Source of the DNA: Marsupella aquatica
Lineage: Eukaryota; Plantae; Marchantiophyta
DNA: 64,000 nt
Direction: 5' to 3'
Assembly (NCBI GenBank): GCA_973895155.1
Contig: OZ316898.1
Location: 13,047,659-13,111,658 of the forward strand
In this document: positions 1-64,000 of the stretch, one piece after another
Layout: every line of letters begins with the position of its first letter
Position numbering within the stretch: position 1 is the stretch's first letter
Notes under the pieces: model-generated
The model's input: only the letters and a program-made list of their open reading frames with translations
Told to the model about the DNA's origin: nothing
Databases searched by the model: none
Program-made: the position numbers and the translations under genes

Positions 1-2108
1 CTCACTAAGTTCTTGTGGAAGTTAACTTTCTATCTATAGGCACTTTGAGCCATAATGACCGCTCAAAGTTGGGCTGAAGCCCTTGTTGGGGGCACTATAT
101 CCCATAAGGCTCTCTAACAAAGACATTATCCTATTTGTAAAACCCTTGTGAATCTTTTGTTGTATTTTCATTGAAGACTATTGGCCACAACCCCCGACAA
201 CAAGATTTCTTGATTTAAATCTCTTTGTTATTGGCATGAATCAAGGAGGTGATTACTCCTAAGTGCCACAGCTCATAACCTCCTCTAGCCCATGGGTTAT
301 CCTTCTACCGTTTGGGATCAAGGTATCCCAAAATATCTTGAACAAGGTATCCCAAAAGAACTATAAATAATGTTTCAGGTAATAATGTTTAGGGACTTCC
401 TACCAACAAGCCAGTTGCATGGAAATTGTAGCCCAGATGTACCTCCACACAAACTGCTCCAACAGACTTTTGCAACCCAGATGGGATTTTTGATATGTTA
501 GGCTCTCGGAAAGACCTTTCCAACCCATTTCTAAATAACTCCTAAAAATCAGATTCCATGTCAAGGATCGTTACTTAAAACTTTTGGAAATGCAAAGTGT
601 GGACATTGAGTGATGGACTGATCTTTAGAAATTCATAACTCTCTCAATATTGATGAAAAAATATATATTAAACTAGTTGGACAGATATTTCCAAGCCCCT
701 TATAAGTAGCCCAAAAAGAACCACTTAGGTTAAATATCATGAGAGATATTGAAGCTCAAACTTTCCCATTCAAAACATTTCAAAAACAAGAAGGGTGTTC
801 AAGGTCCATTGGGGTTCCACAGTTCATGGGCGGAGTCCATGGGAGCATTATTGTACTAGAAGTTTTCATATTTGAGTTTCTTTATTGCACAACCTTTCCC
901 GTCTAAATGTTGACATTCTATACCACAAACTTTGTTCCCAAGCAAGCCACGGCGCAGGTCTCGCCGGCAGGACAGTCCCGGCCTCTTTCCTGTCCCGGCC
1001 TCTTTCCCACCAGCACCGGGGAATTCGCTCCCTTCCCGGTCCCGTTCGCCCTCTCGGGTACCATTTCCCGGCGACTTTTCTGGACTCTTCCGACTCGTTC
1101 TTTCAAGCCTAGCCGCCGGGAAGTTTACCCGGCCCGTCCTGTTCTCTCTGTATCGCTCTGTTCTCTCTGTTTCTCTCTGTTTCTGTGTCTCCCGATTCGA
1201 TTGTTCAGACTCCGGAACTCGGGATTGATTTGTTGATTCAATTCGGGAGAGCAATGCCAACAATCGAGCGTTCAGGTGACGACATTCGCTGATGCGCTCC
1301 TCTGATGAGATGAAAGGTCTTTCCCTCGCTCTCGACTAGCTTCGTCGTCTCTGTACTACTACTGTGCGCTGCTGCCCAACTTTCTGTGTCTCTCGTTTGC
1401 TCTGTTTTCTTGGTTTGGCTTTGTGTGCTCTGCTTTTCTGTGACGCTTTTCGAGGTTTTCTATGGCTCTCGCGTGCTCCTCGAAGCTTCCGGAGTGGAGC
1501 TGGTGTGACTTGGAGATGAATTCTTCTGTGATCGTTCGTTGTGTTGTTTGTTGGGAGCCTTCAACGCTTTCCACGCTGGCTGGCTGCCTCCCTGCCCGAC
1601 CTCCCTCCCGCCCCCTACACTACTAGAGCAGTGCAGTAGCGTGGCCGTGTGCGTGCATGTTTCATTGCTGCTCTCGTTTCGTAATTCTGGCAGTGGCAAC
1701 GATGGTGGTGATGAGTTTTTCACGCGGTGCAGGCCGTTGGCGTGGTGCGAGGTCCTGGGATAGATAGTTTTCGCTTCCGTTTCGGTGGTTCTGCTGCCTC
1801 GGCTCCTGATGCTGCAAGAAATTACGTGGATCGGTAGGTCGACTTGCTCGCTCGCTCGTTCGTTCGCCCGTCCCCGTGGTCGAGGACTTGAATGTGATGC
1901 CGGTGGGTGATATTGTGGTGGTTTCGGGGGAGAATGGTGGTGGTTTCTTCTCGGCTCAACATTGTTACTGTTACTGAAGCTCTAAAGGGTCTTCTTGTGC
2001 TGTCGTCGGATTCGTCGGCACTTTGGCAACCCAGACGGCCCCTGCTGTCTGTGATTCTGCTGGCTGTGGTCGGAGAAGCATCATTGTGCCGAGAGGAGTG
2101 GAGGAGGA

Positions 2109-5100
2109 ATGGATAACGCTTTGGATATTGCCGCTAAGACGCGGAAGATCGATGTGGACAACCGGCTGTCCCTCAGATTTTACTACCGAACGGCTGCTAA
2201 TCTTCTCAGGCAGGTAAGTTCGTGATTGCGATGTCCTTGAGGACGGCGTTTGCCCGTCTGCTGGCGGCACCTCACTTCTCTGAATGGCTGTGGCGTGCGG
2301 GGATTTGGCGTCTTTGGAAGCACTATCTTGCAATTTTGTTGGCAATTCATGCTTTTTCACTGTCGTTTACGTGTTGGCAATTGGCGCGGTCTCTAATCAT
2401 GCATTCGCTTTATCGTGCCAATTAATATTTTGCTGTGCAATTGCCTGCAGGCGACCATATACCGGGATGAGCATAATGTTATCGACCTGTACATTCTCCT
2501 TGTTCGATTTTCGAGGTACTGGGGAAAGACTTGACTTTGGCTCTTCTTTCCGGAGATAGGAATTTTGGCCCGTGTTCACTCCGGGGCTTATTACGCAGCT
2601 AGATCTGAGAAGTGTCTTGCTTTATTTGAACGTTATAATGTTGATCTTCGTAATGCAACACTGAACACTGTTGAGAGCCTCTTGCGGGTCACTCAAGAGC
2701 TAGGGACAATTTGTTTCACGCATTGTAACACCGCATGACATGTCATTGATTCTCTTTGTTAAGAGTTAAAGTTGAGAAAGATATCCTGGATGCTGACAAT
2801 GACAATCTTTTGCAGTCTGGTGTCGGAAACTATTCCTTACCATCGCGACTATAGAAGTACTTCTTTAAGGGAAAGAGCGGAGTATAAGAAGGTACTTACC
2901 GATACCACTTGCAACTTTGGTGTTTCTGAAGTTCTGTCGACCATTTACTGCCTATCTGAACTAAAAATGGCATTTTGAGCAAGCTTTGGCAATTTTTGAA
3001 AAAGGAGGTGATATTTGAAAGCCCTAATTTGTGCAGAAATTATTAGAAGTGCTGAATGAACTCGAAGCTTTGAAGCCCGAGGTGAACAGACAAGTTGAAC
3101 GAATAAATCAGACTCGAATAGTCGAACGAATTGATGAGACAAGGCGGTTGCCTCGTCCGTCAGCAAGTGCTGATGAGTGGGACGATTTTATGTCTCAATG
3201 GCCCGCTGCTCCTACAAGATCTGTGACCACTGAACAGGTACTACTGGTACATTTGGGTCGACTCAGTGGGTTGCCCTAATTGAGAACCCTTTAGTTGATT
3301 TCTAAGATATTTGTCGCCTTTGAAGGGGAACTCTCTATACTTGATATAGTCAGTGTCAGCGGGGACTAGCTTGCGTAGTAAAGGGGAATTCTTGTGTTAT
3401 CTGATGCAGGAAGGTGGAAGGAAGATAAGGACATTTGTTTTTTGTGCTGTGCTGGGTGTCTGTGGATTCGTAGGAACTGAACAAGGAACTGCCACGGATT
3501 GGATCAGCAGATTACCATGAGCCGCACCCCAGTCTTGGTGACTATTGGAGCTCTCCATCAATCGTGAACACTGTTGATAGTCGTCTGAGCAATTTGTAAG
3601 TATTCGCGATTCTTTTGAACACCATAAGAATGTCAAAGATAAAGCAAATTTATCGAGTGCATCAAGGATTGCTCCAGTCCTCCCATTCAAGGGGATACAG
3701 ATAGGATACAGGAATGGTCGGTCCGAAGTTGTATGGCAGCTCGTATCTAGAGCCGATATCAGAATTTAAATGCAGGAAGGCCCTGCCTATTGTTTGTGGG
3801 AGGATTAACGCAGCGCTGGTGCAGTGGTAAATTTAGCACGAAAATGACGAACCTACGATGTAGAGGAAGGAACAAATCTGAACGCATCCCAGACACTAAT
3901 CTCTTGTACTTATGTAGATGACGTCACAGGAGAAGAACGGGTTCGTTGGGTGTACTTGATTATCTTACTTGAAGCTCTAGCACAACTTTTGCCATGACGA
4001 TGAGATGGAAGTGTATTTTGAGAATTGTCTTTGACATGCAGGGCATTGAGCATCCCTCGCCCAAAGGACGAGACTCTATCAAGACATTCTTTTTGGGGAC
4101 CTAATGTCTCACGAAGGCCAAGTTCCAGTGCTCCATTCAGGGTACATTGACCAGTGATTTTCCACTCGGTTAGCTTTTCGATGCGGATTTGCTTGATGTA
4201 GAGGGTCTTCCTAGCCGCTTCTCTAACTCTGTCAATCCTTTCTTCAGGCACAGTATCCAAACTACATCGACGCAACGCCGATTCAATTGCCAAGGTTTAC
4301 GTCACATCTCGCTTTTCTTCTATCAATTTCCTGCTTCAATCATTTTGGCTCCTATGGATCAGATAATTTTAGAATCGTTACATGGCTATAGACTTGTTGC
4401 GTGTGTGTCCATAACTTCAATTTTCCATCTGCTATAACTTGTTTTTCGGGTGTAGCCTGGAACAGAGCTGGCGTGGACCATCGCAGCCTCATGGGGGATC
4501 GAGTCGTTCAAACACTGCACTAGCTATTTCACCGTCGCAGCCTCCAGGGGGATCAAATCGTTCAAACAGTGTACTACCTATTTCATCAGAGCCTGTGCTA
4601 TGGCCAGACTCTGATTCAACACGTTTCCCAGGGGGCTATTCTCCAGTAATTGGACCTGATTTTGCTCCTGTTCCAAGCCTGATCAGGCAACCAGATCCAC
4701 CTCCTGTTGCTGCTCCTGTACAAACATTAGAGTCTCCAAATCACTCGTATACCCAGTTGCCGCCTGATAGGGTTGCTGATCCTCGACCAGGATCTCCACC
4801 GCCCTTAGAAGATGATTGTGGTCAGCAGAAGGGAACAAAACATCTGCACATTGTAAGAACTGCAGAGACTTGCTTCTTTGTTGACAGGGTTGCTCAATGG
4901 GCTGTAATGTTGTAATTATGCTTTTGCTGCCTCGTGAAACCGTATTAGGCCCTTTCTTGTCTTGTGTTCCAAGTATTCGTTCTCATGATAGGATAATATT
5001 TTCAGTATTGTTCTGTTTGGAGGTGGGTGTGTATAACCTGTGGATTTCTGCGATTTGGCATTGCTTAATTTTTGGGTTTTGCGCTGCAGTCAACCAAAAT

Positions 5101-6810
5101 GATGCAGGAGTTTCTGGCCTTGTCCAGATTGAACACACAAAAGAATCTGGAAACTTGCGCAGTACTTGCAGGATCTCTTGTAAGCTACTCTTCTGTCTTT
5201 CACTGTTACGTTGGGTGATTACAAGCTTTTAGTATCTGGAATTAATCCTTTGAGACCTGAATTGTGAAGCTCTCGATGAAGCTCTTTCCGATTGTTTGAA
5301 GTGTGCCTTCTTTGTTATCCTCTCAGAGAAAGGGCGTCTTTTATGTGAGCGCGCTTATTGTTCCGAAACAAGAAGCTACCTCAGATTCTGTAAGTTTCTA
5401 TCCTGCCTACTTCAGACTTAGGAAGTTACACATGGCGACGCAGCGTGACTTTTACGTAAGATGTCAATATGCGGGTGTTTATGTAGGTAATGTTGTGTGC
5501 CGGTGTGTACGTCCGAGTTCATTTTATCTTATGTGTTGATAACGCTTTAAGTCCTTAATCTCCAACAAACGGAGGGCTGCCTATTGTGGCTGGATATTGC
5601 GGATGTCTCTTACATGAGGTACACGCTTGTTAAAATGAGCAGACAAATTGTGTCCCCAATCTCTTCTGACAGCCTTTGAAATATGTTGCCAGTGCCAGAC
5701 CGTAAATGAAGAGGAGATTTTTGACGTGCAAGATAAGCGCGGCCTTTTCCAGCTTGGATGGATCCATGTAATTTTCGCTGTCATCGAATTGGTCTAGCTG
5801 TCTCTCTTCTAAGCAGCAGATGTCAATACAAAAAAATGTTTGAATTGACTAGATGTCATCTGGACCCAGTTGTGTTTTGATGAATGTTTTGTAAAGTCTG
5901 TCTTAGTACATGTATCGGATTTCCGCCACTTCAGTTTTTAGAATGAGGCACGTGTCCTCTTGTTGTGGCGTAGTCTGTAGCGTGTATAGAAGCTCATTCT
6001 CATGGCTGTGTTCTTGTGCAGACGCATCCTACACAGACGTGCTTCATGTCATCAATTGATCTCCACACACATTACTCATATCAGGTCAGTAGTACTTTTT
6101 ATCTTTCGGTACTTGTCTTGCGATTTTGGTTTGGAAAACACAGTATGGGCAGTTGAATCAGATTTGTCATGTATAACTTTTTTGAATCTGTTGATCCTAA
6201 AACATGCTGAAACCTGAGAAATTGTGAAAACAAATGACATGTTTACATGGCTTTTCAGCTGCTCTGCGGTCGTCTCAGTGGAATCAGAAACTTCTCTCCA
6301 TGTTGTTTTTAGTTTCCTTGCAATTCTATCTTTTGTGAACAGGAAATGAGAAGTGTGTTCCCATATTTAGGCATAAGATGGGGTTAGGAAATGTGAGGCC
6401 CTTTGTCTTCCCTGTTGGTAATCAATTTTGAAAGCCCACTTTAATTACTCGAGTTAATACTGAGATAAATTTGCGTTCAGGTTATGCTTCAAGAGGCAAT
6501 TGCCATTGTAATGGCGCCAACAGACACTAAAAGGTTTGTTCTTTACATTTAGCTGTATTTTCGAGATCACTGCCCGAAGATGACTTCTTGGGATTATATT
6601 ACTCACCCATGACGGGACCTTTTGTACAGGGAATATGGAATATTTCGATTATCGTACCCTGGTGGTGTTAAGTCAATACAGCAATGTCAACAACGAGGGT
6701 TTCATCCCCATGAAGGACCTGAAGATGGAAGTCCAATCTATGAGCATTGTAGCCATGTATTTATGAATCCAAAGCTAAGATTCGATGTAATTGATTTGCG
6801 CCAAATCTAA
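2109..6810 (+). CDS. AMSH: AMSH-like ubiquitin thioesterase (JAMM/MPN+ deubiquitinase with N-terminal USP8-dimer/MIT domain), multi-exon
   Basis: Spliced GT-AG exons (some boundaries approximate): 2109-2213 (MDNALDIAAKTRKIDVDNRLSLRFYYR), 2451-2515, 2816-2891 (LVSETIPYHRDY), 3037-3237, ~4042-4141 (LSIPRPKDETLSRHS), 4248-4293, ~4456-4852, ~5090-5179 (NTQKNLETCAVLAGSL), ~5327-5389 (LIVPKQEATSDS), ~5693-5767 (LGWIH), ~6022-6084 (THPTQTCFMSSIDLHTHYSYQ, JAMM HxH-x7-SxxD), 6481-6533, ~6630-6810 (GFHPH...DLRQI*). One or more small exons between 3237 and 4042 are unresolved. Confidence 0.93.
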
Positions 6811-7661
6811 TATATGACAGCGTTGCAGTCTTGAGAATAGTTTCTGTGAGTAGCTGGATTCCCTTGTAAAGAGCTCCCTTATATAGATATCAGGTTCTGA
6901 CAAATACCGCCAAAGGGAAAATAGATTGCTTAATCACGACCTAATTAGAAGTTTGACCCGCGAAATTAGAATTGAGTAAATGTCTATCTTAGACAGGTAG
7001 AGGGAGGTTGATAGTTCTCTGGGTTGGATATGACTCGGTGGCATTCTTGATTGCTTTCGACATGGTGCTAATGAGTTTCGTTTTAGTTGACAATGGGCCC
7101 TTCAGGACTCGTACCCTGCCTTCAATAGTTCGGAGAGATATGTTTCTAACAAAGCCCTTCACACCATTTAGACGGATTTCAGTGATTGTGCACTGCGAAG
7201 AGTCTTGAGAAACTGCGTCTATGCAATGGGACAAGGCACACAGCTATATCCTTCTTTCCTCGTTCCAATGGTCCCTTCCGGAATAGTTGTATGATTGCAG
7301 CAGGACACTACTTGTGAAGAGGACTGTGTGGGATCTGTGAGACAGAGCTAACTTAAGGTCAGACGATCATTACATAGCCACATTTGTTAGACTATAGTCT
7401 TTCATGAAATCTGATTTAAATTTCACAGCTCCAATCAATTTGGTGGAACGAGGAATCTTCCAAAGATATTCATTAGATTCTACTCAGATATCCAGTCATC
7501 AAGATACAGCAGCTGGTGAGGATGCTTCAAGCAATCAACGACCACAAAGAACGAAAAATTAAAAGCAGCTATTGTAGGCAATACCCTAGTTACAGGTGTC
7601 TGCCAAACGATCCTGCCATTTGAAGGGTTAGTGAAGCTAAAAGTCACGTGGGTGCCCGGAT

Positions 7662-7710
7662 CAAGTCCAATGTCACAAGTCCAATGTCACAAGTCCAATG
7701 TCACAAGTCC
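7662..7710. repeat. 14-bp tandem repeat (AAGTCCAATGTCAC) x~3.5
   Basis: Read directly in sequence. Confidence 0.9.
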
Positions 7711-7987
7711 CACTGGTGTGCATACTTGAAAGCAGTGTATGCATTCAATTGTGTGCAAGTTGGTGTGCGAATTAGTGTGCAAATTTGTGTGCGACTATCT
7801 GTAATTGTGGGTCGTTGTTCTCATGACCAATCTTGGACTTCTAAGTTGGATGGTGGTCAGTTCAAGGTCATCACCAAGCCCAAACGATGCCTGATTGGAG
7901 TGGGAAATTTTGTGGCTGGGCTGCAATGTTTCCGGGCTGCAATGTTTCCAACACAGGGAAATGGTGGAAGACCAGTTTTGCTACGGC

Positions 7988-8065
7988 GGAGCAAGCCTGC
8001 TGTGATTGCCCATGGCCACTCTGTCCGAGCAAGCCTGCTGTGATTGCCCATGGCCACTCTGTCCG
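7988..8065. repeat. 38-bp tandem duplication
   Basis: GAGCAAGCCTGCTGTGATTGCCCATGGCCACTCTGTCC occurs twice head-to-tail. Confidence 0.9.
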
Positions 8066-8945
8066 GCAGGATGGTGGAAGAGCTCCACAAGGTTTCTAAC
8101 ATTCTGTTCCAGTAACTACCAAATAGTGGGTCTACTTTTGGATACTGGACTTCAAACAAGGGAAGGAGGAAGGGGGAGGAAGGAGGAAGGGGAGGGTGGT
8201 CTGTTCCATAATCTTATAATATGGCATTCCATGAACATATGGGCAATCCTCATGCAATGTTACAGAACAGTTAGTTGTTGTTTTGTGAATTTTAGTAGAG
8301 AATTTAATATAAAGAAAGAGCTTATTTAATTCAAAAAGTAAACAAAATGGTTATAGCATATTTTCTGGCCTATTTAAAATTTTAATTACGGACCTCACTA
8401 GAGGTCCCTTCCAAAATTCGAGACTCCATAGTGTGTCATGTCATCATGATGCGCTCCAAACAGGTATGGATTGGTTTACAAAATAAAATTATTTCACCGT
8501 TTGTGTTTGTGATAGGATTTTGGTAAAATTGAGGACGCCATGCCGTAAATCTTGATGTAAAAATGTTTGAAAAATAATCATTTTATTTACCCTAGGTAAC
8601 AGACTATTCAATTAGTAGGAGGTCCACCTTTCGTGTTTTTTACCCTGAGTAACCGCTTCCCACCCGCATTCTGAATTGTGTTTCAATTGAATAATTAATA
8701 AATCTCTCACGGCAAGTTGATCTGATGACAAAATAATCATGACAAATTTCTCAACCTTCTGCTACCACAAAGGAAGAAGTGGACATGATTCTATGTTGGA
8801 TCACTTAGCACTCCTTTCCATGGAGTCATCATTGCAGTTCCTAACTCGGTGATGTCTCTCGCTACTGTTAGATTGTCCAACACATGAGGCATGAGCGAAC
8901 GAAAGAGAAGCAAGCTTAGCAAGGTTCAGTAAGGGCCTCGTCTAC

Positions 8946-9065
8946 GTGCAGATGGTGTTGAAGAGCCTGGGCATGTAAAAAGGACATAGTTATAAGAAGT
9001 GTCAGCAGATGATCAAGGGAGTCGATGCGGACTGTAATGGGAAGGTGGACTTTCAGGAATTCAAG
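8946..9065 (+). pseudogene. Calmodulin-like (CML) C-terminal EF-hand gene fragment
   Basis: Translates VQMVLKSLGM*KGHSYKKCQQMIKGVDADCNGKVDFQEFK, with canonical EF loop DADCNGKVDFQE and an in-frame TAA at 8976. No upstream EF-hands are recognisable. Confidence 0.75.
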
Positions 9066-11087
9066 GGGTCCACGAACTAATTTTGATTTTGTGAGTTTTT
9101 CAAGACCAATTTTGCTGGTGCCATAAAAATTGCTGCTTGTGTTTGTGGCCAAAACCTATGATATGGTGCAATGACTGGCCATGATGACTGTCAATCAGTG
9201 AGGTGTAAAGGGTCTCAGGGTTCATGGAAGTTCTAGGGTTCATTAATACAGTCCATCCCACATGCTTTTCTGAAGTGAAAAGTTCTAAAAATGTACAACT
9301 TATTCTATTAATTCATTAAACAGATTTTTTTAATATAAATCCGCTGTATATAATGGAGCACCTTTTTCGGCAATGGATAAAGTTGGCTAGATTTCACCTC
9401 TCTTAAATTGGCACTTTTGGCAAGAATTGGCTAGGTTTCTTATATTACATTACCCAGTTTCCCATCTAACCACATTATTTGACAGTTATCTTTCAATTTA
9501 AAATCTAGGGAATCTGACTCGCAGAAATATAAATCTGTGTATATCACAGTGCCAAAGCGCAAAAACAGAGTGCCAAAGGGCAAAAATGGCCTAACCTGGA
9601 GACACTATCTCACAACCCAATGAAGGGGGAGAAAGGAAGGGAAAAGACCCCCAAGAAGACCAGAGTGTCCAACAAGCCAAGGGGCCTCTATGGATATTAG
9701 ATAATAAATTTACTAGCATCGTCTCTTTACACACAATATGGAGCGACCCTTGCCAAAAACCCTGAAAACCAATCTTCCGTTAACTGAGAGCCCAGATCAA
9801 ACAAACCTTGACCACAAAGGTACGTGTGCGCATTCCTTTTATCCAAAGTTCACCAACCAGCTCTGAGCAAAAGGTCTGTGCGACAAAATCGACCGTCACT
9901 CATACGGCCATCTGGCCCGGTTCGAACCCTGACCACAAGACACTGTCGGGCGTCGCCGCTCCCAGCTGCCTTTATCTTCTAAGCGCCACCCAGCATTTAT
10001 GTGGTCGAGATCGAAGGCCCTCATCCCCCCATCCATTCCGGCGCGTCACCCCAACCGTCGATTTTAGAATCGCTCATTAATCAGTTGAAACCTTTAATTA
10101 CCGCACTCTCACCCTGGTACCTAATCTGAGCCTTTGGTTTCCCAAAGGAACGGCTCCGATTTTCTCGTTATCACGCAACCCCGCAAAGTACAGACTGGGA
10201 ACAACCTGGAGACACGGACGCCGCAGCACCGTCTCCTGCATTAACGAATAATATTAACGGCTCAGATAGAAACCCCTAACTTGGGGGACCACGCGCTCCG
10301 TTAGATTGGAAAATGACAGGTCAGCCGGGCATTTCCGCCGTACCAGGAATGATTGCTATTGTTTATATTTGAATGAGTACATCTAAAACATTATTATATT
10401 TAACCTCATGGGGGAAAAGCGAGCGAATGTCGGTTGACAGTTCTGAAATCTGACTCCTCTTTTTTCTTTCTTTCTGTGCGCTATCTCGTGCGCTATCTCG
10501 TGCGCTGTTACTCCATTCAAATTGTACTATTGCCGTTCAAAGAAATACAGATCAGCTTGTGTTTTAGGTGTCAACATTCACCAGATTTTACCCCACTAAC
10601 AAATATTGAATTTGAAGCCTCCATGGCCTTTGAAAATTGAAATAGACTAATATATTTAGTGTACTTTCAAATGAAACTTTTCATCAAAATGGATGAAAAA
10701 ATACCATTTAATGTGTGAAGTTTTTAGAATATAGCATGTTTATCCTGGAACATGCCTGTTTTTTTTGTTTTGTAGTGATATGTAAATAATTTAATTCATA
10801 TAAAAGAAATAGGTACATGTAAAGTGTACCCAGAACTGAGAAGTCAGGTTTAATACCCCTCCACAGGCAAGGGGTGTGGAGGGTATGTGGGTGGCTGGGG
10901 TGTAATGGTGTGAGTCCTGGTTAGTCTTCAGCCCCAGGCTCTCTCCTGGTCTGGTCTGTGTGGGATCCATGGCTGCCCTACAGAATTACATGCTCAGCAG
11001 GAGATGTCCATCCCCTGCTGGAAGGGTCTCCTTTTGCTTTTCAAGGCAAGAAAAAGAAGAAGAAGAAAAAGAGGAGAAACAGCTACT

Positions 11088-11776
11088 CTAGTTTGAACCC
11101 TTGCCAAAAGTGGAGAAAACTAAGGACCCTTCCCCTCACAGTACACTCTTCCTAGTCTTGAGACCCCCACCAAAGGGGACACAACAAAGGACCCTTACAC
11201 TTACAGTACACTGTTGCCTTGTTTGAGACCTCTCTCCAAAGAGGAGACAACAAAGGACCCTTACAATCACAGTACACTCTTGCTAGTTTGAGACCCCTAC
11301 CAAAAGGGGAGAAAGTAAAGGACCCTTACACTTACAGTACACTCTTGCAACCCCTACCAAAACTAAGGGGAGAAAATAAATAACCCTTACACTTACAGTA
11401 CACTCTTGCAACCCCTACCAAAACTAAGGGGAGAAAATAAATAACCCTTACACTTACAGTACACTCTTGCTGGTTTGAGATTCCTACAAAAAGGCAAGAG
11501 AACAACGGACTCTTACACTTACAGTACACTCGTGCTAGTTTGAGACCCCTACAAAAGGACCCTTACACTTACAGTACACTCTTGCTAGTTTGAGACCCCT
11601 ACAAAAAGGCAAGAGAACAAAGGACCCTTACAGTCACTTACAGTACACTATACACTGTCACTACTTTGAGACCCCTGCCAAAAGGGAAGACAGAAAGAAC
11701 CCTTGCACTTACAGTACACTCTTACTAGATTGAGACCCCCCACCCCACCAAAGGCGAGAAAAACGAAGGACCCTTA
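11088..11776. repeat. Degenerate minisatellite, ~11 units of ~50-70 bp with conserved core CCCTTACACTTACAGTACACTCTTGC
   Basis: The core recurs at near-regular spacing and two 61-bp units (~11324-11470) are identical. An isolated extra core lies at ~11983-12009. Confidence 0.9.
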
Positions 11777-13383
11777 GAGCATCCCCACCGGACTCGGTGT
11801 CCTGGACACAGTATAAGGGCTTTTTGGCGACTTTAGTGGCAGGCGGGGCACGATTGGTGTGTACCTGCCGGTAAGGTACCCCACCGGTCTCGCTATTCTA
11901 CCATGTCAAACGGAGCGACTGTGGTCACATCTAGACAACTAGAGTCCCACCATCTGCTGGCTACAGTCTCTTACAACCTTACACCCTTACACTTACAGTA
12001 CACTCGTGCACTTACTATTGTAGTAACGGTCAAAAACCAACATGTCATCGGATTGCTTGTTCCCTGCGTCGCAAACCCAATCCGCTCCTCCCTCTCTCTC
12101 CGTTCTTTGCCTCTCTTGAAATCTCTGCCCCTCCGCCATCGCTCGATTTCTCCCTTCGCTTCTTCGGAGCTCTTGCGGCCTCGGCTGCAATCGCGCTACC
12201 TTACGCAGCTTCGACCACCACGACGCTACTCATCGACGATGAGAACGTAGTTTTTTTTACAAGATAGGAGTCGAGTCATGTACGAGAGTCCTCCGACTGT
12301 AGCACCGTCGTAGAAAAGTTGTCCTGCTACACTACTACTAGTACTACTACTCCAATCCATTGCTTTGTCTGGATGCTGCGGGGCTCGCGCTCGCGCCCGC
12401 TCCGGCTGCTTCGATTGCGCTCGTCTCGACCCCTCATGCTGCTGCTGCGCCTTTTGTGCTCTCCTGCTCGGGAGTCTCCAGTTCTGCCTCCTCATCGCCC
12501 TGCTGCTGCCACTGTGGTGGAGAGGTTCGCTCTCTCTTCTTGTCTGGTTTTTGGAGCGAGCTCGGGTGATTGCTTTCTGGATGTGGATCACGGTCCTCAG
12601 GAATAGAAGCAGTTTCGAGCCTCGGGTTCGTCAACGAGCACGACCCGGACCGGAAGTGCGGGGCGAGGAGCGGGAGGTGGAGAAACTGGCGAAGGGAGAG
12701 GGTATGGCAGCAGACGAAATGCGTCGAACGGAGGAGAGAATATAGGAAGATAAGGGAAGGAAGGAGGAGGTGGAAGAGGCAGAGCAGGAGCAGGAGGAGC
12801 AGGAGCAGAACGTGCGGAAGAGTTGAAAGATAGGGCTTAAGCTATTGATAGGCTGCACAGAGGAAATACACAGACGGAGAGGGAGTATCGGTCGGTCGGG
12901 GTCTCGGAACTGGTGTGCGAGCGCCTGTCCGTGTTTCGGTCTTCTCCCGTCGGGGTGTGGTGTGAGCGCGAGCCGCATTGGTGTGTGAACACGGGAGAGA
13001 GCAGGCGCTTGAGCAATTCAGCAACCGGGGAACGAAGGAACGAAGGCAGCCAAGGAGAGTTGGGATTTCTTGTGGTTCGAGAGGATAGGAGATTGAAAAA
13101 GCTTAGAGTGTTGTCTTAGGGAATTACTTAGCGCTGAATAGCCATAAGTCCTGCGTGTTCTCTGAAAGGGTTGGCCAACCGGTACGAGGGTGGACGAGAC
13201 GGGAGGAGACCTGACGGGACTAGGTGAAGGAAAGGATAGGGGGAGGGTGGACTTGTGTTTCGCCTGAAGTCGAAATCCTACTGCTTAGAGAGCGAGCTCG
13301 AGAGTTGGAAAGAGGCGAATTGTGGTAAAAGAATCGTCAGGACGGATCGTTTACGAAGCGTCTGTCGGGATTTGGGATCCGAA

Positions 13384-14496
13384 ATGGGGAATGGAGGGAA
13401 TTTCGACGTGCCACAGGAGGTGATGGCGGTGTTGCCAGCAGATCCATACGAGCAGTTGGACCTGGCGAGGAGAATAACAGCCATGGCGTTGGCGGAGAGG
13501 TTGTCGAAGCTGGAGGCCGAGACTGGGAAGCTTAGGGCGAAACTGGCAGAGAAGGATTCAGTCATCACCGAGCTCCAGGAGCGCGTCATGGACGCAGAGA
13601 GCAGCCTGCAGGAGACCACGAGCCGTCTCTCCTCCGTCCTGGACGAACATTCCAAGCTCACCAGCGAGAAGAACTTTCTCTCCAACCAAGTCAAGAAATT
13701 GAATCGGGATGTGGCCAAGTTGGAGACATTCAAGCGGACTCTGATGCAGTCTTTGCAGGACGATGGGGACGATCACAAGGCCGGGTCTGCAGCGGCATCT
13801 GCAGGAGGAAGAGACTCATACAGTCATTCACCGTCATTCTCCAGTGTGCTCGCGGCCAGCAATGCTGCGGCGTCCGTGGAATCGAAGAAGTACAACAATG
13901 GCAGCGACTCCTGGCACGGCAGCAGTAGGGCTAGTATCGTGGAGCAAGAGGAGCAGAGCGAGACGACACCTCTCTCGCATGAATCGAACGAAGTGAAGCA
14001 CGTGGAGATCGACACCCCGGCCCCTAAGCTACACCAACAATTAAATCACACCTCTTCGTTACCTTCTCCACAACCTACTGCACAGCAGCAGCCAGCAGCC
14101 CCCCCTGCCCATGTTGAATCTTCGAGATGGCAATCGGCCGGGTCCCCAGAAAGGCCGCCAGTGGCAGAGACCCGTCCGCCCCCAGTCGAGAGCAAGCTGA
14201 CCATACCACTTTCGTTACCGTCGAGTCGCTCCACGACGGCACCCAACTCGCCTCCTAATGTGAATTCCTCGGCAGGACGCACTCCGCGAATTGATGGCAA
14301 GGAATTTTTCAGGCAAGCCAGAAATCGCCTTTCTTATGAGCAGTTCAGCGCCTTCCTGGCCAACATTAAGGAGCTCAACGCCCATCGCCAAACGCGGGAG
14401 GAAACTCTAAGGAAAGCAGACAAAACCTTCGGTCCGGAAAACAAGGACCTGTACATTGCATTTGATGGGCTTCTGAGTCGCCATCTCTCTACGTGA
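13384..14496 (+). CDS. At4g15545/NAIP-family coiled-coil protein, single exon, 370 aa
   Basis: N-terminal LPADPYEQLDLARRITAMA plus coiled coil (LNRDVAKLETFKRTLMQSLQD) and C-terminal RIDGKEFFRQARNRLSYEQFSAFLANIKELNAH...LY motif typical of the family. ATG at 13384. Confidence 0.9.
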   Translation: MGNGGNFDVPQEVMAVLPADPYEQLDLARRITAMALAERLSKLEAETGKLRAKLAEKDSVITELQERVMDAESSLQETTSRLSSVLDEHSKLTSEKNFLSNQVKKLNRDVAKLETFKRTLMQSLQDDGDDHKAGSAAASAGGRDSYSHSPSFSSVLAASNAAASVESKKYNNGSDSWHGSSRASIVEQEEQSETTPLSHESNEVKHVEIDTPAPKLHQQLNHTSSLPSPQPTAQQQPAAPPAHVESSRWQSAGSPERPPVAETRPPPVESKLTIPLSLPSSRSTTAPNSPPNVNSSAGRTPRIDGKEFFRQARNRLSYEQFSAFLANIKELNAHRQTREETLRKADKTFGPENKDLYIAFDGLLSRHLST

Positions 14497-15049
14497 AGAG
14501 CAACGATTGAAGTCGTAAGTATTATGATGATGATACGTTGGTCGGTGGGTTCGTTCGTTGCCGTAGTGTTCTCTTAAGAGGAGGGTACAATGTGTATGTC
14601 TGTGTGCATGGAAGGTCGATAAGCTATATGAAATGTTAAGGTCAGACCTGCCTGACTGGTTTCGTTAACTGTTTTTCTCTAGAAGGCCTTCGTTTCGTGT
14701 TGCTAAGGGAATTGAGATGGTTGGAAGGCACATTGGGTGTATTGAGGTGTTCAGATGGTTGAGTAAAATTCTCTGCCGTTAACGATCGGAGAGTTGTAGG
14801 CATTGTGCGACTGACCTGCCGACCTCCGACAGTTCGCTAGGCAGCAGCTTGCTAGATACACATGCATATCCTTCTGTCGAGTGTGTGCAACCTTCAGCCA
14901 GAAGAGGAGAAAAAACCTAGAAATAAAGTATTTTTTGTCCAGCCGTTACTGTCTGGAACGTGTAACGCTACTGCTAGCTATTATGGCTAGTAGAGGGAAG
15001 GAGGGAGGCAGGAATTCCCGCTGGGAACTTCTTGATTGTGTGCATGAGT

Positions 15050-15290
15050 TGTGTATGGTCTATCCATCTCTGATGCAATCGATGTACATTTTAAGAATTA
15101 ATATACTAGACCTGACTGTCGCTTGAAGTGTGTATGGTCTATCCATCTCTGATGCAATCGATGTACATTTTAAGAATTAATACACTAGACCTGACTGTTG
15201 CGAAAAGTATGTGTATGGTCTATCATCTCTGATGTTGATGTACATTTTAAGAATTAATATACTATACCTGACTGTTGCTTAAAGTATGTG
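15050..15290. repeat. ~80-bp tandem repeat x3
   Basis: TGTGTATGGTCTATCCATCTCTGATGCAATCGATGTACATTTTAAGAATTAATA... starts at ~15050, ~15130 and ~15210. Confidence 0.9.
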
Positions 15291-15659
15291 TCGGTTGATC
15301 GTTAATTCATTTCGAATGCTTGAGATTTCCTACACGCAAGGATAATCTAGTTATATGTATGAAGCACGTACGAATCTCCCTTGAGTTAGCTCCTTCAACC
15401 CATGTACAGCTTATCGTGTAGGTCACAATTCGTTTCAGATGTCTTCATAGCTGATTCAATTTTGCCGGTACTACTAGCTCGCATTTCCCTTGAGTACTGT
15501 CTGTAGACATAAGCTGGTAAAGAGGCTTGTGAGTTGTGTGTGTGGAATGAAAGTTTATCTTGTTTCGGTTCATTTTCTTGGAAGCTATTTAAGTTAATTA
15601 TGCAGTTGCTACTTTGATAGATAAAGCACCAAAATTTCTATGATTGCTGCGTCGGAGGG

Positions 15660-17420
15660 CTTCCCCAAATTCTTTCTGTCCTGCAAAGTAATTTCTTCTC
15701 AGAATGGGTCCCTGCATTGCAAGCTTCTCCGCTTGTGTCGTTCCAAAGTTCTACGCAGCAGCTCTCATTAATGCCCTCCCTTGCCGTGCCCTATCTACTC
15801 CTTTGTCCTAGTGGCCCTTGCACAGAACAGATGAATGTAGTACCTTCTGTCGAGTCTGAAGCTGTGATGCTGGCTGTATAGAAGAGGAGCTACCGAGACA
15901 TACACGTGGCTTTGATGAATCTGTACAACAGATCCCGAAGATCTGTACATTGCAAAACAGATCGAGTTGGTACGAGGCTGTATGGTCTCGGGAAACTCGG
16001 ATTGGATGTCTTAAGGTGCCTGCGTGAGCAAAATCAGGACGTCATGAGTTGTTTTCGGGTCAGATTTTCTTGGATTAAGCGTGGAGACCTTCACCTGTTT
16101 CTCCTATGCATCCAAGATTTTCATGGTGCTGAAGAGAGTTGCTGACTCTGATCTGATGCTATTTAAGATTTGTGGACGAACAGCCATAAATCCTGGTCTC
16201 AGGAAGCCTAAGGAGGAGATAGCCAGAAATATGCCTAGTCGCCTACCTTCCTTTGTGGTCCTTTTACTGCTTTGATTTTACGTTGTAAGCTACTGTCACA
16301 ATTGCTCTCCTCGAGGATTGTAGATGGTACTGGGAGTTCGCTTTACGTGGCAGTCGTATTGGAAAGCAAGTTCGTCTAGACCATTATGACCAGTCAGATC
16401 ATTGCACCTGTTAACAGCCGGATTGGAGCTGATGTCTATGATGTGAGCAGCAGGCGATGGCAGCACATTGAGATTTTTCTGTTTCCACAGGCCTTTCGAC
16501 TTGGCTGGTGTCGCTGATTTTCTCTAAACCAGGCAGAAGTGGACCTCGGGATATCGCAACTCAGTGGCTAGCAGTGCTTCTATACATACAGAAGAACGGA
16601 CATCCCCGATTGCCAGGATTTATTAATGCATCGTCAGGAGGTTTCGATCACCAACACTTTGTTATCCACACCCACCTAGTGGTGTCTCATCAGGATCACA
16701 GGTGCAAAGCAAACCATAGAGTAGCTTGGGCGGTGCCTGACATGGGTACAATCTACTGGCTGGGAAAGATGCTACAAGCTTTTCCCCTCATGGAAACGAT
16801 TTCTTCACGACAAATATGATTGGCCTAGCACTGACTCTTGCAGAGAAATAAGTACTATGTGAAGTCCCGGCGGTGAGTGCTATTCAACCTTCAGGCAACA
16901 AAATTCAAAAGAAAAACAAAATCATCGACCCCTAATAGTCTCTAGACTGAAGAACTGGTGTGGATATTTCCTCTCTGATTCTGTTCCTCTAGCCCGATGA
17001 TAATCCATTCTCAACCTCCTGTTAGCACGAGACTTTCAGGTTAATTTCAGCAATGTAGTGATTTCCAGCATGCTTCGAAACAGTCATTTCTTCAGGCACA
17101 GAGGCTTGGCTACTTGAACCTTTCCTCCGATCCACCCCTAGAATTGACAATCGACTAGTGGTTGTCTATCTCGGCATTGGAGTTGGGGAAATCTGTACAA
17201 TTATTCCACTTACTACAGCCACATGGGCTTAACTCCATGTCTCCTGGTAATTGGCTCCTTGAATAGCAGTTGATGAGATTCTCTTTGAACTGGATTGGAT
17301 GGGTTTAAGCTGCTTGGTGCTGACGTACGGTTTAGGGGAATTAAGTGGCAGAGGACACTGTCAGACACTGTTATTAAGTCTCTACGTGGCCACAATCGCC
17401 GAGCCTATTTTTTGCTCGCT
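15660..17420 (+). pseudogene. Probable decayed F-box/kelch-like gene
   Basis: Scattered fragments in different frames (IGADVYDVSSRRWQH, MGTIYWLG, VLTYGL..IKWQR, terminal EPIF) resemble the propeller motifs of the intact F-box gene at 25651. Many stops and frameshifts; boundaries uncertain. Confidence 0.35.
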
Positions 17421-18796
17421 ATTGAACGGAAACTTTATGAGGTAATCTCGAGGGTATCAGTACCATGTCAGCAAAATCATGGTATTTTCTAATACGAGAA
17501 AACCCCTAAACATACACCACTTGGCTAGCAAATTTAGTCCCATGCTAGCCAAAACTTCCTTTTGCAAGATATTAACTTTTGTGTCATATTGTTCCAAAGC
17601 CCAACCTTGGTCTCATATTCTGGCTAGTAAGCTTGCTGAGCCCTGCACCTAGATTTTCATAGAGTAGAAACAGAGGTAATATACAGACACCGTCAGAGGC
17701 TAGCGACCTGGCTGATGAACAAATGCCCAAGAGACTCCATAAACTCATACTGAATTGGTGGACTATTGTGACTTGCTAGCAATTGGATTTGCCTCACTAG
17801 CAATACCCTTCCTTGCTGGTAAAACTGCATGTGCCTGCATCCGCCAACCCCCAATAAAAGAGACCAATGGTAAGGGGGCTTCCCACTTCCCATGGGAGCT
17901 GAGTCAGTTTTCAGGAACAAGACCAACAGGCTTGCCATCCATCACCAATCACTACTTGTGTGTAGTAAAGCTCTGAAAACATGGCCTTGTGGGTCACAAT
18001 GCCCAACAGAAGAGGGCTTTCAGCTCAAGTTTGAGGGGCTATTATTGCCCTGGTAGCAAAGGAGTTGATACACTTTAATCAAAGGGTTTCACTCCGGATA
18101 TTTTTCTTAATTTTCATTATGTTTCTCATTTCTCCACACTAAAAGACAAATCCAAATTGCATGCAAGTTCAGATTTTACTTTCTTCACTCAGAGAGACAA
18201 GTAGAGGACAAATCTCAAAATGCCCTTTCCCTCCCTTTTTGCTCCTTTTTTTTGCTTCTGTTTCTCTTTCTTCACATTTGAAGACAAATACACATTTCAT
18301 GGAGGTCACTTTCTTGACAAAGACACAAGTAGAGCACAAAGCTCAGAACACCCTGCACTCCGTGCTTGAAAAATCTCGCATGGATTTAATTAAGTACTGT
18401 CCACTTCCCTAGGCAGGACTTTGGAGGCACTGTTTGAGACCCGGTCCATCCAGATTCTCGCTTTTCATCTTGGAGCGGAGGATCATTCCTTTACTACCGA
18501 GTCGGGGACTAAAACCAGTGGGTTCGTCAGCAGTCAAACACCCTCCACTAGTTCAGTGGAGCAGAGGTTCTGTGTTCGTTAGGATTCTGGCTGGATCATT
18601 CGAAAGCGAACCCACTATAGAAGTCACAGAATTCTTCGACATTACATCTAATTTCATCTCCCTGGAGTATAACTATCACAAGAAACCCTCCCAATTCCGA
18701 TTACACAGTTTCTCTTGACTCTCCGCTTCTCTTGACCTCACTTTAAGCTCGGAGACGGCCAGAGAGGAAGAGGAGGGAGGAAAAGAGGAGTTACCC

Positions 18797-19447
18797 ATGG
18801 CGATTGAAGGACGAGGAGGTTTAGTTAAGAAGGCAGCATACGTGCGTCTGGCCACCAAGGGGGATGTTCCAGTGATCAAGCTGCTCATCGAGGGACTCGC
18901 TGATTTTGAGAAGCTCTCGGACCAGTGCCATGCTACGGAGGCAAATCTGGAGTCCAGCCTCTTCCGGCAGCCTGCATTTCTGGGCCCTACTGTGCTCATT
19001 CTAGAAATTGGATCGTCGGGCTCTCCTCAGCAGATTTCGTCTACGCCCACAGAAGACATTTTCCAAGAGAAATGCCTGGAGGTGACCTTTTCAACTGACA
19101 TCCAAGACCACTGCGCTGCGTCTTTCATTTCTTCGAAGGATGAGTCGCGCACTGTGGTTGGGTTTGTCCTTTTCTTTCCCAATTACTCCACATTTCTGGC
19201 CAAGAGTGGTATCTACATCGAGGACCTGTATGTGCGGGAGGAGTACCGGCGGCAAGGGCTGGGCAAAGTCCTGCTGCAGACAGTGGCACAGCAAGCTGCC
19301 CTGAAGGGATATGGAAGGGTGGAGTGGAGTGTGCTTGATTGGAATGTGAATGCAATCAAGTTCTATGAGGCAATGGGCGCCATCGTTCAGCAGGAGTGGA
19401 GGATTTGTCGTTTGACCGGAAATGCTCTCCAGGCTTATGCTGGGTAG
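18797..19447 (+). CDS. GNAT N-acetyltransferase (NATA1/SSAT/THT-like), single exon
   Basis: VGFVLFFPNYSTFLAKSGIYIEDLYVREEYRRQGLGK (acetyl-CoA motif R/QxxGxG) and VEWSVLDWNVNAIKFYEAMGA. Confidence 0.93.
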   Translation: MAIEGRGGLVKKAAYVRLATKGDVPVIKLLIEGLADFEKLSDQCHATEANLESSLFRQPAFLGPTVLILEIGSSGSPQQISSTPTEDIFQEKCLEVTFSTDIQDHCAASFISSKDESRTVVGFVLFFPNYSTFLAKSGIYIEDLYVREEYRRQGLGKVLLQTVAQQAALKGYGRVEWSVLDWNVNAIKFYEAMGAIVQQEWRICRLTGNALQAYAG

Positions 19448-20649
19448 TACTGTGTGTTGGGAAGAGGGTTTAGTCGGCTAAGTAGGATATCCTGATAGCC
19501 GATTGTGGAAAGGTCAGTGAGATTGCTGAAGCAATTTTGACGGTGTATTCCAGACAGTAGACGAAGCAAAGCGCTTTTCGGAAACTTTAAATGAACCTAG
19601 TTTGTTTACTGGTAACTTTGCAGAGTAGTCACAACTGAGACGAGGAGATGGTTTGTTTTGTTTGGCACTGAAATTCCTGCAGACTTGCACTTTGAGTCAC
19701 CATGTTTTATTGTTGAGTGCAATTTCGCCTTTTAAAGTACATTATATTTCAATTCTTAATGGGTTCCAGCAGACATGTTAGGCGACTAACAACATACGTG
19801 AGTTTCACAGTAATGAAACTGGAGTAGCTGTTCCAAACCGATTTCATCTCTTCTCATAATCGGGTGTCCCAAATAATTGAGCTGGAAATCCTGATACAGT
19901 GGTAAGCGAAAGTGCTACGAGGGAATCCAGATTTTTTTGTGCTAGATTGGGATGGCAGACGCACAAAGCAGTGGGACCATGCATGTGACAGTGCACATTT
20001 TAGAACTCCCAGTTGAGTCCCTCTCAACTAACCTGCCTTGCTGCGTTTTTCCTTCGGGCCTATCCTTTTCATATTTTCTTTTAAGGCTGTTATCATTGAG
20101 AAAATTGATCTGGGATACCCTTCAAACCATTTCGTATTATAGCTTGGTCTTTCATGGCAGCACAGGCACTTTGTCATTGAAGGCTTAATACATCTCGTAC
20201 TCGGAACGACTGAACAGGGAAGGTTCCGAACATGGCGCTGTCCTGACTTCTATTCTGAGCTTCTGCTGTTTGATTAATATTTCAATGGCCTCATCTGGCA
20301 CCTTGGATTTGATCCTCAACTTGTGACTTCGGAAGTTTTTGTGCAAACCTTATAGGAAGGATGTCGATTTGCTTCCCACTTAGTCTGGTGACCGTGTTTC
20401 TATCCTGCTCCAAATCTGCAAATGTCTCGAATCCTGGTCAGGAACATTTAGTATTGTATCGGCCATTGCGTTCCTGTAGTTCTCGACAATGACCAATCTA
20501 TATCTTTGCGTTTCTCCAGCCAAGACTTCCACGACTAATTTTTAAATCTAGGGGAGCATCAAGTTACAATGAAACGGTTCGTGTTCACGTCTGTGCTGGA
20601 AATCTTCTCTGGGATCTGTCAACAACGGACATATAATGAAAGAAAAAGA

Positions 20650-22084
20650 AGATGAATACGGCTCAAATGCACAATGAAGGCGTTGTTCAATTGCTTGTTG
20701 ATTCCTTGACCAATTTTGGTCCCATTGCGCACTCGGGGGTATTCGTAGACATTAACTGCACCCATTCAGTATCATCAGTTGAATTCAATTCAGTACTTCC
20801 ATGGCCCAACAAACTTCGCGAGATTTCAATACTCACACATGCATGCCAGATCTTGTGCACTGCAAATACAGATACAGGAAAGTAAGCAGATGTCTGATCA
20901 AAATCTCCAATCCTCACAGCAAGGTATTTCGGATGGGACTGGGGCCCAATTGATATGCTTTTCCTTTTTTTTACAATGCCAATGGGACAAATGCCAGCAT
21001 CAGGAGATGGACCTCACAAATTTGGTCGATCAAACTCTCCAATCTTCACAAGCAAGGTATTTAAGGATGGGACTGTAGCCAAAATGATTTGCTTTTTCCA
21101 GAGTGCCACTGGGATGACTCCAAACTTTTCTAGAAGAAATAACAAATTCAATACCCATTCTTTGAATGTTAATGAAGTGATGACAAAAACCCATCATGCT
21201 TGTAGTCATTTTAGCATACATAATATATCATCCTTCTTTCCATGCACATACATTTTGGTGGGGTCCTAGAGTCAGAGTCTATAGGCTTCACTTTAGAAGT
21301 CTAGACCCCAACCCTAACTTCTTTTTGGGCTTTATGAGTAAGATAAAAAATAAAATTGTTGTGTAACCCTGCTTGAGCATAGCCTCTACATTCCTCAATA
21401 TTGCCTGCCAAATAAGGTCATGAAATCTTCCATGCGCATGGTGGTCAAGTCTAGTCTCTAAGTTCCTCAAATTATTGTGGCATCTAGAGTTGAGAACTCC
21501 ATGGAAAGATGGTCTCCAAAGGAAAAAGAGAAATATGTCTGATGTAGCCCAAAAGTCCCCAAATGGCTTGGTTTCTATAACTTATTTAATTCAATTCCAC
21601 AGCACCTCCACCTTAATGACCAGTGAGTGATGCAGGAGTCTTCAAATACTGTGGCCAAAACAGTAACTCTCACAATGGCCAGGACTTAGTTTTTCCATAT
21701 TACTTCCTCCATTATAGTGGCAATTAAAGTCTAGCTCTGTTCTTGGCCATGAGATGTTCTGGCAAATAATTGAGGTATGTGTTAAAGAACAGGGTGAAAT
21801 GAAAGGTGATCACTGCTAGTAAGCCCCCAAAATGAGTAGCTTTAAATTCTCACTCCAATAGAGATAATTAACTCATCAACTCTGGTTGAGGTCATGTGGT
21901 AGTGCTGTGAACTGGAAGTTGTCTCATTTTGCTCCAGCAAAACTGCAGGAGATTTACACCAAAACACATTCCAAAGCCTTTGTAGTAGCTAGTTAGCCGG
22001 GATTCAAATCATGCTAAATAGTTCAACGGAGAGAGGCTCAACTCACCCCCAATTGACCACATTACCAATTAGTTCGTGGACCCC
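20650..22084. mobile_element. Decayed DNA-transposon-like remnant ending in a putative TIR (AATTAGTTCGTGGACCCC)
   Basis: Terminal 18-mer is the reverse complement of 9065-9082. Internal ~130-bp duplication at ~20920/21052 and fragmented minus-strand coding-like sequence. Left boundary uncertain. Confidence 0.3.
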
Positions 22085-22551
22085 ATGGCTACATTATTTA
22101 GGCCTTGTTTGAGTAAAAACAATAATGTATGTAATATTAGCTTTAGCTCAAGTTGTGAGAGGCTATTGTGCTCCCCAAGCGTTCTAGTAGCTGAGTCCTG
22201 TTTGTAGAAGATTTGTCACCCAATTTGTCAATGTACTTTCAAATAATTGGAAATTCTGACTTTGGCAAGTTTTGAATTAGAGGTTAATAGCCTCATGACC
22301 TTGACGCAACTATTCATCAAATGGAGAACAGAGCTTAAGCTTTTAGAAGAGAGAAGTTAAGTCTGAGTAGGAAGGGAAACTGGTAGTCATGTTGTGTTGG
22401 ACATTCAAGTATGATAGATTTTACAGTTTGCATTGTTTAGATTACATTTCTCACAAAATCATTGTGGACCCATTCAATGATGGCCTAAGCAGTTTGACAT
22501 AATTCCTTTAACTGCCACAGGAATACTTTGCTTTGCAAGCAGAAGGCACAC

Positions 22552-23010
22552 TATCACAAGCAATTGTCAAAATCATGCCATTTTGCTATATGTAACTAAC
22601 CAAATTCTCAAGCTAAGAGAGTCAAAATTCAATATGCGGCAAGTGCAATTGAAACCAGACCGATCACATGGTTATCACAAGTAGTTGTCAAAATTAGGCC
22701 TTTTTGCTACATGCAACCAAATTCTCAAGCTACGAGAGTCAAATTCAATCTATGGCAAACTGTGCAGTTGAAACTAGGCCGATCGCATGGTTATCACAAG
22801 CAGTTGTCAAAATTAGGCCTTTTTGCTACATGTAACCAAATTCTCAAGCTAATATAGTCAAAATTCAATCTATGGATGCAGTTGAAACCAGGCCAATGAC
22901 ATGGTTATCAAACAGTTTTCAAAATTAGGCCTTTTTGCTACATGCAACCAAATTCTCAATCTAAGAGAGTCAAAATTTAATCTGTGGCAAATGTATTTGA
23001 AATCAGATCA
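22552..23010. repeat. ~115-120-bp tandem repeat x4
   Basis: TATCACAAG..GTTGTCAAAATTAGGCCTTTTTGCTACATG..ACCAAATTCTCAAGCTA..GAGTCAAAATTCAAT units at ~22552, 22673, 22792 and 22905. Confidence 0.9.
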
Positions 23011-23350
23011 ATATCTGATCAAATGAATTGTATCAGTTCGTTGAGTTCAAGTTAGGACCCTGGCTAGCAGTTTACTTTAATTGCAAAAGGCCAACTGAGA
23101 AATCTTACTCTAGGTGCCAGTTACCCTTTAACAAGTAATTTATCAAGTTAATTATTAGTCATTATTTATTATATAAAATTTACATTTTAAATCTTTGAAT
23201 TTAATTTTTTAAATTGGATACATAACTAAAATGGTTAAATAGTGACAGTTTTAATCGTCTTGCTCTTTGTATTTATAATTTTTTACTTTTCATTTTATGG
23301 CATGGTGTCCCAAAATTTACACCCAAATTGACAAAACATTAATGAAAATT

Positions 23351-23439
23351 GTAAGTTTGATTCACAAAACTGATGAGTCTTGTTTGTTGCGGGATTGTAA
23401 GTTTGATTCACAAAACTGATGAGTCTTGTTTGTTGCGGG
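23351..23439. repeat. 46-bp-period tandem duplication
   Basis: GTAAGTTTGATTCACAAAACTGATGAGTCTTGTTTGTTGCGGG occurs twice. Confidence 0.9.
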
Positions 23440-25650
23440 TGTTGTTGACATGGCACATTGTGGTGCCAGGAATTTTGGAAGGGACCTCTCATGGAGGTAC
23501 GTAATAACTCTAATGTGAACCTCAATGTTTCCCAAAAAACATTCAATTAAACAAATAATAAGATTTCATATAGCACGAGCCCTATGCCAGTGTGTTGCAC
23601 TATGCAAGGAGAGCCGGGGCATTTATGGGGCAGCAGGAATATTCTTGCTGCCCCAGCCTTATGCGCTAGGGGTGCACATTTCTTCCATCCATGGTCGGGT
23701 CATTGTAACATGAGTGAAAATTTCTCTCACATGACCTCTAATTTTTCTATATGCAATTGCCTCGCTAACAGGAACCTTGTTTGATAACATCCATTTTGGG
23801 GACTCCTCTTTTTGCTAGCTATCTCGATAGCCATTTGGAGTCATAAAAAATACACAAAAATTAGAAAACTAAGCAGCAAAAGGCAAAAGAAATACTAGCA
23901 AGTGTCTCGCTAACAATACTCCCCTAGCTAACAAAATTCCTGTTTGCTCACATTATAGAATACCTCTCCATGGTCAGGGAAAGATGGTTTATTTGATGCC
24001 AACTTTGAAAATTGCTCGTTAGGGACCTCCAAAATGAAAAACTTTACTTGATGGGACCTTGGAGGTTTTGGGTACATTAATTTAAGGTCTATCAAGGGTC
24101 TAGATCACTTTGGGGTCACATGGACTAACACTTTTAAATTTGGGGGTTCATCAAGCATATACCTCTATCAAAAAAAAAAAAGGGCATTTGTTTGGAGAGT
24201 TCTGACATATTACTAATAAAGCACAATGCAAAACTAGTTTTTCTTCTTTGCAAGTTATGAAATATCATTTGAAAAGATGAATAATGAAAACAATTTTTGA
24301 ATTTAACCAAAAAAACAATGTGAAAATTTCTATGAATTTAGAGATACAGTGTGAATTACTCAGCGAATGATATGGCGAACCAATGTTTTGTATGCTGGAG
24401 GATTGAGTCTACTTCCATTCTTACTGGAGCTTGTACAGGTAACACATATAAATATATTGATGAGTATACGCACATACTGGTACTGGTAAACACGGATTGA
24501 ATTTAATGAGTGTACCCACATGGCTGCAATCTAGAGCTTGTACTTCTAAACACGGACTGATTACACGACACTGATGGGACCCATGCATTTACTTTTTGGC
24601 TCTTCCTTCGCACCTTTATTGGGACCATCTGGCTCCGGATAACATATGGTCCGTTTTGTAGCTATGTACAATAGATTTACTGAACGTACTGAGAGAGACA
24701 CCCCAGATGTCTAATCGCCGGAAGAGAGATTAATCGCCCTCCTGTACCCAGGAGACTCCTGCGCAAGCAAAGACAGCACAGCAGGAGAAATGGCCAGAGA
24801 TCAAGCCAGACTCTAACAGCTATGACCTTGACTGGAGTATTGACTGTCTGGAGAAAGTAGCTATCAGTCTCATTAGTTGTCTGGTTTCTGTTTATCCTTT
24901 TTCCATCACTCGCTCAGAGTGAGCTGCGAGACCCTTCTATCCCGCAAAGCTTGGTGACAGCTTCAGGATCCCCGCTCAACGATCCCCACTCAACGCTGTT
25001 TTCTGCACAATCACTCAACCGCAAGTACGAATTGGCAGGTGTCACTTGCCGTCTGCGAGATTGACAGTTACAATTCGATGATGGGTAATCCTGTATTCTG
25101 CTAGCTATATCGACCCCATATTGACAATTAAGTGTAATTGGATGAGGTGCGATCGTACTTGATTAGTATAGCTAGCTGTTGTATCTCGATACTCAGACGT
25201 AGCGGATAGTGTGCTCGATCAACTTCCGTTTTAGTCGGCAGTGATCTTGACTGCTCCAAGTGAGCGATCTAGCTTTTGGTCGCTTCTGGTCTTGGGGGAA
25301 CGCCGGCGCTCTTTGGTGCTGAGAGGACAGCTACTCTCTTTTCTCAATTGATTACTATATATTTCCTTCAGTGAAGTAAAGCGTTTGCTGTTCGTCATTT
25401 TTTAGAGTGACAGTAGGGTCCAGGGTTCGTGAGAGCTTCCGCTTGCCTTGCTTGCGTCTCGATGAAGAGCCGAGCATTTTAAGAGAAGGAATTGGGGATT
25501 CGAGCAGCAGCCGGTCAGCGTCGATACTGACTGTGATCATCTCGCGGCCTGAGAAGGCTGATTCATCAGAAAGCGCATAGCTAAGAGAAGAGAATTGAGG
25601 GATCGGAGAGAAGGGACAAGCTAGGAACATCAGTCTATAAGCCACGAAGA

Positions 25651-26847
25651 ATGGAAGGGGAGAGAATGGGGGTGATGACGAGCCTGAGGACTCTACCGGA
25701 CGAGTGGGTGGAAAAAATTGTGCTACGGATGCCATTTCCATGGATTTGGAAAGCTCGATTTCTGTCGAAATCATGGCTGGCGAGATTTTCGCCAATTTCG
25801 TCACTAGATGACGATGAAGAGATGAAGCGCCTTGCAGTATTATTTCAGAGACAAATGGTGGAGAATAACGTGTTCAAGAATTGGCCGTCGTTTTGCCCTA
25901 TAGGTTTTACAGTAGACAACGATCTCATCGGTTACGATCAAGCATCTCACACTTGGCGAAGACTACCATCTTTGTTTCCTATGGATGCTTTCCAGGAGGT
26001 TCCAAGTCTGCAGATAGAGGGAGCCCTCGTCTACGGGATCGCAGATCACGAGGGGCCGAGTCCCTGCCTGAAACTGGTGTATGTGGCCAACATTTTGACT
26101 CACGAGTGGAAAAGACTGCCACATCTCCCTTATGCTTGTCACAATCATGTATGTTCCGTCAAGCTGCTGAGCAATATCTCTGCAGAATCATACAATTTGC
26201 TCGTTGTCTCTTATGACAATTTATTTTACGATCTAGAAGAGACATATCCCGTTCCAAACACAGCTTCTGTGCACTTATACGATTCCAGGTCAGAGACGTG
26301 GACTACTTTAGGTTCGGACATCGTACTAGACTATCTTGAGAACGAGGTTGAAGCTTCTACGGTGTATCTCGATGGAATGCTTTACATCATGATGGACAAC
26401 CTCTTCAACTTCCTGCTGAAATTGAACGTGGGAGACTTCAGTTCTCCCGATGACATTTCAACGCAGCGGCTCGAATTGATATTCGAACGTCGTGAAGTGA
26501 ATCTTAGAATGCATGGCTCCTTCCATACCAAGTTGGTAGCTTGCAATGCGGATCTTCTGGTTTTCTTGATGGAGGACGTTAGTTTTACTGTACGTATAAT
26601 GCAAATTGATCTGGGGACACATGTGCTATCGGAGGTGGCTCGCTGTGAGTCTGCTGCTTTCAAGTTGGGCTTGAGCAACATTTGTCTCAGGGAACTGAAT
26701 TGCTACTTCCTGCAGATGGACATGCACGGTGTAATGCTGGCATATGACAAACGCAGAGATGAGTGGAGTTTCTTCTTTATGCCCAGGCCCTATGATTGGA
26801 ATGACATTACGTTTCACCCTGGCTTGAATCCCTTTATTCGAGTTTAA
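25651..26847 (+). CDS. F-box protein with kelch-like/F-box-associated propeller, single exon, 398 aa
   Basis: F-box LPDEWVEKIVLRMPFPWIWKARFLSKSW; YVANILTHEWKRLPHLP; LYDSRSETW; YLDGMLYI; C-terminal FHPGLNPF. Confidence 0.88.
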   Translation: MEGERMGVMTSLRTLPDEWVEKIVLRMPFPWIWKARFLSKSWLARFSPISSLDDDEEMKRLAVLFQRQMVENNVFKNWPSFCPIGFTVDNDLIGYDQASHTWRRLPSLFPMDAFQEVPSLQIEGALVYGIADHEGPSPCLKLVYVANILTHEWKRLPHLPYACHNHVCSVKLLSNISAESYNLLVVSYDNLFYDLEETYPVPNTASVHLYDSRSETWTTLGSDIVLDYLENEVEASTVYLDGMLYIMMDNLFNFLLKLNVGDFSSPDDISTQRLELIFERREVNLRMHGSFHTKLVACNADLLVFLMEDVSFTVRIMQIDLGTHVLSEVARCESAAFKLGLSNICLRELNCYFLQMDMHGVMLAYDKRRDEWSFFFMPRPYDWNDITFHPGLNPFIRV

Positions 26848-26905
26848 GTTTTCGGTCTATAGGAAGATAGAATATATAGATGTGGACACTCAGGTGAAGA
26901 AAATC

Positions 26906-27018
26906 GAGATCAGCAATGATCCATATCTCGATATGGGAAGGTCTGTAGCACTGTGTTGAGATCAGCAATGATCCATATGTCGATATGGGAAGGCTAGGTC
27001 TGTAGCACTGTGTTGAGT
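26906..27018. repeat. ~52-bp tandem duplication downstream of the F-box gene
   Basis: GAGATCAGCAATGATCCATAT.TCGATATGGGAAGG..TCTGTAGCACTGTGTTGAG occurs twice. Confidence 0.85.
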
Positions 27019-28581
27019 GCACTTTAGTTTTATATCAAATGTGAACGTGAAATTTGATATCTGTTTGTCCAGAAGTCGCGAATGATGCACAGGACAAGCC
27101 TGAAAGACAGTCACTTTGATTCAAATAAAACACGTCTTGAATGGTTACAATTGCATGCAGTTATGCGCAATACATTTTCCGGTCTTTAATATTGTTTTAC
27201 TTTCAATTTTTGATTCACGTCATTGAGAGTGTCTGAGCTTCTATGGCATGGAAATTTGTTTCTCGATGAATTAATTAACTCTCTGATGATCGAGGGACTC
27301 TGCGCACATATGTGTAACCTCTGATGATCGAGGGACTCTGCGCACGTAAGTGTACCGTATAGATGGCTACTAGTCTTTGACGTTGAGGGGTTGCTCAGGA
27401 GCTGGCACTATATTTGAAATGGTTTGGATCCAGCAAATTTAAAGCAATGCATAAAGAGTTTAAATCCCGAGAATGCTAATTTCAAACAGATTGCATGTAG
27501 TATGATCATGCATCCCACAGCTCGTCATCGATAGTATGTTTGAATGATAATTATGCTTCGAAGTTCGAACATTCCTAGAGAAAAAGAAGAATTGTGGAAC
27601 ATTTATCATCGACAGTCCCTTCCTGAGCAAGACGGGATTTTCGGTGGACATCTTAATCTTGTTGACCCGCCTCAACTGGACAAGTAGATCGAGTTTACGA
27701 AATGAGGCAGTTCTTGTTCAGACCTTAGCTAGTAACGAATAGGATTCTAGATTTACAAGACTTGGGCTTGTCGACTGCACTGTAGTTGAGTCCAGGCTAG
27801 ATAGCTTGACCATAATTCGGTGCTAAACAATCGCCCTCATGATAGTAATTAATGTTCTCTCGCGGGCTGCTTATACAAGTGGACCAATACCAGAGGATCA
27901 CTGAAATAAATTCAGAAGGAAGAAAGATATTGATACCAATGGATCACTGGAATAAATTGAGTAGGAAATGAGAGACAAATCAGTGCGTCTCGTTCTCAAC
28001 TTCCCGTTTCTACACCTTGTTCTAAACTTCCTTCCCTTTTTTAGAGGCTCCTAACTGTCCGGATGTTTCGCACCTGGATGTTCTCCGAACGTTCTACAAT
28101 AGATGTTTCCGTCTATTTTTGCCCCAAGCCAAGATCGACCGAGGCAACGTGGAATTTAGTACTGTGTGCTATTATTTTGTTTTCTAATTCAGGACAGTGT
28201 GTTTCTTTTCTGATGAGTTTGCGCCCGCGAGTTGCTTTCATTGAATTCATGGTCTTGATTGTGTGTGTGTCTTTCCGAATTCAGGATCTCCGCGTAGCAA
28301 GAATAACGCTAACCAGGTCCGTGACCAAAGGGGGTTTGGTCACATTAGGCTTAACTTAAAACAGCAAAGGGCAAGTATTAAATATAGACAAACAACGTGA
28401 ATAAAAACAAAAAATGAAGTAAACACAAAAGACAGCATTAAATGTTCTCCTTATCTGGCTTGAATATAAATATTGTACACAATACATTTTATTTTATTTT
28501 GGTCTCTTTAAAAGAAGAGAAATTTCTTGATGATTTTCTTGATGATTTTCTATTCAATTTATGCAAGAGATAACTAATGAC

Positions 28582-28875
28582 CTCGGGAGTTTCATTTTCA
28601 CAAAAATGGCATATCACGTGCACGAAGGATAGGGTCATTTTATTGGTTCTAAGAGAAGACTTAAATTTTTTTGTAGAAGAACAATAGAATCTTTTAAATT
28701 CAATTTGAGACTTATAAGAACATTATGGTCTTTTTAATCCAATTTTTAGAATATTCCAAAAATATTCCAAATTTATAGGGGTTAAAAAATTTAAAAAAAT
28801 CTTGCATTTTAGGGGGTCCGAGGCCTAAAAATGTCGCAGGCGATGGGGAGGTCCCCATATAGTGAGACCCCCGAG
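28582..28875. mobile_element. 294-bp MITE (copy 1) of the P-like family
   Basis: TIRs CTCGGGAGTTTCATT / AGTGAGACCCCCGAG. Flanks CTAATGAC / CCAAGGAC (6/8 match, degenerate 8-bp TSD). Colinear with the copy at 34747-35042. Confidence 0.88.
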
Positions 28876-31800
28876 CCAAGGACAATGTCTCACTATGAGA
28901 CTGCAATTCTTTTGGTCAATAAACATACCAAATGTCAATATCTATACCCTAGACAAAAGCTCAACCTAATAACTAAAACTTGCAACTTACCCCAAATTTC
29001 TTCATCTCCTTGCCAAGGCTAGGCACCTTAACTCCCACACATGTTTTCTTACTTTCTTTTATCCCCAAATCCTAACTCAATTTCCCTTAATTCTATTTCA
29101 TCTTATCCATTTGATGAGGGCCATCTAAGAAAGTTATAATATCCATATTTTTCAAATTTGTTCATCATGTAGGTCCCCAAGCTAGTTAGCAACATCAAAA
29201 ATCTCAGCTCAAACTTGAGAGGACAAAATCATGGCAAGAAAACTTATTTGACGCGCATATCTTAGGATGTTGGCATACCCAAACCGGGACCCAAACTATA
29301 GCTGCATAGAAAGTGCATCATCAAACCCAAAGAGAAAAACTGACAAACTTAAGTACACACTCACTATGATCAGAGCTAATTATCAAATTATGACAACATG
29401 TATCTTTTCTTGTGACTATTCTGCAAATTATAACATATGATCTCATCCATCAATCTAAAATAATAATACATGACAACATGCAACTTTTCTTGTGACTACT
29501 GTGCATTGTTGTTCATCCTTCCCTTTCAATTGTTAGCTAATGATTGATCAAATGCGCCAATCAATCAGATCTAACAATGGAGTCAATCATCGTTGCTTTT
29601 TAAGTACATGCCCCATTAGGGAGTCTCAATCCCCTTGATGCCATAACCCAAGTTAAGGTTCACCCATATGGTACCTCACCGGGGGGTATAAGGTTTGACC
29701 CGACACTTAATGCAGTAGTTGGGGGAAATGGCCCCCTCCATTTCTGCAAATACTGTAAAATGCCGCGCTTCACATAGGAACGTCCATGATACCTTAACTG
29801 AGAGAAAATGTCGGCATTTGAATCATCTACTACTATAATAACGAATCCCCAGTTTTAGTCCTTCGTCCCGTTACAAAAATGAAAAAGGAGGGAACAAAGC
29901 TAAGCCATCAGATATTTTCTAGAATTATTTATGGCTCTTGGATTGAGTGAGATGGAAACCTAAAATTGGCTGTAAGTTATAGTACAAGGTAGATATAATA
30001 TGTCATAGAGTACTTGCATGTGTTACTGTAGTTATTTTGTAGCTTGCGTATAATACTGTTTGACATGGAGCATTAAAGTGTAAGTATATTATTTTATGGT
30101 CTATTAATTTAGAGTACATTTATATGTACATTTGGCATGGGGCATGAAAGTGAAAAGATTTACTTGAGATAATGGTTTTGGTAGGGAGCGAGCACTAAGG
30201 GGAAGAGAGTAGGTTGACATTATATTATTTTGACTTTTGCTCTTAAAAAGGAGATTTAACTCTTTGGTGTCATGGAATGAATGCAATGAATGTCTGTATA
30301 GTCAAGAATGTGTGTACATATAGTGGGGTCGGATGACCGGCTGGTCCGGTCGTCCGGTCAGAGGAGGTAGAGTCTAACACTTCCCTTTGGATATATAGTG
30401 ACAACTATATAGACAACATAGACTATACCTATTATATCATGTTCATAGGAAATACATGATATAAGTACAAGCGAGGTAGACTGCCTCGTTAAAAAACCTT
30501 TATCAACTCTAGCTTAGTAAAAACTCTACCAGTGTAGCAGAGAAAAAATATGAGTGCTAAAGGAAAAAGAGTGCAGCCTAACAGTCCTCGTCTTAATATA
30601 TAAATGTCAATGTTAAGTAAAGTTAGATGCTATAGTAAATCTAGCTTGAACATCTGTCTCAATAGTAGGTCGTCAACATCATGTCATCAGCATCATGTCG
30701 TCAGCATCATCAAGCATCATGTGGAGCAGCAGCCTCCACGGTCATCATGCATCGCACGCTCCGCAGTCCAATCGCCTGGCAGTGTCGGTGGTGAACTGAT
30801 GGCGATAGTGATTTGGTGAAGAGATCCGCACAATTGTCTACACTTGAAATCTGCAAAATGTTGATCTCTTTTCCATGTAACTCGTGGGTGTAGAAAGACT
30901 TCGGAGCTATATGCTTCACGAGATCGCCTTTGACGAATCCTTTCGTGATCTGCTGTATACATGTTGCGTTATCCTCAAAAATGTTAGTAGGCTTTGTTAG
31001 TGGTGGTAGGCCGCATTTGGTGTTGATGTGATTTATAAAGGATCGTAACCAAACGGCTTCACGACTAGCCTCATGTAGAGCTAAAATCTCTGAGTGATTC
31101 GATGAGGTTGCTGTTAGGGTCTGTTTCACACTTTTCCAAGAAAAAGCGGTACCCCCAATAGTGAAGACATATCCGATTTGGGATTTGGCGGTGTCAGTGT
31201 CGGAAAGATATCCGGCATCCGCATATCCTATGAGTTCGTGGTTTGCACCGAATGGGTAAAATAACCCAGTATCAGTGGTGCCACGCAGGTATCTAAATAT
31301 GTGCTTAACTCCGTTCCAATGTGTGGCTGTGGGAGTTGCATTGTGTCTAGCTAGTAAGTTAACTGCAAATGCAATGTCTGGTCGGGTCTGATTTGCTAAA
31401 TACATTAATGCCCCGGGGTCCTCACTTATTTCCTTCCAACCCATCACGCGCGAATAAGTATAGGGTTTTTTAATTCAATTTTGCGGAATACTTAAGAAGT
31501 TTTGTTGAAGAACTTTAGGGGTTGAGAAATACATATTGAAGCTTAGAAGTATAATAGGGGTGCTAAAAATCTCACTTCTTCAATCTAAGTTGTTAGTTTA
31601 AGATAGGGCATTTTAGGAGGGCCATATATGAGGGACACATGTCAATTTTTAATTGGTCCATGTGGCACTTCCTTATGTAAATAGGTTGTAGGGTTTAGGG
31701 GCAAAATGGGGGTTGGGTGGTGGGTTTGAGGGATAATTTTGAATTGTGTGGGCGGGAGATGGATCATGAGAGGGAGGGGACGGTAGGAAGTGTCGGTGCC

Positions 31801-34192
31801 TTTAGGGCCATGCATTACAATACAATGGCCGGGCCCTCAATTCCTCTCAAGAGCCGTTTGAATTGTTTGCCCAATTTGCGAGGCCATCGATCCATCCCCC
31901 GCATCCAATGGTGTAGGGTTGCTTGTCCGTTTAGGGCTAAGTGGGACTGTTGGAGAGGGACGATTGCGCTTTGTGAAGGGTAGCGATTGCACAGGGTGAG
32001 CCGCGGACCACGGGCTGGGTGCTGCCTCGATCTTTTTTGAAGGAAATGCAAAATTTGGGGTGTTGCGGCCGGGGTTGTGGCCATGATCAATGTGAGCTAA
32101 GGTGAGGGTCTGGGTATTGCTTCGAGTTTTTTTGAAGGAAATGCTTACACACAAGATGGGCATTGTGGCTCTATTGATCAAACTTAGGTGGAAGTTGTGA
32201 TTGTGATCAGCTGCGAGTGTGATCAGCTGCGAGTGGGATGAGCTGCGAGTTTGATCAGCTGAAGTCATTTTGGGAGTGAAAGTGATCCGGTGATAGTGGG
32301 CGATAGTGGGCGATCGGGCGATGCGGGTAATCTGTGTTGTCGTGATTACAGTGAAATTGATTGGGCGAGTACTGTGGGCACTGCAAGTGAGATCAAGCAA
32401 GTCTAAGGAGTTGCTTTGCATTATGGGCTGCGGGTGAGCTACTGGGTATTGCGGCTGCGATTGAGAGCTTGGGCAATGTGTTTGTGACAAATGCTGCTGA
32501 TTGAATGAGATCGGGGTGCGTTGTTGCTACATTTGAAGACCTTGTCAGGGCGCATGAGCTGCTACTGCGATTGAGTGAGGTGCTGTTGCGATTGAGTGAT
32601 TGAAGGTCGGGTGATCAGTCTGCTCTTGCTTTGCGATTGAGTCATGATTTGCTGCTGCTGCAACTGAGTGGAGGTTGGGGTGTGCTGCTACGCTGCGCTA
32701 CTGGCACATCCGCAGCAAATCAAGATTGAGTGGAGGTCAGGGTGTGCTGCATTGCTGGCTGCAATCAAGTTGGGTGAAGGTCGATTGAGTTTCTACAGAC
32801 AGTTGAGATTGAGATAAGCTGCGCTGTGTTGCTGGCTGCAAACGAGTTCATAGAAGGTGTGGTCGAGTGGTTTGTTGGCGCTGCACTGTCACTGGCTGCA
32901 ATTGAAGAAGCACAAGTGAGCTGCCTGATCAAGCTCAGCTCAGGTGACTGCATCTGGTGGAGTTCTTGCTCACTTCCCGGCTACTTTGATTTCATTCGCT
33001 TAGACTACACTCTAATCGATGCTTGGTTTATTTGCTAGATAGTGTTGTAATCTTTGTGTCGCTTTTGATCTCGGGTTCCCTTTGGTTGGTCTGGGAGAGT
33101 TCAAGCGAATATCAGCTGAAATGTGCTGTCATGTTTACCTTTCTGATGCGCAAAGTGACAGCCATCTCTGCCCTACGCAACCACTTTGCTTGCAGGGATT
33201 GAGCCCTACATACTGTCAACTTGCTCCTCAATCTTGTTTTGTTTACAAGCCAGCTATTTTGATTTGACTACTCTAGTGCAAGACAATGCAGTGTCCAGTG
33301 CTCTCAAATAATCCATAATATATTTACCTCCCCCTCTTTTGCAAGCAGATTTGTCTGCGGACCTGCTTGCAAGGATTGATTGATGGCTTAACACTCTAGA
33401 TATTGAAGTGAAAAGAAATAGTACTTTTTCCATTATTCAACCGAAGGAAGAATCTAATAAGAATTAGATTACTTGCTGAAAATCAGTCGAGAAACAAAAG
33501 CTTTAACTGACATTCAGTTGGCATTAATTCTGTTGTGTAGCTTGTTCAAGAAGAGGACAGTGTTGCTTGTCTCCCGACTTGTCTAGGATCTTTGTAAGTC
33601 TAGAACCTGGAACCAATTCTTGCAAAGGTATGTTAAGTTCTGGCTCTTGAGTTCACAATGTTATTTCTTGGTTTATGCTCAGTTCTCCATGACACTGTAA
33701 TTGTTTACTGTATGTAAAGCTCTTTTGTATTCCTTCTTCTTCTGTTCAGTTTGGTCTTAGTTATTGGATGTTGCATGGTATATATTCATTTACCTTTCTT
33801 AATTCCTTTATTTATGTATTAAGTCTTGTGTTTGCTCTCGACCAGGGGATGTATTTCCACCGGGAATGAACCTGGCCTTAGTTACACTCCTCGAATTCAG
33901 TGACCTACATTCTGATAAGTTAATATGTTTTGAACTCTTCGTGCAGGATGGATTGGTTTCCAGATTGGTTTAAGGTGTAGGGGAAGCATCTCATAAGCTT
34001 CAGCAATATATACGTTCAGACCCAAAATTTGTGGAGGGAGCAGACAATCAAGGTAACTATGCTTATATTCAGGATGCTCAATTTGTAGTTGCACCAATAA
34101 CTATGAATGTGTTGTTCAATGTTGAATGGATATCAAGCCAGGGTTGAAAATTGGATGCTGAGTAAATGGAGCATTTGTTGTGCAGAGGTAAA

Positions 34193-35150
34193 TTACCATC
34201 AGGCAAGCTGAGATGGCTTTGGATGTGCCACAGATTGACATATTTTCCCATAAGGAGCACCACCGCATGGATCCCCCTTGCTGTTTCTTTTGTGATGAGA
34301 CAGATGATTTTCGTATTTTGTGATGGTCCTTGTAGTAGATATTTTCACTTTGTTGGTGGAGAAGGTATACAGGGGGCCATTTGCACTCCTGTCACATTGC
34401 CTGAAAACAATGACTGGAGGGCACCCTGGGTTTGTCAATTGTGTGCTACCGGCAGAGCTAGATGCTTTGCTTGTGGACTCATTGGCAGATTTGAAAATCC
34501 CACAACAGAAGAATCTCTTGTGCTCCACTGTGCCCACCCTCATTGCTTTTCTCATTACCACCCTGGCTGCCTTAGGGTGCTACTTATGGTTGGGGCACTG
34601 CCTCAGAGGTCTCATCCAACAAGTCCTAAGAACCTAATGTGCCCAAGGCATTTTTGTGACTACTGTAAAGTCTACAAGGATGGGATTAAAGATTTTGTAC
34701 AGTGTCGTAGATGCCCTCATAGTTGGTGTCATGATGAGACCCCTGGCTCGGGGGTTTCACTTCCACAAAAATGACATATCACGTGCGACGAAGGATAGGG
34801 TCATTTTATTGGTTGTAAGGGAAGACTTAAGAATTTTTGTAGAAGAACAATAGGGTCTTTTAAATTCAATTGTGAGACTTATAAGAACATTAGGGCCTTT
34901 TTAATTCAATTTTTGGAATATTCCAAGAATATTCCAACTTTATAGGGGTTAAAAAATAATATTTTTTCTTACATTTTAGGGGGTCCAAGGCCTAAAAACG
35001 TCGCAGGTGATGGGGAGGTCCCCATGTAGTGAGACCCCCGAGACCCCTGGGGGGGTGAATTGGTTCCTGTGCAGCCTCATACCTCTTAGAGGCTATCAGA
35101 ATATTGTTAGAATTGCTTTGGTAAAGGCCTTATATAGCTGAGTAATCACA
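34193..35150 (+). pseudogene. EDM2/NSD-like tandem PHD zinc-finger gene inside the transposon, with a frameshift and a MITE insertion
   Basis: CCFFCDETDDF/(shift)/FCDGPCSRYFH...WVCQLCATGRARCFACG...CAHPHCFSHYHPGCL...MCPRHFCDYC...QCRRCPHSW follows the Cys/His spacing of the EDM2/NSD triple PHD cassette. The frame continues (GGVNWFLCS) after the MITE. Upstream exons at ~33540-34050 are possible but unresolved. Confidence 0.75.
34747..35042. mobile_element. 296-bp MITE (copy 2) of the P-like family
   Basis: TIRs CTCGGGGGTTTCACT / AGTGAGACCCCCGAG (14/15 match). Perfect 8-bp TSD ACCCCTGG (34739-34746, 35043-35050). Confidence 0.95.
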
Positions 35151-38100
35151 TGTGAACAATGATAATTTTGTTTTTGTTGGTGTCCTAATTTGGACATCAA
35201 AAGCTTATTTGAACTATTTTGGAGTAATTATCTCTAATACTCTTCTATTGTTTTGTTCTTTGTGCTATATGGCAGGTTCAGTCTATATGGGAGGTTCTTT
35301 ATCCCTGGGCCCCCAGCCTTTGTAAACTAAAGAGGTATACGTGCGTACACCCCCCTCCTTAGTACCCCTTATTATTTTTGGAAGCCTATAAAAATTTCTC
35401 TTGTTATTCTTAAAAACTTAATTTTGGAGAATAAATCTGCCCCTTTGAGATATTATAATTTCACATTTTACACCATTTATGAAAGCCTTGAAAAGTTATA
35501 AATTCATCATTTGCACACAGTTCTAAAACTGACGGGAGTGTTTTGGAAGGGTTTTGGGTACATACATTTTTGTGTTCGTGACCCTTTAACCCCAAACTTC
35601 AACTTTGGGGCATTTTTGAACCACACGACAGGGTAGTCAGGGTTCAAAAGCTCCAAAGTCCTAAACTACTTTGAATCATAGATGTTGCAAGCATAATTAT
35701 ATGTCATATACACATGTTCCAATAAAGGGTGGTCACAAGGACCAATCCTATTGTGACGCGTGTCACATCCATATTACATCACCTCTTGAAGCATATTAAC
35801 TTGGGCAACATTTATATAAGCCTATATTAGTTAGAAAGGGTTCTTTGAATAAAACCATCCCTTGATATTTCTAAGCCAATTATAAAAATTAATCTCAAAT
35901 CAGATTTTTTGCACCCTTCATCCGTTCGCACGTCCAACCCATTATTAATAATGCTGGGGGCCCAGGGTTCTTTATGTGACTGTGATTGTATTTAGAACCC
36001 TTGATTACTCTCTAACTTGAACAAATTGATTGAAATGGCTACCCAGTTTGTAAAATTACTTCACAAAAAGAGGGATGTGGTGACTGATGGGAAAGATGAA
36101 GAACCTATAGCTGTGTTGGCCTTCAAAGAAGGACAAACTTTAGCTGATTTTCGAAATCGAATTCCTGATTTGGTTGATTTTGATTTTGATTTCTGGGATT
36201 ATAGGCTTCCTGGTCGTATGAAGGTCAAGAGTGAGAAAATGACTGAGCTGTCTGAATTGGATGGAAAAGTTGTTGTCATTGAACAAATTGGATCCTTGCC
36301 TAGTGCTAGGACAGATTTTCCATCAGTTTCTGCTGCTGTCATCCAATCGGTTGCAGTGGACTCTTCCCAAGGTGAACAACTTCAAGATGCTCCCCCTGTG
36401 AGAGCTTCTTTTGAGTCTATTCTCATGTCTAAAGCAGCTGTCAAAGTCTGGAATGATGAATTTATAAGACTAGAGAAGTGAATTCACAAAAATGGGTATA
36501 AAAATCATAATTGGAGAATTCGAACATGGGATGAAGGACAAGATGTGAGAGGCCATCTAGAGTGTCTTGAGTGTAGAGTGATCTATGGGAGGGCAGACAA
36601 TTCCCAAGATAAGAAGTCAATTGCTAACCTATTCAGCAATTTTAAGACCAAGCACCTTGCCTTTGCTAAACACAAAGACAATTACTGCAGGAGAAGGGGC
36701 ATTGCTATGACTGGGGTCAAGCCCTCTGATCTTGCACAGAAGCCTGAGTTTGATTATGAGGGGGCCATAGCAACTGGCCTAGAGATAGTCCAGACTCTGA
36801 ATACTGAGTGTGGAGGTGATGATGAGCTATTTCATGTGCCCCCTATGCCTGGTGTAGCCAATAATGCAAACAAGTGGTTCCTTTATAAGGTTCGTTGTAA
36901 AGTCTGTGGGGCAATCATGGATTTGGTTTGTAAGAAAGGGACTTTGGACCACAACCTAAGGACACATTTGGTCAGTCGGGGTCACTTGGATGTAGTTGAA
37001 GCCAGAGAGAATACAGCTGAACTTGCATTGAGATCTGGAAAGAGGGGCAGACCAAGGAAGCCAGATGAGAGGGATCAACATCCTTCACAGAATTCAATTT
37101 TAAAATTCTTCAAGGAGGATGCTTCCAATGCAAGCAGCAGCTCTGGTACAGGTGGGTCTATAGACATTGATGTGGGCTTGAGTTTGCTTTGTTGGGGAAG
37201 ATGGGATGAATATGTAGAGTGGAAGAATGTGAAGTATGCTGTGAAGGGTATCTTGCATGATCAGTGTGGTGGACATGTATGGGATTTAGATGCTACAGTC
37301 TCTGTTGATGTCTACAATCCTAACACAAGTTCTATTGTACATATAAAAGGACTATTTAGGCATAGAGATTGCTCTAGGTTGTCCTTGTATGGTGGGGGGT
37401 TTTTGAACCTAACTTGCAGTAGATGTCATGTTATAACATTAGAAGATGACTTTCGTGGGCGGGTGCACAGGGAAGCAGAAGCTTTAGCAAAGAGAGGGGA
37501 AAGAAGCACAGAGGGTGGTTTGAATGCACGTTATTTGACACGTCCAGAGTTGACCAAACAGATGCATGGTCTGAATGTCAAGAGAAGAAAGGAGAGATGG
37601 TTGTTGGCACTACAGACTCAGAAAGTGTGTGCCCTTAGTACTAGGAAGAGAAAATTGTAGGAACTATTAGGAGTAGCTGCAGACAGAAAAGATTTGAGAC
37701 TTTTTCTAAGGAGTATTGTCAATGGTCATAGGAATGGTGCATTTGGTGGAAAAGAAGGTCTATGGGATTTCTTGAAGGATGTAGGTAAAACTTTGGAGAG
37801 AAATGCAAGGGGGTTTCGTTACAGTCAGAAAACAAAAGCCATAGCTCAGGCTATGTTTCAATATGGGGGCCGGCAGGTGGCCCATGTTTTTGCAAGGAAC
37901 TTAGCTGGGCCAAGCTTGAAGACACTAAAACGAGATAGAGCAAAATTTGTTCAATTTCGTGCTGGAATTAGGCCAGAAACATTCAAGGAGATGGCTCGGA
38001 TTTTGTCTGCTGCAAAGGAGATGTTGCAAATTCAGGGGGATGTTCCTGTCATGCTTGCAGAGGATGAAACCAGGATCAAGGAAAGCCCAAGGTATGTTTA

Positions 38101-40486
38101 TTACAACACATATTGATGCAATTGGAGTTGAAGACTATTTGTTAGACATGTAGTTTTATCAACTCTTTGGAACTTATCTCATTGACATTGGGCTCTCTGC
38201 AGGTGGGAGGCCAAATATGACACTCTGATTGGTTTTTGTGGTCATAAGGATGAGCACACTTGTGAATTTGGATTAGAAATTCTTGTAGGTGACGGTGAGG
38301 ATGGCTATAACAAGATTGTAAATACATTTGAGGATTTTAATAAGGGGATGTATGCTAGAGTTGTCATTGTGAATCCATTGCATGTTGGAATGCCAAAGTT
38401 GGTCCTCTGTGCTATATCAACCTGTAACAAATTCAAGGCAGAATGGGTACGAGAGCATTGGGTGCAATTGAAGGAATCTTGGGATGTGCATTGCAGAGAC
38501 TCTGTAGGTCCTTTGCTTGGGCATGCTAGTGATGGTGATGCAAGACGCAGGAAATTGATGTTAGAAGATTACAGAGGAGAAAATGGTTCTTACCCTAGAT
38601 TTTCTGTAGGGTGGGAAGGATGGCCTTACTCAGTTGCCATATTGCCTAATGGGGACCTCTATGGTTTTGGTGATCAAGACCAGCCTCACAATGGGAAAAA
38701 GTTGATAAACCCACTAGATCGAGTGTCCTCAATAATGGCACTTGGAGACCAACATGCTTCTCTGTTTCACGTTTGTACTGTGTACAATAGTTATCCAATT
38801 CATCAACATGGATTGAATTGGGATGATGTGAACAGATCTGACCGTTAGAATTGGGCTGGTCCCCAGAGGATAGCATCAGAAAAGGTGCGTGCATGTTTAG
38901 CAGATTTGCATCTAAGAACCGATCTGTTGTATGAACGAAGTTTGGGGACAGAGTTGTATTTGCAGATCTGTGCAGATTACATTGACATTTTCTACTCCCA
39001 GAGACATGATCTAAGGACTAGAGTGAAGCTGGCAGGAAAAGTTTCTTGGTTCTTTCGATTGTGGAGGTTGTGGTTAAGGTATGGTGATCATGCTGTAGGT
39101 GGAAATGTTGCTTCACATACAGAGAAAAATATGATTTCAATCCAAGCTTTTCATGATGTTAATATGTCTTGCCAGTTCATTGTGTTGCTTGTATGTGTAT
39201 TTCGTGACAAGTTTTCTCACTTGTGTATTCCATTTCATGAGTTGGGTTCTGATTGTTGTGAGATCTTTTTCAGCAAGGTAGGTGGAATGAGTGGCCATGA
39301 GAGAAATTATGATTTTGGTTCTTTGTTGGACAGTGCTGTTGGGTTGAATCGTCTTGCTGGATTAGAATGTGGACCAGAGGGCTTGAAAGTAGCTTGATCA
39401 CATAAAAAGTAAGATCATGTGTGGGCCAAGCTTCATCCTTTACTTGAAGGTGAAGATGCACCTAATCTTTTTGATTACTCTGAAGTGCAAACTAATGAGT
39501 TGGTGGTTGCAGCCTTGAAAGAAGGATTTGAAGAAGCAAAAGAGTTGCTTAGAATGTTGCAAATGTCTCCCCGAAGTGATCTGCCAGCATCAAGAAAGCG
39601 GTGGTGGACTCACCCTTGGCATGTGGAAGTTGAAACATGGCCAGATTCAGCTATCATAGTAGAAGCAATTGTTGTTGACGATTCTGAAGACCATGTAGAG
39701 CACAGATCTCCAATTGGACCTCGACTAGAAGGAGAGTTTCATGAATTTAAAGACCCTGAGGACGATCTAAATCAAATTGATGCATGGTTGATAGATGATG
39801 TAACCATTCCTGATGATGTTTTGCAGGATGGGGCCGAGTTAGACATACCAGAATCTCATTCTGTAGAGGTAGATACTTTGGGGCATGAGGTTCGTCATGT
39901 GTTGTCTTCTGTTGTGGCTGACCTTACAGAGTCTACTCAGAGCCCTCTACAGGAAAAGAGGAAGGTTTTGCCTACAGTTACCTATGAGGGCAGAACAATT
40001 TACAAATCTACTTTGGTGAGTCAACTAGTGGGCAACCCTCATTTGTCTAAGGATAGGCTCACAAGGGTGAAGCAAGTGGCATACTATAATCTTGGTAAGA
40101 GGAAACAATGTGATCCAAATATTGTGACCTGTTTTGTTGATGTTGGAAGTGATTGTGGAGTAGCATTTGAAAGTGCTAATGTTGCAGGCCCTTCTACAAG
40201 ATCAAAGAAAGGGAAAGGTAAAGGAAGAGGTAAAGCTAGGACTCAGGAACCAGAAGTGCAAGCCAAGAAAGAATTTTGGCTTGGTCGTATTATGATGATG
40301 AGACAGAAAGTTAAGGGACAATGGACTAGAGTGAGATCTGCTATTGATTTGCTTGACAGGCCAACACCTCCTCATGGACACATAGGGAGTATTTGTCAGT
40401 TCTTATTTAATTGGTATAAGCCAATAAGCTCAAGCAAGGTTGAATTTGTTGGGTATTTACTCTTACGTCTAGGTTAGGTATGACGT

Positions 40487-40665
40487 GGTTGGTACAACAA
40501 TGTGGGTTGGTACAACAATCTGGTTAGGTACAACAATGTGGTTAGGTACAACTACGTGATTAGGTACAATAATGTGGTTAGGTACAACTACGTGATTAGG
40601 TACAACTACGTGATTAGGTACAACAATGTGGTTAGGTACAACTACGTGATTAGGTACAACAATGT
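40487..40665. repeat. 18-bp tandem array within the 5' LTR (10 units; 7 units in the 3' LTR at ~46154-46278)
   Basis: Units G(G/A)TTAGGTACAAC(A/T)A(T/C)GT, counted directly. Confidence 0.92.
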
Positions 40666-41688
40666 GGTTAGGTTAACTAAGTTGCACACTATATCATAAG
40701 AGGCACGTGTGCTTGGAGATGTAGAACCAAGGCTCATTGTTATGGAGCCACTTGAGAGATAGGGAGAGCTTACACTGTGGAGACTCGGTACAGCCGACGG
40801 GCTTAGAGTTCAGTAAAGCTCTCTTGTGTGTTCCCGTGGACGTAGCCTCAAGGAGATGAACCACGTATCTCTTGTGTCGACTACTTGCATGTTGGATATG
40901 TCATGTGCTTACCATTGCGATTATCGTCTATACTCAATAATTGGTATCAGAGCATGCCTGGGAGGTGACGTGTGTTCGTGACGGGATTTCGTGACGGTTT
41001 TTTCCAGCGTTGAGTGTCGGTGGATTTCCCGGAGTTCTGTCGCATGGAACTTGGAGTTTATGGGCTCAACGGATAGATCAGGGCAAGGGCTTTCTAATAG
41101 TGTGAAGAAATCGTTGAACGAAGCTTGTGGTGCGAAGAGATCTAAGTTTTTATCGTTCTAGATTTTGTGAAGAAAGTCGGCAACATTCGTGTTCGACGGT
41201 TTTTTGGAGGTTGTTTTTTCGACGGTGTGAGCTCTACGGCGAAGGAAGCGTCGCATGTTATAGCTCCATTTGTAGATCGGGACGAGCTGATCATTTCGGT
41301 AGCTGGTTTGTTGCCGAGTGTATAACGAGTATGTCACAACGAGCAAAAGAAGCGTTCTGATTTTTTGACCGGCTATGGAGTCTTCTTTTGCCTGAGCGGG
41401 GTTTCTTGGTGTTGCAATCGACTCGGAGGGAGAAGCGTCAAGTGTTTTGACTCAACAGAGAGATTGAGGCAAGACAATTGTTTTGAGTCCGGGATTGGCT
41501 CTTGATGCGAAGAGGAAGGCTAAGAAAAATCATTTACCTTGTTGGACTTGGTGACGGCATCGAGTGTAATTCATCAACATTCGTTGTTGACAAGCATTGG
41601 AAAACTAGGCTCGTGGGCTACGTGGCAGTGATAACCTTTGAGTTTTTTGAGAGGTTAAGAAAAACATCATTTTTTCTTGATTTCTCAC

Positions 41689-44600
41689 ATGAGTGACTTG
41701 GAGGAGGGTTCTATTGAGTCACCGGAGAGAACAGAGGAGGAAGCAGAAGATCTAGCGAAATTGTGGTCACCGGTATTGCGGCGAATGACAAGAAAAAGGA
41801 TGGGGACAATCAAGCTTGGAGGTCCCAAGTTTGAGGTTACAAAATACGATGGCCGCACGGACTACTTGTTGTGGGAGCGACAAGTGAAGGGGGTACTCCG
41901 TGCGACCGGGCTTGGGAAATTGCTGAAGGACCAGCCAAATGATGTCGACAATGATGATTGGCAGGACATGCAGGAGCAGGCTGTGAGCACCATGATGCAC
42001 TATCTTCAGCCTAATGTCATCAAGCAATTGGCAGACCATGTCAATTGTGCATCATTGTTTTCCGCGTTGGAGCAAAAGTACCATCAAAAGGAGCTATCGA
42101 ATCGGCTCTACACATCTTTGAAGCTTATGAGCTTCAAGATGAAGGAGGGAAGTGCAAAGATTCAGGACCATATCGATGGTTTCAACGACCTGGTCGTTGA
42201 TTTGCAAAATCTGGGGGAGGATTTGAGTGATGAGCGGCAGGCTTTTCACTTGCTTAGCTCTTTACCCTTGTCGTATCAGTCATTGTCATGAGTGCTGCTT
42301 CATCGTGACAGGAAGACTATCACTTACAATGAAGTTGTAAGTGCTCTGTTGACTGATGACTTGCAGCAGAAATTGACCATGCCCTCTCAGCCATCATCAT
42401 CGTCTGGTGCTGCCTTGAATGTGAATCGTGGGAGGTCACAGAAGCATCCAGAGCACCACACGAATGGCAGGGGAAGAAGTAAATCTAGGACAAGATTTGC
42501 TTCAAGGGGGAAGTCCCAAGAGAGGAAGCCGATGGTATGCTGGAAGTGTGGCAAGACTGGCCACATTAAGAAGGATTGTAAGGGTAAGGCAGCTGAATCT
42601 TCATCAGCCAATGTGGCTAGTGTTGATGGAGAAGTTGATTTACTCAACGATGAGTATGTTTTATGAAGTCAGGAGTATGCCCTGTGCACATCATCTAGGA
42701 GAGCAAATGATGTGTGGATTCTTGATTGTGCTTGCTCCTTTCACATTTGTTACATTCGCGAGTATTTCAATTCTTATTCTATGTCAAACGGTTCAGTTTT
42801 GATGGGAAATGATCACTCCTGTCAAGTTGAGGGTATTGGGTCTGTAAAGATTCAAATGTTTGATGGCATTGTGCGCACAGTGTCCGGAGTCAGGTTTGTA
42901 CCTGGCATGCGTAAGAATTTGATTTCACTTGGTGTGTTGGATACAAATGGTCATCAATGGCGAGTAATTGATGGTGAACTTCAAGTCATGTCGGTAGAGA
43001 TAGTGATTTTGAAGGGGCGCAGATAAAAGAATTTGTATGTGTTGCAGGGCAATACAGTATGTGGAGAGGCCAATGTGACCAAGTCTCACGAGGAAATGAC
43101 TCAACTATGGCATTCACGGCTAGGCCACATGAGTGAGAAGGGTTTGGCTATCTTGCAGAAGAATGGGCTCATTTCTAATTTGCAGTCTTGTAAATTGGAT
43201 TTATGTGAGCATTGCATTTTTGGAAAGCAACATCGTCGTGCTTTCGGTATCGGAACTCATCATTCCAAAGCGGTTCTTGAGTACATACATAGTGACGTGT
43301 GGGGACCATCCTCGACTCCCTCACATTCTAGAAAATTGTACTATGTATCCTTTATTGATGATTACTCAAGATTTGTATGGATTTATTTCATGACGCATAA
43401 GTCTGATGTCTTGTCCATTTTTACAAAGTGGAAGGCCCAAGTAGAGAATCAGATAGGAAACACGGTTAAGTATTTGGATACAAGGGTGAAGAGTCTAAGG
43501 TCAGACAACGGCGGGGAGTTATCCCCTACAGAACAGGGGATAACTCGTCATCTCACCACAGTTTATACTCCACAGCAGAATGGTATAGCTGAGAGGCTCA
43601 ATCAAACATGTATTGGAGCGGTCACGGAGTATGCTGAGCCAATCAGGTTTACCACAGGAATTTTGGGCAAAAGCTGTCAATACTGCAGCTTATTTGGTAA
43701 ATCTTTCTCCTTCTAGTGCAATCAATTTCAAAACGCCGTTTGAAATGCGTTATAAGCGGCAAGTAGACTATCATGGCTTGGTAGTTTTTGGAAGTGATGC
43801 ATATGCTCTCACACCAAAGCAGAATAGGACCAAGTTGGATCCTACATCCAAGAAATGTATTTTTCTTGGGTATCAGAGTGGTGTGAAGGCCTACAGGTTA
43901 TGGGATCTTATTGCCTGTAAGCTCGTTGTTAGTAGGGATGTTTCTTTCAATGAATCCAGATTATTGAAGGAGGGGGAGAATACTCAGGTTTCCCGTACTG
44001 ACAAAGGAAAATCTCCTATCCCGAATCTCGTTGAGGGGGAGATTGATCATGAAGTGCATGATCGAAGAGAAGGAGGTGCTCCAAGCATGGAGCTGGTTCC
44101 TGTGCCAGAGGAACAAAAGGAGTTTATTGATGCTGGTGAGCAGCAAATGGATGCTGCTGAGCTTCAAATTGTACCAGTAGACGTAATTCAACTGGAGTCA
44201 TCGGCTAGAAGAACATCTGGTCGTACTGTACGCGCTCCTCCTAGGTATGGACAGTGGGTTGATTCATCTCAACTGCAAGAGGATGATTTTGCAGCTGATG
44301 ATGAGGGTGATGCGTTAATTTTGGAAGAATGGGAACCTTCTTCATTTCATGAGGCAAGTGCTTCAAAGGAGAAGCAGAAGTGGACTGCATCAATGCAAAC
44401 GGAGATGCAGTCACTAAAGGACAACAAAACTTGGGAGCTTGTTAAGCTGCCTAAGGGTCGATCAACAAGTGGTGGACAGCAAGTGGATTTACAAGGTGAA
44501 GGATAATTCCACGAGAGATGGATCGAAGGTCTACAAGGCTAGGTTGGTAGCAAAGGGATTCACACAAGAGAAAGGTGTGGATTATAATGAGGTCTTCTCA

Positions 44601-45923
44601 CCAGTTGCTAAATACTCTACAATACGGCTATTGTGTGTACTTATTGTAATATTTGGTCTGCTGCTAGATCAGATGGATGTTGTCACAGCTTTCCTCTATG
44701 GCACCTTGGAAGAGGTGATCTTCATGAGACAACCGCTAGGTTTTGTGAAGAGAGGACAGGAGGAATTGGTTTGCAGATTGCTGAAATCCTTGTATGGGTT
44801 GAAGCAGTCACCAAGACAGTGGAATAAGCGGTTTGACGATTGGATTCGGTCACAAGGTTTTCACAGAAGTGTATTTGACCCTTGTGTGTATTTGAAACCG
44901 GTGAAGAATGTTGTCTTTGGGTTCATTGTATTAGTACTTTATGTGGATGACATGCTTATTGCGGCCAAGGATAGGTCTGAGATTGTTAAGCTTAATGCAC
45001 TGCTCAGTGCAGAGTTTAAGATGAAGGACCTGGGGCCAGCTAAGAGGATTTTGGGTATGGAGATCACTAGGGACTTGGAGGCTGGTAAGCTATGGTTGAC
45101 ACAGAGCAGTTATGCGAGGAAGGTAATTGTTAGGTTCAACATGGGAGATAGCAAGCCAGTAAGTACCCCTTTGGCTGCACACTTCAAATTGTCATCAGCT
45201 TTCTATCCCACAGATGCGACAGAGAAGGGGCTGATGTCAAAGGTTCCTTATGATAAGGCAGTGGGAAGTCTCATGTATTTGATGACTTGCACTAGACCTG
45301 ATCTTGCCATGGCTATGGGCAAGGTGAGTAGGTACATGTCAAATCCAGGGAAGGTACATTGGGAAGCAATGAAGTGGATTATCAGGTACTTGAAGGGTAC
45401 GGTGGATCATGGTCTTTTATTTGATGCGAATGCAAAGAATGCTAGATCATTGATTGGCTATGTAGATTCTGACTATGGACAAGATTTGGACCGAAGAAGA
45501 TCAACAACAGGATACGTGTTCACACTTGGCGGTGGATGCATAAGTTGGAGGCCTACTTTGCAGAAGTGTATTGCTCAGTCTACTACAGAAGTGGAGTATG
45601 TTGCAACTGCGGAAGCAGCAAAGGAAGCGATTTGGTTGGATAGACTTATCACTGAAATGGGATTGCCATAGGGGAATGTGAAGCTCCATTGTGATAGTCA
45701 AAGTGCGCTCCACCTTGCTGTGAACCAGGTGATGGATAGCAGAGTGAAGCACATTGACGTCAGATACCATTTTATCAGGCAGGCTGTGTCTGATAATTTG
45801 TTTGAGCTAGTCAAGATTGATGATAAACTCAACCCGGCTGACGCATTTACCAAAGTGATTCCTTTGGAGAGTTTCTCTAGACACCGTGACGTATTGCAGG
45901 TTTTGCAATTGCATCACAAGTAG
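41689..45923 (+). pseudogene. Copia gag-pol polyprotein (gag, CCHC knuckle, protease, GAG-pre-integrase, integrase, RT, RNase H) with stops and frameshifts
   Basis: CWKCGKTGHIKKDC; WILDCACSFH; LWHSRLGHMSEKG; HSDVWGP, RSDNGGE, PQQNGIAER; YKARLVAKGFTQ; LYGLKQSPRQW; YVDDMLI; GYVDSDYG; KHIDVRYHFIR. Confidence 0.95.
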
Positions 45924-48900
45924 AGTTTTCTTAACATTCATTGTAATTACTGATATATGCTCTTCCTCATTCCTATGTATTAGGCTACGGCTTAGTTCTG
46001 GTTTGCTCTAGTTAGAGAGGGAAACCGGTTTGGTTTTTGTCCAAAACTTCCCGCTGAGGGATCATATACATTTGCAGTATTACTCTCCCCTAGACCAGAG
46101 TCAAGGGGAAGATTGTTGGGTATTTACTCTTACGTCTAGGTTAGGTATGACGTGGTTGGTACAACAACGTGGGTTGGTACAACAACCTGGTTAGGTACAA
46201 CAATGTGGTTAGGTACAACTACGTGATTAGGACAACAATGTGGTTAGGTACAACTACGTGATTAGGTACAACAATGTGGTTAGGTTAACTAAGTTGCACA
46301 CTATATCATAAGAGGCACGTGTGCTTGGAGATGTAGAACCAAGGCTCATTGTTATGGAGCCACTTGAGAGATAGGGAGAGCTTACACTGTGGAGACCCGG
46401 TACAGCCAACGGGCTTAGAGTTCATTAAAGCTCTCTTGTGTGTTCCCATGGACGTAGCCTCAAGGAGGTGAACCACGTATCTCTTGTGTCGACTACTTGC
46501 ATGTTGGATATGTCATGTGCTTACCGTTGCGATTATCGTCTATACTCAACAGAATTCACTTATGATATGACTGATTTACAATGGATTGATATAGAAATGG
46601 TGATGACTAATGTTACTCTAAGCATGAAACAAGGGATTGGCTTAGTGTATGTGTTAGATCGAGTTGACAAACAAGCTTTGGATACTTATCTAGAGACCAT
46701 GTCTAGAGTTGAATGATGTGCATGCACCAAAACTCATGGTAGTGGTTTAAGTAGGTACAAGGATAGGCTAGGGGAATATGCTAGGGGGTGGCAGATTTGG
46801 ATATTTGGGCTTCTTGCTCAATCAGGGGTTCAATTCCCCTCTGCCACATACACTCATTCAGATTTTTTACTCAATTTTCTTTTGGTGCACCTACCGTTCA
46901 CATGAGACAAGCATAGGAGATTGCAAATATGAACAACTCATACTGTATATTGCTTAAGCTTCTACTAGAATTGAGATTCTAAGTAGTGGAAGTATCTGCA
47001 CTATATACTATAAGTTTTTTATGATAAGATATGGATGTCAAAGGAGCATAGTAGGGCTTGAATGAGCTTCACAAAGACTCAAATAATCTTGACAAACACT
47101 CAAAAAAGGTGCGCATTTGAAAGAACTTTTCTTTTCTTAGTAAGGTATGTTTTAATGATGGCAAAACTTTACTTAACCTTTTTTAGGGGTCAAAATTTAA
47201 GGATTTGGAATTCTTCTAAAGTATGATAGGGAGGGGAAATTTATTTTTTTACTTAATAAGCTAGGGTCGCAGGGGACCAAAATGTCGAGCATGGTATGAG
47301 GGCCTCTGTATACTGAGGCCCCCGAGATTAATGCTCCTATTGCGGAAAGGTATGGGGTTTCTGGTCCTAATAGTGGTTCATGTTCTTTGCGCTTGCGAAA
47401 AACATCAGTATTGTTTTCTAATGAACGTACAACCATTGGTGACGTCAATGGGTGTGCTAGGTTCATATTGAACTCTTTTAGGATCTTTTCGGTTTGTTGG
47501 ATTGTGCAGTAATGAAGTTTTGCAGTTTGTGCAGTTATAGGTGATGATTTACTCATGCCCTGGTTAAGTGCACATGCGGCTTTGTATAGTTGAGTTTTCT
47601 TTGTTACGGTGTGCAGTTATGAATGTTTTGCGGTTATGTGCGCTTATTTGGTTAAGTGCAAAATTTCCTTTGTAATCAAGATTTCTTTGACAGATTGTGC
47701 GCTTAGGGATTTTGCACTTAAATGTGCGTTTATGGTTAAGTGCAACTTTTCCTTTGTATCTGAAATCTCTTTGACGGATATTGCAATTAAAGAGGGTTTT
47801 GCACTTAGCAGCGGTTTCTCGATGTTTTTTGATTGATGTTGCGAAATTTTGATTTCAACGACCTCCTTCCAAGCTCCTCTACGGTCTTTGCTATAGCTCC
47901 AGCCTTCCGTGACTGTTATTGCTTCGATTCTTTCATTTTTGTCCTCCTCTTCTAATTGTTTTGTTTTTTTCTCAGGTTCCAATCCTGTGTGTTATGTCCT
48001 TATGGGGATTGAGGTGGTGGCTGCCTCTCTCTCACCCTTTCGAATCTCAGTGCCTCCGCTTCAACTTCGAGCTCTCTTCCTCTATTTGTTGTCGTTGTTC
48101 GATCAGGTTTCCAGGGGTTTGCGCTTGTCCTTCAGATTCCAATCGGCCTCTGCAACGATTTGTGCTCTCTTTCTGTTTGTGGCTTTGATCAGTTTCTGCT
48201 TCTAAAGTTTTCTCTTTTACTTTGTTAATCTGCCTCCTTGCTGCCCCGGTCGTTAACTGCTTATGATCGATATGCTGCAGTTTCGATTCGATGAATGGGT
48301 CCCGTTGCCTCTTTTTCTTCTCAAAATAATTTTCTTGCAGAATCGGTCCTCACAGTGCCTCTCGTCCATTCTTTCTCTTCAGAAGGTGATTTCGATTGGA
48401 CTCTTTTCAATTCTCAGTTGTCCATGCTGTTCTGATCAATTTTCTTCTCAGCATGCTTCTCCTTATTGTGTTCTTGATCCGCATCGATCTTTTCGCTTCT
48501 CGGTGTCCTTATGAATCAGTGCGTTTCTGCTTCTTCCGCCTTTTTAATTTTCATATGCTTCTGGCTGGGTCTCTTTAATTTCTTCTTACTCGATTGTGAC
48601 TCAATTCGCCATAGGTTTTCTTCTCGATTCTCCTTTTGCTCCGCTCGGTGAGCTTTCGTGCTGATAACGTGTCATGGAATGAATGCAATGAATGTCTGTA
48701 TAGTCAAGAATGTGTGTACATATAGTGGGGTCGGATGACCGGCTGGTCCGGTCATCCGGTCAGAGGAGGTAGAGTCTAACATTTGGAAGTTAGTTAATTT
48801 TTAGTTATCTTGCATGGACCCCAATTTCTATTTTGCACAATGATATCTTTCACTCAAATTTTTTTTGTGTAATAATGTATTTTAACAATTATTATTTTTA

Positions 48901-49179
48901 TTCAACGATTATCTTTTGCACCACATACGATCTATTTCTCAACAACATCTTTAACCAAACAACATCTATTATGCAACGAACAGGGATTGAAAGGATATCG
49001 AGAGAATGGTCATCTTTGCTAAACCCTAAAACACTAAATCTGAAACCGATAATATAACGTTGCTCCAATTTATAGTGGTAGCCATTCAAATGCATGGGCA
49101 TTTTGGGTAAAAAAACAAAACAAAGAAAAAGAAAAAGACTCACTCCTTCTTAGTTTCCTTGATTTTTTATTTTATAACA

Positions 49180-49872
49180 TCTTTCACAGAAGGATAGCTT
49201 GGGTGAAACAACACCATTTTTCTTTTTAACATCTTTTACTTGACGATATCTTTGGCAAAATGACACCTTTTTCTTAATAACATCTTTCACACAATGGCAT
49301 GTTTGGCAAAACTACTTTTTTTAAGACATCTTTTTACTTTGTGACATCTTTCACTTAACAACATCTTGGGCAACACAACATCTTATTTCTTAACAACATC
49401 TTTTGTCCAACGCACGGATATTTTCCGTGAACGATGTCTTGGCCGACACAACGTTTTTTCTCAACATCTTCGCCAACATGACAATTTTTTCTCAACGACA
49501 TCTTGGCCGACACAACGTCTTTTTTCTCAACGACTTCTTGGCCGACATGACATTTTTTTGCTCAATGATCTCTTGGCCAACACGACATCTTTTTTTCTCA
49601 ACGTCTTCTTGGCCAACACAACTTCTTTTCTCTCAATGACGTCTTGGCCGACATGACATCTTTACTCTCAACGACCTCTTGGGCGACACGACATCATTTC
49701 TCTCAACGACCTCTTGGGTAACACAACATCTTTTCTCTCCACAACCTCTTGGGCAACATGACATCTTTTCTCCCCACGACCTCCTAGGCAACACTACATC
49801 TTTTTTCTCCACGACCTCTTGGCTGACACTACATCATTTTTTCTCAATGACATCTTGGCCGACACGACTTCT
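49180..49872. repeat. Degenerate ~35-bp minisatellite inside the Helitron 3' arm
   Basis: Repeated TCTTGG(C/G)C(G/A)ACAC(A/G)ACATCTTTT..TCTCAACGAC units. Confidence 0.85.
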
Positions 49873-52800
49873 TTTGTGCAACGCACAGGTATTGAGCTAG
49901 TTAATTATAAAATCTATCAGCAGAGATCGTAGATGAGCTGCCTCTCGATCATACCTCTTGCATACAATGTCGACAATGTGCTATCGAGACCTCTTGCATA
50001 GAATGTTGAGGATATCCTGCCGATAGCGCGACTGATGGGAGTGTGGGAGCCTGTATATATGTTTGAACAAGACAGAGTGTTCTACTCGTCTGTTTGTGGC
50101 CCGTCAAGCATCTGCTTATCTGGGTCGAGGCTGTTTACTAACAGAAATGGCAAACAGCAAATTCCCATGGCCAAAAGTAAAGGAATGCAAAATGAGCATA
50201 TCATAATTATGAGTTATGGGGACGTTGTTAAGATAGACTTTTAGTCACCAAAACCTAGGTTTAAGGTTCCCTATTGTCTTGATAGTTACAACATAGCCAC
50301 AACAATGCCATGGTCACAAGGACAACATTTTTGCAGCAAAAACACATTTATGGCAACAATAATTGTACCATGTACAGGGATGTGGTTGTATTCACATAAT
50401 AATACTCAGTTGTTTGCATTAACTATTACTTTAATTGTCCACATAAAGTTCTATCACTAATCCTTTCCGCAACAGTCACAATATCCCCGGTAGTGGTTAG
50501 TCTGAAGCTACTCGAAGACTTTGCATTTTTGCAAAATGCATTGAGACCAGAATACATCATTCTCTATTACATTGCCTTCACCGCTTCTACAGAGAATCAA
50601 CTCAGTCCATCACATTTATCACTGTGCGTTGCATTCCACTAACTAAAGAAAATATAAAAATATTCTCTATTCTTGCAAGAAACATACATATATTATATCA
50701 ATGAGTTAGTCATGTCATTGAAAGTTCAGTTCCTTTAAGCTCATTAGGGATCTCCTCCCTATAAATACCGTATTGACACTTTCCATCCAGGCTCATCCTG
50801 GAACTTAGTTATTTCACCCCTGGCTCTGACAAGCTGGGGAGGAAAAAACTAGCCATGCACAAGTGGAATACTCAATAAAGTGTTTTGCTACTCTCTTGGT
50901 TTATATAGCTCAACAATCAACTAACTGGAACGAGCATGAGTCTATGAGTGAATTGAGATGATTGCATCAAACAAATTAAAGGGTGATGCTGGTTTTATAA
51001 AAGATTGATTGAAAATTTCTGAAGCTCTCCAACTAGGCCTGTTAGAATTTAATTTTTCCAGTCACTCTCCCCACCCCCACCTCGCAGAGAAAACCTATGA
51101 TTGCTATGTTTCCTGTCTCCCCCTTCACAAACTTAAAAGCAGTCCTCCCATTTTTCTAAAAGGCCTGGACCTTCCTTTCAAAAACACACATTGGCCCCTA
51201 TCCCAAGGCTATCCCCCCAACAAGAGAAGGGAAAAAACCATTGTCCTTCCCCACTTATCCTCACTCTCCCTTCTAAATCCAAAACACAAAATAAATAAAA
51301 CCCCAAAGGGTTCCCCTCCTTTTTGCTCATGTTGGGAACAAAACAAACCAAAACAAAACAAAATGTACCCTCCTCCCTTTTGCAAGAAAGGAAAGAGGAG
51401 TGATGGGGTTAGAAGATTACTCGATCATTTGTACCTTCAGTCGGACTGCCTCCTTCCTTTGCTCAACTTTCTTTTGTATATATATATTGGGCTATATATG
51501 GACCCATATCGAGAGCTTCTCCAATCCAGTGACTTTAATGAAATGAGTCATGTCCACAACAATCCTATTTGAGGGTGAACATTCCATTTTTGATGCATTC
51601 CAAATGAAATACACACACACACACACACACATTCAAGCATCAGACCTTTGAGTTTGTGTTGAGCAAAGATGACATTCACAAATGGTATGTCCATGACCAT
51701 CAACAAGTTACAAGTAGTTGGCACACACATATGTGGTTCTGTCACCTTAGATGAAGCTATGTACTTGGGAAGTTCAACACACAATCTGAGCTTTATTACA
51801 CTCTAGGCCCATTGGTCATACCGAGTCTTCCTATCCCTCAACTGGCTCCGTAACGCCTGGGCACCCTCTCCATGTAAAAGAAGTGGACCCCCTGTGATCA
51901 TGACTTCTTTCTATTTACCCCTTCTTATTTCCATTTTACTATAAAAAAAAATCTTGTACGAGTAATGTAAGTTTATAATTATTAGTTCAAAATGAATAAA
52001 AAAATACCCTTTGAGAGTTTGCACATGCTCCACATATTAGTTAAGACTGAGGGCCCAAGGTCCGTAACAATGAGCTCGAGTTCCTCCCAACAAGCAAATA
52101 TTATCCACTTGTGTATATAGTGTGCAGCGCAACTAACCTAACCAAGTCTGTGACTAACTAAAGGTTACTTAGCCTTAGAGCTACGGCTATAGTCATAACT
52201 CTAGACCTAAGAGCGGGCCAGAGAGTAACTGCCTAACAGTTTGGACGTGAGAGGTTACACAAGTTTTCTGACAAGTCAAAATCCTCCTCCACAAAACAGA
52301 TATGGAATACACTCAATGAACATAAGAATTTCAATAATTAGTAGTTAGTTACCCTAATTAAATTAGAATACAACATAAGCTCAAGAAAAGTGAAAACTAA
52401 TTAGTGACTATAACTCAACTAAACATAAACTTGCAGCCTTAAATTTCTTTGCCTCTCCTGCATGTCCACTTACCCTGACCTTCCATCCATTTGTCCCCTC
52501 TCTCAGTCCCAACTCACAGTTTTCTTTTAGTTTCCCTTCAATCTCTTTCATGTGATTGGTTTGATAAGGGTCATCAAAAAGTTTAGGGAAGTCTGTTTTT
52601 CCTCAACTTTGTTTAGTAAATTCAAAATTGATGGAATAACCAACAAGACAGCCCTCACTGACTAAAATCAAAATCAAAATAATAACCAAATAAAAATGAG
52701 TTGGGGATTGAAATAGAGATGCGCCATATTGCATCATCAAGATATTCACCCGATATGCAGGTTACTTTGAGATGTGAGGTATTTGTAAGAAATCCAGACG

Positions 52801-54505
52801 CTGCCGTGCTGGTCAGGCATGGCTAGTCCAAACTTGACAACAAGGCTGGGTGGTAAAGAAGGAGGAAACGTCAGTATATAATTTCATTCCCTGTGTCCAG
52901 CACCAGCTGGAACAAATGTGCACTGGCTGGTGTACCCTGCCGTATCATAATTAAGTTGGTTAGTGCCAATGATAAATAATTATAAAATTTGTGCCCAACA
53001 TCACAATTTGACCTCCCGAACGCAATGGGCTGAAAAAATATCAGGGTGAGGAAATTATTTTCTAGACATGGTAGCCTGGGCATTTTTATTTCAGGTCAAA
53101 TACCCTTCACCAGGAAAAGGTGTTTTCTGCTGACATGGTTGCAAACATCTGATTTGGCTAGGCTGAGAAAACTCGTTGGTAAGGAAAATGGACACCGGCA
53201 AATGTCTAGAAGCAAGTAAAGCAAGGAAAATTAACTTTCCACAGTTGTTGAGAATCAATGACAAACCAAGTTAGCACTAAGGTAGTAATGTGACTCTATT
53301 ATAATCTTGACAGCATCAGTTGCACCAACTCGTATGTTTATTATTGTTGCCAACCATTTGCAGGGGAACTCAACTACCCTATTACATAGCTCCGGTGTTG
53401 CTAACTCCAACATTGAGCTCCTCTATGGTCCAGGCCTGAGATGGCCATCCGGAAGTGACTAAGCATGAGGAGACTTGAGAATAAGAAAGAGTAGAGAGCA
53501 AAGGCAAAACACTGAGCTAGAGTACAAGGGACCTGGACTGGTGTTAAGGGTTGGTCAGGTCACAAGATGGGCTGGGCTTGGGGTGGACCGTCCGGACCCC
53601 AAACATACTCTCAGTTTTGAGGGCTTAAGTGAGAGCTCTCTTGGGCCCAAGTGCAAAGAAGTTAGTTCATACAAAATGGATGTTTTATGCCTCAGAATGG
53701 ACATTGCTTGGGCGGAGCTGCCTGGGACCCCAACGGGCAATGAGACCTGAGGAGCGGGCACGAGCACCACAACGACCCGATCACAATGGGCTAAGGCACT
53801 TCACCTACGGACGTCTAACTATCAAGTTCTGGGCCTAGCAAGTTAAGTTTGTATGTAATCGACTTGGTTGGAGTCCTAGTGGGGGCCCAAAAATAGGGGA
53901 CCAAAGTTGTATTGAGGGTGACAAGAATCCAGAAGCATTTATGAGTGGAGTGGTGACTCAATGAGTGGAGTGGTGTCTCCCAATGAGTCACGCAAGCCCA
54001 AGTCGTGAAGTGCAATGGTCGCACTACTAAAGTGAAATGTCGAAAGTAAACTACAATATCTCCTCAACAAGAAATCAATTGGAGTATTCCTTGGGTGCTA
54101 GGCCCACTGGGTCTCCGTCTCCTGGTCGGCGGTTGTGTTCTTTTGCTCGGGTGATTGTGTCCCTTGCTTGCTATAAAGCTTTATTTCAACAACAACAAAA
54201 GTGTTTGTAAAATTGTACTTCTTGGGATGCTTGCTTGGGAGATTGTAGCCTATGATCCTCCACGTAGCATGCCCACAAAGCAAAAGCGAGGCTCCAGTGC
54301 TCTACTCTTGAGACTTCACTTACTCCACAGAGCACTCTGCAACCACAACTCCAGTCAATTTGAGTCCAGCGCTGAACATTGAGCTCCCAGAAAGAAAGAT
54401 TTGCTGCCCATTCCGCTCTTCTTTGACATCCCTCCCTTCCACTCCACTCCACTGACTCCACTCTAGTAGTAATAAATTTCTTCTAATTCATAGAGAGTGT
54501 CGCTC

Positions 54506-57500
54506 ATGAGCCTCACAGCCGGAGCTTCAGTACTGAGTCACAACATCCGCATTCTTGCTCCTACTTCTTCTTCATTATCTTCTCGGTACCCCTTGGCTGC
54601 TTCTCGTTGGTCGTCGTCCCGTAGATTTATCGGCTCTGGGTCTGTTTGGAGACGCCGGATTCGGCAGTTGCATGCACACATTGTTCCGGCTGCAGTGACT
54701 CGAGCCATGGCTAGCGGCACTGGCTCAGCATCCGAGCTCAGCAAGGTGGCCATCACGCGCAACGGAGATGGCGAAACGGTATGTGGTTTGTGTCTGTGCA
54801 CTCGTTCCTGCCCTTCTGGCTTGTCTCTGTCTGCGTCTTCTTTCTCCCTATTCTCTCTCTCCATCTCTCGGATATGGGTCGCTTTGTCATTATCTCTCTC
54901 TAAGCATCCATGCACTCTCCCTCTCTTGAGACTTATCGAATGAGAGAACATTTTATTTGGAGCTTGGAATGGAAATGTTCAGCTACTGCATGTCTCTTTG
55001 TTTCTCTACCAGGCTGTCCTTTGGTCCCTCATTGTCTCTCTGCTTTGGATCAGTGAAATTTGCCTTGGAAGCCTTTGTCCGGCAGTTTGTACAACCCTGG
55101 TTGTGTTCCATAGACACATGAATTCATGAATTCATTTGTATCTTTTCGCCTCTGTTTGCTCTATCTTCTTGATATCTGTGTGTGCTTCAGCTGAGTTTCC
55201 TTGTCACGTTCCTTTGTCTCCTATCTTGGCTTTCTGTCTCATCGCAATCTCCGCAGAAACGGCACTTGTCCGTGGAGTTGGGACTAATAATACTTTTTTT
55301 TCTGTGTCATGCATTTGGTATTATGCATTTCCTCTCGTCTTCTTGCACCTATGGGGTCTTTGTCTCTGCGTTAGTCTCCCTAACTTTTTCCTCGTTGATT
55401 TCTTGGATAACAATGACCATCTAATTGCAAAGAAGAGAAGCACAACCAGGGCGAGCAAGTAGAAAAACTTTGAGCATGAGTACTTACGGATAGTGTTGCA
55501 CTTGATAAGGAGTTACAGAGAAAGATGTTACGTTTACTATCTTGAACGTGAAGAGAGAAGTGAATCTCTCACCTCCGTCTCCGTAGAATACATGATAGAG
55601 GTACTTCATGTTTCTTGAGGGTCATGTTGATGGATAGTTTTGCACTTGATAGGGTTCACGGAGGATTCTGTCAGACCGTTGCTATGTATACAAACGTGGA
55701 CTAAGAGATGGAAGTGAATCTCTGTAGAATATGTGATACAGATACCTTATGTTGTAAGATCACGACAAAATGAAAGGCAACCTTCGTCATGTAGCTAACT
55801 TCGGCATGGCAAGCCCAACAGCCCTGCACTTGGTTCTGCCAGCTTAGCTTACGCTCGGTAAAAGCTCACAGCATATTTGTAGTTCCCCGAGTGTTTTGCT
55901 ACGATTGCTTCTCGGTCTTGCCTTAATTCCGGGCCACCCATTCCGGAGGTTTGGGTTAGACGCTTTCATGACTGAGCATTGTCCTCCATCGTGGGCTGCT
56001 TTGTTTCACCACGGAAGATGTTCTTTGTTACATAGAGTTCATTTCTTCAAGGCCAAAACAATACGGGGAGCCAGGTACCAAGCCCTGCAATGCTAGGGGC
56101 AAAGAGGTTAATGTACCCTGCGTTGTTTCCAAATTCAACGCTTGTCTAAATTTTTACAACGGTATTTCTTCCTCTCTTTCCCAAGACCTTTCCGTCGGAG
56201 CTTCGATTGTGGAATTCTTCTGCTTCACTTCAACTTTCAGACGAGTTTTGCATGCGACTTCTGCGGTGGGGAGCGTTTGTAATATCCTCAAGTGTGGAAA
56301 CTTATTCCTCCATACTATTCGAAGTTTTTGAAAAAACAAATCCGCACCCAAGTCATCAGATTTTCACCTTTAGCTAGCAATGCCCCATGATTTCACAGGC
56401 TGTGCAGCAGAACAACGTATTCCTCCTGTTGTTTTGTAGGATGCTTCATATCTTCCTCTGTGACTGGAAGAGCACACTGTTTTGCTGAATGAAAAGGTTG
56501 TCTGACTTGAAGGAACCTTTTTGTTCTGACTGGAGCACAACAGGTGTTCAATGCTTATGTGGTAGGAAGTCCGGGAGCGCCTGGAATCGTGGTGCTGCAA
56601 GAATGGTGGGGAGTTGATTTCGAAATCAAGAATCACGCTGTGGCTATTGCGAAGAAGGGTTATCGTGCCCTCATTCCAGAGTACGCTTCTTCCTATGGCT
56701 CCCGTATAGACAATCACCTCTCGGTCGTGTAATCATCAAGTCTGCCAGTGATGACCCCTCTGCCATCTGGGCCCACCTTTCCTACACTCAGTTATGGTTC
56801 TAATTCTGGACAGGGACATGCAAGATATTCTATTTTCTTTGGGAAGCTCGTCAATGGTCATCATTTTACGATATTTTTCTCCAGTCTATAGGAATGATGG
56901 TCAAAATCAGCAGCTCCAGTCATTGCTTATGCTCCAATCAGTATTCTTTTGCGGATGTTGATGTGATTTGGGGATCAATGTCTGCAGTCTGTATCGGGGA
57001 AAACTTGGGTTGGATGCTGCCGAAGCCCATCATCTCATGGAAGGCCTTGACTGGCCAGGTGCGGTGAAGGATATTGGGGCGTCCGTCAAATGGTTAAAAG
57101 AGGATGGCTCTCCAAAGGTAAGGCTCTGGAATGTTTCAGAGGTTTGGAAAATGGTGTCCCATCTAATACATGCACATATTGCTATTACCATTTTCTTTGC
57201 AAACTGTATGAGAGCTGGGAGGGTCTGCTGGAGAGATCTGTCGCTACAAGACTACCAGGTTCTGACTTCGTTATGATTTGCCAAAGGTGGGGGTAACAGG
57301 GTTTTGCATGGGCGGAGCCCTTACACTGGCCAGTTCCGTCCTAGTTCCCGGAGTTGATGCAGTGGTAGCCTTCTACGGAACTCCCGATCCTGGACTTGCA
57401 GACGTTTCTAAGGTCAAAGTCCCCGTCCAGGCGCACTTTGGCGAGAAGGATTCCATGAAGGGATTCTCTGACGTGGGGGTGAGTGTTGCCACCTCCTAAA

Positions 57501-58205
57501 TCGGGTCGTCTTACATCAAATGTGTCCATGATACCCTGAGTTGCTCCAGAATCATTGGTTGGTCAGCTACAAGATGTCAATTATGGCCTTATTGGTTCAT
57601 AATGACCTCCATTGGGTTGTTCAATTTACGACTAATATGATTGTGTTGTCGTGTTCTCAGTTGACGTCTTGTTGTTTACTTCTTGTTCTGGGTTGACAAT
57701 TTTGTGGGGGCCGGAGGCTTGTCATGCCCTGAGTTGGTTCAATAATCAAGTCCATTGGGCGCTCTGTTATTTACAATGTGGCGAATGGCAGGAACATTCC
57801 TAAGAGTAGTGATCTCCTTGTCAGATTTTAAAGTTGGTCAAGGTCAAGAAGTGCTTGTTTCAATTGAGACGAACACCTTGCGGTCCAGGGAAGTAGTTCC
57901 GAATAACGGGTGTCAGCGTTTTAATCATACTGCAGTCTGAGTAGAAACTTGACCTCATGATTCTAAGCGAAAGGTCCCTGATTTCTCTTTTGCAGACAGG
58001 AAATGCACTTGCAGAGAAGCTCAAAGCAGCAGGGGTCCCATCAGAAGTGTTCATATATCCAGGCCAGGGTCATGCTTTCATGAATAGCTCTGAAGAAGCA
58101 ATTAAGAGGAAAAAGGCAGTTGGTTTTGAGGAGCATGATCAGGGAGCAGTGGACCTTGCGTGGTCTCGCTTTGACGCCTGGTTTGACAAATATTTGAAAT
58201 CTTGA
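54506..58205 (+). CDS. Dienelactone hydrolase / carboxymethylenebutenolidase family protein with N-terminal organellar transit-like extension; 5 exons
   Basis: Exons 54506-54778, 56544-56680 (PGIVVLQEWWGVD), 56988-57117 (DLYRGK), 57287-57478 (VGVTGFCMGG nucleophile elbow, HFGEKD) and 57996-58205 (GHAFMN). All introns GT-AG and phases consistent. Confidence 0.93.
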
Positions 58206-59767
58206 AACCACTTCCTTTCCCTTCCGCCTGAGTCCCGGAGATGGGACGAGGGTGTCTGTACTGTGGAGGCCGAGTTTGATTGCTTCGATCAGTGGATTTT
58301 GTCTGTGATGGCGGATTTGGAGTGAGGCAAATCCAATTCTTAGACCCATGTACAAAGTTTTGGATGATGGGGTTTGTCCTTTATAGACTCAATAAGTAGA
58401 GATGGAGGTGGTGGTGTTTTCTGCTGCCCAAACGTCAAGCCCAACAAAGGTGAAGCGAACTTCGAAAGGGGGGATTGTGAATCTAAAGTTTAGCGAGGGT
58501 AACCTAACCCTTACGATGGCATTCTACACTTCCCTTCTTGCACTCGCTTTTGCGGCACAATGTGCGTCAATACTCAGGATTGAAAGTCTGCCGAGCTAAG
58601 TTTGAAGCAGATGAGTCTGGCTAAGATCTGTTTTTGTTTTTGGGTCTTGCAAGAATTTTTACTGCAGTGAGAGCAAGAAACTGGCCAATACTCTCTGGAT
58701 CACTGATATGACTGTAATACTTTGGAACATATATTCCGAAGCTTGTACATTCACGTGATTAGCATATTTTTCTTATTTTTCAAGTAAGAATACCGACGCA
58801 CACCCTCGCAAAACGCTTTAGTGTACTTGATAACAGATGATGTAGAGGACGCAGTTACTGTACCCGGGCAGGTGATCTGCAATCATCATACCCGCTGCCA
58901 CGCTTGCTGCTTCAAATGCGTTTGTCATGTAAAACCTTCTGGGTTTTCAGCTTTCAGTCTTTTGGTGGCTCCTAAGTTCTTGTCATTAAGAGTCCTAACT
59001 CATAGTTCATCGTTCTTTGGTCAACAAGTCCAGTACATGAAGACAAGGTGGATAGTTCGGGATCTGCCCATCCTTGAGGTTTGCGTCCTTTAGGTTTGGT
59101 TAAAGCAGTGTCTCTCGTTGCTCTCTCAAACTCAGATCTCATTGCAAAGAAAATCAAAGTACTGAATGCTGGATGCACGCATTGTATCAAGCAAGATGGA
59201 TATGATGGCTCTGGTTGATCCAGCGGACGAGTTCAGTGCAGCATACCTGAAACACTTTTGAGACGTGGGTTTGCACGCACATGTGGTTTCAGAACACGAA
59301 ATGAGTTGTCAAGATTCGTGAGGAAATATAAATAGGCAATTCAGAACGTAAGCCAGTCTTCTTAATCACAAAAATAAGACGAGATTCTCTGATACATAAC
59401 TGTGTTACCTTCACGCTTCTGGCTAATGGCAACAAAAGAAGGTTCACTCATGCATGGCTGGGTCATCTTCACTTTTCTTGCCTTCGCATGGCTTCAACCA
59501 GTCTCAAGATTGAACAGTGAGTGACAACTCTGAACCTATGTATATAAGATGTCTAGTCCAAAGTGTAGTCTAAAGAACTTCAAAATTGAAATTTTCGAGC
59601 CGGAGAAAATCAGTTTACTTCAAGTGAAACAATTGATGAGGCGAACGATGTAGCGATGATTTTTACGTAATATCTCATCTAACGGACAATAAAAAATTCA
59701 GAAGTTCACGAGCAACAACAAGAGAAGGACATTACGATGCCGGAATGAATGTCTCAGTGTCATAACC

Positions 59768-61648
59768 TCACGTCCTTAACAAACTTTTTAGTCTCTGTCC
59801 AACAGCCTGCCACATAGGCTGTTCTTTTCTCACGTTTGGAGCACTGATATCTCCAATTTCTTTTGTTTGGCTGTCAATCTTTGGCCTGATCAAGCCCCCT
59901 TCCCATCCATCCTTATGAGCCTCTGTTTCTGTATATGTTCCGCCCTCCACCGTTCTCTCACTCCAATCTGGACCATCCCATGACCTTTGTGTTGAATCTC
60001 TATCTAGCAATATTCTACCTCTATAGTTGGTGGCTAGGTTTGTGAAGTCATTTTCTGACGGTTCAGAGTCTTCACGACATCGACTGGCAAGCACAGCATC
60101 CGGATTCACTTCCTCAAAGACATTCCCATCCTCCAGCTTTGTAGCTTCACCCAACATTCTCCGGCGAGTTGGGCCTGTGAACCGAGGATCCAGAGATATG
60201 TGAGATTCGGCAATTCTTGCTCCTGCAAAGACAGGATCGCAGGTGTCCCGGGCATACTTGTTACAAGTCTCCTTCGAGCCGGCCAGGCATGCCATCATCT
60301 CTCTCTCCTCGCACGCTGCTCGTTCTCCTTCCCCCAACTCTACAAACTTCATGAAAACGAGGGCTTGCTTCCACCACGGTACTCGGCACAAATTCGCTGC
60401 ACTTATGGAGCAACCCATCCTCGCACCCATCTGCCATCACAGCCCAAAAGGTCAGTAACCTGTGTAACAGTCGGAAGAGTTCAGGGTGTAGGGTGTAGGG
60501 TGTAGGGTGCACTAATGGAGTCACCCGTTTGGCCTGTGCAGTCTCAGCTCAAGCCTGTTAGGCAGTTTCATTCGGAGCTAAGGCTTCCTGTAAGGGGTCA
60601 ATATTAGTGGAACAGACCATCGTGCGGTCCTGAGTACCACCACCTACAACGCTAGAAAGTTTAATGAAGGTTCTCTTAATTCTACCAGAACGAATTTGTG
60701 CACATCTAAAAGAATAGCGGAAAAGGTTACAGCACCTGCAGAATCCAAAGCAGAATCAAGGTTCATTCAATTCTGCCCTAACATTTTCACTTGCACTCCA
60801 AGTATTAGTGGAATCTGCAAAACAATTTCCTGTGGCCTGTTAATGAAGTCGAGAACGGGAAATGGTGGTGTTCAGTACCATCACTAGCAAAACTTATGAA
60901 GCATTCTTGACGGGGTTCACATAATTTTTTGTGCCCGTATGTTGTCACGCGAACCTCAGACAGCAAATACAACAGCACATGAGTGAATGGTGATCGTAAG
61001 TGTCACCGCCAACATGCTACAACAGCACATTGGCCACTGGTTTTAACCCTGTACTGATCGGAGAAGGTTTGCGGCATCTCTCTTTGATCACGGGTTATTA
61101 GATTTAATTGTTCCTCGTAATTTGTTAAAGGGTGTTTTAAGCGAAATTTTTGAACTTTATGATTCAGCCCCCGGAAAAGCATATAATGATTTTTTCTTCG
61201 ATAAAAATTGCTATTAGAGGCAGGCCTAAGCAAAAGAACAGTAAGTAGAAGATGGAAGTAAAGTTGAATTGAATGACTTAACTATTGCATGTAGACGAAC
61301 GACTTGTAGGACTAGTTCCTGTCGACTTGAGGCTCAATGGACAAATAGAGGGGAGATGGAAATGCCTGAGAAAGTGGGAGGAGGAAGGAACAAGGAGAAA
61401 TTGTGGGTGTTGCTCACCTCGCATTGATCGGAGATTTTTCCGTAGCACATCTGCAATGCCCTCCTCCAGGACTCGTCATCCTTCAAAGCCAGAAGCCATT
61501 GCCCCTTGGAGGGATCATCATTGACACCAGCGGGAACTGGAATTCTCAAAGGTGGAATTATTGGGTCGAAAGCCACAGTCGTCACGCCAGGCGAGAGGTT
61601 CATAGGGCCACCACCCGCAGGGGAAGCTTGCCCACCGTCGTTGCTCAT
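59768..61648 (-). CDS. Conserved plant uncharacterised Cys-containing protein, two exons (61648-61418, 60430-59768), ~297 aa
   Basis: Exon 1 ...[25 protein letters not shown]...KISDQCE|gtgag joins in frame to cag|[20 protein letters not shown]...[10 protein letters not shown]. Confidence 0.75.
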
Positions 61649-63046
61649 GCCTACCGATCAAACTACTTACTTACTCTACGTTTCCTCTAGTCAAAAATCT
61701 GAAGGCTCATCCCCAATTCTATCTCTGTTTGAAAGGCTAGAAGAACGCCAGATCCTGTAGCACTCACATCAAGAAGGTGAAGAGCGACATTCCTAATTTT
61801 TTTACTCAAACGCTACTTCAATCCCTCGAAGTGACGAGTCTTTGGGTTAGAACCCAAAACGACGGGGCTCGATGGAACCCACAGCAGAAATTGTTGGCTC
61901 CCAAGATCATGATCTGCGAAACAAACGTGAAGATGTCCATAAGCAAGGCCTTCGACCTCCGGCCGTTACTTTTATGTGTGGATTTCTTTCTCATGTCTAT
62001 GACTAGTAGGCACCACGAAAAAAAAGTCTTGTGGTTTTCTGTGTATTTTAAATTCTCTGTGCCCACTTGACGTCAATTATGACCCAACTTTGGACGTTCA
62101 GGTTCTGTTGCAGTGTCGGTCGTTTCACCCTCACAAATTCACCTGTGAAGTTATCCACAGATCAAATTTGCGCCGGAGCGGGGGAGATGTGGATCCTGGT
62201 GCAACTCATTAATTCATTCATTACCCCAAGTGAAATTTACCTTTTGGAGCTTTCCATTTCGTGGTGCTCTGTGCAGCACTCTCACCAGCTTGGGTTCTTG
62301 CCCTGTTTAAAACTATCACTATCTATCCTAGTGGAGAGTACCATGTGGAAGTTGATTTACCACATGTAGCTGTCCATAGACGTTCCTCGAGGAATTGTAA
62401 GACTCGTGTAGTAGAAATGTAGGTCCTTAGTCAAGCTGAAATGTGGGAAGCGTCAGGCACTCCTTGGGGGTCCATTAATGTGAGAAGAACGCATCGATCT
62501 GTGAGAGGATGGCAATTAAAAAATGTCCGATTGAGCAAAGAAGGAGAAGCAATTTGTATAATCAGCTTCTGTAAATGATGATGTGCGCACAAAAGCAAAA
62601 TTTACAAAACACACATGTCCACCCTTGACAAACCCTTCGGGCAGAACAATACACTAAGATTGGAAAGTGTGTGAACCTAAGCACTTTTTTATGGCACAAT
62701 TTGGCAGGCAGTGCATGCGTGTGGCAAAGTTGAAAACTTCGACTTTGACTTTGATCCTCGCTGCTTTTCTGAAATACCCGTTATGGTTCCCTTTTCTGTA
62801 AAGCCCCCTGTCGTTATTCAAGCAGGAAATCTTGGGATAGTTCGTTCTGTGCTTTACTTTTGAATGCATGGGCATATGAAAGGTAGGATTCACAAACACA
62901 GCTACAAGTTTCTCGCGTAGGAAATCGTCGAGGGGCTGATGCAAGGAAAAACTGGACATAAAATCAGACACTGCGAAGCCTTGCAAGTACATTGCAGATA
63001 GATCTTCCGTTAAATATGTACATCACTGCATCGTCCGGTTAACCCC

Positions 63047-64000
63047 TCATGAACTTTTCTTCAGAAACGTCTGGGGTTGTTCTGAATTAGTTTTCTGAGC
63101 AGGAGACTTTCCTCCTTTCTTGAATGAAGCCGCCCATTCGAAGTGGTCACAGCGTGTCTCTGGATTTGAAGAAGGTCCCTGGACATACGAGAAAAGTAAC
63201 TTTAAAAAACGTGACGGAGCAGCCGGTGACTAAACTAAGGACTCAGGGAGTCTATTTCTACAAACCAGTTCAGACATCACCAAATATCTTCAACGAACTT
63301 CTTCAGGAATCTTCCCCTTCACATAGGTTATCTCAATTGGCTATGAAGCATGTTTAATTGCATTGACGGATAAGGCGTGTAAAAAAACCTGAAACCTTGT
63401 AATTGACAAAACATTACCAAAGTTGTATAGAAATCAACAAATACATTGAGCGCAAACCGAGTTGTTATGAGACAAACCTCAGCACGGGCACAAACATAAA
63501 ATCCACGGCCAATGTTAGGACCTTGCTTCTTCACAACTCGTGCAACACAAGGTTCATCATGACCCTTGCAAAGAGGCACAGCTCTTGCCATTTTTTCCTT
63601 TATCTTACTCCAGGACGCATTTGCTTGCTTGGTCCCCTCAGCAGCCCGAATCTGTTCTAACTGCATTAAATGTTCTATGTCTAATTCGCCAGATCTCCAA
63701 CAATCTGAATCTATTTCTCTCTGATCATTGCACAGCTCGTCGCTGCCATTGATGGTCCCACTCGCTGCTGGATAAGATCCTTGACTATCCAAAACATCTG
63801 CATCTTGTCTAGTCCAGTCAACATTCTCACTTCTCAGATCGAATTCAGTTCTGCTCTGAGCTACTGCATCTGCATTTTCTGTACACAATCCTTCGCTACT
63901 ATTCGAATATGTTATCACCCTTGAGGGACTTCGATCCTCATCAGCCAATGATATCTTAGATTTTGAAGATGAGACAAAAAATGCTCGAAGGTCTTTTTGT
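63047..64000 (-). CDS. APE2: AP endonuclease 2, 3' part (runs off the window end); exons >64000-63478 and 63178-63047
   Basis: PIP-box QKDLRAFF at the window end, then zf-GRF PLCKGHDEPCVARVVKKQGPNIGRGFYVCARAE|GPSSNPETRCDHFEW. Confidence 0.88.

Follow-up and report, generated by a model that had tools for sequence, protein, structure and literature searches.

To our knowledge, P-type mobile DNA is not normally listed for land plants, and a 15,915-bp insertion (31412-47326, plus strand, nested insertions included) in the window, the 64,000-nucleotide stretch of DNA analyzed here, raises the question of whether it is such an element. The original prediction was a P-like transposon of a land plant, with a giant transposase and a second, chromatin-reader gene as cargo. 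In the present work, we examine this assignment by means of boundary analysis, homology searches and structure modeling, and we compare it with other superfamilies. We will argue that the insertion, in a liverwort-like genome, is very probably an autonomous element, complete but inactivated, and that it represents a lineage that lacks THAP and branches deeply within the P-element (P/THAP9) superfamily.

The boundaries are defined by the TSD, the TIRs and the reading frame of the host gene. The same 8-bp TSD, ATTAATGC, is found at 31404-31411 and, directly outside the other end of the element, at 47327-47334. The 5′ TIR CCCGGGGTCCTCAC (31412-31425, plus strand) agrees in 11 of 14 bases with the reverse complement of the 3′ TIR (47313-47326, minus strand), which is CTCGGGGGCCTCAG. 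The repeats are short and imperfect, and begin with C(C/T)CGGGG and not with CA, as had been predicted. The 5′ subterminal region (31453-31700, plus strand) contains five same-strand TAGGG(G/T)(T/C) motifs and also resembles the 5′ subterminus of MITE-A, described below. Farther inside, at 32000-32860 on the plus strand, degenerate repeats of 16-21 bp form a GC-rich block with a G skew.

Excision of the element in silico restores the reading frame of a Copia pol gene on the minus strand, the downstream half of which is at 30713-31411 and the upstream half at 47327-47556. The minus-strand flanks read ...SAIGAL on one side of the junction and MYLANQTRPDIAF... on the other. They align to the pol of the Copia element nested in the transposase gene (43% identity, E 1e-35) about 30 residues past the RVT_2 domain, and the host pol is therefore cut at the RT/RNase H junction. 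The predicted TSD is perfect, but it does not, as had been supposed, split the codons of RT proper.

The transposase is encoded on the plus strand. Exon 1 (36035-38091) covers the N-terminal domain, two Cx2C...H fingers, an AT-hook, a coiled coil, an HTH-like region and the first catalytic Asp (AEDET, 38057-38071). It is followed by a GT..AG intron of 111 nt (38092-38202), and the exons on either side are collinear with P0208, an intronless homologue from the liverwort Calypogeia fissa. The first part of exon 2 (38203-40446) contains SDGD (38528-38539), DQPHNGKK (38678-38701, with DQPH at 38678-38689), the alpha-helical insertion region, SDCCEIFFS (39248-39274) and the C-terminal region. The last 52 codons and the stop (46557-46716) align to residues 1481-1525 of P0208.

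Joining 36035-38091, 38203-40446 and 46557-46716 and reading through the stops gives 1486 codons plus a stop, in one frame with zero frameshifts, and places all of these motifs. There are five internal stops: TGA at 36479 and TAG at 37658 in exon 1, and TAG at 38846, TGA at 39395 and TAA at 39410 in the first part of exon 2. The distance from the second Asp to the Glu is 241-243 aa, close to the ca 243 aa of the original prediction. The join was used only for codon counting and motif mapping, while the pieces were searched separately. At 36479 and 38846, other copies, seen in contigs from sequencing runs, encode Trp and Gln, respectively; two of the five stops are private to this copy. With its five stops, and a Copia element nested in the transposase, it is an autonomous element with a complete structure that has been inactivated.

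The transposase has 555 relatives at E≤1e-3, in liverworts, one fern, marine invertebrates and metagenomes. The predicted land-plant lineage is not restricted to plants, as echinoderm, mollusc and cnidarian proteins belong to it as well. Across the family, AEDET, SDGD, DxxH and GSDCCExFFS show little or no variation. P0208 is intact (1529 aa), collinear with all seven of the window transposase segments, and lies inside a 10.1-kb element with the TIRs CCCTGGGCCCTCAC and CTCTAGGCCCTCAC and the 8-bp TSD TGTACAAG. The family is present at high copy number in at least two sequenced organisms, with 339-1953 contigs per sequencing run mapping on the gene.

Further insertions with an 8-bp TSD were also found in the window itself, which holds two cognate MITE families with termini related to those of the large element. 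MITE-A copy 2 (MITE-A2; 296 bp, 34747-35042, plus strand) has the cognate termini CTCGGGGGTTTCAC...GTGAGACCCCCGAG and the TSD ACCCCTGG at 34739-34746 and 35043-35050. MITE-B (665 bp, 35303-35967) has a perfect 15-bp TIR, CCCTGGGCCCCCAGC, and the TSD TTCTTTAT at 35295-35302 and 35968-35975; the 5′ end of the Calypogeia element matches it at 68% identity. The third insertion, MITE-A copy 1 (28582-28875, plus strand), lies outside the element, and its flanks CTAATGAC and CCAAGGAC agree in 6 of 8 bases, which represents a decayed TSD. The four intact duplications, ATTAATGC, ACCCCTGG, TTCTTTAT and TGTACAAG, all have the length found in the P superfamily (8 bp, in a range of 7-8).

Because of its stops, the window protein is not foldable contiguously, and P0022, a metagenomic relative that is 41% identical to it, was modeled in its place. 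The AF2 model has a pLDDT of 80.4 (above 95 in the core) and a pTM of 0.72. The best Foldseek matches are 6pe2 and 6p5a, with E values of 5.6e-11 and 1.1e-10 and target-normalized TM scores of 0.64-0.68. In the VIA alignment with the Drosophila P transposase (6p5a), 406 of 442 residues are aligned with a Z of 24.5 and an rmsd of 4.9, residues 166-663 of the model being placed onto 135-565 of P, that is, HTH, RNase H, insertion domain and start of the CTD. The runners-up, Transib (Z 12.3), RAG1 (10.5) and Hermes (8.0), are far lower. The identity to P within the structural alignment is ca 14%.

The RNase H fold is present in the model, with the placement typical of DDE residues: the first Asp is on a strand, the second at a strand end, and the Glu on a helix that follows ca 150 all-helical residues. 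These helices fill residues 469-612, between DxxH and the Glu, and the model thus shows the split RNase H with all-alpha insertion domain, and the overall fold, of the P superfamily. The DDE core with D-x2-H is likewise seen in the sequences, AEDET, SDGD, DQPH and CCE being present here and invariant or almost invariant in the family. The N-terminal piece (36482-37657) was folded with a 9-sequence alignment, giving a low pLDDT of 54.8, and in a wide structure search only the terminal long helix of this model was matched, to coiled coils with a Z of ca 5.

At the sequence level, Pfam gave nothing at E≤1 for any of the seven transposase pieces. Comparisons with PDB sequences yielded chance matches only, both with phmmer for the three core pieces (best E 0.62) and with the family profile, where P transposase was absent. 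Neither the window pieces nor any of 77 relatives pass the threshold of a P/THAP9 model (PF12017, PF21787-9, PF12596). Below threshold, matches among the 77 members are to the HTH model Tnp_P_element (PF12017, best E 3.2e-5), TNP-like_RNaseH_N (PF21787, E 5.1e-4) and, in one member only, TNP-like_GBD (PF21788, E 0.13), and the recurring weak transposase matches are to P-family models only. The neighbors in a protein language model (ESM) bear PF21788, PF21789 and THAP9_C. Fold, weak Pfam matches and ESM neighbors, all independent of the motifs noted in the prediction, thus argue for the P-like nature that had been proposed. The predicted lack of a recognizable THAP domain was also confirmed, no match being obtained at E≤1 from either the window pieces or the 77 relatives; two Cx2C...H finger-like modules are found where THAP would stand.

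The alternative that survives best is that the element belongs to a named superfamily without a solved structure, namely Novosib, Kolobok or Dada, and that P is merely the nearest solved fold. Kolobok targets TTAA, duplicating 4 bp, and Dada has 6-7-bp TSDs and small-RNA genes as targets. Both misfit the four 8-bp TSDs found here, which in addition are unrelated to TTAA, while Novosib also makes 8-bp TSDs and is compatible with the element in this respect. Among superfamilies with the C/DxxH signature, we know of only hAT and P that make 8-bp TSDs. The cores of all three candidates are without a Pfam model (PMC5751038) and without a solved structure, which makes them invisible to a fold search. 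However, Novosib is not among the superfamilies bearing the C/DxxH signature (PMC9587614), while DxxH is nearly invariant in the present family. Furthermore, the weak Pfam matches are specific to the HTH, RNase H N-terminal and GBD models of P, and the structural match to P covers the insertion domain along with the rest. We consider this alternative improbable.

That the family is an independent superfamily-level lineage, with an ancestor common with P but not to be filed under it, appears highly unlikely. It would account for the lack of significant matches to P in Pfam, HMM and PDB-sequence searches, for the different DNA-binding head, the extra C-terminal domain and the low identity in the structural alignment. 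The question is, however, one of rank and not of kind, as core architecture, TSD length, DxxH and the weak HMM matches all name P as the nearest kin.

A divergent hAT element is an extremely unlikely explanation, although several features are shared with hAT (Ac, Hermes): the 8-bp TSD, the C/DxxH motif (CxxH in hAT), an RNase H fold that harbors an insertion domain, and xxExFS at the last catalytic residue, similar to the S..ER.FS-like motif around the catalytic Glu of hAT. The N-terminal Cx2C...H fingers are also reminiscent of BED fingers. However, Hermes reaches a Z of only 7.8-8.0 over 270-289 residues with an rmsd of 8-9, compared to 24.5 for P, the termini differ, and the hAT dimerization domain (PF05699), zf-BED and other hAT Pfam models match 0 of 77 members even at E≤1. 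Transib and RAG1 come second in the structural comparison (Z 10-12) and also have an RNase H core that contains an insertion domain, but their matches are half as strong as that of P, and their TSDs are 5 bp, made via hairpin-forming chemistry. Finally, KDZ/Zisupton is rejected with its KDZ and CxC Pfam models unmatched in the 77 members at E≤1 and the fold being P-like, as is MULE/Mutator, which has 9-11-bp TSDs, long TIRs and a MULE or Transposase_mut domain, compared to 8-bp TSDs, ca 14-bp TIRs and zero MULE Pfam matches here.

If the element belongs to the P superfamily, as we argue, its particular features can be set against those of the known members. It shares with Drosophila P, vertebrate THAP9 and zebrafish Pdre2 the 8-bp TSD, the DDE core with D-x2-H after the second Asp, the all-alpha insertion that splits RNase H, the HTH before the core and the coiled coil farther upstream (PMC7776569). 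The TIRs are short, as in Pdre2 (13 bp), and cognate internally deleted or MITE derivatives occur in both cases. THAP, on the other hand, is part of the P transposase domain set and restricted to animals according to a review of P elements (PMC7776569), whereas here it is replaced by the two finger-like modules and the AT-hook. The termini are C(C/T)CGGGG instead of the CATG of P, the protein is nearly twice as long (about 1490-1530 aa) with an added C-terminal beta-rich domain, every Pfam P model stays below threshold, and liverworts and a fern are among the hosts.

The transposase has two zinc-finger-like Cx2C...H modules with an AT-hook at the N-terminus, followed by a coiled coil, HTH, an RNase H-like DDE core interrupted by the all-alpha insertion domain, and the beta-rich domain at the C-terminus. 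It would bind the subterminal regions and the ca 14-bp inverted repeats, pair the two ends and excise the element, which would then be reinserted with an 8-bp stagger in the style of P elements. While the boundaries, TSDs, TIRs, homology and the fold of a homologue are documented above, catalysis, any use of GTP and the DNA-binding sites are putative. The same transposase would also mobilize MITE-A and MITE-B, which share the termini of the element.

As to the history of this copy, the element first landed in the Copia pol gene and later acquired the five nonsense mutations, a Copia element in the C-terminal domain and two MITEs. The nested Copia LTR retrotransposon (40447-46551, plus strand) has LTRs at 40447-40939 and 46114-46551 and the 5-bp TSD GAATT at 40442-40446 and 46552-46556.

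The annotation of plant transposons relies on a fixed list of superfamilies. Since the family is missed by every Pfam P model, it is overlooked by Pfam-based pipelines, despite its high copy number, the intact Calypogeia fissa copy and MITEs of its own. A survey of 1007 plant genomes, in which P was screened via Pfam models, found activity in seven superfamilies only, P not included (PMC12973397). The present family extends the P architecture to a THAP-less lineage. With it, one may test on natural material whether features of P like GTP dependence or the 8-bp stagger belong to the core enzyme.

A further-reaching reading is that this is an undescribed, ancient P-like branch that was vertically maintained in land plants and has chromatin-reading modules of its own, which would steer integration or counter silencing. 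One such module would be a BAH-like C-terminal domain of the transposase, to which some elements would add an NSD/EDM2-like multi-PHD protein encoded separately. We regard this joint reading as rather doubtful. The BAH-like match of the C-terminal domain of the P0022 model has a Z of 6.7-7.3, which is inside the noise band of the tool, and the best ESM Atlas score for the C-terminal 240 residues of P0208, 0.76, is at an uninformative level.

The predicted second cargo gene does exist in the window, as an NSD/EDM2-like multi-PHD gene at 34243-35150 on the plus strand (PF22908, E 4e-8), but it is not intact, as a frameshift near 34300 and the MITE-A2 insertion both disrupt it. In the Calypogeia element the gene was not found by tblastn or tblastx, and the ORFs in the 5′ part of that element have zero Pfam matches. 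Being broken here and missing from the intact Calypogeia element, the gene is not a constant component of the family. It may serve as a chromatin-reader accessory, and it is 52% identical to P0272, an intact protein of 247 aa.

The large element at 31412-47326 is, in our judgement, very probably a P-type cut-and-paste transposon. The P-like transposase of the original prediction is supported by a fold match, by sub-threshold P models in Pfam and by neighbours in the ESM Atlas. An AlphaFold2 model of P0022, a metagenomic relative of 1061 aa whose core is 41% identical to the window's, was calculated from a 100-sequence alignment (pLDDT 80.4, pTM 0.72; core >95). The Drosophila P transposase structures 6pe2 and 6p5a match this model with Foldseek E-values of 5.6e-11 and 1.1e-10 (target TM 0.64-0.68) and VIA Z-scores of 24.4 and 24.5 (rmsd 4.9, 406/442 residues), model residues 166-663 lying on P 135-565. 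The aligned span takes in the HTH, both RNase H halves and the alpha-helical insertion domain, and it reaches the beginning of the CTD; the P-element review (PMC7776569) lists all of these as domains of P transposase. For Transib the VIA Z is 12.3, and for RAG1 it is 10.5 (Foldseek E 5e-5). To our knowledge, hAT and P are the only superfamilies with the C/DxxH signature that make 8-bp TSDs; a hAT identity is rejected on the fold, as Hermes reaches a VIA Z of only 8.0 compared to 24.5 for P transposase.

No transposase piece has a Pfam match at E<=1, and PDB sequences gave only chance-level matches. When 77 family members were scanned singly, PF12017 (four members, best E 3.2e-5), PF21787 (four, best 5.1e-4) and PF21788 (one, 0.13) appeared below threshold; P models were the only transposase families recurring there, and none of the hAT, MULE or KDZ models was seen. 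In the ESM Atlas, the E-bearing piece of the window has clusters with PF21788, PF21789 and THAP9_C as its neighbours (score 0.96).

All transposase searches were made with individual stop-free pieces and not with the joined protein. A HMMER search of 1.84 billion representative proteins with piece 38186-38845 gave 555 relatives at E<=1e-3, of which 42 reached E<=1e-30, and a profile search added more. Members of named origin belong to the liverworts Riccia sorocarpa (62% identity) and Calypogeia fissa, to the fern Adiantum nelumboides, and to Amphiura, Mytilus, Clytia and Desmophyllum, the remainder being metagenome proteins. In a quick FastTree of the core piece (SH-like support only, midpoint rooting), the window sequence groups with the proteins of Riccia, Calypogeia and Adiantum in a clade of 22 rows that has good support, and the Mytilus and Amphiura proteins fall in a separate 78-row clade. 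The large-element family is high-copy: contigs on the transposase gene from four public runs number hundreds to thousands (88-100% identity).

The predicted perfect 8-bp TSD is present, ATTAATGC at 31404-31411 and 47327-47334, as are short imperfect TIRs: the 5' terminus CCCGGGGTCCTCAC and the reverse complement of the 3' terminus, CTCGGGGGCCTCAG, are identical at 11/14 bases. Translated on the minus strand, one flank gives ...PYLSAIGAL and the other (A)LMYLANQTRPDIAF..., and the host Copia pol frame is whole again when the element is taken out, which is far stronger evidence of insertion than an 8-bp coincidence. The element had been expected to split Copia RT codons. Copia pol is indeed interrupted, but the break lies at the RT/RNase H junction, after RVT_2, because the alignment of the downstream flank with the pol of the nested Copia begins at residue 277 of the latter (43% identity, E 1e-35), about 30 residues beyond its RVT_2 domain. 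A 116-nt direct repeat (98% identical; 30267-30382 and 48669-48784) flanks the element; without the element its two copies would be separated by about 2.5 kb. This repeat probably belongs to the host Copia or to some other nested repeat. Tandem arrays with periods of ~35 bp and ~65 bp occur at 49165-49891 and 11043-11760.

The transposase gene lies in a single frame, open over 36005-40477 save for a few stops, broken at 40446 by a Copia, resumed at 46557 and ending at 46716. As predicted, the model comes to 1486 codons (counted by script) without frameshift, interrupted by five nonsense codons (TGA 36479, TAG 37658, TAG 38846, TGA 39395, TAA 39410), and it carries the anticipated motifs: AEDET (38057-38071), SDGD (38528-38539), DQPH (38678-38689) and SDCCEIFFS (39248-39274). 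Family-wide, the E-D-E of AEDET, S-D-G-D, D..H..KK and G.D..E vary little or not at all. The stops at 36479 and 38846 are private to the window copy, because essentially all other contigs read Trp (36479-36481) and Gln (38846-38848); relatives have Glu at the position of the 37658 stop. The 111 nt at 38092-38202 are read as a real intron, because they have GT..AG ends and the flanking exons are collinear, without gaps, with an intronless liverwort homologue. Every one of the four runs has contigs that pass over 86-91 nt within it (38099-38191), and other copies therefore have a shorter or different intron.

As had been claimed, there is no THAP domain, a domain that the P-element review (PMC7776569) describes as confined to animals. 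The protein instead has two Cx2C...H modules, a GKRGRPRK AT-hook and a long coiled coil. QNSILKFF follows the AT-hook (37097-37111) and is kept as Q..I..FF in liverwort relatives. At the C-terminus, a predicted beta-rich domain (P0022 model 888-997; window ~40270-40446 and 46557-46716) weakly resembles the BAH chromatin-reader domains of EBS, SHL, DNMT1 BAH1 and ZMET2 (Z 6.7-7.3). Elsewhere in the family, a PTM/DIR17-like Tudor domain (Pfam E 1e-9) lies at the end of P0054, and a SAP domain occurs in P0071.

The second cargo gene fared less well. Positions 34243-35150, inside the window copy, encode a multi-PHD protein that resembles NSD/EDM2 (PF22908, E 4e-8), but compared to P0272, an intact 247-aa relative from another assembly (52% identity), the gene is broken by a frameshift near 34300 and by MITE-A copy 2. 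No PHD gene was found in the Calypogeia element, and cargo status therefore holds for the window copy only; the gene may be a family accessory or a one-off capture.

The Calypogeia locus L001 carries an uninterrupted 1529-codon gene within a 10.1-kb element (5750-15856), a naturally intact copy. Its TIRs (CCCTGGGCCCTCAC and CTCTAGGCCCTCAC) and TSD (TGTACAAG) independently confirm the end type and TSD length. The two MITE-A copies (28582-28875 and 34747-35042) share the termini CTCGGGGG(T)(T/C)TCAC, and their subterminal sequence matches the large element end-specifically, 5' with 5' and 3' with 3'. The 8-bp TSD of copy 2, ACCCCTGG, is perfect, and that of copy 1 has decayed (6/8). MITE-B (35303-35967, 665 bp) has a perfect 15-bp TIR, CCCTGGGCCCCCAGC, the TSD TTCTTTAT, and 68% identity over 232 bp to the 5' end of the Calypogeia element. 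TAGGG(G/T)(T/C) occurs on the same strand five times in the 5' subterminus of the large element (31453-31700), twice in the 3' subterminus (47184-47268) and 2-3 times per MITE-A copy; these motifs may be transposase-binding repeats. In the 5' part of the large element, a block at 32000-32860 is GC-rich (~0.5) and strongly G-skewed, with degenerate 16-21-bp repeats of the GCTGCGAG type.

In the mechanism that we propose, the finger and HTH of the transposase would contact the subterminal and terminal repeats, its putative binding sites. Dimerisation would follow these end contacts, and presumed DDE catalysis would then cleave the DNA, with integration at an 8-bp stagger. The transposase would also move the MITEs, in trans. 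GTP use by the transposase, if any, is conjectural.

The Copia nested in the P-like element (40447-46551; LTRs 40447-40939 and 46114-46551; 5-bp TSD GAATT) is a fairly young insertion. It has a primer-binding site of the Met-tRNA type and gag-pre-integrase, rve and RVT_2 domains. Its LTRs share a 300-nt repeat at ~98% identity, with a 55-bp difference in an 18-bp tandem array, and the gag, integrase and RT frames, although long, are shifted.

What the first reader, a model, noticed from the sequence alone, without database searches (positions are those of the whole stretch)
34193..35150. Transposon-borne EDM2/NSD-like triple PHD finger: a candidate anti-silencing or targeting factor
Seen: a Cys/His-rich reading frame between the TIRs, upstream of and co-oriented with the transposase. 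It matches the CxxC..CDGPCxRxFH..CxxC..CFxC..CxxxxC..YHPxC..CPxHxCxxC..CRRCP pattern. Known: Arabidopsis EDM2 uses such PHD fingers to read H3K9me2-containing marks and promote full-length transcripts across intronic heterochromatin, and plant TE-encoded anti-silencers exist (VANC of VANDAL). Inference: the element keeps a histone reader either to be expressed from heterochromatin or to steer integration into it, which fits its position inside other TEs. It could also be neutral captured host DNA.
Basis: partly seen in the sequence, partly recalled or inferred. Interest (0 to 1): 0.8.

Follow-up and report, generated by a model that had tools for sequence, protein, structure and literature searches.

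The report
Dead transposon-borne PHD histone-reader gene
A large cut-and-paste transposon of liverworts carries, just ahead of its transposase, its own small gene made only of an EDM2/NSD-type triple zinc-finger "histone reader"; the gene has been kept by selection in one branch of the transposon family, but the copy in this window is a broken relic.

Summary
Window 34213-35141 (+) is the remnant of a stand-alone, intronless triple-PHD gene (Pfam PHD_NSD, E 4e-8). It lies inside a 15.9-kb DNA transposon (31412-47326, 8-bp target duplication), upstream of and co-oriented with a roughly 1,500-aa transposase that looks P-element-like.

This copy is dead. It has a +1 frameshift in finger 1, a cognate 296-bp MITE in finger 3 and a lost 3' end. 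The transposase has at least four nonsense codons and a nested Copia element.

The gene is not junk. Intact 226- and 247-aa relatives exist. A Calypogeia fissa element has the same PHD-then-transposase order. dN/dS is about 0.1, like the transposase. Twenty-three Cys/His columns are shared with host proteins. A model of the intact relative matches the NSD2 PHDvC5HCH fold (Z 6.8).

It is no recent EDM2 fragment: identity to any host protein is about 30%. Its nearest kin are a liverwort family (Mp1g03210-like), but AU tests do not fix the donor. Three Riccia elements and a second Calypogeia lineage lack the gene, so it marks one subfamily.

Histone binding, anti-silencing and targeting remain untested. 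This scan has already reported EDM2-type PHD genes on other transposons of this genome, mostly CACTA. New here are the P-like carrier and the subfamily pattern.

The parts
31404..31426 (+). Left 8-bp target-site duplication (31404-11, ATTAATGC) and left terminal inverted repeat (31412-26)
34186..34193 (+). AGGTAAAT, a perfect splice-donor-like motif 27 nt before the PHD start codon. It is invariant in three diverged copies and occurs only once in the element.
34213..34308 (+). PHD gene remnant, 5' part: start codon and first CxxC of finger 1. It is out of frame with the rest (+1 base in a T run at about 34303-34318).
34319..34746 (+). PHD gene remnant, main part: rest of finger 1, finger 2 and the first half of finger 3. 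All Zn-ligand columns are kept. The last 8 bp (34739-46) are the left copy of the MITE's target duplication.
34747..35042 (+). 296-bp cognate MITE with the same 15-nt terminal repeat as the large element, inserted in finger 3. The duplication ACCCCTGG lies at 34739-46 and 35043-50. A sibling MITE lies at 28582-28875.
35043..35141 (+). Degraded 3' tail of the PHD gene up to an in-frame TGA. It no longer aligns with intact relatives, and the last Cys-x2-His pair is lost. The first 8 bp are the right copy of the MITE's target duplication.
36017..40446 (+). Transposase gene in one frame. It has a conserved 111-nt intron (38092-38202) and nonsense codons at 37658, 38846, 39395 and 39410. It is P-element-like by language-model leads only and has no Pfam hit.
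40447..46549 (+). Nested Copia LTR retrotransposon (5-bp duplication GAATT) that interrupts the transposase 3' end
46550..46720 (+). Last about 55 codons of the transposase, resumed after the Copia insertion
47312..47334 (-). Right terminal inverted repeat (47312-26) and right target-site duplication (47327-34, ATTAATGC)

Best explanation
Window 34213-35141 is a decayed copy of a small, intronless, stand-alone accessory gene. Intact relatives encode 226-247 aa. The gene belongs to one subfamily of a large P-element-like DNA transposon of liverworts, and it encodes nothing but an EDM2/NSD-type triple PHD zinc-finger module.

Shown:
- The gene lies inside the element, ahead of and co-oriented with the transposase.
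- The same arrangement is kept in Calypogeia fissa.
- The transposon-borne PHD sequences form one clade.
- They have diverged about as much as the transposase has, under purifying selection.
- They keep the zinc ligands, and an intact relative folds like known histone H3-tail readers.

Inferred:
- The module was taken long ago from a liverwort host gene of the EDM2-type PHD superfamily, probably the Mp1g03210-like family.
- The protein binds histone H3 tails and serves the transposon. Because it has no effector domain, two roles are most plausible. It could be an adaptor that couples the transposase or the element's chromatin to a particular histone state, as the RAG2-like PHD does. Or it could be a competitor of host readers of the same mark, which would be anti-silencing.
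- A conserved splice-donor-like motif just before its start codon suggests that one transcript yields either the PHD protein (unspliced) or the transposase (spliced).

This copy has been dead for some time.
For: - Pfam PHD_NSD hit, E 4e-8.
- Intact relatives P0001 (247 aa) and P0030 (226 aa; ORF 210-890 of L005 with its own start and stop).
- Calypogeia locus L001 has the PHD at 8332-9012, then the transposase at 9301-14132 and an exact 15-nt terminal repeat at 16396-16410. Between window and L001 only the PHD, the transposase and the repeat ends align.
- dN 0.31 with saturated dS of about 3, omega about 0.1, and codon-position identity 0.72/0.76/0.47. The transposase gives omega 0.08-0.20.
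- The transposon PHD clade has 100/100 support.
- The two PHD-bearing elements, together with a third copy (L008) whose PHD state is unknown, fall in one transposase clade at 99/99.
- 23 Cys/His columns are shared with host proteins.
- The AlphaFold model of P0030 has pLDDT 78. Its best matches are the NSD2 PHDvC5HCH domain (Z 6.8, rmsd 2.3 A, 77 of 81 residues) and the rice Ehd3 tandem PHD bound to H3K4me1 (Z 5.8). Only 4 of 48,161 chains reached Z of 2 or more.
- A family profile hits NSD2 residues 649-806 at E 2e-18.
- The motif AGGTAAAT is invariant before the start codon in three copies.
Against: - No binding, expression or splicing data exist.
- This copy and the Calypogeia copy are both broken. 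The two intact ORFs sit on contigs too short, or without DNA on hand, to show a transposase beside them.
- dS is saturated, so omega is only a rough bound.
- Four related elements lack the gene, including a complete 12.8-kb Riccia fluitans element. The transposon can therefore live without it.
- In the transposon clade the sixth ligand of finger 3 is replaced, so that finger may not be canonical.
- Placement of the transposon clade is unstable. The 136-row quick tree put it with long algal branches. AU tests reject neither an EDM2-orthologue origin (p 0.20) nor exclusion from the liverwort family (p 0.23).
Confidence: 0.7

Rival explanations
1. The PHD frame is not a separate protein but an upstream exon. 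Splicing would join it to the transposase and give that enzyme an N-terminal chromatin-reading domain, much as Rehavkus transposases hold a PHD finger.
For: The two frames are co-oriented and only 0.2-0.9 kb apart. The transposase has at least one intron. Splice-like motifs are conserved near the PHD start. A PHD finger inside a transposase is known in Rehavkus (PMC6446971).
Against: P0001, P0030 and L001 all end in a stop codon 12-20 codons after the last zinc pair. No conserved donor was seen at the 3' end of the PHD frame. The conserved donor-like motif lies before the start codon, which fits skipping of the PHD frame better than joining to it.
Confidence: 0.13
2. Neutral transduplicated host fragment: a piece of a host PHD gene picked up by the element and carried along without function.
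For: The window copy and the Calypogeia copy are both broken. The gene is missing from most relatives. The window's whole element is decayed.
Against: Identity to any host protein is only about 30%, yet the frame stays open in two lineages. Omega is about 0.1 and third codon positions are near random. 23 ligand columns are kept. The non-coding flanks are unalignable while the PHD still aligns.
Confidence: 0.05
3. An element-encoded brake: the PHD-only protein limits transposition, for example by occupying chromatin sites, like the truncated repressor proteins of the Drosophila P element. Selection would keep it because it reduces damage to the host.
For: The protein has no effector domain. P elements are known to encode repressor isoforms (my own knowledge, not tested here). 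The RAG2 PHD and acidic hinge have inhibitory roles according to the abstract of PMC12337333.
Against: No evidence bears on it either way. The subfamily that carries the gene is not visibly less successful: its MITEs are present and its terminal repeats are identical across genera.
Confidence: 0.1
4. A host gene that lies next to the transposase by chance.
For: None beyond its similarity to host PHD proteins.
Against: It lies inside the terminal repeats and target duplication. The same order is found in another genus. It is intronless, whereas the host gene Mp4g03050 has its PHD region split by an intron.
Confidence: 0.02

Closest known systems
Arabidopsis EDM2 (ENHANCED DOWNY MILDEW 2) PHD-finger module
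   Same: Both have the same three-finger architecture (Pfam PHD-1st_NSD, PHD_NSD, PHDvar_NSD) and share Cys/His columns. The profile hit to the EDM2 cluster has E 1e-11. EDM2's PHD fingers are reported to bind H3K9 methylation (PMC5364540).
   Different: EDM2 is about 1,300 aa with large flanking regions, while this protein is the module alone at 226-247 aa. Identity is about 25-30%. The best tree places it outside the EDM2 orthologue clade, though this is not statistically secure. Ligand 6 of finger 3 is replaced.
Liverwort Mp1g03210-like family (Marchantia, Riccia, Calypogeia; C-terminal triple PHD) and Mp4g03050
   Same: These are the best-scoring non-transposon relatives, at E 1e-27 to 1e-20. 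They group with the transposon clade at 100/99 in the careful tree.
   Different: They are 619-768 aa host-like genes present once per assembly, and Mp4g03050 has introns in the PHD region. Identity to the transposon clade is only about 30%. The AU test does not require the transposon clade to sit inside this family.
NSD1/2/3 PHD clusters (PHD1-3 and PHDvC5HCH)
   Same: Profile match to NSD2 residues 649-806, E 2e-18. Fingers 2 and 3 superpose on NSD2 PHDvC5HCH at Z 6.8, and Foldseek ranks the NSD3 PHD5-C5HCH/H3K9me3 complex at the top.
   Different: There is no SET, PWWP or other catalytic part. NSDs are animal enzymes, not transposon genes.
RAG2-like accessory gene of RAG-like (Transib-derived) transposons
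   Same: A DNA transposon carries, beside its DDE transposase, a second gene whose product includes a PHD finger that reads methylated H3 tails. The sea-urchin RAG2L PHD binds H3K4me2 (PMC7204232).
   Different: RAG2L is a kelch propeller plus a single PHD finger and is convergently oriented. Here there is a triple PHD only, co-oriented, in a P-like element of plants. The two are not homologous as genes.
VANC anti-silencing proteins of Arabidopsis VANDAL (Mutator-like) transposons
   Same: Both are transposon-encoded accessory proteins. The VANC proteins counteract epigenetic silencing of their own family (PMC5735166 and PMC10398659).
   Different: The VANC proteins bind DNA motifs in a sequence-specific way and are not PHD proteins. 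No sequence relation was tested or is expected.
Drosophila P element / human THAP9 transposase superfamily (the carrier element)
   Same: 8-bp target duplications in three independent insertions. Language-model neighbours are colinear: TNP-like RNaseH_N/GBD for the first part, and GBD/RNaseH_C/THAP9_C for the second.
   Different: No Pfam hit, no THAP domain and no profile hit to solved P transposase sequences. The structure model was too poor to use.

Membership tests
EDM2/NSD-type triple PHD module | Central finger matches Pfam PF22908 (PHD_NSD) above the gathering score | tested here: met
   Window ORF scores 33.8 bits against a cut-off of 23.9, E 4.2e-8. P0001 scores 32.7 bits and P0030 26.2 bits.
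EDM2/NSD-type triple PHD module | First finger (PF23011) and variant third finger (PF23004) are recognisable | tested here: inconclusive
   Both matches are found in the right order but below the cut-offs: PF23011 at 17.9-20.4 bits against 27, and PF23004 at 13-14 bits against 27.
EDM2/NSD-type triple PHD module | Full set of zinc-binding Cys/His positions | tested here: met
   Met for the transposon clade as a whole: 23 shared Cys/His columns, with one finger-3 ligand replaced in all four members. Not met by this window copy, where finger 1 is frameshifted and the last Cys-x2-His is lost.
EDM2/NSD-type triple PHD module | Tandem PHD fold of histone H3-tail readers | tested here: met
   The P0030 model has pLDDT 78 and pTM 0.76. 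It matches NSD2 PHDvC5HCH at Z 6.8, rmsd 2.3 A, 77/81 residues, and the Ehd3 tandem PHD-H3K4me1 complex at Z 5.8. Foldseek puts NSD1/2/3 on top at E about 5e-3.
EDM2/NSD-type triple PHD module | Binding of modified histone H3 tails | not testable with these tools
   This needs peptide arrays or ITC with a recombinant intact relative.
EDM2 orthologue (the host anti-silencing factor itself) | Long protein (about 1,200-1,600 aa) with the PHD module at about residues 220-430 plus N- and C-terminal regions | tested here: not met
   Intact relatives are 226-247 aa and consist of the module only. The orthologues Mp2g00350 and At EDM2 are 1,297-1,628 aa.
EDM2 orthologue (the host anti-silencing factor itself) | Falls inside the EDM2 clade in a tree of the module | tested here: inconclusive
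   The careful tree puts it with the Mp1g03210-like family at 100/99. A tree forcing it together with the liverwort EDM2 orthologues is not rejected (AU p 0.20).
P element / THAP9 transposase superfamily (carrier element) | 8-bp target-site duplication and short terminal inverted repeats | tested here: met
   ATTAATGC for the window element, ACCCCTGG for the MITE and GTGGTAAT for Riccia L007, all with about 15-nt repeats. hAT elements share this feature, so it is not exclusive to P elements.
P element / THAP9 transposase superfamily (carrier element) | Transposase matches the TNP-like RNaseH_N, GBD and RNaseH_C families | tested here: inconclusive
   No Pfam hit at E up to 5 and no PDB profile hit. 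Atlas neighbours carry these families colinearly, scoring 0.92-0.94 and 0.97. The AlphaFold model has pLDDT 40 and was not used.
P element / THAP9 transposase superfamily (carrier element) | N-terminal THAP DNA-binding domain | tested here: not met
   No THAP hit in any N-terminal piece. C2H2-like motifs are visible instead.
RAG2-like transposon accessory proteins | Six-bladed kelch propeller followed by a PHD finger | tested here: not met
   Only PHD families are found in P0001 and P0030. The resemblance is an analogy of role, not membership.

The most novel reading that the evidence does not exclude
A stand-alone histone-reader module has become portable transposon equipment in liverworts. 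It would be carried by unrelated superfamilies: the P-like element here, and CACTA elements according to earlier unchecked notes of this scan. It would act as a generic decoy or adaptor that competes with the host's own EDM2/Mp1g03210-type readers for heterochromatic H3 marks.
Probability: 0.2. Interest if true: 0.85.

Novelty: new variant of a known kind. Interest (0 to 1): 0.55.

Why it matters
Transposons are known to carry chromatin-directed helpers: chromodomains in chromoviral integrases (from my own knowledge), the PHD finger of RAG2-like proteins, and the VANC proteins of VANDAL elements. My literature searches found no plant DNA transposon described with its own EDM2-type histone reader.

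If the protein binds a heterochromatin mark, it offers a compact natural system in a tractable plant lineage (Marchantia and relatives). Such a system could show how a mobile element reads, or interferes with the reading of, the marks used to silence it. It could also show how host reader modules are recruited by transposons.

The contrast between subfamilies with and without the gene is a ready-made natural experiment. For this window itself the biological weight is small, because the copy is a fossil.

Tried and rejected
- Pfam on all transposase pieces and on relatives gave nothing.
- A profile of the transposase core against all PDB sequences gave nothing at E up to 10. Single pieces gave only chance hits.
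- The AlphaFold model of the 524-aa Riccia transposase piece had pLDDT 40.6, so I did not use it for fold search.
- DNA for the contigs of P0001, P0002 and P0028 could not be fetched. The neighbours of the intact 247-aa gene therefore remain unseen.
- I searched three Riccia loci and a second Calypogeia locus for a PHD module by HMM (three of the four) and by tblastn (all four). None was found.
- I looked for conserved sequence between the left end and the PHD gene (31412-34190). None was found in the window or in L001.
- I looked for signs that the element sits inside another transposon. Only one 116-bp repeat flanks it.
- The 136-row quick tree placed the transposon clade with long algal branches. 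I give more weight to the 36-row careful tree. The AU tests show that the donor is not fixed.
- An alignment of the stretch before the transposase start showed no convincing shared acceptor.
- A sequence look-up in the scan's notes was blank.
Exons and stop-free pieces were handled one by one, by reference. In the two trees built in scripts, the broken genes were concatenated with X at each break.

Full report
**1. What is in the sequence**

The window is plant-like DNA. Its closest protein relatives come from the liverworts Calypogeia fissa, Riccia fluitans and R. sorocarpa.

The ORF list shows a 202-aa frame at 34166-34774. It scores Pfam PF22908 (PHD_NSD) at E 4.2e-8, above the gathering score, and also shows a weak PHDvar_NSD match. 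Three-frame translation and DNA alignment with relatives give the true anatomy:
- The start codon is at 34213.
- The first CxxC of finger 1 lies in one frame (34213-34308).
- One extra base in a T run then shifts the frame.
- The rest of finger 1, finger 2 and half of finger 3 follow in another frame (34319-34738).
- A 296-bp MITE (34747-35042, 8-bp duplication ACCCCTGG) is inserted in finger 3.
- The tail up to the TGA at 35139-35141 no longer aligns with intact relatives and has lost the last Cys-x2-His pair.

**2. The element around it**

Terminal inverted repeats of about 15 nt at 31412 and 47326 are flanked by a perfect 8-bp duplication, ATTAATGC.

Downstream of the PHD gene, one long frame (36017-40474) encodes the transposase. 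Three of its apparent stops fall in a 111-nt intron (38092-38202, GTATGT...CAG). Its exon junction restores the motif seen in relatives. The stops at 37658, 38846, 39395 and 39410 replace Glu, Gln/His, Arg and Gln of the Calypogeia copy, so they are real nonsense mutations.

A Copia LTR retrotransposon (40447-46549, duplication GAATT; gag_pre-integrase, rve and RVT_2 domains) cuts off the last about 55 codons, which resume at 46550. The whole element is a fossil.

**3. Which kind of transposase**

Pfam finds nothing in any piece or in relatives. A 20-sequence profile finds nothing among PDB sequences. The structure model was too poor to use.

Two non-overlapping parts give colinear language-model neighbours. 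The part with the second catalytic Asp lands among clusters carrying TNP-like RNaseH_N and GBD (score 0.92-0.94). The following 310 residues land among TNP-like GBD, RNaseH_C and THAP9_C clusters (0.97).

Together with 8-bp duplications in three independent insertions, this makes a very divergent P-superfamily transposase without a THAP head the best reading. I put it at about 80%.

**4. Is the PHD gene part of the transposon family?**

The word search found only two relatives: P0001 (247 aa, intact, 53% identical) and a broken one. The exhaustive profile search found 212 proteins at E of 0.001 or better, but only two below 1e-30. These are P0030 (226 aa, intact) and P0031, a 128-aa sequence 98% identical to the first half of P0001. 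P0030 is a complete ORF with its own start and stop on a 1,162-bp metagenome contig.

The transposase N-terminus led to a Calypogeia fissa protein and its locus L001. There the PHD gene (8332-9012, two frameshifts) sits directly before the transposase (9301-14132), with an exact copy of the 15-nt terminal repeat at 16396-16410. Between the window and L001 only the PHD gene, the transposase and the repeat ends are alignable.

Four other relatives have no PHD module: Riccia fluitans L003 and L007, R. sorocarpa L004 and Calypogeia L006. All four were searched by tblastn, and L003, L004 and L006 also by HMM. L007 is a complete 12.8-kb element with both repeats and the duplication GTGGTAAT. Its transposase starts only about 0.9 kb from the left end.

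On a transposase tree the PHD-bearing copies form one clade (99/99), so a single gain or loss suffices.

**5. Selection**

- Window against L005: dN 0.31, dS about 2.8-3.3 (saturated), omega about 0.1. Identity by codon position is 0.72, 0.76 and 0.47.
- Transposase pieces of window against L001: omega 0.08-0.20, with the same position pattern.
- 23 Cys/His columns are shared between the four transposon sequences and eleven host proteins. All four transposon sequences share one replaced ligand in finger 3, a derived character of the clade.

Neutral decay over this much divergence would not leave two open frames and all the ligands.

**6. Fold**

An AlphaFold model of P0030 built with a 36-row alignment reached pLDDT 77.9 and pTM 0.76. 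Foldseek ranks the NSD3, NSD1 and NSD2 PHD5-C5HCH tandems first, including the NSD3-H3K9me3 complex (E about 5e-3, probability about 1).

The search that does not lean on Foldseek found only four chains with Z of 2 or more among 48,161. The top two are NSD2 PHDvC5HCH (Z 6.8, rmsd 2.3 A, 77 of 81 residues, 35% identity) and the rice Ehd3 tandem PHD bound to H3K4me1 (Z 5.8). A profile of the family hits NSD2 residues 649-806 at E 2e-18. That profile is dominated by host sequences.

**7. Where the module came from**

The best non-transposon hits are liverwort proteins of 619-768 aa with the module at their C-terminus: Marchantia Mp1g03210, M. paleacea, R. sorocarpa and Calypogeia. The 280-aa Mp4g03050 also belongs here. 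Their E-values run from 1e-27 to 1e-20. The liverwort EDM2 orthologues score 5e-20 and 1e-16, and the Arabidopsis EDM2 cluster scores 1e-11.

A careful 36-row tree joins the transposon clade (100/100, very long stem) to the liverwort family at 100/99. The earlier 136-row quick tree put it with long algal branches. AU tests reject neither a union with the liverwort EDM2 orthologues (p 0.20) nor a liverwort family that excludes the transposon clade (p 0.23).

So the module is of the EDM2 type, the capture is old (about 30% identity), and the donor is probably but not securely the Mp1g03210-like family. The host gene Mp4g03050 has an intron inside the module, whereas the transposon gene has none.

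**8. How it probably works**

Shown: it is a selected, module-only protein with a histone-tail-reader fold, encoded beside a transposase.

Inferred from what is known of EDM2 (its PHD fingers are reported to bind H3K9 methylation, PMC5364540), of NSD tandems and of RAG2-like proteins (their PHD reads methylated H3K4, PMC7204232): the protein binds H3 tails.

Without an effector domain it can only bridge or compete. I rate three roles about equally:
- Coupling the transposase or the element to a chromatin state, either as targeting or as allosteric control in the manner of RAG2.
- Competing with host readers, which would be anti-silencing.
- Self-limitation of transposition, a smaller possibility.

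In all three copies with DNA, the motif AGGTAAAT lies 27-40 nt before the PHD start, in otherwise unalignable sequence. It occurs nowhere else in the two copies held as whole elements or in the short L005 contig. In the Riccia elements the same motif falls where the transposase intron is expected. This suggests a leader exon whose splicing skips the PHD frame. The idea is untested.

**9. Novelty and standing**

Transposon-borne PHD fingers are known in RAG2-like genes (PMC7204232) and in Rehavkus transposases (PMC6446971). The VANC proteins are known transposon anti-silencers (PMC5735166). I found no paper describing an EDM2-type reader gene in a plant transposon.

This scan has already reported such genes many times in this same genome, mostly next to CACTA transposases, and once in "two unrelated DNA transposons". 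I could not test those claims here.

This report adds five things:
- the P-like carrier;
- the cross-genus synteny;
- the pattern of subfamilies with and without the gene;
- the fold check;
- the caveat that the donor is not fixed.

The copy in this window is of little biological weight by itself.

Noticed in passing
window 34186-34193; L005 182-189; L001 8292-8299: AGGTAAAT (splice-donor consensus) is invariant 27-40 nt before the PHD start codon in three diverged copies and occurs once per element. In PHD-less Riccia elements the only copy of the motif (L007 10405, L003 10202) falls between the two transposase exons, where the intron donor is expected. It may be a leader-exon donor that lets splicing skip the PHD frame.
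   Followed up: partly
window 34747-35042 and 28582-28875: Two copies of a roughly 296-bp MITE share the large element's 15-nt terminal repeat and its subterminal sequence. One has landed inside its own autonomous element's PHD gene with an 8-bp duplication.
   Followed up: partly
L007 7589-20394 (Riccia fluitans, GCA_043381455.1 CM092413.1): A complete 12.8-kb relative of the element with identical 15-nt terminal repeats and a perfect 8-bp duplication (GTGGTAAT), but no PHD gene. What fills the roughly 7.7 kb after its transposase was not examined.
   Followed up: no
window 38092-38202: A 111-nt in-frame intron (GTATGT...CAG) lies just after the first catalytic Asp motif of the transposase. 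Its position is conserved in the Riccia and Calypogeia copies. In L001 a tandem repeat has expanded inside it (L001 about 11457-11795).
   Followed up: partly
window 40447-46549: A Copia LTR retrotransposon (gag_pre-integrase, rve, RVT_2; LTRs 94-98% alike; 5-bp duplication GAATT) is nested in the transposase 3' end. An 18-nt tandem repeat lies inside its 5' LTR.
   Followed up: partly
window 30001-48000: Strong positive GC skew on the + strand (+0.17 to +0.27 per 2-kb bin) runs across the whole element, including the nested Copia, and reverses at about 48 kb. No explanation was tested.
   Followed up: no
window 18797-19447 (+), 25651-26847 (+), 63328-63948 (-): Host-like ORFs: a GNAT acetyltransferase (E 5e-20), a weak Kelch-repeat ORF and a GRF zinc-ribbon ORF. 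The element is therefore not in a gene-free region.
   Followed up: no
window 49450-49871 and 11043-11741: Tandem arrays with periods of 35 nt and about 61-65 nt.
   Followed up: no
Logan runs SRR18067302, SRR18067412, SRR18067441: The closest relatives of both the PHD gene and the transposase come from neighbouring sequencing runs of one project. If these are RNA libraries, the intact 247-aa PHD gene is expressed. The run type could not be checked.
   Followed up: no
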